The position numbers were made by a program, and so were the translations under genes. This document shows positions 1 to 64,000 of a DNA stretch of 64,000 bases, one piece after another. The stretch lies in contig OZ219790.1 of NCBI GenBank assembly GCA_964291215.2, forward strand, positions 352,001 through 416,000, read 5' to 3'. Under the pieces are notes generated by a model. It did not search any database. It saw only the letters and a program-made list of their open reading frames with translations, and was not told where the DNA came from. Origin of the DNA: Alphaproteobacteria bacterium (GTDB lineage: Bacteria; Pseudomonadota; Alphaproteobacteria; MPNO01; UBA830). Numbering within the stretch: the first letter of the stretch is position 1; every line of letters starts with the position of its first letter.

Positions 1-323
1 GTGCAGAACCCGCACTGGGCGGCGTTCCGCTGCTCGAATTCCCGCTGGAGGACCGCAAACTCGCCCGACCGCGACAACCCCTCGATGGTAACGACCTCCG
101 TGCCGTCCGCCTGGACGGCAAGAATGAGACAACCTCGGACCACGACCCCATCTACCCTGACCGTGCACGCACCGCACACGCCGTGTTCGCAACCCAGATG
201 CGAGCCCGTAAGGTCAAGGTCAAGGCGCAGGAAATCGACGAGATGCCGGCGGACGGGAACCGTCCGCGTCACCGTCTCACCATTCACATCCAAGGTTATT
301 TCAACTGAATCTTCATCCGACAT
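1..323 (-). CDS. (2Fe-2S)-binding small subunit of a xanthine/CO-dehydrogenase family molybdoenzyme (CoxS/CutS-like), 3'-truncated by window edge
   Basis: Not in the ORF track. Manual translation from ATG at 323 gives MSDEDSVEITLDVNGE...GSHLGCEHGVCGACTV...GCLILAVQADG..VVTIEGL...NAAQCGFC, the CoxS cysteine pattern. Confidence 0.92.
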   Translation of the reverse strand, partial: MSDEDSVEITLDVNGETVTRTVPVRRHLVDFLRLDLDLTGSHLGCEHGVCGACTVRVDGVVVRGCLILAVQADGTEVVTIEGLSRSGEFAVLQREFEQRNAAQCGFC

Positions 324-408
324 GTGCAGCATAGTGGCACGGCGAACAATATCGGTCAAAATGTTGCGGCCGCGCCGGCGGTTCCAGAAAACCCAGCGAC
401 CGCAGTTG

Positions 409-1467
409 TCAGAGGTCGCGCACCTTCGGCAGAATCTCGCGCCCGAAGATTTCAAGGGACCGCATGATCTCCTGCTGGGCAAGCGAGCCGAAATCCACCA
501 GCATCGCGATCTGGGTTATCCCGATCTCACGCAATACCTCGATACGTTCGACCGCCTGTTCGGGTCCGCCCATCAGCACACGGCCAGGAAAATAGCGCTC
601 AAAGGCGAGTTCCTGCTGGCCCGATTCACGGCGCTGATAACCCTTGTATGCTTCCGGGTCGGGTGGTTTGCTCGCCGCCTCGATGCCGGCCCGGGCATAT
701 TCGGCCATCGGACCATCGACGATGGCCTTAAGCGCGGCATCGTCCGTCTGCTCGAGGAAATGCGCGTGATAGACGCAGCAGATTTCGTGGTCGGACGCAG
801 GCCGACCGTATTTTTCCAGGGCATCTTGGTACCAGCCGATCCGCTCCACGGCGACAGCATGATCGACATGATAGGCAACATAGAGGAGATTGTGGCCTTC
901 GCGTGCGGTCCACTCGAAGCTCTCGGGCGACATCAGGCACGCGTTCCAGATCGGTGGGTGTGGTTTCTGGTAGACCGGCGGCAAGACCCTGAGGCCGGAC
1001 ACCCTCGGCCGGAATTTCGATTCAAACTCGAGCGGTTCCCCGGTCCACGCTTGGAGGACAAGCTCAACCCCCTCTTCCACCCGTTCGCGGCTTTCCCGCA
1101 TCGGTACGCCGAAAGCGTCGAACTCGTCACGAATGAAGCCTCTGCCCACGCCAAAATCGAGCCGTCCCTTCGAGAGCTGGTCGAGTGTAGCCGCCTGCTC
1201 CGCTACCCGGAGCGGATCATTGAGCGGCAGCACGGTCGCACCGGTGCCGAGACGGATTTTCTCTGTGCGAGCGGCGAGAAAGGACAGGAATGCGTAGTGG
1301 GCCGGCAGGAATCCGCCATGGCGCACGAAATGGTGCTCGACCATCCATGCGTAATCGATGCCGATGCTGTCGGCATACTCGACCTGTTCGACAATGTTGT
1401 GCATGTGAATATGCACGTCGCGCTTGTCAGGCAGATGGGTCGGAAGATAGAACAGGCCGAATTTCAT
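409..1467 (-). CDS. LLM-class flavin-dependent oxidoreductase (luciferase-like monooxygenase)
   Basis: MKFGLF start; WMVEHHF, PLRVAEQAATLDQLSKGRLDFGVGRG and PVYQKPHPPIW motifs. Confidence 0.93.
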   Translation of the reverse strand: MKFGLFYLPTHLPDKRDVHIHMHNIVEQVEYADSIGIDYAWMVEHHFVRHGGFLPAHYAFLSFLAARTEKIRLGTGATVLPLNDPLRVAEQAATLDQLSKGRLDFGVGRGFIRDEFDAFGVPMRESRERVEEGVELVLQAWTGEPLEFESKFRPRVSGLRVLPPVYQKPHPPIWNACLMSPESFEWTAREGHNLLYVAYHVDHAVAVERIGWYQDALEKYGRPASDHEICCVYHAHFLEQTDDAALKAIVDGPMAEYARAGIEAASKPPDPEAYKGYQRRESGQQELAFERYFPGRVLMGGPEQAVERIEVLREIGITQIAMLVDFGSLAQQEIMRSLEIFGREILPKVRDL

Positions 1468-1784
1468 GGGACGCAGTCCTTGCGTTCGGTGAACGGCTTG
1501 CATAACGCCGAAAGGCGTCCGCAGAAAGGCGGCAAAGCGACCGGACGCGCCGATATCCCGGTGAGATGGTCTTGCCAGGCTGGCACCCTGTACGCCACCG
1601 TAAAGAGCCCACTATACCATCCCGGACTGGTGTCCTCGACAGTTTGTGGCTGGACGACATTTCGTCGTCAGCATCCGGTCGGAAGCGAAGCAGGCCGAAA
1701 TCTGGACATGCGAAGAGTTGATGCAAACGCAAGAAGCCGATCCGGAACCGGCCTCACGCCCAACTCTTTCGGTACTGGCAAACG

Positions 1785-2285
1785 GTAAGCGTTCGTTCAT
1801 GCGGTGATGACGATCTGCGCCGAGGTTTATTTTGGTGATTCGGAGAAGGGGGCTGTAAATTTTTTTGGCGGTGCCATCAGATGGTCATGTGCATCAAGGA
1901 TTTCGTGTCATCATCGGGTGCGGACGCCGTAGGCGACGTGCCGCAGTCGTCGTGTCGTGATTCGGCCACCAGGAAGTCCCTGTACGATCGCGAGCGTATT
2001 CGGGCCGAGGCTGCGGATGCCCGCACGGCGGCTGCGGAGGGTCGCTGTGAGGAGCTGCGCTTGCAGGAGGTGGAGAAGCGCAGCCGCGCGAATTCCCTGA
2101 AGGCGGTTTTCGAGAGCAATCGCGAGAAGCTGTCAGCTGCCCGTGCGGAGGTCAAGGAAGTTCGACGGACGGCGAAGCAGTCTCTTGCGCTGAAGCAGGA
2201 GGTTGCGCGTCCGGGCCAGCTTCTTGCCGAGGCCGGCGCGCGGAAGCGGTCGACGGTGGTGTCGCTGCGCATGGAGAATGCCAGC
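1785..2285 (+). mobile_element. IS66-family left-end remnant with coiled-coil transposase N-terminus (ORF from 1881)
   Basis: Begins GTAAGCG (typical IS66 terminus) at 1785. Coiled-coil ORF (RERIRAEAADARTAAAEGRCEELR) is cut where the next element begins. Confidence 0.55.
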
Positions 2286-2290
2286 CTGAA

Positions 2291-2577
2291 CCCAAGTTGG
2301 CACTTTTTACGTCAGTCGAAGGCGAAATTTATGCGGCTGCCCCGTTCGACATGCTATATATTGTTGTCCCTGTTCTTGAACCCACTATATTTCTGATTGC
2401 GTGTCCGGGGTGGGCGCTGTAGTGCCAGGATATTTCCGATTTGCTTGACCCCGCCGCCAAACCCGGTATATCTGAAGCCTCGTCAACACAAAAGGCTCCA
2501 GACAACATGTTCATCAGGACAACCAAAACCCACAGCACCGCAGACGGCAAACCCGTCCACAGCCACCGACTCGTGCA
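2291..2577 (+). mobile_element. IS1634-family left end plus first 24 codons of transposase
   Basis: Terminus CCAAGTTGG resembles the CCGAAGTTCC ends of other IS1634 copies here. ATG at 2507 gives MFIRTTKTHSTADGKPVHSHRLVQ, then an IS256 end interrupts. Confidence 0.65.
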
Positions 2578-2612
2578 GATTACGCAACCTGATGTCTGGA
2601 AATTGTCGTGAA
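2578..2612 (-). mobile_element. Solo right end (IRR) of IS256-family element
   Basis: GATTACGCAACCTGATGTCTGGAAATTGTCGTGAA is near-identical to the IS256 end at 21739 and to the reverse complement of the end finishing at 4885. Confidence 0.85.
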
Positions 2613-3066
2613 AAAGACTACGGCGGCGTATTTTGGCGTCAGCTTCTTCTTTCGCCGATAGTAGTCGAGGGTGCCCGAGAGGATCGGGTTATTTTCCGAT
2701 CGCGCAAGTTGCTCCAGGGCGCGGATGCAGGCCTCCATCTGCATCTTCCGAGTGAGCTTGGTGAGATGGCGCTTCGCTTTGGTCGGGGATAGGCGGAGTC
2801 CCTCCTCCAGCACGGCGACATCGAACCGAAGAATGCAGTGCGACCCGACCCACAGCGCACCCCCACAGCCGACCATTTGTGTAGGCATTGGCGATCTCGA
2901 AATGATACCGTAGCTCCTGCGGGCCGCAAAGCTGACAGGTTTCGACTGGCGCTTCGTGATCAATGGTGTTCTCTGTAAAAGACCATTCCGCGAAAGCATC
3001 AGGAAAGGTTCCGGCCACGGAGAGAGGCAGGATGCTGTCACGCACTCGCTGGGTATAACCGCTCAT
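2613..3066 (-). pseudogene. Hypothetical Cys/His-containing (possible Zn-binding) protein, frameshifted and 3'-truncated
   Basis: Two ORF-track frames join as ...TCQLCGPQELRYHFEIANAYTNGRLW/VGSHCILRFD... once a 13-bp insertion near 2857-2869 is removed. The C-terminus is cut by the IS256 end. Confidence 0.7.
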
Positions 3067-3114
3067 GATGCACTCGCTCCGCTAATTTAAGCCCCCTTAT
3101 CTTAACCCGCCCGC

Positions 3115-3162
3115 TATTTAAGTGAAAGTCATATTGCTTAAATAAGCGCCAAGCATCATAAT
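3115..3162 (+). promoter_or_regulatory. Sigma70-type promoter (TTGCTT-17-CATAAT) overlapped by inverted repeat TATTTAAG-N14-CTTAAATA; probable leaderless fic transcript
   Basis: -35 at 3134-3139, -10 at 3157-3162, ATG at 3168. IR arms at 3115-3122 and 3137-3144. Confidence 0.6.
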
Positions 3163-3167
3163 GGGGT

Positions 3168-4349
3168 ATGAGCGATTCTGACCCCAACCAACGCCTCGGC
3201 CGTTTTATAGAAACACCCGTTGCGGGGGAGACGGTGCGCGCTTTCGTGCCTCCGCCTCTACCGCCGGTGCCAACGATCGACGTGCTGGCGCTTCTTGATC
3301 GGCTCAGCCTTGCCGAGCGCTCCCTGGGACGGCTGGACGGCATCACAATGCTGCTGCCGCACCAGGAACTCTTTCTCTATATGTATGTCCGCAAGGAGGC
3401 GGTGCTGTCTTCGCAGATCGAAGGCACGCAATCGACGCTCTCTGATCTGCTGCGCTTCGAGACCGAAGCACAAGCCGGCCAGCCGATCGACGACATCCGC
3501 GAGGTCTCGAACTACGTCGATGCCATGATGTACGGGTTGGAGCGTCTGCAGGAACTACCACTGTCTCTGCGACTGATCCGTGAGATGCATGCGCGTTTGC
3601 TGCAAAGCGGGCGTGGCGGCACCAAGGATCCCGGTGAGTTTCGCCGATCACAGAACTGGATCGGCGGCACACGTCCGGGCAATGCGCTGTATGTGCCGCC
3701 GCCAGTCACTGAACTGGATGATTGCCTCGGGACGTTTGAACGCTTCATGCACGAGGACGAGTCCCGTCTTCCGGCCCTCATCAAGGCCGGGCTGTTACAT
3801 GTCCAGTTCGAGACCATCCATCCGTTTCTCGATGGCAATGGCCGCATCGGCCGCTTGCTGGTCACGCTGTATCTCTGCGTCAATGGTGTGTTGCAGAAGC
3901 CGCTCCTCTATCTGAGCCTGTTTCTCAAAACACATCGTGCTGACTACTACCGGCTACTTCAGGAAGTGCGCGAGCACGGCCACTGGGAAGCCTGGCTCGA
4001 CTTCTTCCTTGCCGGCGTGGCCGAAACGGCAAACCAGGCGTTCGATGCCGCCACGCGGATTGTCGATCTGTTCAAGGAGGATCGCGAGCACATCACGGCG
4101 GAAAGCGACCGCGCCGGCTCGTCACTGCGCATCCATGAACTGTTCCAGCAACATCCGTTCCTGACCGTGAACCAGCTCGTTGAGCACACTGGCCTGTCGG
4201 CGCCGACGGTGAACGCTGCGCTCGCCGACCTCGAAGGTTTTGGGATTCTTGAGGAGATCACTGGGCGAAAGCGGGGGCGTGTTTTCAGCTACCGCGTCTA
4301 TTTGATCATCCTAAGCGAGGGTACCGATCCGCTGCCCACAACCTCCTAA
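3168..4349 (+). CDS. Fic family protein with N-terminal inhibitory motif and C-terminal HTH
   Basis: Canonical Fic motif HPFLDGNGRIGR; SSQIEG (S/T)xxxE(G/N) motif; C-terminal LSAPTVNAALADL..GILEEITGRKRGRVFSY wHTH. Confidence 0.95.
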   Translation: MSDSDPNQRLGRFIETPVAGETVRAFVPPPLPPVPTIDVLALLDRLSLAERSLGRLDGITMLLPHQELFLYMYVRKEAVLSSQIEGTQSTLSDLLRFETEAQAGQPIDDIREVSNYVDAMMYGLERLQELPLSLRLIREMHARLLQSGRGGTKDPGEFRRSQNWIGGTRPGNALYVPPPVTELDDCLGTFERFMHEDESRLPALIKAGLLHVQFETIHPFLDGNGRIGRLLVTLYLCVNGVLQKPLLYLSLFLKTHRADYYRLLQEVREHGHWEAWLDFFLAGVAETANQAFDAATRIVDLFKEDREHITAESDRAGSSLRIHELFQQHPFLTVNQLVEHTGLSAPTVNAALADLEGFGILEEITGRKRGRVFSYRVYLIILSEGTDPLPTTS

Positions 4350-4367
4350 AGTGAGGAAGCCAGTGCC

Positions 4368-4400
4368 ATGCGGATCAAGTTTATCGAGATCTCTAATTTT
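4368..4400 (+). pseudogene. 11-codon stump of a probable OLD/AAA ATPase-nuclease gene, cut by IS30
   Basis: GAGG RBS then MRIKFIEISNF, the typical start of ABC/OLD-type ATPases. The IS30 terminus follows immediately. Confidence 0.45.
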
Positions 4401-4763
4401 CCCCCGTTCCATAGTAAAGTGCAAAACATGATGGGCTGTGACCATGTGTTTTTAGACACATCATGTTGTGGAGCGGTAGCGGCGAGAGTTCCTGTACAAG
4501 ATGAAGGGAGCTTGTTCATGTCCAAAGGCTACCGTCACCTACGAAGAGCGATGCCAGATTGAGGCAGAAAAGCGGTCTTTCACACGGTGCGATTGCTCGG
4601 CAGCTGGGCCGATCAACAATTTTCCGGGAGATCAAGCGCAACGGCGGGGGACGGGGTTACCGTCACAAGCAGGCGCAAAGGATGGCAGAAACGCAGGGCC
4701 GCCTCGTCTGTTTCCTGGCGGTTGACGCCTCGGGTTGAAGCTCAGGAAAAGCTGCGGGAGGGT
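4401..4763 (+). mobile_element. IS30-family element, 5' remnant (copy 1)
   Basis: Terminus CCCCCGTTCCATAGTAAAGTGCAA; frameshifted MSKGYRHL..EERCQI..REIKRN..YRHKQAQ; near-identical to copies at 45894 and 47553. Confidence 0.88.
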
Positions 4764-4885
4764 TGGAGCGCCTCTCGACCGCGATCATCATCGACGAAAA
4801 ATGGGAAACCGAAACCAAGGCATACATCAAATGGGAACAGCTCGATCAGCTTCACGACAATTTCCAGACATCAGGTTGCGTAATC
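4764..4885 (+). mobile_element. IS256-family 3' remnant with IRR
   Basis: ERLSTAIIIDEKWETETKAYIKWEQ... matches the C-terminus of the IS256 at 21739-22947; ends CATCAGGTTGCGTAATC. Confidence 0.85.
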
Positions 4886-5105
4886 CTCCGGACAACGGTC
4901 AGGATCGACCGCGAGATAATGAACGTCCTTGCCGACATCGATCCCGGCGCAATCCCGCTTCACCACTTCCAAGCTTTCGGCCCGTCTGCGCCTGCGTGGC
5001 ATCCATATCCCTCCCCTGACTGCCTCGCTTCACTCAGATCGGGGAGGAGCCACGGCGAAATCTCAATCTCTTGAACGAGGTCGCGGGAAAACCCGCGCCA
5101 TCAGT
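4886..5105 (-). mobile_element. IS110-family element left end plus 39 N-terminal transposase codons
   Basis: Not in the ORF track. ATG at 5002 (GGGGAGGG upstream) gives MPRRRRRAESLEVVKRDCAGIDVGKDVHYLAVDPDRCPE; GIDVGK is the first catalytic Asp motif of DEDD transposases. Left boundary approximate. Confidence 0.8.
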
Positions 5106-5299
5106 GATAGAAGCCGATCATAGTTCGGGCCACGCTACTTTACGGGTGCTGCCGCAGCACGCCATTGCCAGGCTGACCTCGACTGCCCCGACCGTCCGAC
5201 GCATCACATCTTCCGCCCGCGCCAGCAAGTACCCGTTTTTGCTCTCGCGACGGGGCCGGCGCCGCGCGGGGGTGGGTGCTACTCTAGGAAATTTCACAA

Positions 5300-5334
5300 T
5301 ATATGTTGCGATATCCGCATATAAAGCAGATACT
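5300..5334 (+). promoter_or_regulatory. Promoter (TTGCGA-17-GATACT) with palindrome TATATG-N12-CATATA; probable leaderless autoregulated abiEi promoter
   Basis: -35 at 5306-5311, -10 at 5329-5334, ATG at 5340, no SD. Confidence 0.5.
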
Positions 5335-5339
5335 TGGTC

Positions 5340-6167
5340 ATGTCTTACGATCGGCGATCCGCCCTGTCAGGTTACGTGAGCGGTCTGCTCTCCACCGGCC
5401 GAACGGTCTTCACCGCCGACGATGCCGAACAGGCGCTCGGTGTTGGGCACGGCGCGTTCCTGGATGCCGCGGAACGGTTACAGCGTCGCGGGGCGTTGCT
5501 CAACCCACGGCAGGGCTTCTATGTCGTTGTCCCGCCGCAATACGCGTCCTGGGGGGCGCCGCCGCCGGCCTGGTACATCGACGCGCTCATGCGCCGCGAG
5601 GGTCAGGCCTACTACGTCGGGCTGCTCAAGGCGGCGGAGCTGCACGGCGCGACGCACCAGGCGGTCATGGAGTTTCAGGTCGTCACGGCGAAGCGCCTGC
5701 CCAAGATCCGTGCCGGGCGCAGCATGATTGTCTTCTACTTCCGCAAGGACATGGAAGCGGTGACGGCGGGAATCAAGGATCGCAAGACCGATACCGGCAC
5801 GATGAAGATTTCATCGGCCGCGCTGACCGCCCTCGACCTGCTGCGCTATCCGCAGGCGTCGGGCGGCATGGACAACATCGCCACGGTTCTCTCCGATCTC
5901 GGACGCAACATCGACCGGGAGCAGCTCGCCGCGTTATCAGTGGTCGTGCAGCGGCCTGTCGTACAGCGTCTCGGGTATCTTCTGGACCATCTCGGCCATG
6001 ACGAACTGACGGGGCCCATGCAGGAGTCCCTGAGCGCACGAGGGTCGCTGCCCTGGACCGAGCTCGACTGGCAGGAGGCGCGGGACCCGGACTTCGCGCC
6101 TGAACCGCTCCAACGCGATGTCCGGTGGCGGATCATCGCACGCCGGCTACCCCAGGCCGACGCATGA
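5340..6167 (+). CDS. abiEi: Type IV toxin-antitoxin antitoxin, AbiEi family
   Basis: N-terminal wHTH-like region; RQGFYVVVPPQY, YYVGLLKAAELHGATHQA and TALDLLRY motifs; ATGA overlap with the toxin. Confidence 0.93.
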   Translation: MSYDRRSALSGYVSGLLSTGRTVFTADDAEQALGVGHGAFLDAAERLQRRGALLNPRQGFYVVVPPQYASWGAPPPAWYIDALMRREGQAYYVGLLKAAELHGATHQAVMEFQVVTAKRLPKIRAGRSMIVFYFRKDMEAVTAGIKDRKTDTGTMKISSAALTALDLLRYPQASGGMDNIATVLSDLGRNIDREQLAALSVVVQRPVVQRLGYLLDHLGHDELTGPMQESLSARGSLPWTELDWQEARDPDFAPEPLQRDVRWRIIARRLPQADA

Positions 6168-7021
6168 TCCCGGCGCAGAATATCGTCGCCTGGGGCAACG
6201 TCGTTCCCTGGGCCGATCAGCGACAGGTCGAACAAGACCTCATCATCGGCCGTGCTCTGGTGGAGATCTTCTCCGACGACATGCTGCACGCCGCAGTGCG
6301 GGTTCGCGGCGGGACGGCGCTCAACAAGCTGCACTTCCCGGAGCCGATGCGCTATTCCGAGGACATCGACCTGATCCGGACTTCCGGCGGGCCGATCGGT
6401 CCCATCCTCGATCAACTGCGTGTCGTTCTGGAACCGTGGCTGGGCCGCGCGCGGTTCGATCAGAGTCCTGTCGCACCGAAGTTTCGCTTCCGGGTCGATG
6501 CCGAAGACGGCAGTGGCGTGCCGATCCGGCTGAAGGTCGAGATCAACACCCGCGAGATTCAGGCTTTCGACGGCCCGGCGTCGTTGCCGTTGAAGATCGA
6601 TAATCCCTGGTTCTCGGGCGAGGCGGCCATTTCGACGTTTTCGCGCGAAGAGATGCTGGCGACCAAGCTGCGTGCATTGTTGCAGCGTGACCAAGGGCGC
6701 GATCTCTACGACCTCGCGCACGCGCTGGAGGTCTTCGAGAACCTCGATATCGGCGGTATGGTCGAGATGTTCGGGCGGTATCTCGACCTTTCCGGCCAGA
6801 CGATTTCCCGGGCTCAGGAGCGGATGTTCGCTAAACTGGCCAACCCGCGCTTTTTGCTCGACCTGCGCCCCCTACTGCCGGCTGTTCAGGCGCAGGCTCT
6901 GACGGAAGAGACAACAGCGGATTCCTTTCGCCGCGTGTTCACGATGCTCATCGATCGGCTGCCCGGCGAGCCCTGGGGAAGGACGCAGGCCATGAAGGAA
7001 CGCTTCGGAATCTCATGGTGA
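6164..7021 (+). CDS. abiEii: Nucleotidyltransferase toxin, AbiEii/AbiGii family
   Basis: VEQDLII, RGGTALNK..RYSEDIDL, LKVEIN and ATKLRALLQRDQGRDLYD motifs; translationally coupled to abiEi. Confidence 0.93.
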   Translation: MIPAQNIVAWGNVVPWADQRQVEQDLIIGRALVEIFSDDMLHAAVRVRGGTALNKLHFPEPMRYSEDIDLIRTSGGPIGPILDQLRVVLEPWLGRARFDQSPVAPKFRFRVDAEDGSGVPIRLKVEINTREIQAFDGPASLPLKIDNPWFSGEAAISTFSREEMLATKLRALLQRDQGRDLYDLAHALEVFENLDIGGMVEMFGRYLDLSGQTISRAQERMFAKLANPRFLLDLRPLLPAVQAQALTEETTADSFRRVFTMLIDRLPGEPWGRTQAMKERFGISW

Positions 7022-7934
7022 CACGAGCGCGGTTAGCCATAGTCATCCGTTCGGGTTGGTCATGACGCGTCAATTGCATTCCGGACCTTACGAAGACCTG
7101 CTGACCTCCGCTCTGGAGGCGGAAATCAATGCTCGAACGGCGGAGGGCTGGCGGGTTGATGTCGCCTCGGCCGAATCAACTGTCCGCCCCGAACTCCTGG
7201 CCCGTCATGCTTATCACCTCCTTCGACGCGCGCTCGAAGGAATTCCCGAAGAAGACGGCGCTCAGCTGGCCAACCAGGTCACCTTGGCGAATCGACTGGT
7301 GGAGGTCCTCGTCGAACATGGCGCGATGGCCGACGACCGGGTCGCAGACGCCGCGCGCCTGCTTCTGGAAGCTGTGGAACGCGGGGCATTGGGCGGTACG
7401 CAATCGGCAATTCCGCGCCCGACACTCTCGCTTCGTCGGACCGGCCTGCTCGTCAATGGCCGGCGCGATGTCCAGATCGCGAGCGAAATCCCGAGTGCCG
7501 ATCGGATCGATCTCCTGTGTGCATTCGTGCGGCACTCGGGGTTGCGGCTGTTCCGCTCCGAGCTTGCAGAACGGGTACGAGAGGGCGCGCGGGTGCGCGT
7601 GATCGCAAGCGTCTATACCGGGTCAACCAAACGCCGAGCGCTGGACGCGCTTGTCCATCTCGGTGCGCACGTGAAGGTCTCCTACGAAGTGGCGCGGATC
7701 CGGCTTCATGCCAAGGCATGGCTGTTCCACCGCTACAGCGGTCTGCACACCGCCTACATCAGTTCGTCAAATCTCACCCACACGGCACAGGTCGACGGCC
7801 TCGAATGGAACGTGCGCGTGAGCGCGGCCGAGAACCCCGAAGTGATCGAGCGCTTCGCGGCGACCTTCGAACAGTACTGGCGAGAGCCCGAGTTCGAGGA
7901 CTATACGCCCCAGCGTGACAGTGAGCGTCTCGAC

Positions 7935-8443
7935 GGGTGCAGTTCTCGTATGGCGCATTCAAGTCATTGATTTAACATGGTTGTGCGGTCGCAAGGCAGC
8001 GGCGAAAACGGGTTTTCGTGACAATCGCCCGTTTCAGGACAGGATTTTGTCACGCCCCCCACGGCATCGACAGGGTGATCCGGGCGCTGCGCCACCTTCG
8101 CGACACCGCGGCGCCAACGGGCCGACAGGGAACTGTCCTTCTTCCGCAAGCATCGCCACCGAACGCGCTACCACGCGCTGAAGCAACCGGCTCGGGAATT
8201 GTCGAGGCGGCAAACAAGACCCTCGTCACACAGCGCATGAAACGCTCCGGCATGCGCTGGCGCATCGTCGGCGGACAATCACCTTCCGCGCCCTGATCCG
8301 GCCGCTTCGAGAGCGCGTGGACGGCCATGATCGGTGCAGACGGCGCACCAGCCAACGACAACATCAGCCCAAATCACCCCCCTGCACTGTGAGATGAACA
8401 AATGGTACTGAGCCTGCAACTGTGCCATACGAAACTCTCACCC
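7935..8443 (+). mobile_element. ISKra4-family internally deleted derivative (MITE-like, 509 bp) with both TIRs and 8-bp TSD
   Basis: TIRs GGGTGCAGTTCTCGTATGGC / GCCATACGAAACTCTCACCC; TSD GTCTCGAC at 7927-7934 and 8444-8451; residual GSGIVEAANKTLVTQRMKRSGMRW. Confidence 0.92.
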
Positions 8444-8649
8444 GTCTCGACTACGCGCTCTCGAGACGGCGCGGCGATTCCGGAATAGACGACGGCACCC
8501 TGCTGTCTCTGCTGGTCGACGTCACTCACCAAGCTGTCGCGCTGGAGGCCCTCCAAGCGGAGCGTCTGCGCGGATACCACCGCAACCTCGTGGTCGCGGC
8601 GACCGGCAAGACCTGGATTGCAGCATTCGATTTCAAACGGCTGCGCGAC

Positions 8650-9758
8650 TAGTGTCTTGTCATTCATAAAATGTCGGATAAAGGCGTTTGAGTTTCACGC
8701 GGGCATCGTCGGTGGTGAACTGCCAATCCACCTTGGCCTGAATGCGGTCGCCTGCCAAGCGGCAACTTCCCGGGGTAACACCTCGGTCGATGCGGCGGTT
8801 CAGGCGGATCATGACGTTGAGTTCGATCACGTTCAGCCAACTGCCGTGCTTGGGGGTGTAGACGAACTCGAAGCGGTCCCACAGGGCCTTGGCCTCGTCC
8901 GGCGGGTAGGCCTCGTAGAAGGCGCCGGGGAGTGTTGAGATTGTCCATCACCAGGGTGATGGTGGTAGCATCTTGGTAGCGCTCGGCGATGTCGGCTTGG
9001 AACTGCGCCCAGTCGATCTTGCGCTCGGTTACCTTGGTCATGCGCTTGCCGGCCAGGGGTTCCGTGAAGACGTTGCAGGTACCGCAACGTCGATACTCGT
9101 AGTCGTTACGCCCGTCCCGGCGCCATGGCGATCGGTTGCCGTGTCTCGCCGGTCGGGGCGTTTCGTCCATGCAGACCACGGGGAAGGCGGCGGAGCGGCG
9201 ATCGAGCACCTTCGCTGCGGCGAAGTCGGCGTTCCCTTGAGGAGGAATCACCCACCCGCTGCCATGGCTTGAGGCAGTTTTTTTTAGAACACGCCGCACC
9301 GTCTCGTGTGACACGGTGTAACCAAGCTCGACAACGCGGTCGGCCAGCAGCCGCAACGACCATTGCGCGTAACCCTCAGGCGGTTCACCACAACTCAGAG
9401 CCACGCGCCTCGAAGACGCCGTCGGCTTTTCGCATATAGGTAGGACGGCGTCCTTGCCGGCCACCCAATGCCGCCTCCAGCCCCTCGAAACGCTTCTTTA
9501 CTCGGTCTACTTTGCGCATGCTGATGCGCAGAATCTCAGCAATGACCTTCCCGGTCATCTGGCATTCATTGAACGCGCCCTCGTCGCAGTTAAGCAGGGC
9601 GTTGATTACCTTTTGCGACAGGTGCGAGCCCTTGATCTCCGAAAGTTCTGCCCGTTCGTCCAGGGTCACCACGTAGCGTTTCATACTCCGACCTCCATCC
9701 CGAATGGACGGACAGTCTAGCACCAAATGTACGACATATCATTGCTGACATAACACTA
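8650..9758 (-). mobile_element. IS630-family element, complete ends, degenerate transposase
   Basis: CTAG at both ends; IRs CTAGTGTCTTGTCA / TGACATAACACTAG; MKRYVVTL, WSLRLLAD, VCMDET, YEYRRCGT and LVMDNLNT motifs with many short deletions. Confidence 0.92.
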
Positions 9759-11069
9759 GGGTGCGGCTCGTTCCTTGCTCTTCGTCGCGCACCGCGAAGA
9801 GATCCTCCGTCAGAGTTAGCAAGTCTTTCAGTTCGTACTGCGCGAGCCGGGGTTCGGTGAGCGGCTGATCGGCGGCAAGCGTCCACGCGCGGGTTACCAC
9901 GTCTTTGCCTCGGTGCAGTCTCTTGCCAACCGCATCGACGAAATCGATCGGGAAGATTTCGACGTGGTCATCGTGGACGAGTTTCATCATGCTGCCGCCA
10001 CGAGCTACGAGCGCCTGCTGTCACGTCTGAAACCGAAAGTGCTCCTCGGACTCACGACTACGCCCGAGCGCGCTGACGACCAGTCAGTGCTGCAGTGGTT
10101 CGACGGCCGCATAGCTTCGGAGTCCCGGCTCTGGGATGCCCTCGACCATGGGCTGCTCTGCCCGTTTCACTATTTCGGGGTGAACGACGGAACGGATTTC
10201 TCAGCGGTTCGCTTCGAGCGCGAACGATATGTGCCTGGGGAGCTCGATAACGTGTTCACCGGGAATCACGTACGAACTGTTCGGATCCGCCATGCTGTCG
10301 AGGAATTTGTGACGGACCCGCACCAGATGCGGGCGTTGGGATTTTGCGCTGGTATCGGCCACGCCACTTCATGGCGAGTCAGTTCTCAGGTTTCGGCTAC
10401 CCGGCAATGGCGCTTGATGCCAGCACCCCCTGGGACGATCGTCGAGCGGCGCTCGCGAGACTGCGGCGCGGAGAACTTCGAGCCGTCTTCGCGGTCGATC
10501 TCTTCAACGACGGTGTCGACCTTCCCGAAGTCGACACCGTACTCATGCTGCGGCCGACCGAAAGCGCCACGGTGTTTCTCCAGCAGCTCGGAAGAGGGCT
10601 GCGGTGAGCCGAGGGAAAGCGGGTCCTCACTGTCCTCGACTTCGTGGGCCAGGTTCGGCGTACCGCTACGATGTGCGCTATCGAGCCCTGCTGGGGCACC
10701 CGCCATCAAGTCAGGCGCGCCATCGAGGCGGACTTTCCACTGCTCCCACCGGGATGTGCGCTCAAACTGGACCGCATCGCCAAGAAGAGGGTGCTGCGCA
10801 ACCTGAAAGAGGCGGTGCAAAATGCCCGCGCACGCCTCGCCGATGACCTGCACGTTCTCAGACCTGAAACACGGCTCCGTGGCTTCATGGTGGACGCCGG
10901 TGTCGAACTCGAAGAAATCTACGCACGACCCGGTTCGGTACACTGCTTTACCGAGCTCCGCAGGTGTTTCCCACGCTGCATTCAATTTTGCTGTCTTCTG
11001 CTGTCCGGAGGTTTCACAGCCTGCCGGGTTTTCTGGCTTCGGGGCCGTCCGCGGTCGTCGCCGGCGGCG

Positions 11070-11387
11070 TTATCGGCGCGTGGGCGGGTTGTGGGCGGCG
11101 TCCGGCCGATTCCCGGACGCCGCCAGCATGGCGCGGGCCCGTTGACGCGCCTGCACCACGGTCACGGCGTCGTCAAAGGTCTTCCAGATTCTTCGGCCCT
11201 CGTGCTGGGAGTGAATGAAGTAGCGCCTGGTGCGAGAGGGCGTGATGCGGATTCCGAGGCCCTTCAGTTCGCTATCGCGCACATCCAGGATGACCTTCTC
11301 CGGCTTGAGCGTATCGACCCGGCTCTGGGTGAGGTGCAGTTTCGCGCCACCGTCCGTCCAGGTCGGTGGCGCGTCTTCGTCCGTCAA
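11070..11387 (-). pseudogene. Tyrosine-integrase arm-type DNA-binding domain fragment (DUF4102-like), no catalytic domain
   Basis: LTQSRVDTLKP..VRDSELKGLGIRITPSRTRRYF..GRRIWKTF..VVQARQRARAMLA. Confidence 0.75.
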
Positions 11388-13057
11388 CCCTTCTTCGGGT
11401 CGAGCCCGTAGATCTCGCTGGCCGCCGACGCGGTGACGTATCCCTCCGCGACATCCCGCGCCAGGCGTTCGGGGTCGCGTTTCCCGGGATCTCCAAAACC
11501 GCCGCCACCGGCGGTCTCAAGGTAGAAGACCTGCCCGGCTTCCAGTTCGAATTTCCCCGCCGACGGCGTTTCGAGCTCGTCCTCCCGTCCGGCGCGGATC
11601 ACGAACCTGCTGCCGCCACCGTCCTGTCCGCCGTGGCTGCCGGGCGGCGGAAACTTCCAGCGGTCGTAGCGGCGCACTACCGAGCAGTCTTGCAGTACCT
11701 CGTAGCGCCGCCGGAAGGAGACGCCGCCGCGGAACTCGCCGGCGCCGCCGGAATCCGCAACCATGTCGAACTCGGTGATGCGGCACGGATACTCGCTTTC
11801 GAGGATCTCGATCGGCGTCACATGGAGGTTCGAGAGATGGGTGGCCGTCGCGTTGCAGCCGTCATTGCCGTTGCCGCCGCCATAGGCCGAGCCGAGAATC
11901 TCGTATTGCAGCGTGTTGTGGCCGGGCTTGCCGCCCTTGTACCAGTTGATGGACAGCGACCCCGACGAGCCGGAACCGGCGATCGCACGTATCGGATTGA
12001 AGGTTGCGAGGGCTTCGAGGATGACATCGGTGAGCCGGAGATTCGCCTTCTGGTACGACGACACCGGTGCCGGGCTCTCGGCATTGGTGATGGTGCGCGG
12101 CGCGTACACGAACTCCACGACGTCGCGCATGCCGTCGTTGAACTGCATCGTCGGTCCGAGGCAGCCGATCAGCGAGTAGAAGACGCATGCCTCGACCATC
12201 GACGGGCGCAGGTTGACCGGCCCCCGAGCCTGGACCTGCGACTTCGAGAAGTCGAAGCTGATGCTGCGGCCCTTCTTGCGCACGGTCACCGCGAAATACA
12301 CCCCGCGGTCGAGATCGACGCCGTCATCGTCCATGTAGCCGTCGGCGGATGCCTCCCCATCGGGCAGCGCGGCGATCGCTCCGCGCATTTGCTCGGCTGC
12401 CGATTGGAGAATGGCGGCGAACGCACCCGTCACCGTCGCGACCCCGAAGCGCGCGCAATGGTCCTGCATGCGCCGGACTCCCATCAGGGTTGCTGCGATC
12501 TGTGCGCGCATGTCGCCGCGAACCAGTTCGGGCTGACGGCTGTTGGTCAGGATGAGGCGTTCGAGATCGTCGTCATAGTCGTGGCTGGCGGCGATCTTGA
12601 CCGGCGGAAGCACGAGACCCTCGTGGTAGATCTCGGTCGCGCTGGCCGAGGTCGAGCCCGGAATCATGCCACCGATATCGGCCTTGTGAGCGCAAGAGCC
12701 CGAGAATCCGACGAGCTTGCCGCCGGAGAAGATCGGTGAGACGAACGCCATGTCGGAGACATGTGGAACCCCGGCCTCGTAAGGGTGGTTTGACACCACG
12801 ACATCTCCGTCAGCCAGCCCGTCGATGCCGTAGAGCGCGACAGTGCGGTCGACGAAGTGTTTGTAGAATGAAGAATGGAAAAACATTGGCGGCGGCACGA
12901 TCAGCCGGCCTTCGCGGTCGAGAATTACGCACGAGAAGTCGCGGCTTTCGCGAATGATCGTCGAATAGCCCGACCGGTAGAAATGGTAGTGCATTTCGTC
13001 GACGAGGCTTGCGACCTTGTTTCTGATGATCTGGATTGTGATCGGGTCGACGGCCAT
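11384..13057 (-). CDS. Hydantoinase B/oxoprolinase family protein
   Basis: DPITIQIIRNK, YSTIIRESRDFSC, SNHPYEAGVPHVSD, AHKADIGG..PGS and ETAGGGGFGDP motifs. Confidence 0.95.
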   Translation of the reverse strand: MAVDPITIQIIRNKVASLVDEMHYHFYRSGYSTIIRESRDFSCVILDREGRLIVPPPMFFHSSFYKHFVDRTVALYGIDGLADGDVVVSNHPYEAGVPHVSDMAFVSPIFSGGKLVGFSGSCAHKADIGGMIPGSTSASATEIYHEGLVLPPVKIAASHDYDDDLERLILTNSRQPELVRGDMRAQIAATLMGVRRMQDHCARFGVATVTGAFAAILQSAAEQMRGAIAALPDGEASADGYMDDDGVDLDRGVYFAVTVRKKGRSISFDFSKSQVQARGPVNLRPSMVEACVFYSLIGCLGPTMQFNDGMRDVVEFVYAPRTITNAESPAPVSSYQKANLRLTDVILEALATFNPIRAIAGSGSSGSLSINWYKGGKPGHNTLQYEILGSAYGGGNGNDGCNATATHLSNLHVTPIEILESEYPCRITEFDMVADSGGAGEFRGGVSFRRRYEVLQDCSVVRRYDRWKFPPPGSHGGQDGGGSRFVIRAGREDELETPSAGKFELEAGQVFYLETAGGGGFGDPGKRDPERLARDVAEGYVTASAASEIYGLDPKKG

Positions 13058-13058
13058 G

Positions 13059-15146
13059 TCACGAATCCCGGATGAGGACGAGGTTGCGGTGGATGTCGAC
13101 CTCGGCCCGCCAGTCGGCGGTTACCACCGTCGTGGCGTCGAGCTGTTCGATGATCGCGGGACCGGCGACAACGGCGCCCGGCGGCAGTTTGCGGCGCGCC
13201 CAGACCGCGGTTCGCACCGGGGCGTCGGAATTGAACCACACGTCGCGCTCGCCCTTGCGCGCACTCTCGGGCGCGGGTGAAGCGACAAACGCGGCCGCTG
13301 GTACCGGTTCGTATTTGGGAACGGGCACGCGCACCCGGACGCGAAAGCTCACGATTTCGACCGGCTTTTCGGTGGCGGCATGGCCGTGGATGCGGGCGTG
13401 GATGCCATCGAAACGCTCCCGCGCCGCCGCCAGCGCATCGCTGTCGAGCTCCGTGTCGCTGCCAAGGCCGGCGAGGGGAACCCGCAATTCGTAGCCTTGG
13501 CCGGTGTAGCGCATGTCGAGTTCGCGGTTGAAGAGTCCCGCACCGGGATCGAGCCCTTCATTCGCGAGTTCACGTCGTCCGCGCTCCTCGAGGTCCGCGA
13601 AGACGCCTTCCGCGTGAGCAGCTGGCATCTGTTCAAGCGGGCGCAGTTCCGAGCGGATATAGTCGTGGATGACGTCGGTGCACAGGAGGCCGAGCGCCGA
13701 GAAGGCGCCGGGGCGTGGTGGCACGCGGATTCGTGTCATGTTGATTTCGTCGGCGACCGCTGCGGCGTGCACGGCGCCAGCACCGCCAAACGGCAGCAGG
13801 GAGAATTCCTGCGGATCGACGCCGCGCTTGGCTCCGAAGATGCGGATTTCGTCGGCCATGCGCATGTCGACGATGCGACGTATGCCGCAGGCCGCTTCGA
13901 TGCCGGACATGCCGAGCGGTCCGCTGATCTTCTCCTCGAGCGCCGCGAGCGCGGCCTTGCGATCCAGAGCCTGCGCACCGCCGAGAAAATAGTCGGGATT
14001 GAGGAAACCGCACGCGATGTCCGCGTCGGTAACCGTCGGTTCGGTGCCGCCCTTGCCGTAGCAGACCGGCCCCGGTTCGGCGCCGGCGGAGCGCGGGCCC
14101 ACAGCCAGGAGCCCGCCGCCGTCGATCCAGGCGATCGAACCTCCGCCGGCCGAAATCGTCGTCAGGTCGAGTGCGGGAACGTCGAGACGCCGACGCGCGA
14201 CCTCGCTCTCGGTCACTTCGAGTGGAACGCCGCACTCGATGAACGCGATGTCGCAGGATGTGCCGCCCATGTCGAGCGTGACCAGGCCGTGACTATGGTC
14301 TGATGCAAGATAGGCAGCCGCCTGCGCGCCCGCGGCCGGTCCCGAGAACAGGGTATGAACGGTCTTGGCTCCCGCGACCGCGGCCGAGAACGACATGACG
14401 CCGCCGTTTGACTGCATCAGGAAGCGTTGGGGCGTGGTTACACCGCTCCCGTCGAGACCGTCCGAGAGGTCTCCGATATAGCCGATCAGGGTCGGTTCCA
14501 GATAGGCGTTCAAAAGAGTGGTGGACATGCGGGGCCATTCGCGGATGCGCGGCAGCACGTCCGACGACAGCGACACATGGCCCTCGGGCCACTCCTCGGC
14601 AATGATCTCCCGGGAGCGTTGCTCGTGCGATGGGTTCATGTAGGAGAACAGGTAGACGATGGCGATCGAATCGACGCCCCTCTCCCGGAGAGCGCGTGCC
14701 GCCAGATGCACCACCTGCTCGTCGAGCGGCTCGAGCTCGTTGCCTTCGTAGTCGATTCGTCCGCCGATTTCGTGGGTGAGGCTTTGTGGCGCGAGATGCG
14801 GTGGCCGCTGAAAGAAATAGTCGAACGGATTGCCGTCGCGCGCCTGTTGCTGAATCTCCTGGATGGCACGGTATCCCCTGGTAATGAGCATGCCGACCCG
14901 CGCGCCTTTCATCTCAAGAAGGGCGTTGGTGGTGGTAGTGGTGCCGTGGGCGAAAAACTCGATCACTCCGGGGTCTCTGCCCTTGGCGGCGAAGCGGTCG
15001 ATTCCCGCAAGTACTCCGAGCGCCGGATTGGCTGGAGTGGACGACACTTTCTCGATCTCGATCGAACCGTCGGTCACATCGAGAAGAATCAGGTCAGTGT
15101 GGGTGCCACCGACATCGACGCCGAGGCGGTACCGCGCGCCGCTCAT
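13059..15146 (-). CDS. Hydantoinase A/oxoprolinase family protein (ATP-binding subunit)
   Basis: GVDVGGTHTD, HGTTTTTNALLE, SGPAAG, DMGGTSCD, SAGAEPGPVCYGKGG and FGGAG motifs. Confidence 0.95.
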   Translation of the reverse strand: MSGARYRLGVDVGGTHTDLILLDVTDGSIEIEKVSSTPANPALGVLAGIDRFAAKGRDPGVIEFFAHGTTTTTNALLEMKGARVGMLITRGYRAIQEIQQQARDGNPFDYFFQRPPHLAPQSLTHEIGGRIDYEGNELEPLDEQVVHLAARALRERGVDSIAIVYLFSYMNPSHEQRSREIIAEEWPEGHVSLSSDVLPRIREWPRMSTTLLNAYLEPTLIGYIGDLSDGLDGSGVTTPQRFLMQSNGGVMSFSAAVAGAKTVHTLFSGPAAGAQAAAYLASDHSHGLVTLDMGGTSCDIAFIECGVPLEVTESEVARRRLDVPALDLTTISAGGGSIAWIDGGGLLAVGPRSAGAEPGPVCYGKGGTEPTVTDADIACGFLNPDYFLGGAQALDRKAALAALEEKISGPLGMSGIEAACGIRRIVDMRMADEIRIFGAKRGVDPQEFSLLPFGGAGAVHAAAVADEINMTRIRVPPRPGAFSALGLLCTDVIHDYIRSELRPLEQMPAAHAEGVFADLEERGRRELANEGLDPGAGLFNRELDMRYTGQGYELRVPLAGLGSDTELDSDALAAARERFDGIHARIHGHAATEKPVEIVSFRVRVRVPVPKYEPVPAAAFVASPAPESARKGERDVWFNSDAPVRTAVWARRKLPPGAVVAGPAIIEQLDATTVVTADWRAEVDIHRNLVLIRDS

Positions 15147-15194
15147 GCGTTGTCCGCCGTCATGAAACTCCGCTCCGGATTCAGCCGTGCCGGG

Positions 15195-15977
15195 CTACCT
15201 AGCCTTCGGTGCATCGGCAAACGAGGCAAGCGCCATCGTGCCGCCGTCGACAAACAGGTTGGCGCCAGCGATGAAGGATGCGTCTTCGGAGGCGAGGAAC
15301 AGTACCGCCTTTGCCTGTTCCTCCGGCTCGCCCGGGCGTCCGAGGAGATTGTTCACCTTGCGATTGCGGTCGAAGATCTCGCGGCCGACCGGGGATCCGC
15401 TCATGTTCGGCGAGACCTGGTTAACGATGATGTCGTAGGGCGCGAGCTGGACGGCAAGGGACTGGGTAAGATTGAAGACGCCGCTCTTGGCTGCAGTATA
15501 GGCAAGCGCCGTCGGCCGGCCCTTGAAGCCGGAGGTCGATCCGATGTTGATGACACGGCCGGTGCGCCCGTTGTCGACCATCCACCGGGCGACCTGCTTG
15601 GTCACGTAGAATGGCGAGGACAGGGTGACGTCGATGGTCTTCCGCCATTCGTCCTCGCTGAGTTCGAATATGTCCTTGTTGTCAGAGATCGCGACATTGT
15701 TGACCAGGATGTCGATGCCGCCAAAGGCATCGACGGTGGCGGAGACCATGTCCGCGATATCGTCGGTGCGGGAGACGTCGCAGGTGATGGCGACGGCGCG
15801 GCCGCCGCTCTTCTCGATGGCGGCGGCCACCGATTCGGCGCGTCCGCTGTCCATGTCGACCACTGCCACCATGGCGCCTTCCGAGGCGAAGAGCTTCGCG
15901 ATCTCCTCGCCGATATTGCGTCCCGCACCGGTCACGATCGCAGACTTGCCGCCGAGCCGCCCCCTGCCTTCCGTCAT
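15195..15977 (-). CDS. SDR family oxidoreductase
   Basis: TGAGRNIG, DILVNN and YTAAK motifs; alternative start at 15989. Confidence 0.92.
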   Translation of the reverse strand: MTEGRGRLGGKSAIVTGAGRNIGEEIAKLFASEGAMVAVVDMDSGRAESVAAAIEKSGGRAVAITCDVSRTDDIADMVSATVDAFGGIDILVNNVAISDNKDIFELSEDEWRKTIDVTLSSPFYVTKQVARWMVDNGRTGRVINIGSTSGFKGRPTALAYTAAKSGVFNLTQSLAVQLAPYDIIVNQVSPNMSGSPVGREIFDRNRKVNNLLGRPGEPEEQAKAVLFLASEDASFIAGANLFVDGGTMALASFADAPKAR

Positions 15978-16056
15978 TCGCCACTTCATGTTTTGCGTTG
16001 TCCGAGTTTCCATTATAACACGGGCAATAGACTTGGATTCGAGAGGAAAAGCAAGA

Positions 16057-18363
16057 ATGGGCGAGTCTGATGTCGGTCAGCCGATTCCACGCACGGAGGA
16101 TCCGCGGCTTCTGATGGGAGGCGGGCGTTACGTGGACGATATCTCGCTTCCGCGCCAGGCTCGCGCGCTTGTCGTCAGGTCGCCGCACGCGCATGCCCTG
16201 ATCCTGTCAATTGACACTTCGCAGGCCGAATCGATGCCAGGCGTCCTTGCGGTTCTCACCGGCGAGGACTATGTCGCCGACGGTCTCGGCGACCTCCGGT
16301 GCCTGACTAGGTGGAATGACGGACAGTACCAGAACCCGTGCCCGGCGCTTGCCGTCGGCAGGGTCCGTTTCGTCGGCGATCCGATCGTCGTCATCGTTGC
16401 GGAAACCGTGAATCAGGCCCGCGATGCGGCGGAAGTCATCGACATCGCGTATGACCCGTTGCCGGCCGTGGTGTCGACCGCGGATGCCGCGGGAGAAGAC
16501 GCGCCGCTGATCTGGGACGACTGCCCGGGCAATGCCTGCTTCACTGTCGAGCGCGGTTATCGGGAAGAGGCCGCGGCTGCATTCGAGGTCGCGGATCATG
16601 TCGTCGAACGAACCTTTCGCATCTCGCGAATGATTGCTAACACGCTGGAGCCGCGCGCCTACGTCGGCGTCTACGACGCCACCGACCGGCGCTACACGCT
16701 CCATACGGCGCTCCACTATCCGCACAAGCTGCGTGAACAGCTTGCGAGCGAAATCCTGCATGTCGGCGAGCGCGATGTCCGGGTGATTGCGGGTGACATT
16801 GGTGGAAGCTTCGGACTGCGCGGTGGGACCTATCCCGAGCAGGTACTCGTGCTGTGGGCATCGCGGCGCATAGGACGCCCGGTGAAATGGACCGGCGAAC
16901 GGTCGGAAGGTCATCTTGCCGACTATCAGGGCCGCGACAACGTCTCGACGGCCCGTCTAGCACTTGACGGTGACGGGAATTTCCTAGCTCTCCAGGTGCG
17001 CACCCTTGCGGCGCTTGGCGCCTATACCACTACCGCGGGCAGCGGGCCGCCGGTGAACAATCTCGGCACCTTGGCCGGCACCTACAGGACGCCAGCAATC
17101 CATGCCGAGGTTACTGGCGTCTATACCAACACCACGCCGACTTCTCCATATCGCGGAGCGGGACGGCCCGAAGCCGCCTACATCATCGAAACGCTGGTTG
17201 ACGATGCCGCCCGCGCGCTCGGACGCGATCCGGCGGAACTCCGGCGACAGAATACGATTCCACCCGAGGCGATGCCGTTCAAGACCGGTCTCGTGTTCAC
17301 TTACGATTGCGGCGAGTTCGAGAAGAATCTAGATGACGGGCTCGCGATGATCGATCACGCCGGCTTCGAGTCCCGGCGGCGGGATTCCGAGGCGTGCGGG
17401 CGGCTTCGCGGCCTTGGACTGTCGAATACCATCGAACGGGCCGGCGCGCCGTCGATGGAGGAGGCAACCCTCCGCATCGACAGCAGCGGCGGCGTTACCG
17501 TACTGGCCGGCACCATCAGCCAGGGTCAGGGGCATGAGACTGTTTACAAGCAAATCGTTTCGCAACAACTCGGCGTGGCCATCGATAATATCCGGGTGCG
17601 GGAAGGGGACACAGACCTCCAGGGTATCGGCGGGGGAACCGGGGGCTCGAGATCGGCGACCTGCGGCGGTTCGGCTGTCTACCGCGCAGTCGAGGCGGCT
17701 GTCGCCAAGGGCAAGATCCTTGCGGCGCACCGACTGGAGGCGAGCATCGAGGATATTGAGTTTTCCGATGGTGTGTTCGCCATCGGCGGTACCGACCGTT
17801 CAATCGCGCTCGCCGAAGTCGCGCGGAAATCCTACATCCCGTCGGAACTCCCTGAAGGCGTTAACGCCGGCATCGATGAGCGTGCGACGTTTTCGCCCAA
17901 GGCGGCCAACTATCCAAACGGCTGCCATGTCTGCGAGGTCGAGATAGATCCGGAAACCGGCGAGGTGGAGATCCTCGCCTATGTGATCGTCGACGACGTG
18001 GGCACGGTCTTAAATCCGTCATTGCTCAAGGGCCAGATCCACGGCGGCGTTGCCCAAGGGGTCGGACAGGCGGTGATGGAACGAGCGGTTTACGCTGGCG
18101 ACGGCCAGAACTTGGCAGCATCGTTCATGGATTACGCCATGCCGCGGGCACAGGATTTTTGCATGTTCGAAGTCAAGTCCAATCCGGTTCCGACGCAACA
18201 AAATCCGCTGGGTGTGAAGGGGGCGGGCGAAGCCGGGACGGTCGGCGCGTTGCCCGCGGTGATGAATGCGATTGAGAACGCACTGAACCAGGCTGGGGTA
18301 TCGTCAATCGAAATGCCGGCGACGCCCGAGAAGATATGGCGGACTTTGCGGCAGGCGGCCTAA
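16057..18363 (+). CDS. Xanthine dehydrogenase family molybdopterin-binding subunit (form II CoxL-like)
   Basis: GAGAGG RBS; RTEDPRLLMGGGRYVDD, RSPHAHA, IGGSFG, PYRGAGRPEA, GQGHET, GQIHGGVAQG and GVKGAGE motifs. Confidence 0.95.
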   Translation: MGESDVGQPIPRTEDPRLLMGGGRYVDDISLPRQARALVVRSPHAHALILSIDTSQAESMPGVLAVLTGEDYVADGLGDLRCLTRWNDGQYQNPCPALAVGRVRFVGDPIVVIVAETVNQARDAAEVIDIAYDPLPAVVSTADAAGEDAPLIWDDCPGNACFTVERGYREEAAAAFEVADHVVERTFRISRMIANTLEPRAYVGVYDATDRRYTLHTALHYPHKLREQLASEILHVGERDVRVIAGDIGGSFGLRGGTYPEQVLVLWASRRIGRPVKWTGERSEGHLADYQGRDNVSTARLALDGDGNFLALQVRTLAALGAYTTTAGSGPPVNNLGTLAGTYRTPAIHAEVTGVYTNTTPTSPYRGAGRPEAAYIIETLVDDAARALGRDPAELRRQNTIPPEAMPFKTGLVFTYDCGEFEKNLDDGLAMIDHAGFESRRRDSEACGRLRGLGLSNTIERAGAPSMEEATLRIDSSGGVTVLAGTISQGQGHETVYKQIVSQQLGVAIDNIRVREGDTDLQGIGGGTGGSRSATCGGSAVYRAVEAAVAKGKILAAHRLEASIEDIEFSDGVFAIGGTDRSIALAEVARKSYIPSELPEGVNAGIDERATFSPKAANYPNGCHVCEVEIDPETGEVEILAYVIVDDVGTVLNPSLLKGQIHGGVAQGVGQAVMERAVYAGDGQNLAASFMDYAMPRAQDFCMFEVKSNPVPTQQNPLGVKGAGEAGTVGALPAVMNAIENALNQAGVSSIEMPATPEKIWRTLRQAA

Positions 18364-18945
18364 GGGTCTGTCACCAAATAAACGAATCCATGTTGTTTGC
18401 GTTGGCGTTTTTGTCTGTCTGTTGGCTTCGGTTGGTTGGTGCTGGGGTCTTCGGGGATGATTTGTCGGTCAGTTGGTTGTCGGCTGATTCTCCGGCGCTG
18501 TTGGGACGTTTATCTTCGGTGCATGGAACAGGCAGAGAGCATAAGGCACCGGTTTGCAGTCCTTTCTCCTCATCTTGACGAAAGGGGTCGCCGGTTGCTC
18601 GCGGCGGTTGAGGCGCAATGTCTTGGGCGCGGCGGAATAACGCAGGTCTCGGATCTCACCGGAGTTGCGCGTTCGACGATTGGACGGGGTCTGAAGGAGA
18701 TTGACGGAGCCATGTCGCCGCCGGCACCGGACCGGGTCCGGCGCGCGGGCGCAAGCCGGCGACGGAGCGTCAGCCGGGTTTGCTGGCGGCGCTGGTTGCG
18801 CCGGCGACACGGGGCGACCCGGTCCGGTCTCTGCTGTGGGTTTCGAAGAGCGCCCGGCATCTTGCGAAGTATCTTGAGGAGCAGGGTTATTCGGCGTCGC
18901 TTATCGGGCGGCTTCTGGACGAGCTTGGCTATACGCTACAGGCCA
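18364..18945 (+). mobile_element. ISAzo13-family element, 5' remnant
   Basis: From ATG 18523: MEQAESIRHRFAVLSPHLDERGRRLLAA..GRGGI..TGVARSTIGRGLKEI; TRGDPVRSLLWVSKS..LGYTLQA. Frameshifted and cut by the ISKra4 derivative. Confidence 0.85.
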
Positions 18946-19372
18946 GGGTGCAGTTCTCGTATGGCAAATCCAAGTCATTGATTTAAAACGGTTGTGCGGT
19001 CGCGAGACAGCGGCGAAAACGGGTTTTCGTGACAATCGCCCGTTTCAGGACAGGATTTTGTCACGACCCCCGCGGCATCGACAGGGTGATCCGGGCGCTG
19101 CGCCACCTTCGCGGCGCCAACGGGCCGACATCGACAGGGAATTGTCCTTCTTTCGCAAGCATCGCCACCGAATGCGCTACCACGCGCTGAAGCAACCGGC
19201 TCGGGAATTGTCGAGGCGGCAAACAAGACCCTCATCACACAGCGCATGAAACGCTCCGGCATGCGCTGACGCATCGTCGGCGGACAATCACCTTCCGCGC
19301 CCTGCTCGAATCCGACCGCTTCGAGAGCGCGTAGACGGCCATGATCAGTGCAGACGACGCACCAGCCAACAA
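18946..19372 (+). mobile_element. ISKra4-derived MITE-like element, copy 2 (right end lost)
   Basis: Near-identical to 7935-8360, including the same internal deletion junction. Confidence 0.88.
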
Positions 19373-19400
19373 CAATTTCCAGACATCAAGTTACAGTACC
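19373..19400 (-). mobile_element. Solo left end (IRL) of IS256-family element
   Basis: CAATTTCCAGACATCAAGTTACAGTACC matches the end at 22920-22947. Confidence 0.8.
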
Positions 19401-19579
19401 CCCGTCGACGGCAATCACGGCTTGCGGCGCGGCCGCGGCCGGCGATCGCGCACCGTTCAGACGGGGCGAGACCGGTCTTGTAGCTGTCAGATGACCGCAC
19501 GAAGCCCCGGGGCTCCCTTTGACGTTGGACTCCAGTTGTCCTAATGATGCGCTTCGAACGGGAATTCGCGGGAGGCAGC

Positions 19580-20182
19580 ATGGCCGAAACACCGGACAAT
19601 GTCGGCGGCGTCATCGTCGAGGAGAAGAGCCCGGGCGTCGGGCACAACCAGCCCAAGGAAGTGGTCTGGGAACGCTGGCAGAGAAAACGCACTTTCGTCC
19701 GTGCACTCGAGGGCACCTACGGGGAACTCCAGCAGGGCCTCATGGACCAGCCCCGGATCTACAAGTCCACCGACTGGCAGTGGAAGGGCGGACCGCAGTT
19801 CTTCGACAAGCCGATCGTCAACCCGCAGCGCACCGACATCGCGCAGTCCATCGAAACCCATCTCTCGGTCATCGCGCCCGGCGGCACCGGCCAGCGCCAC
19901 GGCCACATGAATTCGGCTCTGTTTTACGTGATCTCCGGAAAGGGCTACGACATCCACGACGGCAAGCGATACGACTACGAAGCCGGCGACATCATCATCG
20001 TGGAGAATGGCTGCGTACATCAGCACTTCAACGCCTCGGACACCGAGGATCTCGTGTGTCTGGTGATGAAGGCCAAGCCGCTGTTCCTGTTCATGCACAT
20101 GCTGTTCCAGAAGGTGGCGAAGTATCCGCCCAAGGAACCCGTTCCGGGATGGGAGCACTGGGAGCCGCCGACGGATCTCTGA
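19580..20182 (+). CDS. Cupin domain protein (gentisate-dioxygenase-like half, metal ligands intact)
   Basis: GGAGG RBS before MAETP; QRHGHMNSALFYVISGKGY..DYEAGD..VHQHFN. Confidence 0.9.
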   Translation: MAETPDNVGGVIVEEKSPGVGHNQPKEVVWERWQRKRTFVRALEGTYGELQQGLMDQPRIYKSTDWQWKGGPQFFDKPIVNPQRTDIAQSIETHLSVIAPGGTGQRHGHMNSALFYVISGKGYDIHDGKRYDYEAGDIIIVENGCVHQHFNASDTEDLVCLVMKAKPLFLFMHMLFQKVAKYPPKEPVPGWEHWEPPTDL

Positions 20183-20233
20183 CCAACAGCCCACCCTATC
20201 CCCGATCCCGACAGAGCGACGAAAGAAGCACCC

Positions 20234-20836
20234 ATGGCGCATGAACGCGATATGGCCCATATGGGCGACAACCAATGCAACTGGTATGCCGAGGAGCTAG
20301 AGGATTCGGCAGAGTTCCGCAGGACCTACCGAAAACGGCTTTCGGTGGTGAAGGCTGCGGACATGCCGTTCGAGAATTCTCCGGACGGCCTTATCAAGCA
20401 CATGGTCCACGAAAAGCAGAACACCACCGAAAACTGCGTCGAGGCCTACATGCAGTTCATCCCTTCCGGCAGCCATACCGGCAAGCGCCGCATTCTCGCC
20501 GAACAGATTCTGTTCGTGCTCGACGGCCGCGGCTACGATCTCCACTGGGACGTCGAGTACGAGGTCGACATTGACTTCCACTGGTCGTGGAAGGAGGAGC
20601 CGAGAAAGTTCGAATGGGAACGTGGCGATTTCATCTTCGTGCCGGCCTACTGCATCCAGCAGCACTTCAATTCCGATCCCGACAGCGAAGCACGGCTGAT
20701 CGTGATCACGAACCGCATCTTCAAGGCGATGGGGCTCAACTGGCTCGAACAGATCGAGAATGCGCCCGCGTATGAGGGTGATCTTGAGCCGATGCTGGCC
20801 GGCCCCGGATGGGTTCCGGACACCCGCGACGACTGA
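20234..20836 (+). CDS. Cupin domain protein (paralogue lacking the HxH metal motif)
   Basis: GKRRILAEQILFVLDGRGY..WERGDFIFVPAYCIQQHFN. Confidence 0.88.
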   Translation: MAHERDMAHMGDNQCNWYAEELEDSAEFRRTYRKRLSVVKAADMPFENSPDGLIKHMVHEKQNTTENCVEAYMQFIPSGSHTGKRRILAEQILFVLDGRGYDLHWDVEYEVDIDFHWSWKEEPRKFEWERGDFIFVPAYCIQQHFNSDPDSEARLIVITNRIFKAMGLNWLEQIENAPAYEGDLEPMLAGPGWVPDTRDD

Positions 20837-20869
20837 GCGGAAGGACGGGCGGCTCCACGCCGCACAGGA

Positions 20870-21340
20870 TCAGCCGCGCACGCGCCCTTCGAAACGATCG
20901 ACCGCATCGATGTCGAGCTTGCGCGGATTGACGTCGACGCGTGCGTTCTTCACCTCGCGGTCGAAGGCCACCACCTGGAGGAGTTCCAGATCCTCGTTGC
21001 CGCAGCTCTCGAACCAGTACTGAGCATTTCGCGGCATCACGATTCCTTCGTGACGTCCGAATTCGCCGAGCACCTCGTCGCCGGGCCCGTAGAAGCGCAC
21101 CCTGCCCTGCAGCACCATCCAGAAACCGTCCATCCCGGTATGTGAATGGAGGTTGTTGTCGCCGCCTTCCCTCACAACCTGAACGGCGCCGCGGATGATG
21201 TCGGTCTGGCACAGGGACACGATCGCCTTTTCCGTCTCCTGGCTCCCGGGCTTGGCATAAGAGAATTTCTGGGGCTCACGCGGCGGCGCGTTCCTCGGCC
21301 GGGCCGACTTGCGTGCCGACATGGTGCCTGTTTCGACCAT
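20870..21340 (-). CDS. Cupin domain protein
   Basis: GGDNNLHSHTGMDGFWMVLQGRVRF..MPRNAQYWF. Confidence 0.85.
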   Translation of the reverse strand: MVETGTMSARKSARPRNAPPREPQKFSYAKPGSQETEKAIVSLCQTDIIRGAVQVVREGGDNNLHSHTGMDGFWMVLQGRVRFYGPGDEVLGEFGRHEGIVMPRNAQYWFESCGNEDLELLQVVAFDREVKNARVDVNPRKLDIDAVDRFEGRVRG

Positions 21341-21390
21341 GATTTTGCCTCCGGTCGCTGCGCGGCGATAATTCGAGCTTGCTGTTTATG

Positions 21391-21735
21391 CCGAAGTTCC
21401 AGCGCCGATCAGACGTATCGTTATGAATGTATTGACGTTTGAGAGAATTGGGTGTGTCGCTACCGGGAACGCTACAGGCGCACGCCCAGGAGTTTGAGTG
21501 CCCTTCTCTGGAGCGGCGCGGGCCGCGTGGTGACCTGGAAGGGTTCGGCGCCCGCAAGGCGGGGCGCCACGGTGTTGCGAGTGGCGAGATCATCGATGAG
21601 GGTACGGAAGCTGTGCCACCCCCGGGCGTCCTCCTGGTTGCCGTCTTGGCCCGGGCGCTCGCCGAGACTTCTGCCGGCGCCACGACGGACGGCCGCCTCC
21701 GGCATCCTCGTCGTCGAACAGCAGGGGCTTCAGTT
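21391..21735 (-). mobile_element. IS1634-family 3' remnant with right end
   Basis: Similar to 57877-58220 (CCGAAGTTCCAGC end; WHSFRTLIDDLAT..TRPAPLQRRALKLLGV). Confidence 0.88.
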
Positions 21736-21738
21736 TTT

Positions 21739-22947
21739 GATTACGCAACCTGATGTTTGGAAATTGTCGTGAAGCTGATCGAGCTGTTCCCATTTGATCT
21801 TGGTTTCAGTTTCCCATTTTTCCTCAACGAGGACCGCGGTTGAGAGGCGCTCCAACGAGGCGAGGTTCGGAAAGACCCTGACTTTGGAGGTGCGCCGCTT
21901 GAGCTCTTGCTGGATCGGTCGCTCGATGCCGTTCGAGGTTCGCATACGCTTGTGGTGAGCATCGGGCAAGGTGAAGACAGCGAGCCCCGCATTGTTTTTC
22001 AGCCAGGAAGCCTGGATGCTTGTCGCTGGCCACGAGGGCGCCCAGTTCAGCCTCGGCGGTTTGGAGTGAGGAGGCGTGGCTCCGAGCTGTTTTCCAATAC
22101 GTTTCCTGATGTCGTTGTTCGGTGCACGGCGTTTTGTGCCAAGTGGAACTGGCAGCGCTGCCATGTCGCCGCGCCCAGCACCGTGCCGCTTTCAACCCGG
22201 CATCCGAGACGATGAAGGTCGTACCATGCAGGGCTAGCAAGCTTTCCAGGAAGGCTCTCCAATGGACCTCGGCCTCGGAGAGCGCCACAGAGAGCCCCGG
22301 AACGTGCCTGCAGCCCCTATTCCGATGGCCGAGAGTACCGCGACATCGCGCACAACGCCGTCATGGCGGGCTTTTTCATAGCGCGCATCCAGGTATTTCA
22401 TCAGGGACCGGTTGCGCCAGGCAGCGAGTTCTTCATCGAGCAACCTGGTGGCCCGGCTGACCTGAGAAGGGGACAGGCTCCCGAACTCGCGCATTACATC
22501 CTGCCGCGTGGAAACACCCTTGATGTACATCTCGGCTACGGCGCGAGAAGATCGCTGGCCGCGTTCAAGCGACTGGGGGGTCGTCCCCGTGACCGTTTGG
22601 CACCTGAACGGTAACAGTGGGGGTTGTCGATCCGCTTGTAGCCGTTGGCCCTGTCGCTCCGGTGTCCGGTGGCCCACTTTCAAGTACTGCTCGCGCTCGA
22701 TTTGCATCGCAAGCTCGAAGAGCTGGCCAAAGACCCGCCCCAGATCCGTTGCTCCGTTTGCGATCAGATGTTCCAAAACAGTCCCGATCGTCGTAGTGTG
22801 TCGCAGGTCCATTCGCTTCCTCCATGAATGTTTTACAACTCCATGGGATAGTACGATGGCGCCGCGTTTCACTGGGGGGCTGGCCCCCAGTGAAACGCCT
22901 CAAAGCGCAAACCTCAGACAAATTTCCAGACATCAAGTTATAGTACC
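21739..22947 (-). mobile_element. IS256-family element with both ends, degenerate transposase
   Basis: IRs GGTACTATAACTTGATGTCTGGAAATT / AATTTCCAAACATCAGGTTGCGTAATC; AEMYIKGVSTR, YLDARYEK, WQRCQFH and RTSNGIER..KRRTSKVRVFPN motifs; no TSD. Confidence 0.93.
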
Positions 22948-23230
22948 GCGCCAGCCAATCCAACGGTCCGGCGGTGCACAGCCGAGGGCGCCCGTCTGCC
23001 AGCCCGCAGCGCCAATCCACCGCCCGCGCCAGGTGAACACGTAGCGCAGACCTCGACCGGCAAACTGCTTGAAACCAAGATACGGTCAACCACACGGTTC
23101 CAGCGGCACCAGGCCGCGCAAGGCGCACAACCACATCCCGGAGCGAAAAATCCTCCGGAGTCGTCTTAGAAAAATCCGCTGCCCCCACGACAACGGATAC
23201 TGCGCCGCTTCACAAAAAGCCGGCAAAAAT
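22948..23230 (-). mobile_element. DUF4338-domain transposase-associated gene, N-terminal remnant
   Basis: Frameshifted YLGFKQFAGRGLRYVFTWRGRWIGAAGWQTGA..DRWIGW. Confidence 0.65.
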
Positions 23231-23256
23231 GCGAAGCATCCTGAACAAGCAAAACC

Positions 23257-23440
23257 GACCCTTCCAACAAACCTGGCGTGGGATCACCGTGCCCGGGAAC
23301 AGGTCACGTTCTACTACAACATGGGCAACCAGGGCCTCCAGTTTGCCGCGGTCGGAGGCCTCGTTCTCGAAAAGGACAGATCGGCTGGCACCGGGCGCAA
23401 CCTCCCGACAGGCTGGTTCCTTCAGGATGTGCGCGACTGA
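23257..23440 (+). pseudogene. 3' remnant of an ornithine cyclodeaminase/mu-crystallin family gene
   Basis: EQVTFYYNMGNQGLQFAAVGGLVLEK..GTGRNLPTGWFLQDVRD-stop resembles the family C-terminus. Confidence 0.65.
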
Positions 23441-23591
23441 CCGCCAACGAGCCGCAAGACTGCTGGAGCAGAGCCAACAAGGCTCAAGGCAGCAATCCGC
23501 TCAAGCAGTCTGCGCGTACTCGCTGTTCCGCAGGTTCCCGATCTGGCTTTCAACGATCCGCCCCGGGACCGGTAGCAGGCTCGCCGTGACC

Positions 23592-24506
23592 TCAGGCGGC
23601 AAGTCCGTGACCGGCGAGATAGTTCTCCATCACCCGGACGCAGGCTTCAGGTTTCTCGAGCTGCAGCATGTGGCTGGTGCCGGGGATCGCGATGTAATCG
23701 TAGCCACCTTCTTCCGCCATCGCCTTGTTGGCGGTGGCGGTGGGTGAAGGCCGCCCAACATCAGCGTCAGCCCCAACGAGGAGAACTGGGCCGCCGAATT
23801 CCGATGCCTTCGGCCAGAGGCCCATCTGGATGTTCGCAACATAGGTCTCTGCCTCGATCCCGCCCGGGTAGCACAGTTCCCAGCCATCTTCGGCGGGGCG
23901 CAGGATCGAGCGAGCCATCAGACCGTGAGCTCCCGCAATCCATTTCCGGGCCGCCCGCCCGCTGGCGTATTCGGCCTCCTGTTCGGAAGGATCGGAGAAC
24001 CACGAGGGCCGCGCCTTCGCCCAGTCGGCAAGCCGGTATTCGAACTTGACCATCATGTCGTATAACCGATGGCCTTTGGGCGGGATGTCCGGCGGATCGA
24101 ACAGCACCAGCGCGTCCCATCGCCATCCAGTCTCGACCGCATCCTTCATGGCGGCGCGGCCAGACATCGAATGGAAGGCGCCCACCGAAGGCTTGGCGCC
24201 GAACTGTTCGGAAATCGCGGTGTGAACCTCTCCTATGTCGCGCGCCATGTGGTCGTAATCATGGTTGGGAGTCTCGGACGGAGGGTTGCGGCCATGGTTC
24301 CGCATGTCGAACACGACGACATCGTAGCGCGGACAGAGGAGTTGCCAGAACGGCAAGTAGCCGTCTATGGCGAATCCGTTTCCGTGGCTGGCAAAGATTC
24401 GCAGGCGGGCGTCAGGGTCGCCGTGACGGCGCACGACTATCTGAGCCCCGTCGGCCATCGTCAGGTTCGCGACGGCGACGGGCTCCGGAACTTCGAGAAT
24501 GCTCAG
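23592..24506 (-). CDS. Alpha/beta hydrolase (probable CTG start at 24506; first ATG at 24458)
   Basis: SHGNGF, VFDMRNHGRN, nucleophile elbow FHSMSG, catalytic His GTSHMLQLEKP. Confidence 0.9.
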   Translation of the reverse strand: MSILEVPEPVAVANLTMADGAQIVVRRHGDPDARLRIFASHGNGFAIDGYLPFWQLLCPRYDVVVFDMRNHGRNPPSETPNHDYDHMARDIGEVHTAISEQFGAKPSVGAFHSMSGRAAMKDAVETGWRWDALVLFDPPDIPPKGHRLYDMMVKFEYRLADWAKARPSWFSDPSEQEAEYASGRAARKWIAGAHGLMARSILRPAEDGWELCYPGGIEAETYVANIQMGLWPKASEFGGPVLLVGADADVGRPSPTATANKAMAEEGGYDYIAIPGTSHMLQLEKPEACVRVMENYLAGHGLAA

Positions 24507-24584
24507 CGGATGATACTCCCTGCTCCACGCGACGGGCGCACGACGGGTTCTCTATACTCGAACGACGCGCGCCGGCCAAACGGA

Positions 24585-24938
24585 TCAGGTCGTCACCGAC
24601 AGGAAATTCTCGCTGATCCCAGGACCGTACCAGAAGACCGCGCACCCGCTCTCGGTCCAGATAGGCACCGGCCGGTCGGGATGAAAGACGTAACCGCTGC
24701 AGAAGTCCTCGTTGCGGTTGTCCGCAGGGCCGAAGAACGGGATTGTCCCGCCACATGCGATCCCGTGCCGGATCGGTCCGATATCAAACGACACGCGATC
24801 CCTGGCGATGAGGTCGCACAAGGCTGGATGTGCTGGCCGGAACTCGGTGAAGAACGGGGGTGAGCCTTTCTCCAGCAAGCGGAAGAAGGCGACATCGTGC
24901 GACCTGGTCGCGGTGGCCAGGAACGCGCCAATCATCAA
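24585..24938 (-). CDS. Hypothetical protein or degraded gene
   Basis: Fills the gap between co-oriented genes; no motif recognised. Confidence 0.3.
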   Translation of the reverse strand: MMIGAFLATATRSHDVAFFRLLEKGSPPFFTEFRPAHPALCDLIARDRVSFDIGPIRHGIACGGTIPFFGPADNRNEDFCSGYVFHPDRPVPIWTESGCAVFWYGPGISENFLSVTT

Positions 24939-24970
24939 TTCCCGGTCCGGATCCCGCCGCGCGGAAGGCG

Positions 24971-26554
24971 CTACGCGTTCCGGGATGGGCAGCCCGATTT
25001 ATCAAGGTTTGCGGACCGGTCCGAGGACGATATGCCGGCAAATGCCATGAGGTCGTGAAACAGGTTCGTGTCATTGACGATACGCGGCACCTTGTGCTGG
25101 CCGCCCAGTTGGCCGCGGCGCTTCATCCAGCTCGCAAATGTGCCGGACGGAACCGCATGGACGCGCGGCGCATCAAGACCATAGCCGCCGGCGCGGTGAA
25201 CGCCGTAGTCCTCATTGGCCTCCGAAAGCGCCTGGTCGAGCACAGCCGCAAAACGCTCGAGAAGATCAACCGACGGCACCCCGCCCGCAAACTCCAGGAC
25301 ATAAGCGTGGCCGCCGAGCCTGCCCGGGCGCGCGGGAAATACTGGCGCGACAGCATAATCGCTGACGTCGCCGCCGACGGCGTCTGCGGCGGCCGCCACC
25401 GCATCCGCGATTTCCTCCTCGATCAAGTGCTCGCCAAACGCTGAAAGCGTGTAGGCGGTGCGGCCAGTAACGAGAATGCGCGGTGGATCGAGATCCGTAA
25501 ATGTCACCGTGTCGCCGACGACATGGCCCCACAAGCCGGCACATGTGCTGACGACAATCGCGTAGTTGACGCCGACCTCCACATCGGCGAGCCAACGGCG
25601 CGGCGGATCGTCCCGGCCGAGGGCTTCGGGGGCAACGAATTCGTAGAACTGTCCGGTATCGACGATCAATCTCATGCCCTCACCGTCTCCCCTATCGGCG
25701 TTGGCGAAATAGCCTTCGCTCGCAGCATAGACCTCTCGGGTCTCCGCCCGGCTGTTCTCGAGGAGCCGCGCGAAACGCTTGCGATAGGGCGCGAAATTGA
25801 CGCCGCCATGCGCCAGCATTTCGAGCCGCGGGAAGTGGGCGTCGAGGCAGTCGCCCGCGCCGGGATTGAGCGCGTCGAGGCGGTCGAACAGAATCAGGAG
25901 CCAGCTGGGCGTGCCGCTGATCGCGCGGATGTCCTTGTCGAGGATTGACGCTGCTATCGCCTCGACCTTGCATTCCCAGTCGGCGATTGCGCCGATCTCG
26001 TCAGGCGGAAAATAGCGCCGCCGCGCCCACCATGGAAGCTCGCGCGCCGCGATGCCGCTAAGATCGCCGCTTGCCACCCCGGGTGCCTGCGAGACGAGCG
26101 CCGTGCTGCCGCCAAGCAGGAAGCTCCGGCCCGCGAGAATGCGCGACCGCGGTCGGTTTGCGACATGATGGGCGTAGAGATCGAGTCCCGCCCGCCTGTT
26201 CGCCGCCATCATCGCCGCCGTAAGCGGAATATATTTTGTCCGGCCAGAGGTCGTGCCCGAGGTCACAGCGAAGAACGGCACGGTACCGGGCCAGGTAACG
26301 TTGTGAAGCGCCGGGAACAGATCCTGCCAGTAGGCGCTCCACGTTTCCTCGAACCGCCGGAGCGGCACCCGGGCCTGAAACGCGGCGACGCTGTCGATTG
26401 CCCGGAAATCGTGGTCGCGCCCGAACCTCGTGTCGTGCGCCTGCTTCACGAGGCGGAGCAACAGCCGCTCCTGCTCGCGCGCCCCGTTCTGGCCGGCAAG
26501 CCGGGCTGCGTGCCGCCGCGCGTAGAGCCGCAGAAGGCCGGTAGCGTCGATCAT
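24971..26554 (-). CDS. GH3 family acyl-acid amido synthetase (adenylate-forming)
   Basis: TSGTTSGRTKYIP P-loop, SGDLSGI, ISGTPSW, HGGVNF, EVYAASEG, LSAFGEH and GGQHKVPR motifs. Confidence 0.93.
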   Translation of the reverse strand: MIDATGLLRLYARRHAARLAGQNGAREQERLLLRLVKQAHDTRFGRDHDFRAIDSVAAFQARVPLRRFEETWSAYWQDLFPALHNVTWPGTVPFFAVTSGTTSGRTKYIPLTAAMMAANRRAGLDLYAHHVANRPRSRILAGRSFLLGGSTALVSQAPGVASGDLSGIAARELPWWARRRYFPPDEIGAIADWECKVEAIAASILDKDIRAISGTPSWLLILFDRLDALNPGAGDCLDAHFPRLEMLAHGGVNFAPYRKRFARLLENSRAETREVYAASEGYFANADRGDGEGMRLIVDTGQFYEFVAPEALGRDDPPRRWLADVEVGVNYAIVVSTCAGLWGHVVGDTVTFTDLDPPRILVTGRTAYTLSAFGEHLIEEEIADAVAAAADAVGGDVSDYAVAPVFPARPGRLGGHAYVLEFAGGVPSVDLLERFAAVLDQALSEANEDYGVHRAGGYGLDAPRVHAVPSGTFASWMKRRGQLGGQHKVPRIVNDTNLFHDLMAFAGISSSDRSANLDKSGCPSRNA

Positions 26555-26586
26555 GGCCGGCGCGGCTCCACGGCGAACACCCGCAG

Positions 26587-28896
26587 CTACGCGCCAAGCT
26601 CGATGCGGTGCGCAAACCGTTCGCGCACCGTCTCGATGCGTAGCGGCATCTCGATATAGGCGCCGGACAGCCAGAGCTGAGCCTGATCGAGAAAGGACGC
26701 GCTGTTGAAATGGCCGTCCTGACCGCCTAGCAACACGAAATAGTTGCGATCGGGATCGGACATGTCCGAGATGTGGCGGGCGTTGGACCCGTAGCGCGTG
26801 AAATGGCGCTCACCGGTGGCCCCATGGGCGGTCTTCATCAGCGTGTCGCTGCTGCCGCCGACCGCCATGTCGGCAAAACGGTAGCGATCACCGATCAGTG
26901 GAACAAAGGAGAGCGGATGGGCAAGGCCAAGCCGGTGCATGGCGCCCCACTCCGGGAATTCCTCGACCGCCCGGGCGGCGGCCGACAGCGCCAGTTCCAG
27001 GGCCGGGTCAAGATCCCCTTCGCCGGTGCGCTCCATGTCGGCAATCATCAGTTGCCGAATTCCGGCAATATTGGCAAACGCGGCCCAGTCCTCCTCGCCC
27101 ATCGCTGCCTCGTAGAACGCCCGCGCGAACGCATCACGAAACGCCTCGAAGGCGACGGCGCCCTGCGATCCGCGACGATAAAGACCGTCCCAGCCGCGCA
27201 TCGCCGCGACGGCCTTGGCCCTGGCGCTGTCGGCGCCGACGGCCAAACCCGACCTATCGAGCCTGTCCAGCAGCGCGTCGCGCAGCGCCACCGAAGACGG
27301 CATGTAGACATCCTGCTGAAGCGCCTTGATGTCGTCGATTCCGACGGGGCCACCGCCCAGCAGTTCGGTCATGCGCTCCACCCGGTCGTCCGGCGAGAAG
27401 AAATAACCGACATGGATGTCGGTCTGGACCGGTCGATTGTTGGCCGACACCAGGAAACCCTGCTCCGGATTGAAGCTGAAAGGAAGCTCGTCCGCCCCCA
27501 GCATCCTGTTCCATGCCGCCTCACGCTGCCCGCTCTCGAGAACGATATCCTTGGGAAGCGGCCCCCGCCGGTCCGGCAGGCTCACCGCCATCACCTGGCC
27601 GATATTGCCGTCATTGTCGGCGTAGAGCATGTTCTGGCCTGGCACGGCAAAGGTGGAAAACGCATCGCGGAAATCCGCGAAGTTGCGCGCGCGGCTGACC
27701 CGGAGCATGGCCGTGATCTCGTCGCTGGCCTCGTGGCCGGTCCAGCGCAGTGCAAATGGGCGCGACACCTTGCCCGCCAGCTGCGGCGCGTCGCTCAGGA
27801 CCGGGCCCCATTTGGTTTCGCGAATCTCGATCTCGCGGTCGAACCACCAGCGCACGCCAATACGTTCGCGCCGGGTTGTGATCTCGGCAGTCCCGACCTC
27901 GTATAGATCGCTGGACGCAGCGCGCATGTTGGTGCCGCCCCACGCCATCCAGGGGTTGCGGCCGATCGCAAAGAACGGCAGTCCGGGCACCATGAGTCCG
28001 ACCGCATGGTAAGACGGAGACTTGATCCCCGCGAGCAGCCAGGTATTGGGCAGGAAGATCCCGAGATGCGGATCGTTGGCCATGATCGCAGCGCCGGTGG
28101 CGCTTCGGGCCGACGCCACGGCAAGGCTGTTGCTGCCGGACCGGCTCAGGGAACCGAGCAACGCATTCAGGCGCCCGGCCCCACCGTCGGAGCCGAAGCT
28201 GGTCAGCGAATCCGATCCGTGCGCGACCAGCCGCGCCCACAGGGCCGGCCAGTCGGCTCGGTCGCGAAGGCGGAGGAGATTGAACCAGACCAGCCAGTTG
28301 ACATCGGTCCCGGTCAGACGGCCAAAGGTCAGGACATCACGAATCGTCCATGGTTCGCGCTGCAACCCCAGCAAACCGAATTCATGAGGTAGTTTATGAG
28401 TTTTCTTCTGATAATGGTTGATTCCCTGAACAAATCGTGTGAGCCAATCCCTCGTCTCCTGCGGGAGAATCGCCTCGATCTTCGCCGACGCGCGGCCGAA
28501 ATCGAGGATGCGGAGACCGTGATCAATATCGGTTGCGAGCATGCCTCCCATCTCGGCGATGCGACCTTGGGAAACGCGTCGGTAGATTTCCATCTGGCCG
28601 AGCCGCAGATGAGCATGCACGAGGCCGAGAACAAATGCAGCGTCGCCGTCATGGTCGGCCTCGATGAACGGAATCTGGTTTTCGTTCCAATGAACGACCA
28701 CGCGCCCCTGAAGCAACAGGCCGGTTGTGGGGAAGACGGCCAGGCGCTCTTCGACAGTGGTCGGTTCCGGCAACGGCGCAAGCAGGGCGCAGCCGCAGAG
28801 CAAGCTGCCGACAATGGCGGAACCGACCGGCAGAAGCCGGTTTCGGCGTTTCCGCCCGGGAAAGGATCCAGCAGGTTTCGCAGCTAACTCGGGCAT
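26587..28896 (-). CDS. Penicillin acylase family Ntn-hydrolase, probable lipoprotein
   Basis: AGGAG RBS before MPELA; basic N-region plus lipobox-like LCGC; autocleavage GSNSLAV; ANDPHL, PGQNMLYAD and SANN motifs. Confidence 0.93.
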   Translation of the reverse strand: MPELAAKPAGSFPGRKRRNRLLPVGSAIVGSLLCGCALLAPLPEPTTVEERLAVFPTTGLLLQGRVVVHWNENQIPFIEADHDGDAAFVLGLVHAHLRLGQMEIYRRVSQGRIAEMGGMLATDIDHGLRILDFGRASAKIEAILPQETRDWLTRFVQGINHYQKKTHKLPHEFGLLGLQREPWTIRDVLTFGRLTGTDVNWLVWFNLLRLRDRADWPALWARLVAHGSDSLTSFGSDGGAGRLNALLGSLSRSGSNSLAVASARSATGAAIMANDPHLGIFLPNTWLLAGIKSPSYHAVGLMVPGLPFFAIGRNPWMAWGGTNMRAASSDLYEVGTAEITTRRERIGVRWWFDREIEIRETKWGPVLSDAPQLAGKVSRPFALRWTGHEASDEITAMLRVSRARNFADFRDAFSTFAVPGQNMLYADNDGNIGQVMAVSLPDRRGPLPKDIVLESGQREAAWNRMLGADELPFSFNPEQGFLVSANNRPVQTDIHVGYFFSPDDRVERMTELLGGGPVGIDDIKALQQDVYMPSSVALRDALLDRLDRSGLAVGADSARAKAVAAMRGWDGLYRRGSQGAVAFEAFRDAFARAFYEAAMGEEDWAAFANIAGIRQLMIADMERTGEGDLDPALELALSAAARAVEEFPEWGAMHRLGLAHPLSFVPLIGDRYRFADMAVGGSSDTLMKTAHGATGERHFTRYGSNARHISDMSDPDRNYFVLLGGQDGHFNSASFLDQAQLWLSGAYIEMPLRIETVRERFAHRIELGA

Positions 28897-29492
28897 GTCG
28901 TTGCTCCTGTTGTCGGACGGGTGGAGGGTCCTGCCCGGCGGTAAACGAATGGTCATGATATGGCTTTTGCGCCCGGTATTGGCAAGAAGCTGTGCTACGA
29001 CATGATCGCGCATCTTTCCCGAGACGCATGCAACGACCGCACACCGTTGCGCCGAGGCCGGATGAGAGACTCCTTTTAGCCTCGCGCGTGGAACGCGGCC
29101 GGTGTCATCGCCAAACCGGCAAATCTACTGAACGTCGGGGTCTGATCGGCTACGGTTGAGGGGCGCACACCCAATACCATCAAACAATTCGAGCGGAACC
29201 GACGGAATCCCCATCCGAAAGTGTGCAAACGCTCACATCACCCGACGCAGAAAAACCACCGCCGCGGAACGCGGCTCAGTTCAAAGCATGTTGGCGACAT
29301 CACGCACCGACACGGTTGCGCCTCCGCCCGGCCGGTACTAGCATGACCGGCACACTGCGAGATCCTGACCAGGTCCTCCTTCGCACCCCGAAACCAGAGA
29401 CGGGACCGGCCGGTCCGGCAGTCGGTTCACAACCGTTGCCATCCGGCAACCACCATCAACTTCGCCGTCCGGCGACAAGCGGAGAACCAGCC

Positions 29493-29780
29493 ATGGCTGC
29501 ATACATCATCACCAACACCGAAGTCTTCGACAACGATGCCTACGGCGAATACGGCAAGCTTGCCCCTGACGCGATCCGAAAATATGGCGGCGAATTCCTC
29601 ACGCGCGGCGGCGCGGCCGAGGTTCTGGAGGGGGGCTGGACCGCACACCGGGTCGTCGTCGTGCGCTTCGACAACGTCGAACAGGCGAAAACAATGTACA
29701 ACTCCCCCGAGTATCAGGCAGCCAAGGCCAAGCGCGAGGGAGCGGCGGACTTCAACATGATGGTCGTCGAGGGCCTCTGA
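29493..29780 (+). CDS. DUF1330 domain protein
   Basis: GGAG RBS; MAAYII..YGGEFLTRGG..VLEGGW..RVVVVRF..YNSPEYQ..VVEG. Confidence 0.92.
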   Translation: MAAYIITNTEVFDNDAYGEYGKLAPDAIRKYGGEFLTRGGAAEVLEGGWTAHRVVVVRFDNVEQAKTMYNSPEYQAAKAKREGAADFNMMVVEGL

Positions 29781-29803
29781 CCGCACCGGCGGCGGCGCAT
29801 GCC

Positions 29804-29992
29804 TCACCCTCCCGACGTCATGAACAGATAGACGGAAGCGGCCGTCAGGATCAGCCCGCCGTTGAGTGGCCAGAAGCCGCGTCGGCGGGCCCGGTCATCG
29901 AGTTTCCTATCAGCCAGCATCCGAAGCCCCATCACCACCAGCAGCACGCCGGCGCCCAGCATGGCACCAAGGATCAACGGTCCCGCATTCAT
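29804..29992 (-). CDS. Small two-TM membrane protein (62 aa)
   Basis: ATGA overlap with the upstream CinA-like gene; two hydrophobic segments separated by a basic loop. Confidence 0.7.
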   Translation of the reverse strand: MNAGPLILGAMLGAGVLLVVMGLRMLADRKLDDRARRRGFWPLNGGLILTAASVYLFMTSGG

Positions 29993-30792
29993 GGCTGCTC
30001 GTCGGGATGGGACTGGCTCTGGGCGTTCGCCAGATCTTCCTCCGAGGGGTGGCCGCCGAGATCGGCCAGCGCCTGCATCAGCTCGCTGATGACCTGGTTC
30101 AGGCGCGCCGGATCGGTCCCGCGCACCACCACCGAGACCCGGAAACCCTCTTCGCGCATTTGCGGATAGGATCCGATGTCGATCTCCGGAAAACGCGCCT
30201 GAAGAGCCCCCAGCGGTTCCGCGATCGTGCCTTCCGGGAGGTCGACGACGAGGCCTCTCGAGCGTACGACAGCGCCGCCCTGCAGATAGCGCTTCGCCTC
30301 CTCGAACATCGCGTGCATGATGCGCGGCACTCCTGCCATCACGAAGACGTTGCCGAGCTTGTAGCCCGGCGCCGCGCTCACCTCGTTCCTGAGCAGCACC
30401 GCGCCTTCGGGGAAGGTTGCCATGCGGAGCCGCGCCTCGTTCATTTCGGACCGGCCACGCCTTGCCATGTAGCTCTGCAGGAGATCGACGATTTCCTGCT
30501 CGCGGTACATCCCGACACCGAACGCCTCGGCGATACATTCCGAGGTTATGTCGTCATGGGTCGGCCCGATGCCGCCCGTAGTGAACACATAATCGAACTT
30601 TGTGCGGCACTCGTTGACCGTATCCACGATGGTTTTCCTGATGTCCGGAATGACGCGGGCCTCCCGCATCTGCACGCCAACCTCGTTGAGGCGACCGGCC
30701 AGATAGGATAGATTCTTGTCCTGTGTCCGACCGGAAAGGATCTCGTTGCCGATCAGAATCAGACATGCAGTAACGGTTGTGTCCGCGGACAT
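29989..30792 (-). CDS. Competence/damage-inducible protein A family (molybdopterin-binding domain)
   Basis: GGAGG RBS; IGNEILSGRTQDKN, TTGGIGPTHDDIT, MAGVP and IGSYP motifs. Confidence 0.93.
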   Translation of the reverse strand: MSADTTVTACLILIGNEILSGRTQDKNLSYLAGRLNEVGVQMREARVIPDIRKTIVDTVNECRTKFDYVFTTGGIGPTHDDITSECIAEAFGVGMYREQEIVDLLQSYMARRGRSEMNEARLRMATFPEGAVLLRNEVSAAPGYKLGNVFVMAGVPRIMHAMFEEAKRYLQGGAVVRSRGLVVDLPEGTIAEPLGALQARFPEIDIGSYPQMREEGFRVSVVVRGTDPARLNQVISELMQALADLGGHPSEEDLANAQSQSHPDEQP

Positions 30793-30873
30793 CGGTCCTC
30801 CACAATAGCTGCACCTGTATAGCCGAGCCCGGAAAATGTTGAAAGCGCGGGAGCGTACAGCTATGTTCCGGCG

Positions 30874-31575
30874 ATGGATTTTCCCGATCCGCTGGTCCGC
30901 GGCACCTTGATCCGACGCTACAAGCGCTTCCTGGCCGATGTCGGACTCGACAGCGGCGAAACCGTGACCGCCCATTGCCCGAATACCGGCACCATGCTCG
31001 GCGTCTGCGAACCCGGTTCGGAGGTCTGGCTGTCGCCGACCACAGACCCCGCGCGCAAGCTGCGTTACAGCTGGCAGATGATTCGCGTAGGCGACCATCT
31101 TGTCGGCATCAATACCCAGAACCCCAACCGCATTGTCGAGGAAGCGATCAGAGACTTCCGGATTCCGGAACTGGCCGGCTACGGCGCCATCCGGCGGGAA
31201 GTGAAATACGGCAGAAACTCGCGGATCGACATCCTGTTGCAGGAACCGGGAAAACCGGACTGCTATGTGGAGATCAAGAACGTCCACCTCATGCGCGAGG
31301 ATGGCATCGCGGAATTCCCCGATGCCGTATCGGCGCGCGCGGCAAAGCACCAAGGCGAACTGGCCGACATGGTCGAGTCTGGTCACCGCGCGGTGACCTT
31401 CTATCTGTGCCAGCGCCAGGACTGCGGCAGCTTCCGCATCGCCGGCGACATCGACCTAACCTATGCGAAGGCCGTACGAGCGGCCCGTGACAGGGGCGTG
31501 GAAGCCCTCTGCTATGGATGTATACTGACGCCGGACGCCATTTCCATCGGCGACGCGCTTCCGCCCACAACGTGA
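30874..31575 (+). CDS. sfsA: DNA/RNA nuclease SfsA
   Basis: RRYKRFLADV, AHCPNTG, REVKYG.NSRID, YVEIKNV and FPDAVSARAAKH motifs. Confidence 0.96.
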   Translation: MDFPDPLVRGTLIRRYKRFLADVGLDSGETVTAHCPNTGTMLGVCEPGSEVWLSPTTDPARKLRYSWQMIRVGDHLVGINTQNPNRIVEEAIRDFRIPELAGYGAIRREVKYGRNSRIDILLQEPGKPDCYVEIKNVHLMREDGIAEFPDAVSARAAKHQGELADMVESGHRAVTFYLCQRQDCGSFRIAGDIDLTYAKAVRAARDRGVEALCYGCILTPDAISIGDALPPTT

Positions 31576-31620
31576 ATGCCGCCGCCCGGTTGGCGCCTAT
31601 CACAGCAATATCCGGTCCGC

Positions 31621-32451
31621 ATGAACGAAACACCCGCCGCATTCCCTGAACCCGACGACGCCAAGCCCCCGGGAATCGTCCTTCACGGACCCGACGAATT
31701 CGCCGCCATGCGCAAGGCCGGCCGCCTGGCCGCGGAATGCCTCGACATGATCACCGAGCACGTGGTCCCGGGCGTGACCACTGCCGAACTTGACCGCATC
31801 TGTCATGAGTTCACCGCCAGCCACAATGCGATTCCGGCGCCACTGGGTTATCGCGGGTTTCCCAAGTCCATCTGCACTTCGGTAAATCACGTTGTCTGTC
31901 ACGGCATACCCGGAGACCGCGTCCTGCGGAACGGCGACATTATCAACATAGACGTCACGCCGATCGTCGACGGCTGGCACGGCGACTCGTCGCGCATGTA
32001 TGCAGTCGGACGTATCGGCGTCAGGGCGCAGCGCCTGATCGACATCACCCACGAGGCGCTGATGCGAGCCATCGAAATCGTCCGACCAGGAACAACGCTC
32101 GGCGACATCGGTCATGTCATCCAGCATTTTGTCGAGGGGCAGCGCTTCAGCGTCGTCCGCGATTTCTGCGGCCACGGCCTCGGCCGGATCTTCCACACAG
32201 CGCCCAGCGTTCTTCACTACGGCAATCCCGGCGAGGGCATCAAGCTCCGCGAGGGCATGTTCTTCACGATCGAACCGATGATCAATGCCGGCCGCCCGGA
32301 AACCAAGATTCTCAAGGACGGCTGGACGGCGGTAACGCGGGACCGTTCCCTGAGCGCACAGTTCGAGCACACGATCGCGGTAACTTCCGACGGCTGCGAG
32401 ATATTTACGCTGTCCCCCAAGGGGTTCGACAAGCCGCCCTACAACACCTGA
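31621..32451 (+). CDS. map: Type I methionyl aminopeptidase
   Basis: FPKSICTSVNHVVCHGIP, IDVT..GWHGDSSR, FCGHG, FTIEPMIN and SAQFEHT motifs. Confidence 0.97.
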   Translation: MNETPAAFPEPDDAKPPGIVLHGPDEFAAMRKAGRLAAECLDMITEHVVPGVTTAELDRICHEFTASHNAIPAPLGYRGFPKSICTSVNHVVCHGIPGDRVLRNGDIINIDVTPIVDGWHGDSSRMYAVGRIGVRAQRLIDITHEALMRAIEIVRPGTTLGDIGHVIQHFVEGQRFSVVRDFCGHGLGRIFHTAPSVLHYGNPGEGIKLREGMFFTIEPMINAGRPETKILKDGWTAVTRDRSLSAQFEHTIAVTSDGCEIFTLSPKGFDKPPYNT

Positions 32452-32493
32452 ACGCGCGGTTCGCCCTCGCTGCGCCAGAAATCCTCCCCGATC

Positions 32494-33354
32494 CTACCGG
32501 CCCTGCAGAAAGAGCACTTCCGGTTTTCTGGGCACCGTCCGCAGACTCACCGTGATCGTGTCGCTGTTATGCCACCGCACCGGCCATTTCTTTCTGGCCC
32601 GCGCGACAAAGGCCTCGACGCCCGTCATCGAACCGTAATGCATCGGTATCACAAGACGGGCGCGGAGATCCGTCAGCACGCGGAACAGCTCGTCATGGCT
32701 CATGGTCCACATGCCGTCGATCGGGGCGAACGCCACGTCGATGATACCGAGTTCCCGCAGCTGGTCCCTTGACAGGTAGTGATGCAGATGGCTGATATGT
32801 ACAACGCACAAGCTGACGGCCTCGATCACGAACATCGAATTACCGTTGGCGAGCCGCCCGCCTCCCATATCGCGGAGGTTGGTCGGCACATTGCGCACCC
32901 GGATGTCGCGAAAACGGAGATCGTGGCGAGCAATTCCTCCCGCCGGGTCCCAACCTCGCAGAACATGGGGAATCGCACTGTCCGGAGAGACCGAGTAATG
33001 CGTGTTGTGCGCGTTGTTCATGGTCACGATGTGCGGCGTCCGCTCACCCTGCACGTAGTCGTTGTAGTCGGTATGGACGAGTGCGCCCTCCGGACTTTCG
33101 ACCTCGAACGTCGAGTGTCCGATAAAGCGGATGTGAAGCTGGTCTCGGGCAAGGCCCGTCGTGGCGTTATCAGTGGAAGCGAGCCGGACATGGGGATGAA
33201 AGAATGATGGCACGCGCTGGCGCTCGACCATCCCTGCACAGGACGCAAACACTTGGGGCGCCGCACCCATGAGAAGGCAACAAGAGAACAGCAGGTGGAA
33301 CAGCCATCCGCGCAACCGGACCCCCAATTTTCTCGCGGCAAGGAATTCCTGCAT
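32494..33354 (-). CDS. MBL-fold metallo-hydrolase, probably exported
   Basis: Signal-like N-terminus; FIGHSTF, NNAHNTH, HISHLHH and VIPMHY motifs. Confidence 0.85.
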   Translation of the reverse strand: MQEFLAARKLGVRLRGWLFHLLFSCCLLMGAAPQVFASCAGMVERQRVPSFFHPHVRLASTDNATTGLARDQLHIRFIGHSTFEVESPEGALVHTDYNDYVQGERTPHIVTMNNAHNTHYSVSPDSAIPHVLRGWDPAGGIARHDLRFRDIRVRNVPTNLRDMGGGRLANGNSMFVIEAVSLCVVHISHLHHYLSRDQLRELGIIDVAFAPIDGMWTMSHDELFRVLTDLRARLVIPMHYGSMTGVEAFVARARKKWPVRWHNSDTITVSLRTVPRKPEVLFLQGR

Positions 33355-33573
33355 GTCCGGACTCCCGCATTAGAGCGGGACCGCCGGTGACGGGGAGTCG
33401 GCACCGTCGCGGCCGCGCCGTCAGGTTAGCAAGGACCCAATCATACCGACAGGGCAGAGTTGCACAAGCGGCATTTCGGCGGCTCCCGGTAGCGATGGCT
33501 GACCGGCGGGCTCCACAGGAACCCCGAGATGCGGATCGATACCGCGATCGGACAGATGGACGCCGGGACGTTC

Positions 33574-34566
33574 CTACTCGAACGGCAGCAGAACCGTTGC
33601 TCCGGTCGTTCGCCGAGCCTCGATCATGCGGTGAGCCTCGGCCGCTTCGCGGAGTGGGTAAGCATGATTCACGGCGGCCTTGACTGCTCCGCTCTGGACC
33701 ACCTCGAACAGCTCCCCAGCCCCTGAAACGAGGTCCTCCCGCCTGGCCATGTAGTGCATGATGGCCGGCCGCGTGAGGAACAACGAGCCGCGCGCGCCGA
33801 GCTCAATCACATCGACCGGATCGGGCGGGCCGGAGGCATGACCGTAGCTTGCCATCATGCCGAGCGGACGCAGGCAATCCATCGAGCGGCGAAACGTGTC
33901 CTTTCCGATCGATTCATAGACCACCGCACAGCCTTCGCCATCGGTCACATCCCGGACGGTTGCAACGAAATCTCCCTCGCCGTGAACCACCGCGTAGTCG
34001 CAACCGGCAACACGGGCCTGTTCCGCCTTTTCTGCAGTGCTTACGGTCCCAATCACGATTACACCGAGATGCTTGCCCCACTGGCAAAGAATCTGACCCA
34101 TGCCGCCCGCGGCAGCATGCACAAGGATCACGTCGCCAGGCTTCACTCTGTAGGTTCGCCGAAGGAGATATTGCGCGGTCAATCCCTTGAGCATCAGGGC
34201 CGCAACATCCCGTGCCTCGATTCCGTCAGGCACCCGAACCACTTTTTCCGCCGGATAGATCCGTTCCTGACTGTACGCGCCGTGCGGCGGCATGGCGTAG
34301 GCGATCCTGTCGCCCGAAGACAAGCCTTCGACTCCTTCGCCGATGTCGACAACCACGCCCGCGCCCTCGAAACCGAGCACAAGGGGCAATGCAGGAACCG
34401 GCCAAGGGTGCGACATTCCGCGGCGGTGGTAGGTATCCACGTAATTTACCCCCACCGCCTCGTTGCGAACGCGTACCTCGCCCCTTCCAGGCGCCCCGAC
34501 CTCGACTTCTTCCCAGCGAAAGACGTCAGGAGCGCCCTTCTCATGGATTACTGCCGCCATCGGCAT
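33574..34566 (-). CDS. NADPH:quinone oxidoreductase (zeta-crystallin/Qor family)
   Basis: GVNYVD, LGFEGAG, VHAAAGGMG, SYGHASG and GSLFLTRP motifs. Confidence 0.93.
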   Translation of the reverse strand: MPMAAVIHEKGAPDVFRWEEVEVGAPGRGEVRVRNEAVGVNYVDTYHRRGMSHPWPVPALPLVLGFEGAGVVVDIGEGVEGLSSGDRIAYAMPPHGAYSQERIYPAEKVVRVPDGIEARDVAALMLKGLTAQYLLRRTYRVKPGDVILVHAAAGGMGQILCQWGKHLGVIVIGTVSTAEKAEQARVAGCDYAVVHGEGDFVATVRDVTDGEGCAVVYESIGKDTFRRSMDCLRPLGMMASYGHASGPPDPVDVIELGARGSLFLTRPAIMHYMARREDLVSGAGELFEVVQSGAVKAAVNHAYPLREAAEAHRMIEARRTTGATVLLPFE

Positions 34567-35047
34567 TCGAACTCTCCGTAGCCGGTTGCAGAATGGCGCA
34601 AGATAACAGCAAGCCGCACTGCCTCCAACGCTGGCACGACATTGCGACTTCAGCCGCCAATGTCCTGACGCCGCGGATCAAGGGGTGGCTGGTCGCAGGG
34701 CTCACGGATCGGCCACGAACCGGGGAGTACCTCGCGGGGCGCTTGCCTGACACTGCAACAATGCCGGACCAGGCGGGAGGCGCCTACCCTCGGAGACGGC
34801 AGTCCAGAAATTTCCCATTGTCCGGCACCGCCATAACGGCATCGGGAGACTGCTCAAGCGGCGCGAAACCGCATGCCGTCCTCGGGCACCGAACTAACCT
34901 GGCTTGGAAATTGCCCGGATCACCAAGCCTAGTGCTGCCGCGGCGATTGAAACGACCCGGTATGTCTTCCGGTCTGTTCCTGTTCACCCCTTGGCCGCAT
35001 CCGCTTGGCCTGCGGTGGTCTCCCGGGGGACCGCCAAGCCTCCGGCT

Positions 35048-36373
35048 TCACGGATTTCCGAAAACATCCCATTCGACGAGCAGCTTCTGCACGCCCCGGA
35101 ATGTCAGGGTAGGAATGTACTCCCATTGCTGGCCGGGCACCAACCGCATGTGCGGCAGCCGCCGCGCCAACTCCTCGAGGACGATCCTCAACTCCAGCCG
35201 CGCAAGCGGTGCGCCCATACAGAAATGCGCACCGTGGCCGAATGCCAGATGCCTTTTTGCCTGCTTCCGGAAGATATTGAAACTGTCGCCGTCAGCAAAG
35301 ACCTTCCCGTCACGGCTGCCCGAACCCAGCGCAGTCAGGATCCTGGCCCCCTTCGGAATGTCTAGTCCTCTGATCCTGGTGTCCCTCGTGGCAATGCGCC
35401 GCCATGTGAAGATCGACGAATCGTAGCGCAGAATCTCCTCGACCGCAGCGGGAATCAGGCTGGGATCCTCACAGATCGCCTCCCACTGCCTGCGGTCGGC
35501 AAGCAGCGCCTTCATACCGTTGGCGGCAGTCTGGGTGGTCGTTTCATGGCCGGCAAACTGCATCAGGAACATGACGTTGCAGAGATAGTTGACCGTGAAG
35601 ATGCCGGGATCCTCGCGGTGGAGACGGACCAGATCTCCCAGGTAGTTGTCCCCGGGATCTGTCAGCGCGTCATCGACCAGTTTCTTCGTGAAGGCCCAAT
35701 GCTCTCCCATCTGCGCCATCATCCGAACCTGTTCGGCTTCGGTCGGCCGGCCCCAGTTGACGACGGCCCTGGACGAGCCGAGCCTCTTGACCATGACCGC
35801 CTTGTCGTCATCCGCGCCGAGAAAGATGAAGATGGCGAGCGCGGGAACCTCATAGAGCATCTGGCCTACCAATTCCGCACGGCCATCATCGACGAAACGG
35901 TCGATATAGTCGCTGACGATCTCGCGGATCCTGGGCTCGATCTCGGCCACGCGCTTCGGTGTAAACGCATCGCCGAATATCTTGCGGTGGCGAAGATGCG
36001 TGTCCTGCTCCTCGTCGACGAGCGACGGCTCGATCGAGATGTCGAGGCTGTCGCGCATCTCTGCCGCCGCCGGACACAGCGGAGTTACCGGATGCCTGGC
36101 AAGCGCGGCCGAAAACGTTGCCGGATCGCGCAGGACAGCTACGATATCGTCATAGTTGAGAACGACCCAGTAACCGGACTCGGGATCGTAGAAGACAGGT
36201 TCCTCGTCCCGGGCGCGCCTGAAGAACTTGAAGGGATCGGCAACATGGGAGGCGCCAAAAGGGTCGAACTCGGCTGCCATTCCCGTAACCGGGCACGCCG
36301 GCCGCGCCTCGCGGCTCGCAGCCCATTCCTCCGGGCTCGACTGAAACATTCCCAGATTCTGGTCGTCCGACAC
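35048..36373 (-). CDS. Cytochrome P450, CYP116-like heme domain without fused reductase
   Basis: AGHETT I-helix, EEILR, heme motif HLAFGHGAHFCMG; CPV..AAEFDPF, WGRP..EQV and FRG..L.VEWD..NP recall CYP116. GTG start after GGAGAGG. Confidence 0.93.
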   Translation of the reverse strand: MSDDQNLGMFQSSPEEWAASREARPACPVTGMAAEFDPFGASHVADPFKFFRRARDEEPVFYDPESGYWVVLNYDDIVAVLRDPATFSAALARHPVTPLCPAAAEMRDSLDISIEPSLVDEEQDTHLRHRKIFGDAFTPKRVAEIEPRIREIVSDYIDRFVDDGRAELVGQMLYEVPALAIFIFLGADDDKAVMVKRLGSSRAVVNWGRPTEAEQVRMMAQMGEHWAFTKKLVDDALTDPGDNYLGDLVRLHREDPGIFTVNYLCNVMFLMQFAGHETTTQTAANGMKALLADRRQWEAICEDPSLIPAAVEEILRYDSSIFTWRRIATRDTRIRGLDIPKGARILTALGSGSRDGKVFADGDSFNIFRKQAKRHLAFGHGAHFCMGAPLARLELRIVLEELARRLPHMRLVPGQQWEYIPTLTFRGVQKLLVEWDVFGNP

Positions 36374-36556
36374 GCAACCTCTCCGATCCGTTTGCGAAGC
36401 CTATTCGTTAGTGAACCTAAGCTTTCAGGACGCCAGATGCAAATTTCACGCAACAGAAACCGGACTGCGCGGAGGGCCGCGCGGTATACCGCGACGACGG
36501 GCGCCAACGTGCCGAAACCTCCGTCGGCAACCCTTCGCCAACAGTAACTGCCCACC

Positions 36557-36587
36557 AAAAGAAACGGGGTGCCCAACGGACACCCCG
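36557..36587 (-). terminator. Rho-independent terminator downstream of the UbiD-family gene
   Basis: Minus strand CGGGGTGTCC-GTT-GGGCACCCCG followed by TTTCTTTT. Confidence 0.75.
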
Positions 36588-36634
36588 CCCCTGATGTCAT
36601 GTCCAGCCAGAACGCGTGTCCGACCATCAGGTTC

Positions 36635-38212
36635 CTAGCGGCCGGTCCGCGCCAGGCTCTGGACCCAGCCCTTCATGCGGTCCTTGGCATTGGCGATCTG
36701 CCCATCGTCGAACCACTTGGAGAGCGAAACCTTGTCCACGGCATAGACGGGCCGCAGGAAGTCGCTCTCGTAACCGAACGGAACGGTCGCATCAATCCCC
36801 ATCCCGCCCTCGAAACGGGTGTTCGACGCGGTCCATTCCTTGTCTCCGGCGGTCATGCGCTCGGCAGGCATGAAGGTCTGGCCGCGCCCCCCCGGGATCG
36901 GATTGAGGATGTCCGTGTGGGGGTTCACCCGGGTGGTCATATTCCACATGATGTCGTCCATGTCATACGGATCCGAATCCTCGGACACGGCGAAGCACAG
37001 GCGCGAGCCCTGCGAGGTGGAGAGGATTGCCGCCATGAAGTTGCGCTGCCACCCCTCGTCGATCTTGTTCCGCTTCTTGACCTGGATGATGGCACCGCCC
37101 CAGTCCGTCATGCAGTAGGGGATGACGACATCCTGGATGATTCCGGGCTGCATGCGCTCGCAGAGCGCGAACATTGCCGCCTCGCGGACCGTCGTGTCGA
37201 TATTGTGGTCGTCCAGCGTATGTACGCCGAGCGCGAAGATGATCGGCTTGGTGGCCGCCTTGCGCATGGTGACGGCGGTGACATGGAAGGTCGGCGCCTT
37301 GTAGGCCTTGCCCATGTAGCCGGCCCATTCCGGATGGAAATGGAAGCGTCCCTGAATGCCGGCCTCTTCGGCTTCTGCAGTTTCGTAGCGGCGGTCGCGC
37401 GGATTGACGTAGCCCTCGAGCACAACCTCGCAGTCGGCGACGGCGTAAGCATCGACCGTGCGCGCCTTCACGAGACGTACGGGCTGGCCCTGCACGGCGC
37501 CGGCGATTCCGATCTCGTCACAGCCCTGCGGCAGGATCACATAGTCGAACCCGGCCCCCGCCAGCAGCGTGCAGCTCGGCGGCAGGCCGAAGCACATCGT
37601 GATCGGAACCGGCTCGTCATCCTTGTAATGCTTGGACACCACCTGCCACATGTGCGAGCCTGGCGAGATCTGGAACGTGCCGACATTGCCCCAGCGGAAG
37701 TTCATGCGGTTGTAGCCGAGGTCCGTTCCGCCGTCGAAATACTTGCCCGCCACCACACGGTTGCCGGAGCCAACGGTCAGTTCGGGCTCGTATTCGGTGT
37801 GCCGGATCGGCACCATGAACTCGTTGACGTCGGCGGGGTTCTCGATCACCTCCTCCTGGCAGGGCGCCTCGTCCTGGCCGATCTCGACAGGTGGCAGCGG
37901 ATGTTCGAGCGCCCACGCAAGCTTGCGCGTGCGATCCGTGTCATCGGTCCAGCCAAACATCTTGTTGATGATGTTCATGTCCCCAAAGAGATTGGTGACC
38001 ACCCGGTGATTTGGCTTGTTCTTGACGTTGTTGAACAGGATCGGACAGCCGCCGTCCATGTTCTTCTGGATAGCCGTGATCTCCAGATCAGGATCCACTT
38101 CGACATCGGTCTCGATGAGATCGCCTTCCTGCTTGAGCCACTCAAGAGTGCCCCGGAGATCAACAATCAGTTCCGATGCCATGCCCGGCATCTCGATTTG
38201 CGCTGCACACAT
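36635..38212 (-). CDS. phtDa: UbiD-family prFMN-dependent decarboxylase, phthaloyl-CoA decarboxylase-like
   Basis: GAGGAG RBS before MCAAQ. Blocks YNRMNFRWGNVGTFQISPGSHMWQV, QGRFHFHPEWAGYMGKAYKAPTFHVTA, GGRGQTFMPAERMT and terminal SLARTGR match my recollection of PhtDa/Pcd. UbiD call secure; substrate call needs an alignment. Confidence 0.82.
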   Translation of the reverse strand: MCAAQIEMPGMASELIVDLRGTLEWLKQEGDLIETDVEVDPDLEITAIQKNMDGGCPILFNNVKNKPNHRVVTNLFGDMNIINKMFGWTDDTDRTRKLAWALEHPLPPVEIGQDEAPCQEEVIENPADVNEFMVPIRHTEYEPELTVGSGNRVVAGKYFDGGTDLGYNRMNFRWGNVGTFQISPGSHMWQVVSKHYKDDEPVPITMCFGLPPSCTLLAGAGFDYVILPQGCDEIGIAGAVQGQPVRLVKARTVDAYAVADCEVVLEGYVNPRDRRYETAEAEEAGIQGRFHFHPEWAGYMGKAYKAPTFHVTAVTMRKAATKPIIFALGVHTLDDHNIDTTVREAAMFALCERMQPGIIQDVVIPYCMTDWGGAIIQVKKRNKIDEGWQRNFMAAILSTSQGSRLCFAVSEDSDPYDMDDIMWNMTTRVNPHTDILNPIPGGRGQTFMPAERMTAGDKEWTASNTRFEGGMGIDATVPFGYESDFLRPVYAVDKVSLSKWFDDGQIANAKDRMKGWVQSLARTGR

Positions 38213-38239
38213 CTTGTATTTCTCCTCTTGCCGCTTCGA

Positions 38240-38292
38240 TTGCCGCGTTTGTCGGCGGCGGAAGCGGATCGGTTGCCGCGTTTGTCGGCGGC
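38240..38292 (-). repeat. Two identical 20-bp hairpin-forming repeats in the 5' leader of the UbiD gene
   Basis: TTGCCGCGTTTGTCGGCGGC at 38240-38259 and 38273-38292 (33-bp period). Confidence 0.85.
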
Positions 38293-38567
38293 CGGAAAAC
38301 CTCCCGGAAGTACATCCGGAAAGTGATTGACAGGCCGGTGCGTTGGAGAAAATGGGTTCCAGAACGCTGCGTGGACCAGTTGGTGATCCTGCGCCGACGG
38401 CGCGCAGCGCCGCTCTTTTCCGCCAGCCTGTAGGCGTCCTGGTATCGCAAACTTGTTGCAAATGCAAACATGACGAACGCCGCGAGCCCGGATGTGGCGC
38501 GGTTCGCGGCCAAAACGCTCGAAGCGCTGCACGCATTCTTCTGCCGGCGAGCAGCCGGCGCAGGGAT

Positions 38568-39764
38568 TCAGGCAGTGGCCTTCTTGTCAGCCACACGAGG
38601 CGAGAATCTCAGCCACACGGTGACCACCAGCACGATGACGACCAGCGGCGCCATAACCAGATTGACCGCAACCCAGCCGATCATCTCCTGGACCATTCCC
38701 GCCGTGACGACGCCGACCGAAATCGTTCCCCAGATGACAAAATCGTTGAACCCCTGGACCTTGGCCTTCTCCTCGGGTGTGTAGGTCTCGGTCACAAGCG
38801 CCGTGCCGCCGGTGAACAGGAAGTTCCAGCCGACACCCACCAGCACCATCGCCGAAAGAAAGTTCAGGAATTCGATTCCGGAAAGGCCAATCACGATGCT
38901 GCCGAGGCACAGCACCGCCCCCGAGATCAGGATATTGTCGACGCCGAACCAGCCGATCAGGTGCCCGGTGATGAAGGCCGGCAGATACATGCCGAGCACA
39001 TGGGCCTGGATCACGTAGGACGAATCCGAGAACGTGAAGCCGCAAACGCTCATCGCTATCGGCGTCACCGTCATCAGGAACGACATCACCAGATAGCCGA
39101 AGGTCGCTGCGCACACCGCAATCAGGAACTTGCGCTGGCGCACTATCTCTATGAGCGGCCGCCCCCGCTTCTGCCGCGACCGGCGTACCGGTTTCGGAAT
39201 GTCGACGAAGCTGACGACGAAGGCGACAGCCAGATAGACGATGATCAGGGCTGCGAATATTCCGGCAAATCCGACCGGAAGGATATCGACCGTATTGCGC
39301 GCCAGGGTCGGTCCAAAAAACGCCGCGAGCACGCTGCCGGCGAGCACGTAGGAGATGGCCTTGCTGCGGAACTCCACGGTTGCCGTGTCGGCGGCGGCGA
39401 ACCGGAAGAAATGGCAGAACCCGTTGAAACTGCCAATAAGCGCCGTAGACACGCAAAACAGCACGAAACTGCCCGTCATGATCGCATGGACGCCGACTGC
39501 CGCACCGACAACCGCAATTCCGGCGCCGGTAATGAACCCGATCCGGCGGCCCACCCGCTCCATGTACAGCGAAGCCGGAATCGTGGTCAGCGCCATGGCC
39601 ACGAACTGCAGGGCGATCGGCAGCGTGACCAGCACCTTGTCGGTCGTCAACAGGATGCCGCCGATGATCGGCGCCGAGGCGATGATCGCCGAGGTCGACG
39701 TCATGAACAGGGCCTGGCAGCAAGCAAGGAGCAGAATGTTCCTCCGGACCGGATTGACACTCAT
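38568..39764 (-). CDS. MFS transporter (RfnT-like subfamily)
   Basis: AGGAG RBS; many hydrophobic segments; ERVGRR, FRFAAAD, HVLGMYLP and GVGWNFLF motifs. Confidence 0.92.
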   Translation of the reverse strand: MSVNPVRRNILLLACCQALFMTSTSAIIASAPIIGGILLTTDKVLVTLPIALQFVAMALTTIPASLYMERVGRRIGFITGAGIAVVGAAVGVHAIMTGSFVLFCVSTALIGSFNGFCHFFRFAAADTATVEFRSKAISYVLAGSVLAAFFGPTLARNTVDILPVGFAGIFAALIIVYLAVAFVVSFVDIPKPVRRSRQKRGRPLIEIVRQRKFLIAVCAATFGYLVMSFLMTVTPIAMSVCGFTFSDSSYVIQAHVLGMYLPAFITGHLIGWFGVDNILISGAVLCLGSIVIGLSGIEFLNFLSAMVLVGVGWNFLFTGGTALVTETYTPEEKAKVQGFNDFVIWGTISVGVVTAGMVQEMIGWVAVNLVMAPLVVIVLVVTVWLRFSPRVADKKATA

Positions 39765-40084
39765 GGCGAACCACTCCTTCCTGGCGACAGATAGCAAATC
39801 GCTGCACCATTGTAACAGGCCTGCAATACGCCATTTCCTCCGGCGCCGGATGCCAGGCCGTTCCCTTCGCCTCCGTCCGCCCGCGCCGCGTCGATTCGCC
39901 GATGGCGCTTTTTCCCGGCGAGCAGGAAACGCAGGCATTCATGTACCTGCCGGATCCGGACATCGCTTGACGGAGTCGAAACACCTCTTTCAGGCTCGGT
40001 TTCCCGAAACTGCAACCTTGGTCGGAACAGGAAACGGCCCCGATGTCGGACCCGCCCCATCACAGTCCGGCCGCACGCGCTGCC

Positions 40085-40591
40085 CTATTCGGCGATGACG
40101 TAGCGGTCGCGGGGCACGCCAGTCAGATCCCGGCCCAGGACGCGGATAAGGCGTGTGCTGTCAGCGCGGCTGGGCGCGTGCAGGTCTCCCTCATTGTAGA
40201 GGTGCGCCTTGCCCGGCGTCAGATCGTATACGGCCTTCTCCCGCACTCTGCCGGGCTCGCCATCCGCCGGCTCTGCAATCTTCTCCCAGTCCCTCATGAT
40301 GGTCACACCCTCGGCCTGGCCATAGATCGCCCAGCTCGGGCCGTGATCATGCGGCGACGAGCCCTTTGCGCCCTCGTTGACATGGGCAAGGATGCAGAAC
40401 TTGTGCCTGTCGTCCTCGTAAAGAACGCGGCGCCCCGCCATATTGCCCGGTCCGAGATGGGTTCGGACGAATTCGCGGTCGGTGCACGCTCTTTCGGTGA
40501 ACTTCCGGACTTCCTCGCGCCCCACCGGTCCGGGATCCCTGTCCAGCGCCGCGCGGCAGTCGGCGGCGAATTGCTCAAGCGTGTAGGCCAT
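40085..40591 (-). CDS. Cysteine-dioxygenase-like cupin (paralogue 1)
   Basis: MAYTLEQFAADCRAAL, SPHDHGPSWAIYGQ and GDLH motifs (three His). Confidence 0.85.
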   Translation of the reverse strand: MAYTLEQFAADCRAALDRDPGPVGREEVRKFTERACTDREFVRTHLGPGNMAGRRVLYEDDRHKFCILAHVNEGAKGSSPHDHGPSWAIYGQAEGVTIMRDWEKIAEPADGEPGRVREKAVYDLTPGKAHLYNEGDLHAPSRADSTRLIRVLGRDLTGVPRDRYVIAE

Positions 40592-40790
40592 CTCAACCAC
40601 TTCTTGCTCGCGAATACCGATACCCATCCTATCACGGTACCGGACCCGCCGCACAATCTCGTCCCTGAGGACAGCAACCTCAACTGCAGCGACAGACGAC
40701 AAGTCCGGTTGTCCAAAGACCGGCCGCGAACGGTCCGGTCTTCGGCAACGATTTCGCGAAGGGAAACCGGCCCCGTTTCTCCGCACCGCG

Positions 40791-41282
40791 CTGTTCAGCA
40801 TCGGCCTGCAGGCAATCGATCTCGACCCGCTCACGGAGTTCTACAAGACTGCACCGGGCTATCTCGTCACCGAGCGCGACTATCGCGACGCCGTTGACGA
40901 CCTCCCGGCACCGAACGTCGTCTTCCTCACTCGCGACCCGGAAAGTCGCGAGATCGTCCTCGTCGTGGGACGGCGCACCACCGTACCGAGCAGCATCAGA
41001 CAGTCCGCTTTCCACGTGCCTTCTGCGCTTCGCGACGTGCATGAACGCCTGCGCACGCACCCAGAGGTCAGCAGCTATCATCCGGTCGATCATGACAACC
41101 CGTTCTCGCTCTACTGCAACGATCCCGAGAACAACACGCTTGAGCTGAGCCGTGAATCGACCTGGTACATGCTGGCACCAAGTGTCCGGACGCTCGATTT
41201 TTCGGTGTCGAACGAGGAGACGCTGCGCGTCTCGAAGAAGAGAGGCCATTCGATGACCGGTTTCATGATGCGTGAAGAGTGA
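40791..41282 (+). pseudogene. VOC (glyoxalase/extradiol dioxygenase) family gene, degenerate
   Basis: Open frame IGLQAIDLDPLTEFY..GYLVTER..VFLTRDP..SLYCNDPENNTLEL, but no in-frame start upstream of it and expected His residues are absent. Confidence 0.65.
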
Positions 41283-41510
41283 ACGGCCCGCGCCGAGCTG
41301 TTCGAAGGGCCGGTTCGAAGCCGAGGAACTGGTCGCCCATATCCCCTGAATAGCCGTCCCCGGTGATTTCCGGAAGGCCGCATGCGGTGAAGTCGGTGTC
41401 CCGGCCTTGTGCTGCCTGTCTGGGCGACATCGCAATTCTCGACCGCGATTCACGGCCGCCATGGTCGGGTGCTATCTTCACCGCGCACCGTACCGTACCC
41501 GGATCCCCAC

Positions 41511-42782
41511 ATGATGCGCTCACAGGTGATCTCCCTCTGGGACATGACCGCGAATGAAACCGATGTCCTGGCGCCGATGGATGGCGATGTCGAGGCCGAT
41601 CTGGCGATCATCGGGGGCGGTTTCACCGGGTTGTCTACGGCGTTGCACGCGGCCCAGCGCGGACTCGACTGCCATATAGTGGAAGCCCGTCGGGTCGGTT
41701 ACGGCGGATCGGGCCGCAATGTCGGCCTGGTCAATGCGGGGCTCTGGCTGCCACCTCAGGATGTGCGCGCACGGCTCGGCGACGCGCGTGGATCGGCGCT
41801 GGTCAGGGCGCTCGGGGACGCACCCGACTATGTAATGTCTCTGGTAGAACGGTACCGGATACGATGCGAGGCGACACGGAGCGGCACCATCCATGCGGCG
41901 CATTCGCCGCGCGGATACGAGGATTTGGCGCGGCGCGCAGAGGAATGGCACCGGCTGGGCGCGCCCGTGGACTTGCTGTCGCGGACGGAGGCGTCTGCCA
42001 GGATCGGCAGCGATGCATTCCACGGTGGCCTGCTCGATCACCGTGCGGGAACCATCAACCCGATGGGATATGCCCGGGGACTCGCACGAGCCGCGCTCGA
42101 CGCCGGAGCCCGAATATCGGTCGGCGTCACAGCACGCCGCCTTCGTCGCGACGACGGCAGGTGGATCGTCGAGACCGATCGGGGCCGGGTTTCAGCAGCA
42201 GCAATCGTGCTCGGAACCAACGCGTATACGGACGATTTGTGGCCGGGGCTGAAACGGACATTCACGGTCATCCACTTCTTCCAGGTTGCAACCGCGCCGC
42301 TCGGCGACCGAGCGGACTTCATCCTGCCCGGTGGAGAGGGGTTATGGGATACGGGCACGATCATGCTGTCACTCCGCCGGGATGCGTTCGGACGCCTGGT
42401 CATCGGTTCGATGGGCAGCGTGATGGGCGGCCGCAACGGGCTGTCACGACGGTGGGCAGCACGCCGGATCCGGCGGCTTTTCCCCGGGCTCGGCGCCGTC
42501 GAGATCGAGACGGCATGGCACGGATCGATCGCCATGACGCCCGACCATCTGCCCCGGATCTACCGCCTGGCCGACGGACTCTACACGCCCATCGGCTATA
42601 ACGGGCGCGGGATCACCCCTGGCACGATTTTCGGCAAGGCAATGGCCGAACTGCTGTCCGGCGGCCGGGAAGACGACCTGCCGCTGCCGGTCTCCGAACC
42701 GCGGCGCGCAGCATCAGCCCCGGTCATGTCGCAAATCTATCGGGCAGTGTTTGCCGCAAACCAGGTCGTCGGGTCGTTCTGA
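41511..42782 (+). CDS. FAD-dependent oxidoreductase, DAO family (L-pipecolate oxidase-like)
   Basis: IIGGGFTGLS, GGSGRNVGLVNAGLW, GTINPMGY and GYNGRGITPGT motifs. Confidence 0.9.
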   Translation: MMRSQVISLWDMTANETDVLAPMDGDVEADLAIIGGGFTGLSTALHAAQRGLDCHIVEARRVGYGGSGRNVGLVNAGLWLPPQDVRARLGDARGSALVRALGDAPDYVMSLVERYRIRCEATRSGTIHAAHSPRGYEDLARRAEEWHRLGAPVDLLSRTEASARIGSDAFHGGLLDHRAGTINPMGYARGLARAALDAGARISVGVTARRLRRDDGRWIVETDRGRVSAAAIVLGTNAYTDDLWPGLKRTFTVIHFFQVATAPLGDRADFILPGGEGLWDTGTIMLSLRRDAFGRLVIGSMGSVMGGRNGLSRRWAARRIRRLFPGLGAVEIETAWHGSIAMTPDHLPRIYRLADGLYTPIGYNGRGITPGTIFGKAMAELLSGGREDDLPLPVSEPRRAASAPVMSQIYRAVFAANQVVGSF

Positions 42783-42830
42783 CACGTCGCCGCCGGCAAC
42801 CCGAACACAGGCAGAGAAACGGAGAACGAC

Positions 42831-43583
42831 ATGACGAAGCGACCCACGGCCCTGATCACGGGAGGCGCTCAGGGCATCGGATATGCCTGTGCGGAAGCGA
42901 TTTCCGAGGACGGCGCGCACATCGTTCTTGCGGACATCAACAGCAACGGCGCCTCGGCAGCCGCCGGGCGGCTCGGAGGGGATACGCTGGCGGTCGCCTG
43001 CGACATGGGCGACCCTGGCCAGATCGCATCGATGTTCGACCAAGTAGAAGCGGAGTTCGGCCCGGTTTCAATCCTCGTGAACTGCGCAGGCATCGCCGAG
43101 CCCTGTGACTTTCTCGAAACCTCGCTGGAGCAGTTCGCGTCGGTGATCAACGTCAATCTCACCGGCACCTTCCTCGCGACCCAGCGCGCGGCGAAGGCCA
43201 TGATCGCCGCCGGAATCGGCGGATCCATCGTCAACATGTCATCAATCAATGCCCAGCTCGCGATCCCGACGGTTGCCGCCTACTGCGCCTCGAAGGGCGG
43301 CGTCATGCAACTCACGAAATCCAGCGCACTCGCGCTCGCGCCCCATGGCATCCGGGTCAATGCCGTCGGCCCCGGATCGATCGATACGGCCATGATGGCA
43401 AGCGTCAACGCGAATCCCGAAGCGATGAAGGTGGCGATGTCGCGCACACCGCTCAAACGCTTGGGCAACCCGCGCGAGGTCGGCGACGTTGTCGCATTCC
43501 TGGCGAGCGACAGGGCAAGCTACATCACCGGCGAGACCATCTATGTCGACGGCGGCAGGCTCGGGCTGAACTACACCTGCTGA
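42831..43583 (+). CDS. SDR family oxidoreductase
   Basis: TGGAQGIG, VNCAG, YCASK and VNAVGPG motifs. Confidence 0.94.
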   Translation: MTKRPTALITGGAQGIGYACAEAISEDGAHIVLADINSNGASAAAGRLGGDTLAVACDMGDPGQIASMFDQVEAEFGPVSILVNCAGIAEPCDFLETSLEQFASVINVNLTGTFLATQRAAKAMIAAGIGGSIVNMSSINAQLAIPTVAAYCASKGGVMQLTKSSALALAPHGIRVNAVGPGSIDTAMMASVNANPEAMKVAMSRTPLKRLGNPREVGDVVAFLASDRASYITGETIYVDGGRLGLNYTC

Positions 43584-43606
43584 CGAAGATCGGAGGAGAA
43601 AGCGAC

Positions 43607-44515
43607 ATGTCGGGTCTCGAAACACTGCCGTTCTTCGGCGAAACCGCCATCGCCGAGGTGCTGGAATGGAAGCCTTTGATCGACACTCTCGAGCAGGCGA
43701 TGATCTCGTTGTCCGAGGGACGCGTGGCACAGCCTACGCGCCAAATGGTTCCGGTCCCGGACCGCAACGCGATCATAGCGGCGATGCCGGCCGTCGGCGA
43801 CGCGATGGCAGTCAAGGTCGTGACGCTGTTCCACGACAACGCCACCATCGGAATTCCCTCCCATCAGGCGGTCATCCTCGTGTTCGACAAGGATAACGGG
43901 ACGCCGCTTGCAGCGCTCGACGGCCGCCTGATCACCGAGATGAGGACGGCCGCGGGATCGGCGGCGGCGGCGCGGCGGCTCGCAACCGCCGCGCCAGAAG
44001 CAGTTACGATCATGGGCAGCGGTGTCCAGGCGCGTGCCCATGCGCACGCGCTGGCGGCTGTCCGGCCGCACGGGGAACTGCGTCTCTGGGCCCGCAGCGA
44101 AGGGACCGGCCGCGCCGTAGCCGAGGAGATCGGCGCGGTCTTCGTTGGCGATGCCGAGCGCGCGGTACGTGGTGCCGACCTCGTCGCCTGCACGACATCG
44201 GCCACGGAACCGATCCTGATGGGAGAGTGGCTAAAGCCCGGCGCGTTCGTGACCTCGGTCGGCTGGAACACCCATGACGGCCGCGAACTCGATGACCTGG
44301 CCATGGCCAACACCGTGATCGTCGAATCCCGCGACGCCGCCCGGGATCAAGCCGGCAATGTCCGCGGGTCGGGATGCGGGATATTCGCCGAGATCGGCGA
44401 GATATACTCGGGTACCGTGACGGTACCCGATGGCGCGACCGTGATCTACGATTCGGTCGGGGTCGCCATCATGGATGTCGCTGCAGCCAAACTCGCCTAC
44501 GACCTGTTGCGGTAG
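43607..44515 (+). CDS. Ornithine cyclodeaminase/mu-crystallin (ketimine reductase) family protein
   Basis: GGAGGAG RBS; MPA..VKVVT, ITEMRTAA, GSGVQA and YDSVGVAIMD motifs. Confidence 0.93.
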   Translation: MSGLETLPFFGETAIAEVLEWKPLIDTLEQAMISLSEGRVAQPTRQMVPVPDRNAIIAAMPAVGDAMAVKVVTLFHDNATIGIPSHQAVILVFDKDNGTPLAALDGRLITEMRTAAGSAAAARRLATAAPEAVTIMGSGVQARAHAHALAAVRPHGELRLWARSEGTGRAVAEEIGAVFVGDAERAVRGADLVACTTSATEPILMGEWLKPGAFVTSVGWNTHDGRELDDLAMANTVIVESRDAARDQAGNVRGSGCGIFAEIGEIYSGTVTVPDGATVIYDSVGVAIMDVAAAKLAYDLLR

Positions 44516-44593
44516 CCGCAAGAGCCGCCCTTCTGGCGTGCCGTAACTTCTCACTTCCTCTCCGGACGGAGCGGCCATCCACCCGATCGCAGC

Positions 44594-44938
44594 TCATGCG
44601 GGCGATGCCGGCTGCTTGTACTCGATTTCGAGAACCCGGACTTCGCAGTCCGAAACGTTCACCGCATTGTGCTCAATGGGCGCTGTCCACGCCATCGTCC
44701 TCCCATTCTCGTAGGGAACCCAAGTCTCCGCGCCATCCGCACCGTGGAGCATGAGCCCGCCGCCGGATTGCTGGACGGTGACGTAATCGTATTCGTGACG
44801 ATGCCATCCGGTCTGCTCACCCGGCGCGAAGGTCCATTGCGTGATCCGGCTGCGGCTGTCCTCGTGCAACAGCATTCTAGTTGCCTGTGCGAACTTCCGA
44901 AGCTCCTTCCGGCCCCCCTTTTCCAGTTGTTCTGGCAT
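44594..44938 (-). CDS. Small cupin (BauB-like)
   Basis: RITQWTFAPGEQTGWHRHEYDYV..IEHNAVN..LEIEYK. Confidence 0.85.
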   Translation of the reverse strand: MPEQLEKGGRKELRKFAQATRMLLHEDSRSRITQWTFAPGEQTGWHRHEYDYVTVQQSGGGLMLHGADGAETWVPYENGRTMAWTAPIEHNAVNVSDCEVRVLEIEYKQPASPA

Positions 44939-45289
44939 CTGCGTCTCCCGGACCAGTGCTAAATCTTGTGCCCAGCTCTACCCCTGCATCCTCGGTATGT
45001 CCGACGATTTTTCCGGCTACAGATATTGCGCCGACAACAGCCAAATGCAACACGGCTCAGGGTCTCGAACTGCTGGACACCGCAGTAAAGCACAGGTGCC
45101 GTTGAAACCCACCAGAATTCTGTCACTTGACATTCCCGACCCCCAAGAGTGAATATTCAGCGTATGGCAGCATGATCGCCTACCGGTCTGGCTTGTCGGT
45201 CCGAAGTGCTGATCGTTGGTGCTCACATTGACCAAATTGCCGCGTCAGCGGCTTGGTTCAATCCCAATTACCCATCGAGGGGAACCGCC

Positions 45290-45862
45290 ATGACATACAG
45301 TTTCGAAGAGTTTTGTGCCGACAACAGAAACGCCTACGGTCAGGATGGTGTTGCGGATCTCGAACAAATCCGCTCGAATCTCGAGCGGCTCATTCGCGAA
45401 AATCCGGAATTCGTGGCCAGAGAGTGCGATCCGAAGTTTGATTACGGCTACCGGGAACTCTACAAGGATCCCGAAAAGGGCTTCATCGTCTACTCTCACA
45501 AGAGCGTCGGCGGGAGGACCTCGCCGCCACACGATCATGGCGCTTCCTGGGCAATCTATGGTCAGGCTTGGAACATTACCGACATGACGGAATACCGCCG
45601 CACCGACGACCGTTCGACGGAAGGTCATGCGAAAATTGAACGTACGAAAGCGTATCGGCTCGAGCCGGGCCAAGTCGGCAAATACGGCCCGCATGAAATC
45701 CACCAAATCCATTTCGAGGACGAGGCCGGATTTATCCGGATTACAGGCGCAGACCTGTTCAAGGTCGATACACTGACCTACGATCCAGAGACGGAAAGCG
45801 TCAAGACCATCGGAGCCGGCTCATCCGCAGGCAGCGAGTTACCTCAGCCCGAGGCCACGTAA
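45290..45862 (+). CDS. Cysteine-dioxygenase-like cupin (paralogue 2)
   Basis: GAGGGG RBS; MTYSFEEFCAD, SPPHDHGASWAIYGQ and EIH motifs. Confidence 0.85.
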   Translation: MTYSFEEFCADNRNAYGQDGVADLEQIRSNLERLIRENPEFVARECDPKFDYGYRELYKDPEKGFIVYSHKSVGGRTSPPHDHGASWAIYGQAWNITDMTEYRRTDDRSTEGHAKIERTKAYRLEPGQVGKYGPHEIHQIHFEDEAGFIRITGADLFKVDTLTYDPETESVKTIGAGSSAGSELPQPEAT

Positions 45863-45893
45863 GGGGCAAGTAAATAGTGCCTGCGAAAAAATA

Positions 45894-46631
45894 CCCCCGT
45901 TCCATAGTGAAGTGCAACACATGATGGGCTGTAGCCATGTGTTTTTAGACGCATGATGTTGCGGAGCGGTAGCGGCGAGATTTCCTGTACAAGATGAAGG
46001 GAGCTTGTTCATGTCCAAAGGCTACCGTCACCTACGAAGAGCGATGCCAGATTGAGGCAGAAAAGCGGTCTTTCACAAGGTGCGATTGCTCGGCAGCTGG
46101 GCCGTGACCGAATTTTCCGGGAGATCAAGCGCAACACCGGGGGACGGGGTTACCGTCACAAGCAGGCGCAAAGGATGGCAGAAACGCAGGGCAGCCTCGT
46201 CTGTTTCCTGGCGGTTAACGCCTCAACGATGGGTTGAAGCTCAGAAAAAGCTGCGGGAGGGCCCCGAGCAGCGGCCGTTTTCGACTGGAGGGCCGCCCAG
46301 TGGGTCGGCAACGGATCTATGATCGCATTCATGAAGATCGGAGAGCCGGGGGCGTCTTGTGGAAGAAGCTTCGGCGGCGCGGCAAGAAGCCGAACTGGAA
46401 GGGCGGATGCCATTCTGGCCGGGTGGACATTTCCGAGCGCCCTGCAGTCGTTGAGGCAAAGGAACGGATCGGCGACTGGGAGCCATCATCGGCAAAGCTC
46501 ACAGTGGAGCTGTCGTGTCGCTGGTTGATCGTGCCACGAAATACACCTTGCTGGGTGGACAGAAAGACCGCAGACACGGTCGGTTCGGTCGTGATCCGCC
46601 TGCTCGGCTCTGGTGCGCTATTGGTCACCAA
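45894..46631 (+). mobile_element. IS30-family element, partial (copy 2)
   Basis: Same left TIR; retains DISERPAVVEAKERIGDWE; frameshifted and 3'-truncated. Confidence 0.9.
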
Positions 46632-47114
46632 TGTTGCGGGATATTCCTAATCGTATATAAACGCTGATATTACGGATTTTTCCAGCCCTCCTGAAAATCA
46701 AACCTCTTTCCAGATAGCGGTCCGAGACCGGACCGATCCGAAATGGGGCGTTGCCGGCTCGCGCATGCCGGTAAACGGTCCGTCGCCCGTCGCGCGCGTG
46801 AAACGCCGTCGAGTTGTTCGGCGAGCGGACGGGCAAGCGGCGGTCGGCCGTACATCCGCGGACACCGGTCCGAATGCGCCGGGCGGCAATCGTGTGGCGG
46901 CCGTGAACTTCGGGGGTGCGCGCATCCGGCGTGTCCGCGGGCTGGCGCGCATGTCCGGGGCGATGGAAATCCCCTGACTGATTCCTTTGCAAGACAGGGG
47001 GCGGCCTCCAGAGTGGCGCCGGTTGCCGGTTCGCTGCGGGCGGCGCCGGAAAGGACCGGGACCTGGAGGAGAGCGGGATGGGCGCGATCGAACCGGAATT
47101 CTATGCTCGTGTAG

Positions 47115-47550
47115 GTGACGGTCACAAAAGGCGCTTATTTGCTGGCGTTGCGCTTTTTTGTTGAGCGCGCCGAGGATTGTGATGGTGGCGCCGCGGCATT
47201 TGCGACGGGGGCCAGGGACGTAAGGAGGGCGTAGCCCGACTGGAGTCGCCGGCCCCCGTTGCGTTGAGATTTTCGCCTGCCTGAGGGAGGGGATGTGCTG
47301 GCGACCGCAGCGAGGGTCGCCGGGCTGCGCGAGGGGGTAGACTGGGGCTGCTGAGAACGATGCGGCGCCGGCCCCGTCTGCTTGGTGGCAACGACCGGCG
47401 CCCCCCCGAGCCCCCAAAAATTGCACCCGGCCCGATCATCAAACGCTCCAGACCCGCCCGGGGCAGCGGAAACCACCAGACAACTATCGTCAGCGCTTCC
47501 CCAAGCGACCAAAAAGAACCCAAAAAAATCAGCTCGCCGATCAGGGATAC
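47115..47550 (-). mobile_element. Possible non-autonomous IS66-like remnant with hairpin motif
   Basis: Minus-strand ends GTATCCC... and ...GTGACCGTCAC loosely resemble IS66 termini; contains the GGGCTACGCCC stem-loop; no TSD. Confidence 0.3.
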
Positions 47551-47552
47551 AA

Positions 47553-48618
47553 CCCCTGTTCCATAGTGAAGTGCAACACATGATGGGCTGTGGCCATGTG
47601 TTTTTAGACGCATGATGTTGCGGAGCGGTAGTGGCGAGAGTTCCTGTACAAGATGAAGGGGGCTTGTTCATGTCCAAAGGCTACCGTCACCTGCGAAGAG
47701 CGATGCCAGATTGAGGCAGAAAAGCGGTCTTTCACAAGGTGCGATTGCTCGGCAGCCGGGCCGTGACCGAATTTTCCGGGAGATCAAGCGCAACACCGGG
47801 GGACGGGGTTACCGTCACAAGCAGGCGCAAAGGATGGCAGAAACGCAGGGCAGCCTCGTCTGTTTCCTGGCGGTTGACGCCTCGGGTTGAAGCTCAGGAA
47901 AAGCTGCGGGAGGGTTCCGAGCAGCGGCCGTTTTCGACTGGAGGGCCGTGAACGGATCCATGATCGCCGAAGACCGGAGAGCCGGGGGCGTCTTGTGGAA
48001 GAAGCTTCGGCGGCGCGGCAAGAAGCCGAACTGGAAGGGCGGATGCCATTCCGGCCGGGTGGACAGAAAGACACGGTCGGTTCGGTCATGATCCGCCTGC
48101 TCGGCTCTGGTGCGCTATTGGTCCACACAATCACAACGGCAAGGAGTTCGCAGACCACAGCCGTGTCGCACTTGACGCAGATTTCTTCTTCGCCTTTCCA
48201 TTCCCGGGAGCGCGGCTTGAATGAGCATACCAACGGCCTGGTGCGGGAGTACTTCCCGAAGGGCACGGACTTTCGCGCGACATGCAACGAAGATGTTCAG
48301 AAGGTACAGGATCGGCTCAACACTCGGAAAGTCCCGGGATCGCCGACGGAGGTAATCTTGAAGTGAAACCGCCCTGACCATCTGCGTTCCGAAGCCGCAA
48401 CGTGCAGCAGGGTCCATGCCGCGCGACGGCGAAACAGTGGCTTGAAGCCGACAAAGGCGTTGCATAAGCTCGATGTTGAAGGAACTGAAGCTGTTCCCGG
48501 GCGGAATCGAGAGGGACAGAGGGGGAAAATTTGTGCAACATCTGGACCTCATCTCCGTTCGGGCTACGCCCCTCACTGCGATGAGGGCCGGATGTTGCAC
48601 TTCAGACTGGAAGTGGGG
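47553..48618 (+). mobile_element. IS30-family element with both TIRs (copy 3), internally deleted
   Basis: TIRs CCCCTGTTCCATAGTGAAGTGCAACA / TGTTGCACTTCAGACTGGAAGTGGGG; 3-bp flanks CAA on both sides; ERGLNEHTNGLVREYFPKGTDF. Confidence 0.93.
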
Positions 48619-48744
48619 CAACAAAAAATTCAGGCTCATCCCGATTACGGCAATGCGGCCGAAGGATGCCGCTGAAGGCCGGCGTAGCGCTGTGGAGAGA
48701 ACGGGACTAGGGTTGGCCATTCGCTTCGATGGATGAGGCTGGCA

Positions 48745-51700
48745 ATGTCCGACGAGGCCCCTGCCCATGTGAAATGCTGTCTCGACGATCTCGCAGCCCG
48801 GTTGTGGGCGAACAAGGCTGCCGTGATGGTCGGCGCGGGGTTCAGCCTGAATGCGAGTTCGGAATTCCCGATCTGGCAGAAGCTGGGGGACCGGTTCTAC
48901 GAAAGAATTCACGGATGTTCTCCGGGAGATGACGCCAGGTATCTGGACATTCTCAAATTGGCCGGGCAGGTCCAGGCCATGTTCGGGCGACCTGCCCTGG
49001 ACGACCTGCTCCGTCAGGCCATCCCCGACCGGCATCCGCCATCGCTGTTACATAGCCGGTTGCTGGGCTTGCCCTGGAAGGATGTGTTCACGACGAACTA
49101 CGACACGCTCCTGGAGCGGGCGTTGCCGGCCGTACCGCTCAAGCATTACACCGTCGTCACCACGGAGAAGGAAATCCCGGATGCGGAGGGGGCGAGGATC
49201 GTCAAGCTGCACGGCAGCTTCCCGGAGGGGCCGTTCATCATCACCGAGGAGGACTATCGCCGATATCCTCTCGACCACGATCCGTTTGTAAACACGGTTC
49301 GCCAGGCCCTGCTTGAGAACAAGCTATGCCTAGTCGGCTTTTCGGCGGACGACCCGAACTTCCTGCAATGGCTCGGCTGGATGCGCGACCATATCGGGAG
49401 GAAGGACGCGCTCGGGATTTATCTTGTCGCACTCGGTCGCCTTGGTGAGGCAGACAACCAGCTGCTCTGCGACCGGGGCATTGTCCCGATCGACCTGTCG
49501 TGGATCGCGCCGGGCCACGAAAAACGCGAAGAAGAAGCGTTGAACTGGCTCCTGAAGGAACTTGAGGAGCGCAAGCCGCGGGTCTCGGAATGGCCAAGGG
49601 TGTCGCCGGAAGAGCAGCCTTGGTTACGGCAGAGCGATCCCCACAGGTACGGCGAAGTCGTGGAGGAATGGCGCCGACAACGCCTCGACTACCCGGGCTG
49701 GGTGGTGGCGCCGGCAGAAGGGCGACTGCAACTTTGGCTCCACACCGAAAACTGGCTGTCGCATCTGTCCGGATTGTCGGGAGCGGAACGACAAGCGCTG
49801 GAGCCGGGCCTGGACCTGGACCTGGCGTTCGAGCTGGCGTGGCGCCTAGACCGGTGCCTTATGCCGCTCAGGGTGCCGACGGTGGGCGACCTGTCGTCGT
49901 TTCTGGAAGAGGTTGAGCACAAATACGGCAACGCTTCGGCGGAGTTTCTGGAAGAGGTTGGCAGGGAGACAACCTGTGTAGTCGCCGCCGTCTTCGAAGT
50001 CCGGCTATGGCTGATGCGGCACTATCGTGAGCAGGGCCTGCATGACGAATGGGAGGCGGTAAGGAGGAGGCTCGAGGCAAGCCTCAACCTCAACGCCATA
50101 ACGCTCGAATACAGGGCCCGGTTCCGGCTTGAGACAGCGTTGCAGGCGCTGTTCCGTTTCGACCCGGAGGAAGCCAGGCAGCTGCTGGCCGACGAGTGGC
50201 CAGACAACGATGCCACGCCCTTCCTGGACACAAACCGCACCGTCCTGCTGGCAGAGTTGCAGGGGGATAAGGACGCCCGCCCGGCTCTTGAATCGAGCCT
50301 TGCGACCATCCGTCGACAGCAGCGCCAGAACCGGGGCGCCGACGACTACACGCTCGTCTCGCAGGAGTCAGTGGTAATGCTTCATTACCAGATGCTCGAC
50401 TCCGGCCTGCTGACGGTGGAAGAGGATTCGGAGCAACCCAGCGGCATCGACCTGCGGGACCTGACGGAGCGGCAGAACGAGCTGGTCCGATACAACTGCG
50501 CGCCGCATCGCGAGGTGGAATTGTTGTCCGCGCATGTCCGGTCTGCTCCGCCGACTCCTCCTTGGAGCACGAGGGTAGAGACCCCTGATTTCGATACCGG
50601 CCTTGTATTCAGAAACTACCGCTTCGGCCCCGATGAAGAGGCGCTTTCGGCCTACAGGCTGCTGCGGATGTACGAAGACCTCGGCATGCCCTACCGCATT
50701 GGATACACAACGTTCGTTGGCAGGTGGCTCGAGGGCGCAGTGCGTCGCATGGGCATGCAGTCGCCGCACTGGGCATTGGTGGCCATCGCCCGCCTGGGCA
50801 GCGAGAGAGCCGCAGACAGCCTGTTCGACCGTGAGTATCTCGCTGGCCTGACGCAAACCGAAGTCGATAGGCATTGCGACGCTTACCTAAAGGCGCTGGA
50901 CCGCATAGTGTCCATGTTCGAAGGAACGGCTCCGTCCGGCGACGGAATTCTCGAGCCGCTCGCGCGTACGCTCCCGGAGGTGTTTTCGCGCCTCTGCTGC
51001 AAGTGCTCACCAGAATACCGAGAGTGCCTGGTGGAAATGCTCGGTCGGATCTACGGCCTGCCGCCCAGATGGAGGCTGGTGTTCAACATCCCCCGGTTTG
51101 TTCATCGTCTTCTCGAAAGCATGTCGGCAGTGGAGCTGGCGCGGGCAGCGCCGACGTTGATCGGGCTCCCGCAGCCGTTACCGATGGGGCCTGGCGGAGG
51201 GATTTCGGTTGGGGAACACGTTCACCCGGTATTGTTGGTGAATCTGCCTGAACCGGTTCGGCCAGGAGCACTCGGCATACAGCCCGGCAAGGTCGACGAA
51301 TTGCTAGATCGGATGTCGTGCAGCACCTCCAAGGCCGAGCGGGACTGGGCGGCAGCGCCGCTTGTCTGGCTGCACGAGAAAGACCAGCTGGACGAAGAAC
51401 AGTCCAAACGCCTCGGGAACTTGGTGTGGGACGGCGTGGAAGCGCCGGAAGTGCCGGTGGTGCCTGGATACCCCGACTTCATGTGTCTGAGATTGCCTCA
51501 CCCCGCCGACATCGACCCTGAGCCGCTCGTGAAGCAGCGCTTGAGGTCGAAAATTCCACATTGGGGACGCACCGTCCCGGACAACTCCATGAACGAGCTA
51601 CGCAACTCGGCGTTTTGGGTCAAATGGACCCGTCCGGAGGCGAAGGAGCTGCTTGCGGAAGCCTCGAACTGGTGGCGGAGCAACAAGCACGGGACGCATG

Positions 51701-52416
51701 ACTCCCAGCCGGATCCGTTTGTCGGTTCAGTTGCTGAACACACTCATAAGGTAATTTCTGGAGGCGTTGACGCCCTTTCAGCCGTATTTGCCCGCGTCCC
51801 CGCAGCAGTCGACAACGACAATCTGGCAGATGCGCTACGGACGTTCCTTGCGGACCTAGAGGGAGACGGCATCCCTGCATTGAGGCTCGAAGCGGCGGCC
51901 TTGAAGGTCGTGCCCGAAATGCTGGAACGGGTGATCGGGCGAGTGAAGGCCGCGTTGTCTGACACCGAGCGCGGCGTGATAGTCGATGCGCTGTCTGCGA
52001 CGGAACTTCTGGCGGCGCATACGCTGCCGGAGGACAGGCGCGAGACATTTTCCGCAGTGGAGACGACGCTTGCCGATGGTATCTGGTGGCGCCACCGTCC
52101 AGCGCTTGCCGCGAGGCTGCGCTATACGGGGAGCCTGGTCAGGAGGCTGCCCTGGTTCCTGCCCAGGGAGAGAGAATGCGGTCTGCTGGCAGGCCTCGGT
52201 CATATCTCCGAAGAAACCGATCAGAACCGCGTCAGGGGTAACGATGGGGACGAACTGATCCCGACCCGGGCCTCGGCCGCGGCCCTGGCATCGGCGTTGG
52301 CTGAGCGCTACAGCGCGTTGGGGAAGGAGGAGCCGGGATCGATCAGGCGCTGGCGGGCGATCTGTAGCGACTCCAGTGAATTCGTAGAGGTCCGCAATGC
52401 GTGGACAGCGCTCTAA
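48745..52416 (+). CDS. SIR2-domain anti-phage protein, Dsr1-like (about 1220 aa)
   Basis: N-terminal SIR2 motifs VMVGAGFS, FTTNYD, VKLHGS and LVGFSADDPNF; WRRQRLDYPGW; long helical C-terminus; uninterrupted ORF. Confidence 0.88.
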   Translation: MSDEAPAHVKCCLDDLAARLWANKAAVMVGAGFSLNASSEFPIWQKLGDRFYERIHGCSPGDDARYLDILKLAGQVQAMFGRPALDDLLRQAIPDRHPPSLLHSRLLGLPWKDVFTTNYDTLLERALPAVPLKHYTVVTTEKEIPDAEGARIVKLHGSFPEGPFIITEEDYRRYPLDHDPFVNTVRQALLENKLCLVGFSADDPNFLQWLGWMRDHIGRKDALGIYLVALGRLGEADNQLLCDRGIVPIDLSWIAPGHEKREEEALNWLLKELEERKPRVSEWPRVSPEEQPWLRQSDPHRYGEVVEEWRRQRLDYPGWVVAPAEGRLQLWLHTENWLSHLSGLSGAERQALEPGLDLDLAFELAWRLDRCLMPLRVPTVGDLSSFLEEVEHKYGNASAEFLEEVGRETTCVVAAVFEVRLWLMRHYREQGLHDEWEAVRRRLEASLNLNAITLEYRARFRLETALQALFRFDPEEARQLLADEWPDNDATPFLDTNRTVLLAELQGDKDARPALESSLATIRRQQRQNRGADDYTLVSQESVVMLHYQMLDSGLLTVEEDSEQPSGIDLRDLTERQNELVRYNCAPHREVELLSAHVRSAPPTPPWSTRVETPDFDTGLVFRNYRFGPDEEALSAYRLLRMYEDLGMPYRIGYTTFVGRWLEGAVRRMGMQSPHWALVAIARLGSERAADSLFDREYLAGLTQTEVDRHCDAYLKALDRIVSMFEGTAPSGDGILEPLARTLPEVFSRLCCKCSPEYRECLVEMLGRIYGLPPRWRLVFNIPRFVHRLLESMSAVELARAAPTLIGLPQPLPMGPGGGISVGEHVHPVLLVNLPEPVRPGALGIQPGKVDELLDRMSCSTSKAERDWAAAPLVWLHEKDQLDEEQSKRLGNLVWDGVEAPEVPVVPGYPDFMCLRLPHPADIDPEPLVKQRLRSKIPHWGRTVPDNSMNELRNSAFWVKWTRPEAKELLAEASNWWRSNKHGTHDSQPDPFVGSVAEHTHKVISGGVDALSAVFARVPAAVDNDNLADALRTFLADLEGDGIPALRLEAAALKVVPEMLERVIGRVKAALSDTERGVIVDALSATELLAAHTLPEDRRETFSAVETTLADGIWWRHRPALAARLRYTGSLVRRLPWFLPRERECGLLAGLGHISEETDQNRVRGNDGDELIPTRASAAALASALAERYSALGKEEPGSIRRWRAICSDSSEFVEVRNAWTAL

Positions 52417-52477
52417 CGGCCGCCCCCAGACCGGCGCGATTCGCAGACGCATGCGCTCACGCAGGGTCTTTTCTTCT

Positions 52478-52500
52478 CCCGGGATCTACGGGATCCCGGG
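52478..52500. terminator. Perfect 9-bp hairpin between convergent genes
   Basis: CCCGGGATC-TACGG-GATCCCGGG; no U-tract after the stem on either strand, so terminator function is uncertain. Confidence 0.4.
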
Positions 52501-52587
52501 GGGAGACGGCCGGTGCACCGGGAGCTTCATACCCGCGGGATCATGCGACCAGTGGAGGTCAGGGGCCATCGCAGCGCCTCCGGGCTG

Positions 52588-52761
52588 TCAGGAAGCCGCC
52601 AGGTGCCGATAGACGCCCGAGCGCCGGTCTATGTCGTCCTCGATGGCCTGCATCATCGCATCGGATGTCGCCTCGCGCCGCGCCGTCGATGCCCGGCTCG
52701 TCTCCTCTTTCGGCTCCGCTTCGGCGGGCGCCTCCGGCCGGTTCCTGTCGATGTCCGTCAT
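52588..52761 (-). CDS. Small hypothetical protein (57 aa), possible antitoxin-like peptide
   Basis: Not in the ORF track. MTDIDRNRPEAPAEAEPKEETSRASTARREATSDAMMQAIEDDIDRRSGVYRHLAAS; GAGG RBS; ATGA overlap with the upstream ORF. Confidence 0.6.
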   Translation of the reverse strand: MTDIDRNRPEAPAEAEPKEETSRASTARREATSDAMMQAIEDDIDRRSGVYRHLAAS

Positions 52762-52787
52762 TTCGTGGCCTCTCTCTCGAGCAGCTT
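52744..52787 (-). repeat. Direct repeat copy B (44 bp): KLLEREA coding end, RBS and MTDIDR start
   Basis: Minus strand AAGCTGCTCGAGAGAGAGGCCACGAAATGACGGACATCGACAGG. Confidence 0.85.
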
Positions 52788-53222
52788 TGGCGCGGCACGC
52801 CCCATCCCCTTCAGGGCGTGGAGGCTACAGCGGGGGAAAGACGAATTGGTTGAGGTAGCGCACAAGAGACGGCGCTGGTAGTGGTGAGTCCGGGCATGTC
52901 GGGCCAGATCCTCGACCGTGACCCCGCAGCCGGCAAGCAGAATCGAGCACTCATGGGGACGGATGGCCGAGAGCATCCAGTCGACGGCTGCACTGTGAGG
53001 GCAATCGGGGTCCGGCGGCCGCGCCAGGGCGGCAATTTTGCCGGCCCCGGTCGGGCGCGGCCCGGGCATTCCGGCGCAGTGCTTGCGCGCGATACGCCCG
53101 GCCAGAGCCTCTGCATCGGGCCACAGCGGGGATTTCCAATTGGCGACCTCGCGTGAGTGTGCGGCAAACGCTTCCGGACTGCACAATTCCACGGGCTCCA
53201 GATGTCCATGACGGTGCCTCAT
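52758..53222 (-). CDS. Hypothetical protein coupled to the nucleotidyltransferase (possible frameshift near 52870)
   Basis: ATGA overlap at 53219-53222; Cys/His-containing; an alternative frame gives the ending SLVRYLNQFVFPPL-stop. Confidence 0.6.
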   Translation of the reverse strand: MRHRHGHLEPVELCSPEAFAAHSREVANWKSPLWPDAEALAGRIARKHCAGMPGPRPTGAGKIAALARPPDPDCPHSAAVDWMLSAIRPHECSILLAGCGVTVEDLARHARTHHYQRRLLCATSTNSSFPRCSLHALKGMGRAAPKLLEREATK

Positions 53223-54010
53223 TGTCCCGGGCCCGTGATGCCGTCGTCATCCTCCGGGACCGCCAGCGCGGATGGCGGAACGCTGAGGGCATCGATCACG
53301 GCCTCCTTGAACGCCTCTCCGGTCCATTGGAAATGCGGCTCCACCAGGGGCTTCACCTTGTCGTTGAGGAGACGGTCCCCCGAAATCTTCTGCTGGATGA
53401 TATCCTGGACAGTCTCGATGTTCCTCGGGTCGGCCCGTCCCAAGGCCGCCCGGAGAGATGGCAAATCGAATTCTCTCGCGCACACAATGTCGAAGAGGTC
53501 ACGAGTGGCGATTTCACCGGCCTCGTACATTCGCCGCACGATCTTCCCGTAGAGAATGTCCACGTTCGAATGCAAGGCGAGCCCGGTGCCGGCCAATCGG
53601 GTCGTGTGGAGGGGATCCAGGTTGAAACTTCTGGGCAGAACGGTCACCTCAGTGCCGTCGATCTCGGCATAGGTCCCGATGGAATCGCACCAGGTCGATT
53701 CTGCCTTGCATCCCGGGATCGCCTTGATGGCAGCTTCCAGGCGTTCAAGTTCCGACCGTCCTAGGGCGTCGTAGGCACCCGGCGTGCAGAACAGGTCCAC
53801 GTCCAGGGAAACCCGGTGGCCCCACCGGGCCGCCAGAACCGTGCCTCCCCGGAACGACAGGTGTTCCGGGGAGATGAACTCCGAAAGCACGTTGAACATG
53901 CACCGCGTCACCAGACCCGGGTGGCCGGGGACTTCCTCCTCCTTCTGCCCGGACCTGTTCCGGGTATCCGGTTCGGGTGCGTCCCGCCTTGGCCTGTCGA
54001 TATCCGTCAT
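53219..54010 (-). CDS. Nucleotidyltransferase, AbiEii/AbiGii toxin superfamily
   Basis: FRGGTVLAARWGHRVSLDVDLF (GGT..RxSxDxD), ILYGKI and TRDLFD motifs. Confidence 0.88.
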   Translation of the reverse strand: MTDIDRPRRDAPEPDTRNRSGQKEEEVPGHPGLVTRCMFNVLSEFISPEHLSFRGGTVLAARWGHRVSLDVDLFCTPGAYDALGRSELERLEAAIKAIPGCKAESTWCDSIGTYAEIDGTEVTVLPRSFNLDPLHTTRLAGTGLALHSNVDILYGKIVRRMYEAGEIATRDLFDIVCAREFDLPSLRAALGRADPRNIETVQDIIQQKISGDRLLNDKVKPLVEPHFQWTGEAFKEAVIDALSVPPSALAVPEDDDGITGPGQ

Positions 54011-54037
54011 TCAGGCGGCCTCTCTCTCCAGCAGCTT
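53993..54037 (-). repeat. Direct repeat copy A (45 bp): resolvase 3' end, RBS and MTDIDR start
   Basis: Minus strand AAGCTGCTGGAGAGAGAGGCCGCCTGAATGACGGATATCGACAGG. Confidence 0.85.
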
Positions 54038-54299
54038 CTGGCCCGGCTCCTTCGGTGTGCCGTCGCCGTTGACATACATGTAGAGCGTTGTCGTCGTGAT
54101 TCCGAGCCGGCGCGCGAGGTCCTGGGCATTGGTCTCACGCAACGCCATGGCGTTCATCGCCATCCGGAGCGGCGCGGTCCATCTTTCGCGGGCGTCCGCC
54201 CAGGCGTCCTCTCGCCCGCGCCGCGGCCAGGCCGGCCCGGGTGCGCTCGGCGATGAGCTCGCGCTCGAACTCCGCGAGTGATGCGAAAATCCCGAACAC
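54011..54299 (-). pseudogene. Serine resolvase/invertase, C-terminal remnant
   Basis: VFGIFASLAEFERELIAERTRAGLAAARARGRLGGRPRKM..ARRLGITTTTLYMYVNGDG..KLLEREAA-stop; 5' part replaced by an ISKra4 fragment. Confidence 0.9.
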
Positions 54300-54534
54300 A
54301 GAGGATGAAGCGCTCCGGCATGCGATGGCGCATCGCCGGCGAGCAGGCCGTCCTCACCGTACGACCGTACGCGCCCTCATCAAATCCGGACGCTTCGACC
54401 GCGCATGGGAAATCCTCATGAGCGATGCCGATACCCCGGCCAACGACAACAACTGCACCGACTACGCCCCCAGGCGCACCGCATGAGCCCCATCAGCCGA
54501 CCGGTCCCGGCATCGCCATGTCAGACTCACGCCC
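54300..54534 (+). mobile_element. ISKra4-family 3' remnant with right TIR
   Basis: RMKRSGMRWRIAGEQAVLT..RALIKSGRFDRAW..PANDN; ends GCCATGTCAGACTCACGCCC. Confidence 0.8.
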
Positions 54535-56231
54535 CTCCGGATGCCTTCTTTATCCATCCGAAATCGGAAACGTAGCTTTCTGCCTGCGGCAGAATCTGAT
54601 TCAGAACCTGACGGTGGCGAAGTACGATTCTCTCCGCTTCCAGTGCCTTGACCGCGTCCTCGGCCTTCCCTTCCTCGAGCCGTCGAATATCCACCTCGAT
54701 CTGCGCAATAAGACCAGCGAGTCCGTCCGCAACGTTCTCGAAGACGGGAGACGGAATTTCACCATCTCCTGCCTCCAGCACTGCAAGAATTGTAGACCTG
54801 TCTGCATCCAGGGCCTCTATGACTTCGAGCACCTGTTTGGATAGCGCCGGGTTCAGCCTCGTGAAGTGAGTCCGCACGGTCGTGTTCTCCGAAAGGAAAA
54901 TCCAGCCGGAGTTCCTTCAGTTCCCGAACGGACCGGTCGAGTCGGGCACTGGCCTTCTCGGCATCGCTGTGCGCCTGACTGGCCAGGAACTCCCAGAAGC
55001 GCCTGATGAGAGCCGCAGAGGCGGCATCGAGAGGTCTGTGGCACAACAGGCAATGATCGCCGTCGTGCGGATAATCGTCTCGTTCCCGGCGTGCCAACGT
55101 GTTGGCGGCGGCGAGAAATTGTTCCCACTCCGGCGTTCCGATGCTCTCGAAGAAATCCCGCCTGAATGCTTCCGCGCCTTCCGCCGCCACAAGGCGGGCC
55201 GTTTGACGGAACGCCGCGAGTTGAATTCGATAGGTCGCGCGCCTGTCTTCGGTCAGAGGCTTGCTGCTTTCCAGCAGGCGCCCTTGGAGCCCGACGATAT
55301 CCCGTTTTGCATCCTGCAGTTGCTTGACGGCTTCCGCGACCGATCTGGAACGCAGTTCTTTTATCTGCCGCTGAACCTCTTCCAGTCTCGCCGTCTCGGT
55401 TTCTCCGAACGTAGCCAGCAGGCGAAGCTCCGCGAGATCGGTCTCTGCATCCAGCCCGGCTACGAATTTGAAAACGGAGCTCTCCGGCGCCACAAAGCTG
55501 TTTATCAAGGCGTTGTCCCGGTCCCGGTGTGCAATCTCCGCCCCAAGTCGATTGCCAAGCTCGGTGTAGACTCGAGCCATCTCGGGAAACACGTCGAACC
55601 CAGCTGGCTTGAAACCGAGAGGACTTTGCTCCACCAGATGCGTGTGCGCCACAGCCGTATCGAACACGGCAATCCGCCTGAGTTCCGAATGCTACGTGGA
55701 GCCATCGAACTCAAAGACTGTCTCCTGCTGGGTACCGTCTGCGATGACAATCTTCGCAGCAGGCTCCCCCAGTGGATCCTCTTCATACACGTTCGGAAGA
55801 ATGGGATGTTGCATACGGCTGAAGCAGACGTTGGACAGAATTCGCGTATAGCCGCTCTTGCCGACGCCATTGCCGCCATAGATAACGGTGAGGGTCGGCG
55901 AAAAGCTCAGTTCTCCGCCCGCTGGCAGTGCGTTGATGGAACAGAGGTCGCCAATTCTCCGCAACCGGATTGGCATGGGAGCGACCTCGGCCGGCCGGCC
56001 CGAGATCTCCACCGACACCTCGGTCAGGGGATCGGACGCTTCGGCAAGGCCGTGATCCTGCAGAAACACTTGGTACACCCGCTCGATTTGTTCATCGCTG
56101 AGTCGCCCGATGCGGACGGTGTTGGCAAGCACAAACCGCTGCCACGGCTTGAACCCCTTGGCCCATCCATCGAGCTGACTCCAGATCGTGGCCCGCGGGT
56201 TCTGCGCCCCGGATTCCCGTTTCTCCGCCAT
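54535..56231 (-). pseudogene. Rad50/RloC-like coiled-coil ATPase with zinc hook, frameshifted and truncated
   Basis: Walker A VIYGGNGVGKSG; coiled coil; HCLLCHRP CxxC hook; split over three ORFs (55692-56231, 54759-55667, 54527-54877); C-terminal half absent. Confidence 0.82.
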
Positions 56232-57687
56232 ATTTTCCTTCTCACAATTCCGTCTCGTGACCGCGCCGGCTCATTGTTCGAAAATTGTCCCGGGGTATCT
56301 ACTCACCCCTAGTTGGGTTCTGATTGGTCGTGGTGCTCGTTGATGATGTCTGCGGCTTTTCCGTCGAGGGCGATCTGGGTTGCGACGTGATGATTGTAGC
56401 CGAGTGCGGCCATGGAGGTGAGGTAGCTTGAGCCCCGGCACCATGCTTTTGCGTGGAGCGGAAGCATCCGGACACCTTGAGCTTGACCTTTGCCATCCTG
56501 ATCTTCTGCTCTCCGGCATTGTTGGTGAAGCTGACGTCGGGGTCGTCTATGAAGCGCAGGTTTTCGTGTTTCACGAGACGTTCGTGCAGGTTGTGTGCGT
56601 CGGACTTTGCTATGCGTCCACGTTTTCCTTTCGTCGGGATGTCGGGCAGTTCCTTGGCGCCCTGAGTGAGGATGGTGCGGTAGCGCTTGTGCACGGCCCG
56701 GCGGTCGGCCTCGTTCAGGGTTTTGGATGCGCTCTTGTTGACCTTGTGGCAGACCTCGCGGAGCAGGCTCTTCATCAGTCGCGCCCAGCGGTAGCCGTTG
56801 GATTCGACGACAAAGGTCAGTTCGCGCAGCAGGTGGCTGCCGCACAGCTGGTGGCTACACTGGCCCATGTACGAGGCCCAGCAGTCGTGGACCAGGACGC
56901 CCCTGTAGCACGGGATGATGCCGATCTCTTGCCTCTCGGCCGCGCTTGCGGTGCGGGAACTTGCACGTCAGGGTTCCGTCGGTGACCACATGGAGCCACT
57001 TGCCGTTGATCCGAAATCGTCGACATCGGGCGTTGCAGGAGGTGCGCCACGGCGGCCTCCTCCCATGACGCGAGCGCATCGTGAAAGCGCCGGACATAGC
57101 TGAGGCAGGTTACCTCGGAGAGCTTGATGCCGGAGATCGCCTGCACGAGCGCGACGGCACGGCGCAGGGACAGCATCTGGGCGACCAGCAGGTTGATGAC
57201 GAGGGCCTGGATGCCGATGCCGTACTGCACGGGATGTTGTCGGGGAACCGGCCCCGGGCCTTGCACTTCGGGCATTCCTTGATCTCGGCGCGGCGCTCGA
57301 CGACCTCGAACACGATGTCGTAGAGGACGCGGCGCTCCCGATCGACGGGGCCGTCGATGTCGGCGCCGCAGGCGTCGCAAGCATCGACCGCGACCGTCTC
57401 CTCGACGATGATCTTGCGCAGGTTGTCGCCCATCTGCTGGTTTGGCTTCGGGCCCTTGCCGTTGCTCCCGGCACGCTCTCGTCTTTGTCCGTCTGTGACG
57501 GCGGCAGACCGGAGTTCCGGCTCGTGCGTGGTCTTCTCCAGAAGGACGACGATGAGGATGTCGAGCAGGATGACGAAGACGCGGATCACGGCCTCTTTCG
57601 GCACCTTGCCGGCCGCACGCAGCGCCGCGGTCCGGGTCTTGGCCGCTTCGAACTCCTCGCGCAGCGACGCCGCGTTGACCGTCGCCA

Positions 57688-57840
57688 TCACCCGGCCTCG
57701 ACGGTCATGATCGTCGCGAGCATCGCCTGGCGCTCGCCCGGCGGCATCTTCCGGTACTCCGCTGCCCGGCCTTGCGCTTCATCAGCGCGCCGCCTCCGAT
57801 GGCACAGCCCGCTCGTCGCCTTCGATCCAAAGTAGCTCAC
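57688..57840 (-). pseudogene. Internally deleted DNA adenine methyltransferase-like passenger gene
   Basis: GTG start gives MSYFGSKATSGLC (resembles the Dam-type YxGxK N-terminus), joined directly to a short C-terminal helix; stop overlaps the transposase start. Confidence 0.5.
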
Positions 57841-57876
57841 TGCCGGTCCCCGTCGTTCTCGATAACCACCACTAAA

Positions 57877-59739
57877 CCGAAGTTCCAGCACTGATCAGAC
57901 GTATCATTATGAATGTATTGACGTTTGAAAAAATCAGGTGTGTCGCTACTGGGAACGCTACAAGCGTACGCCGAGGTAGTCCAGGGCCTTTTTCTGGAGC
58001 GGCGTGGGCCGCGTGGTGACCTGGAAGGGTTGGGCGCCCGCAAGGCGGGGCGCCACGGTGTTGCGGGTGGCGAGATTGTCGATGAGGGTGGAGAAGCTGT
58101 GCCACCCCCGGGTGTCCTCTTGGTTGCCGCCTTGGCCCGGGCGCTCGCCGAGACCTCTGCTGGCGCCACGACGGAAGGGCGCCTTCGGCATCCTCGTCGT
58201 CGAACAGCATGGGCTTCAGTCGCATGTGCCATTCGATGTAGTAGGCGAGCATGCACAGGAAGACATGGGCCCGGGGCTCGGTGCGGTGGTAGACGGGACG
58301 GACCTTCAGATCCACGGTCTTCAGGCTGCGGAAGGCCCGTTCCACCGAACTCAACCGCTTGTAGGCGCGCACCGTGCCGGGACCGTCGAGCTCGCTCTGC
58401 GGCAGGCTGGTGCGGATCACGTAGAGGCCGTCGAGCCTAGCCTCGGCAGCGATCGCAGCCTCATCGCGCCCATAGGTGAAGACACCGTCATCGTCGATGG
58501 ACCACGTGAAGTGCTTCGCCATCTTGTACTTGCCGATGACCTTCCGCTCCCCGATCTTCCCGGCACCCTTGAGACGGCGCTTGTCGCGCCGTGTCGCTGC
58601 TGCGATCGGTTCAAGCAGGGCCTCGGTGGCCTCAAGCAGTTCCTGGCGCTTGCGAGCCCGATCTTCGGCCAGCAGCGGGTTGCAGCACACCATGAGGCGT
58701 TCGCCGGGATACGCATCGCTGGTGATCTCCACCAGGTCCCTCTCGTCGAAGAGCGACATCTCGACGTCGCCGGCCTCCACAAGGGCGCGGATGGCCGGTC
58801 CCCTCAAGGCGCTGATCCAGTCCAGGCCCGCAGGCTTCACCTCCTCGCGTATGCGCGCCTCGGTCAGCATCCCCCGGTCTCCCACCAGCACCACCTTCGC
58901 CAGGGAGAAGCGCTCCTGCAGCGTGGTGATCTGTGACGCAACCGTCCCGGGGTCCGCCGTGTTGCCGGGGAACACTTCCACCGACACCGGACAGCCGTCC
59001 CGATCGCACAGAAGGCCGGCTGCAGCTTGCCCTTCTTGCCGTCCCGGGAATGACCCCGTTTGGCCAAGGGACACCCCTCCATCCACACTGAAGTCAGGTC
59101 ATAGAGCACCAGGCAGCCCTCTTCGAGGCGCCGCTTCGCCAGGGACCGCTCGATCCTCTCCTGACGCTCCAAGAGCCAGGCGCCGTAGAGGGCGTCCTCG
59201 TCCATCTCCGCATCGAGGATCTCGCCCAGGGTGGAGACCGCTGTGGCCTCGGCCAGACCCCGTGCCGTGGCCAGCTTCGAAGCGGGCTCGAGGATGCGTG
59301 CCACGATCATGGCCAGGACCTGATCGCGCGAGGGCTTCGGGTCGATCAACCTGTCCAGCTTCTTCAGGGTTCCCAGCACCCCGGCGACATGGGGAAGGGA
59401 GCGGACGATGTCGAAGGCATCGTCACCGAGGGGTTCGTTCTTCAAGAGGCGCCGCAGGGTCTCGACCTTCTCCATGGGCCAGGAGGAGAGATTGGCGATG
59501 GTGCGCTTCTTGACCTTGCCGTTCTCGCGCCATCCTTCGCGCAGGAGGACGGCGGGGGGTGAGTTGCGGTTGGGGACGATGTCTACGTACATGGCAACCT
59601 ATATAGGGATGAAAGCTCAATTTATCAAGGGAAAAATTCATAATTACATGGGAACATTTTCACGTCATCATCGCCTTATCTTGTCAACACAATCAAGCAG
59701 TTGTCGTGATTTTTCTGCTGAAATCGGCGGGAACTTCGG
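57877..59739 (-). mobile_element. IS1634-family element, full length, frameshifted transposase
   Basis: TIRs CCGAAGTTCC / GGAACTTCGG; 6-bp TSD ACTAAA (57871-57876, 59740-59745); LYDLTS, VGDRGM and VERAFRSLK DDE motifs. Confidence 0.95.
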
Positions 59740-59887
59740 ACTAAACGAATCGGCCTGCAGTGTCAAATCTCCACGAAAACCCGTTCGTTGCTCTACCCCG
59801 ACATCAAGCCAGAACCAGGGGGTGAGCAGTTACGTCCCGGGTACCGAAATCGCTGCGATTTGAGGCGGCCCCGGTTCGTCGTACAAC

Positions 59888-60333
59888 CTAGCGATTGATA
59901 TTGTTTTCGTCCGTTTGACGGGCTTTTGTCAGGGGGGCCAGCGTCACCCGGAGCGGTTTCGCGTGCGGCTGGGCGGGATGCGCGGTGAGGTTGAGTGGGT
60001 ACTGGCGCCATGCCGTGTTTTCCGCTCCTTGCGGAGCGGGCAGAGCCAGATGTTCTTCTTCGGCTTGTCGGCCCTGTTGTGTCGGTCGTAGCGGCCGCGC
60101 CCTCTGGTTGTTCCGACGCGGATCCAGCCCGCGGTCTGGTAGACGCCGCCGCCGTGGCGCGGGACCTCGACCAAGGTCTCGCAGGGCACGGCCGTGGTGC
60201 CGTAGCGCTCGGTCCAGTCTCCATGCGGCGGTCGAGAAGCCGAGCATGGCCAGCGGTTCGCCGTTTCGGTCATGGACCGCGCAGCGCATCTGCGCGCTGC
60301 GCGCCGGCCAGGCGCGTATATCCGAGGTGGGGA
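59888..60333 (-). pseudogene. DUF4338 (DruA-like) domain gene fragment, internally deleted
   Basis: AQMRCAVHDRNGEPLAMLGFSTAAWRL / DWTERYG..CETLVE..GGVYQTAGWIRVGTTRGRGRYDR..KNIWLCPL. Confidence 0.7.
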
Positions 60334-60668
60334 TCAGAAGTTTCCCCGGGCAGCCTTCTCGAGAATCTTCTTGTCCAACGCCAGATCGGAAACCGCCCGG
60401 CGCAGTCGCTCGTTCTCCTTCTCCAGATCCTTCAGGCGGCGCAGCCGATCGCCGTTCATCCCGGCATACTCTTTGCGCTACCGGTAGAAGGTGACCTCGC
60501 TGATCCCGACCCGTCGGATCGCCTCTGCCATCGACAGGTCCTGGCCGTGCAGCACCTCCACCTGCCGCAGCAGGAGGATGATCGGGTCCGGCTGGTAACA
60601 CTTTCTGGCCATGGTTGGCCCTCCTCATCCTGAACCTTAGGGTGAACCAGTTTCAGGGGGGCAGACCA
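60334..60668 (-). mobile_element. IS3-family left end plus orfA pseudogene
   Basis: TGGTCTGCCCC terminus; from 60612 MARKCYQPDPIILLLRQVE..TFYR-stop-RKEYAGM..LKDLEKENERLRRAVSDLALDK..GNF with GGGAAAC slippery site; orfB missing. Confidence 0.88.
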
Positions 60669-60695
60669 CTACCGTGCGGTGAAGCTCTTGGAGAC

Positions 60696-61973
60696 TAGTA
60701 GTCTGACATTATTGGATTGACGGATATAGTGACTTCAGTTTCGTCCGGGCATCCTTCGTCGTGAAACGCCAGTCGACAGTGACATCGGCCGCATTGCGGC
60801 GCTCGACCCACGCCACGGTCTCCCGCAGCATGGTGTCGCGGTCGGGAATGCGTCGCCGAAGGCATTGCCGCGACAGCGCGCCGCTCTCGATCTCGGCCAT
60901 GTTGAGCCAGCTTCCATGCTTCGGCGTATAGCGAAACTCGAACCGTTTTCGCACCCGCCTCTTCGGGCTCGAAGGCTTCATACAGTGACTGTGCGTGTTC
61001 AGATTGTCCAGCACGATCTTCCTGTCGGGGAAATGGTCGTCGGCAAGCTCCCGGATGAAGTGCGCCCAGTCCCGCGGCGGTCGGTGACTTTCACCGTGCG
61101 CCAGTTCTCGTTGGGCGCAAAGGCCATGAAGAGGTTGGCCGTACCGTTGCGCTCATATTCATAGTCGACCACCTCCGGCTGACCGGGAGACGGGGGATGC
61201 GGGTTTCCTTCGTCTGCTGCCGGCTGGTTTCATCCATGCACACCAGCACCTCGTCCTTGGCAAAGTCCCGCTGATAAATGTCAAGCACATCCGCCGCCAC
61301 GAACTGTGCGCTCCGGTGCGGTGGAATGCACCAGTACTGCTTCAGCCACGGCTTGATCTCCTTTTTTTTAGCGTCTTCCTGACCGTCTCTTCCGAAATGC
61401 TCTCGACGATCTCCATCTCCACCAGACGGCCGGCAAGCAGCTTCAGCGTCCAGCGGGCACAGCCCTCGGGCGGAGACGAACAGGGCGATCAGCTTCGCCT
61501 CCATCGCCCCGTCCAGCCGTTTCGGCCGACGGTTCACCTGCTCCTTGCGGCTGAGGGCGGCCTCCAGCCCCTCCAGGACGCAGCACTTGCGCAAGCGCTC
61601 AACCGTCGCCGTGCCGATGCCCAGCCCTTGCGCAATGTCGGCATCGACAAGCGCCGTCGCGCCCCTCAGCATCAGAACCTGTGCCCGGCGCCGACGCCAG
61701 GCGGCCCCGGTGCCGTCGACGATCGCCTTCAGATCCTGGCGCTCCTGCGCTGAAAGGGTCACGCGGTAGAGCTTCCTACCCCGAGAGTTGGCCATATACG
61801 TTGCTCCTGTCATTGCGCCGCTCCCGTTGTCCGGACCTGCACATGGGGCTGCGGCTGCCTGCCTGTTCTGTATCTTGCCCGTGTGGATATCGACACTGTC
61901 CGGATTCCAACAGATGCCGACACGGAAATACTACCCACCAAAAACCATCAATACAATGCCGGTGGGACTACTA
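60696..61973 (-). mobile_element. IS630-family element (second type), degenerate
   Basis: CTAGTAGTC inverted ends; orfA from 61795; A7G slippage run near 61361-61369; VCMDET, LDNLNTH and YTPKHGSWLNMAEIE motifs. Confidence 0.92.
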
Positions 61974-62263
61974 GGGGCGAGGCGGCCTTCGGCGCACCGC
62001 GGCGGCCACGGGGATGCACGGTGATCTCTCCGGCGTTTGCCACGGCGTGCCGGGACGATGCTGGCCTCGGGCACCAGCTCAACGAGCCTGTGCCCGGACG
62101 CGGGGCGTGTCGCACAGCACCTTCAACGAGAGCCTGCGGTCGGGTGTCATCAAGGCTCCGGTGATCGACGAACTCAACCAGACCAAGACGGTCTATCCGG
62201 GAACAAGCTTCCGCATCGTCTACGACATCAACGGCGCAACACTCCAAAATCGTCTCACTTAAC

Positions 62264-64000
62264 CCGAAGTTCCCGCCGATTTCAGCAGAAAAATCACGAC
62301 AACTGCTTGATTGTGTTGACAAAATAAGGCGATGATGACGTGAAAATGTTCCCATGTAATTATGAATTTTTCCCTTGATACATTGAGCTTTCATCCCTAT
62401 ATAGGTTGCCATGTACGTAGACATCGTCCCCAACCGCAACTCACCCCCCGCCGTCCTCCTGCGCGAAGGATGGCGCGAGAACGGCAAGGTCAAGAAGCGC
62501 ACCATCGCCAATCTCTCCTCCTGGCCCATGGAGAAGGTCGAGACCCTGCGGCGCCTCTTGAAGAACAAACCCCTCGGTGACGATGCCTTCGACATCGTCC
62601 GCTCCCTTCCCCATGTCGCCGCGGTGCTGGGAACCCTGAAGAAGCTGGACAGGCTGATCGATCCGAAGCCCTCGCGCGATCAGGTCCTGGCCATGATCGT
62701 GGCACGCATCCTCGAGCCGGCCTCGAAGCTGGCCACGGCTAGGGGGCTGGCCGAGGCCACAGCGGTCTCTACCCTGGGCGAGATCCTCGATGCGGAGATG
62801 GACGAGGACGCCCTCTACGGCGCCTGGCTCCTGGAGCGTCAGGAGAGGATCGAGCGGTCCCTGGCGAAGCGGCGCCTCGAAGAGGGCTGCCTGGTGCTCT
62901 ATGACCTGACTTCAGTGTGGATGGAGGGGTGTCCCTTGGCCAAACGGGGTCATTCCCGGGACGGCAAGAAGGGCAAGCTGCAGATCGAGTTCGGCCTCCT
63001 GTGCGATCGGGACGGCTGTCCAGTGTCGGTGGAAGTGTTCCCCGGCAACACGGCGGACCCCGGGACGGTTGCGTCACAGATCACCACGCTGCAGGAGCGC
63101 TTCTCCCTTGCGAAGGTGGTGCTGGTGGGAGACCGGGGGATGCTGACCGAGGCGCGGATACGCGAGGAGGTGAAGCCCGCAGGCCTGGACTGGATCAGCG
63201 CCTTGAGGGGCATCCGCGCCCTTGTGGAGGCCGGCGACATCGAGATGTCGCTCTTCGACGAGAGGGACCTGGTGGAGATCACCAGCGATGCGTATCCCGG
63301 CGAACGCCTCTGCCGCAACCCCCTGCTGGCCGAGGACCGGAAGCGCCAGGAACTGCTCGAGGCCACCGAGGCCCTGCTTGAACCGATCGCAGCAGCGACA
63401 CGGCGCGACAAGCGCCGTCTCAAGGGTGCCGGGAAGATCGGGGAGCGGAAGGTCATCGGCAAGTACAAGATGGCGAAGCACTTCACGTGGTCCATCGACG
63501 ACGACGGTGTCTTCACCTATGGGCGCGATGAGGCTGCCATCGCCGCCGAGGCCAGGCTCGACGGCCTCTACGTGATCCGCACCAGCCTGCCGCAGAGCGA
63601 GCTCGACGGTCCCGGCGCGGTGCGCGCCTACAAGCGGTTGAGTTCGGTGGAACGGGCCTTCCGCAGCCTGAAGACCGTGGATCTGAAGGTCCGTCCCCAC
63701 CGCCCCGGGCCCATGTCTTCCTGTGCATGCTCGCCTACTACATCGAATGGCACATGCGACTGAAGCCCATGCTGTTCGACGACGAGGATGCCGAAGGCGC
63801 CCTTCCGTCGTGGCGCCAGCAGAGGTCTCGGCGAGCGCCCGGGCCAAGGCGGCAACCAAGAGGACACCCGGGGGTGGCACAGCTTCTCCACCCTCATCGA
63901 CGATCTCGCCACCCGCAACACCGTGGCGCCCCGCCTTGCGGGCGCCCAACCCTTCCAGGTCACCACGCGGCCCACGCCGCTCCAGAAAAAGGCCCTGGAC
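62264..64000 (+). mobile_element. IS1634-family element, second long copy (inverted relative to 57877-59739), runs off the window
   Basis: CCGAAGTTCCCGCCG terminus; ORF 62411-63763 MYVDIVPNRNSPPAVLLREGWRE..; frameshift near 63700. Confidence 0.95.

Follow-up and report, generated by a model that had tools for sequence, protein, structure and literature searches.

A DUF1814-type nucleotidyltransferase and a helical partner gene, probably inserted once at the 3' end of a serine resolvase gene

Integron cassettes are characterised by an attC hairpin, a tyrosine integrase and an array of diverse cargo. The AbiE, MenAT, RlegTA and SanaTA toxin-antitoxin (TA) systems are coupled two-gene units whose nucleotidyltransferase (NTase) has the MenT/JHP933 fold, motifs I–IV and an R-x-S/T-x-D-x-D register containing the phosphoacceptor. 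In AbiE the antitoxin gene precedes the NTase, and a toxin-first precedent is given by RlegTA, where RlegA is encoded downstream of RlegT (excerpts of 10.64898/2026.01.19.700257). MenA1, MenA3 and AbiEi, though unrelated antitoxins, have been described as inducing auto-phosphorylation of their toxins (excerpts of PMC11375011 and 10.64898/2026.01.19.700257). In transposons of the Tn3 family, TA pairs lie beside a serine resolvase, are reshuffled by recombination between related elements and are usually found upstream of tnpR at res site I (excerpts of PMC7157771).

The locus described here lies in a window of 64,000 nt, the whole stretch of DNA that was analysed, from an alphaproteobacterial genome. 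Reading along the minus strand, a serine resolvase 3' remnant (54011–54299; PF00239) is followed by a 263-aa DUF1814/AbiEii-type NTase that begins MTDIDR (53219–54010), by a partner gene whose start overlaps the NTase stop (ancestral extent 52826–53222, 132 aa, by comparison with a copy in another genome, L001) and by a 57-aa ORF that again begins MTDIDR (52588–52761). In the ORF list the partner has 154 aa and ends KLLEREATK (52758–53222). These three minus-strand ORFs, with the MTDIDR starts and the KLLEREATK end reported in an initial annotation, were all confirmed. The pair resembles the Tn3-family TA pairs in its proximity to a serine resolvase, but it is located 3' of that gene, co-oriented and translationally coupled, and the crossover appears to fall within coding sequence. 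We favour, at somewhat better than even confidence, the explanation that the 1.25-kb unit consists of a DUF1814-type NTase, likely a toxin that modifies tRNA ends, and a helical predicted antitoxin, probably inserted once into an older locus of resolvase and antitoxin-like gene by recombination between diverged junctions.

The NTase matches PF08843 above the cut-off (E 1.2e-9) and contains all four DUF1814 motifs (hGG...DhD with Arg, the motif III Lys and +DxxD) as defined in excerpts of PMC3985639. Its conserved positions comprise G54-G56, R66, S68, D70, D72, K156, R160 and R170-D171-x-x-D174; we found 57 homologs, and G54-56, R66, D70, D72, K156, R160, R170, D171 and D174 are invariant or at least 90% conserved among 51 sequences. 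The structure model (pLDDT 91.9) has JHP933 as its top fold match (Z 11.3, rmsd 4.0, 202 aligned), with MenT1 (Z 9.6) and MenT3 (Z 9.2, rmsd 4.4, 206 aligned) also found, and a profile search of the PDB gave no sequence relative. Ser68 is in register with the phosphoacceptor position T65 of AbiEii, which aligns with the predicted phosphoacceptors of RlegT and SanaT in models in the excerpts of 10.64898/2026.01.19.700257. In its motifs, register, fold and coupled two-gene arrangement the NTase is thus like those of AbiE, MenAT, RlegTA and SanaTA. Values of dN/dS of 0.25–0.34 for the NTase and 0.23–0.25 for the partner indicate that the NTase and the partner family are both under purifying selection.

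Members of the partner family lie beside the NTase in nine of ten metagenome loci, and in L001 and L002. They are downstream of the NTase in three of the ten (L053, L054 and L056) and upstream in six (L057–L062, of which two are contig-edge fragments and some give weak single E-values); L055 has an NTase without a partner match, which counts against the pairing. Upstream and downstream partners belong to one family (98.3%, E 2e-14). The NTase-first order pointed out initially therefore holds for the window, as for L001, L002, L053, L054 and L056, but is not fixed, given the six loci with the partner upstream; this also differs from AbiE, since the partner here can stand on either side. Two distant plasmid NTases have other genes upstream, and a kinship of the partner with the rhizobial small proteins found upstream of such NTases was not supported (probability 0.07% and 3.4%). 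Several of these loci have further features. One contig, L062, carries two partner-NTase pairs 1.3 kb apart (1140–2089 and 3369–4849), the NTase of the first being truncated. The L002 pair (2241–8504) lies within a run of long pentapeptide-repeat genes and has no resolvase, and downstream in L053 stands a different resolvase. In Sphingopyxis, an 88-aa unnamed protein without a Pfam match is encoded upstream of an AbiEii-type NTase (L069:1631–1897); its relatives on 162 mostly rhizobial plasmids form a second unclassified candidate antitoxin family.

The partner model (pLDDT 94) has seven helices and no strand. The partner differs from the AbiE and MenAT antitoxins: neither HMM searches nor its secondary structure identify it as a COG5340 winged-helix protein, and it is about twice the size of MenA1. 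No AbiEi-type family was recognised by Pfam for 30 aligned members, by NCBIfam for partner members or by PADLOC for the window ORF, in agreement with the initial finding that it carries no AbiEi motif. The fold matched nothing among PDB structures or viral models, and the atlas gave no hit for the partner, which is no proof of a new fold; the best Foldseek E was 0.68 and the best VIA Z 3.4, and a missing match at this level does not exclude a family. In one search the family had 43 representatives, among which were a few spurious long proteins, and none of the 94 matches to a wider profile carries a Pfam domain. Among 400 genomes of the class a partner profile found G000, the L001 genome and one weak match (G305, not beside a checked NTase), and it matched none of 400 genomes of the phylum; one weak partner match overlies an unrelated annotated gene. 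The NTase is present in none of 60 relatives. The NTase/partner family is rare in general genome samples. We found no description of the partner family in the literature, where an unnamed family cannot be found by name and TA-survey supplements could list it. The suggestion that this might be an undescribed TA or defence pair has thus gained ground, as the pair looks TA-type and its partner matches no recognised antitoxin family: likely, it is a DUF1814 toxin-antitoxin pair with a new, unclassified antitoxin family, the roles being predicted. By analogy with MenAT and AbiE, the partner would bind and silence the NTase, possibly via induced auto-phosphorylation of Ser68; that the family silences its NTase in this way is a tentative proposal to which we give clearly less than even confidence. 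A compact antitoxin family without a solved fold, paired in both gene orders with a toxin that has a phosphoacceptor serine, would offer a direct test of how general this mechanism is.

The partner of the window is damaged. The L001 partner stops after 132 aa, and relative to it a 1-nt deletion at 52873 extends the window ORF to 52758. The KLLEREATK tail arises because this deletion runs the partner into a relic resolvase tail in the second junction copy, so that the ending noted in the initial annotation is true of the window ORF but is a frameshift product and not the native tail. The extra base at 52873 is present in sequencing runs X2, X3 and X4 and absent in X1 at the full depth of 225; it is thus probable that this strain truly has the frameshift, X1 perhaps being the source run and not independent. 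The window partner is without its most conserved C-terminal helix, and the NTase is intact. Frameshifted- or interrupted-looking partners also occur in P0063, P0067, P0068 and P0076, for which assembly errors are another possible cause. A damaged partner beside an intact NTase, with the same frameshift in the X1 contigs, speaks against a toxin-antitoxin reading. An essential antitoxin is not expected to be lost first unless the operon is silent. The operon may have been silenced by loss of its upstream region, where an insertion sequence (IS) fragment now lies. Among the X1 variants, which are not phasable, is one whose resolvase frame is unbroken.

The same lesion bears on a second explanation, with the same one-off origin and the roles reversed, in which the NTase would be a modifying antitoxin and the partner a toxin, as in HEPN/MNT, or the partner would be an abortive-infection sensor. 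A broken toxin with the antitoxin kept is the usual pattern of decay, and this strain has a broken partner and an intact NTase; the NTase-first order of the window's clade and the Dsr2-like and PDC-S06-like neighbours would also fit. However, the NTase is DUF1814/MenT-like and not a minimal NTase, the partner is upstream in most of the metagenome loci, one of the two L062 copies has its NTase truncated at 114 aa beside an intact partner, and no catalytic-looking conserved motif was recognised in the partner alignment. The HEPN RNase fold is not among the partner's listed fold matches, nor is there a Pfam match. We consider reversed roles or a sensor unlikely. Hardly less unlikely, in our view, is that the NTase is a non-toxic enzyme with the partner as its accessory subunit, both being neutral cargo in decaying mobile DNA. 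The structure entry of JHP933, the best fold match, bears no more specific title than 'putative nucleotidyltransferase', some DUF1814 genes stand without antitoxins (excerpts of PMC3985639) and the window module has several lesions; against this stand the tight coupling in both gene orders, the patchy mobile distribution and the purifying selection on both genes.

We next turn to the repeat that brackets the unit, returning to the preferred reading of a single insertion. Copy 1 (53974–54047, minus strand) comprises the resolvase 3' end and the beginning of the small-ORF gene, which today serves as the start of the NTase; copy 2 (52725–52796, minus strand) comprises a relic resolvase 3' end, whose KLLEREATK-stop overlaps the ATG, and the start of the small ORF. 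The two form a direct repeat with 79.7% identity across 74 nt (E 2.4e-8 when searched against the 6.15-Mb genome) that the genome contains nowhere else, and no site other than these two has the 18-nt start motif at up to two mismatches. Within the core the copies differ by two substitutions, both at synonymous third positions. The initial annotation had described a direct repeat of 44–45 bp that gives two unrelated genes the same start. The repeat is real, but it is not limited to that length, since the N-terminal ~25 residues, ending at a Glu-Glu pair, are common to the NTase and to the small-ORF relatives P0061/P0062; nor are the genes unrelated at their 5' ends. The repeat is a coding junction between the resolvase 3' end and a small gene, from whose first ~25 codons the NTase appears to have taken its start, and it is most likely the scar of a single nested insertion.

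The NTase tree is consistent with such a history. It was built from 36 fetched NTase proteins and 11 locus rows, with the broken L062 copy left out. In these 47 rows the four MTDIDR-type NTases and P0002 form a single clade (100/100) nested among relatives that begin just before the EEVPG motif, the position of P0002 within it being weakly supported (84/19). Other close NTases have their own short start just before the Glu-Glu (EEVPG) motif. The MTDIDR start is limited to this one nested clade and is absent from L002 and from all ten metagenome NTase loci. Within the shared N-terminal stretch lies a 26-nt half-palindrome (53946–53971, minus strand), which we take to be a REP-like element and which is read as DTRNRSG in the NTase N-terminus. 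It has three further exact copies in G000 and relatives in G062, many of them as paired inverted copies; the element is also found inside P0061/P0062. The same 26-nt half stands in frame inside genes at G000 C1:450911, 827569 and 827839, which we presume to be of toprim/primase type, and one REP-bearing gene copy in G000 has an extra insert that is absent from its paralogue.

Alleles were surveyed in six runs, X1–X6 (X1 and X2 from study P1; X3, a sponge metagenome according to its record, from study P2; X5 from study P4), in which contig pieces are short. Pieces of the filled allele are present in all six. Alleles in which the resolvase is directly followed by the small ORF, which the initial annotation had named as support for its proposed insertion at the resolvase 3' end, were found in other runs with both junction types, which bears out the proposal. 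In X3, a 548-nt contig (depth 23.7, side 129) joins the resolvase end (54003–54131) straight to the whole small ORF (52588–52753); its small-ORF part has 23 differences, and this empty allele is therefore a relative and not a fresh excision. The copy-2 type of junction is attached to the resolvase in X2, where a 424-nt contig joins 54017 to 52765 with zero letters between and diverges afterwards, and in X1, which has the same joint and rejoins the small-ORF end near 52618; X5 gave a 16-nt loose end of copy-2 type, and X4 and X6 no empty-allele joint.

Coexisting empty and filled alleles, as seen in X1, X2, X3 and X5, would also be expected if the repeat were a reusable recombination site, where cassettes are captured by the serine resolvase or some other enzyme and each is provided with a ribosome site and a start. 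The X3 empty allele is moreover a mosaic of the kind that excision predicts (copy-1 resolvase end, copy-2 small ORF), and two X3 contigs run past the junction into 138 letters without identification. In its repeat boundaries, its empty and filled alleles and an expression borrowed from upstream, the unit is also like an integron cassette. However, it has no attC-like hairpin (folding z of +0.21 to +0.86 on both strands of both repeat copies), no array of diverse cargo identified in the six runs and, beside it, a PF00239 serine resolvase and not a tyrosine integrase. The repeat copies are 20% different, as against ~98% likeness among filled alleles, and only one NTase clade has the start. Neither the junction pattern nor the small ORF was matched in viral contigs, no junction copy was found among 60 relatives, and a small-ORF profile gave one strong match (the L001 genome) and one weak match in 400 genomes of the class. 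The known res sites described in excerpts of PMC7157771 are located either upstream of tnpR or in between divergent genes. Besides the NTase fusion and the small-ORF variants, no cargo was identified behind the junction in the six runs, in which one contig type is unplaced. An excised circle was considered for a lone X3 joint that goes back 1249 (side 37, depth 5.6) and covers only ~53940–53973, and this was rejected because the joint fits a small-ORF allele with the REP-like insert.

We favour one fusion of paralogous coding junctions over a reusable site because the start is clade-limited, the repeat has no fold and MTDIDR is missing at the other loci compared; a capture site is in our judgement very improbable. 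The gene-capture array envisaged in the initial annotation thus found no backing: there is no hairpin, one clade only, no MTDIDR in L002 or the ten metagenome loci, no third cargo identified in six runs and no circle junction in X1–X6. The locus is not evidence of a new gene-capture machine. Equally remote is the bolder idea that the junction supplies a ribosome site and N-terminus to incoming TA or defence genes, building nested addiction arrays with a DUF1814 toxin and a new-fold antitoxin as first cargo. What the locus offers is a snapshot of one TA-like pair nesting in another and acquiring its start, in which the empty and the filled allele can both be seen.

The 57-aa ORF that probably received the insertion matches no family in Pfam or NCBIfam. 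A profile built from it matches a gene coupled upstream of Doc at one of two Doc loci in G062 (E 4.8e-8 among 108 ORFs) and nothing at the second. In hhalign its C-terminal 28 residues are 57% identical over 28 columns to the Doc-coupled antitoxin of L071 (95.4%, E 2e-8), which itself matches MazE_antitoxin and TIGR02609 doc_partner (E 2.3e-8), both below the cut-off. It differs from doc_partner in missing the AbrB/MazE domain, and in the window other DNA interrupts the following gene after its first four codons (52558–52569, minus strand). The small ORF is thus an antitoxin-like helix lacking the DNA-binding domain, with the MTDIDR segment as its N-terminus. All atlas leads scored below 0.9, one of them being PF26044 Antitox_halo, found on 19% of one cluster, and the small ORF was absent from the plasmids searched. 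The next gene is cut at four codons in L001 too and continues in X4 and X5 contigs; in X3 a different gene stands behind the small ORF, and X3 and X5 reach no more than 30 letters into the next gene. G000 contains one other copy of the 35-nt segment that interrupts this gene (52523–52557), at C1:2328454 with 5 mismatches, and the segment is also present in an X2 contig; it may represent an end or a site of some other element. A stretch at 52801–52826, considered as a presumed IS200/IS605-like end, was rejected, having no second copy at up to 5 mismatches and no unusual folding.

The resolvase of the initial annotation is indeed upstream, but only as a remnant. It is cut at 54299 by an IS-end fragment (54296–54540, many copies in G000), which has taken the place of the gene's 5' half and of the sequence upstream of it; the remnant also has a 2-nt deletion at 54171. 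Full copies of the fragment, which we take to be IS256/ISKra4-like, adjoin a transposase C-terminus. In L001 the resolvase is intact (206 aa). Behind the nearest plasmid resolvases (82–83% identical) lie genes for an IS481-family transposase and an AAA ATPase. Resolvases of greater distance, found in X3, X4 and X5, continue into another coupled gene, whose first codons resemble that transposase. The coupling of these distant resolvases to a transposase-like gene suggests the order resolvase and transposase, then resolvase and small ORF, with the NTase pair last. About 75 nt of an upstream block common to two plasmid resolvases is missing from L001; judging from three sequences, which is a weak basis, this block may be the res region of the plasmid resolvases.

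Taken with the order of genes, we envisage the following course, whose succession of recombination steps we pieced together from short contigs. A resolvase, whose parent element we assume to have been Tn552-like, would have lost its coupled transposase and gained the coupled small ORF, with its Doc-antitoxin-like helix, and another gene. In a lineage with the REP-like insert in the small ORF, an NTase coding region would then have been joined to the first ~25 codons of that ORF, probably at the common Glu-Glu codons, a fusion through which translation of the NTase would have come to begin at the resolvase-coupled ribosome site and start. The direct repeat would have arisen because the tail of a second resolvase-small-ORF copy remained behind the partner. 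AbiE-type autoregulation acts at promoter inverted repeats, and the fused allele no longer has the promoter native to the pair. The filled allele is found in a genome of the same class and another family, where the L001 module has 97.6% identity across 1,964 nt while its flanks differ, a pattern indicative of recent transfer; a promoter and terminator scan of L001 gave nothing within the module. In the window genome the module appears to be decaying, with a truncated resolvase, a frameshifted partner and a cut gene behind the small ORF.

Convergent with the locus is a Sir2 defence gene (48733–52416, plus strand). Its 1227-aa product, called Dsr1-like in the initial annotation, is instead named Dsr2 by NCBIfam and PADLOC, with full-length matches (PADLOC E 2e-276) and an NCBIfam score of 947 bits that is below the 1400 cut-off. 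The last 74 nt of this Dsr2-like gene are kept beside the module in L001; the two were therefore linked before they parted. On the other side of the module, an ATPase gene of frameshifted appearance is spread over three ORFs (54530–56231, minus strand), two of which match PADLOC PDC-S06. Dense frameshifted IS remnants, several with small mutual deletions, surround the defence genes (46000–48500 and 56300–64000). Upstream of the resolvase in L001 are a short, presumably CRISPR-like repeat series and a transposase with an in-frame tandem repeat (2836–3103 and 4431–4732).
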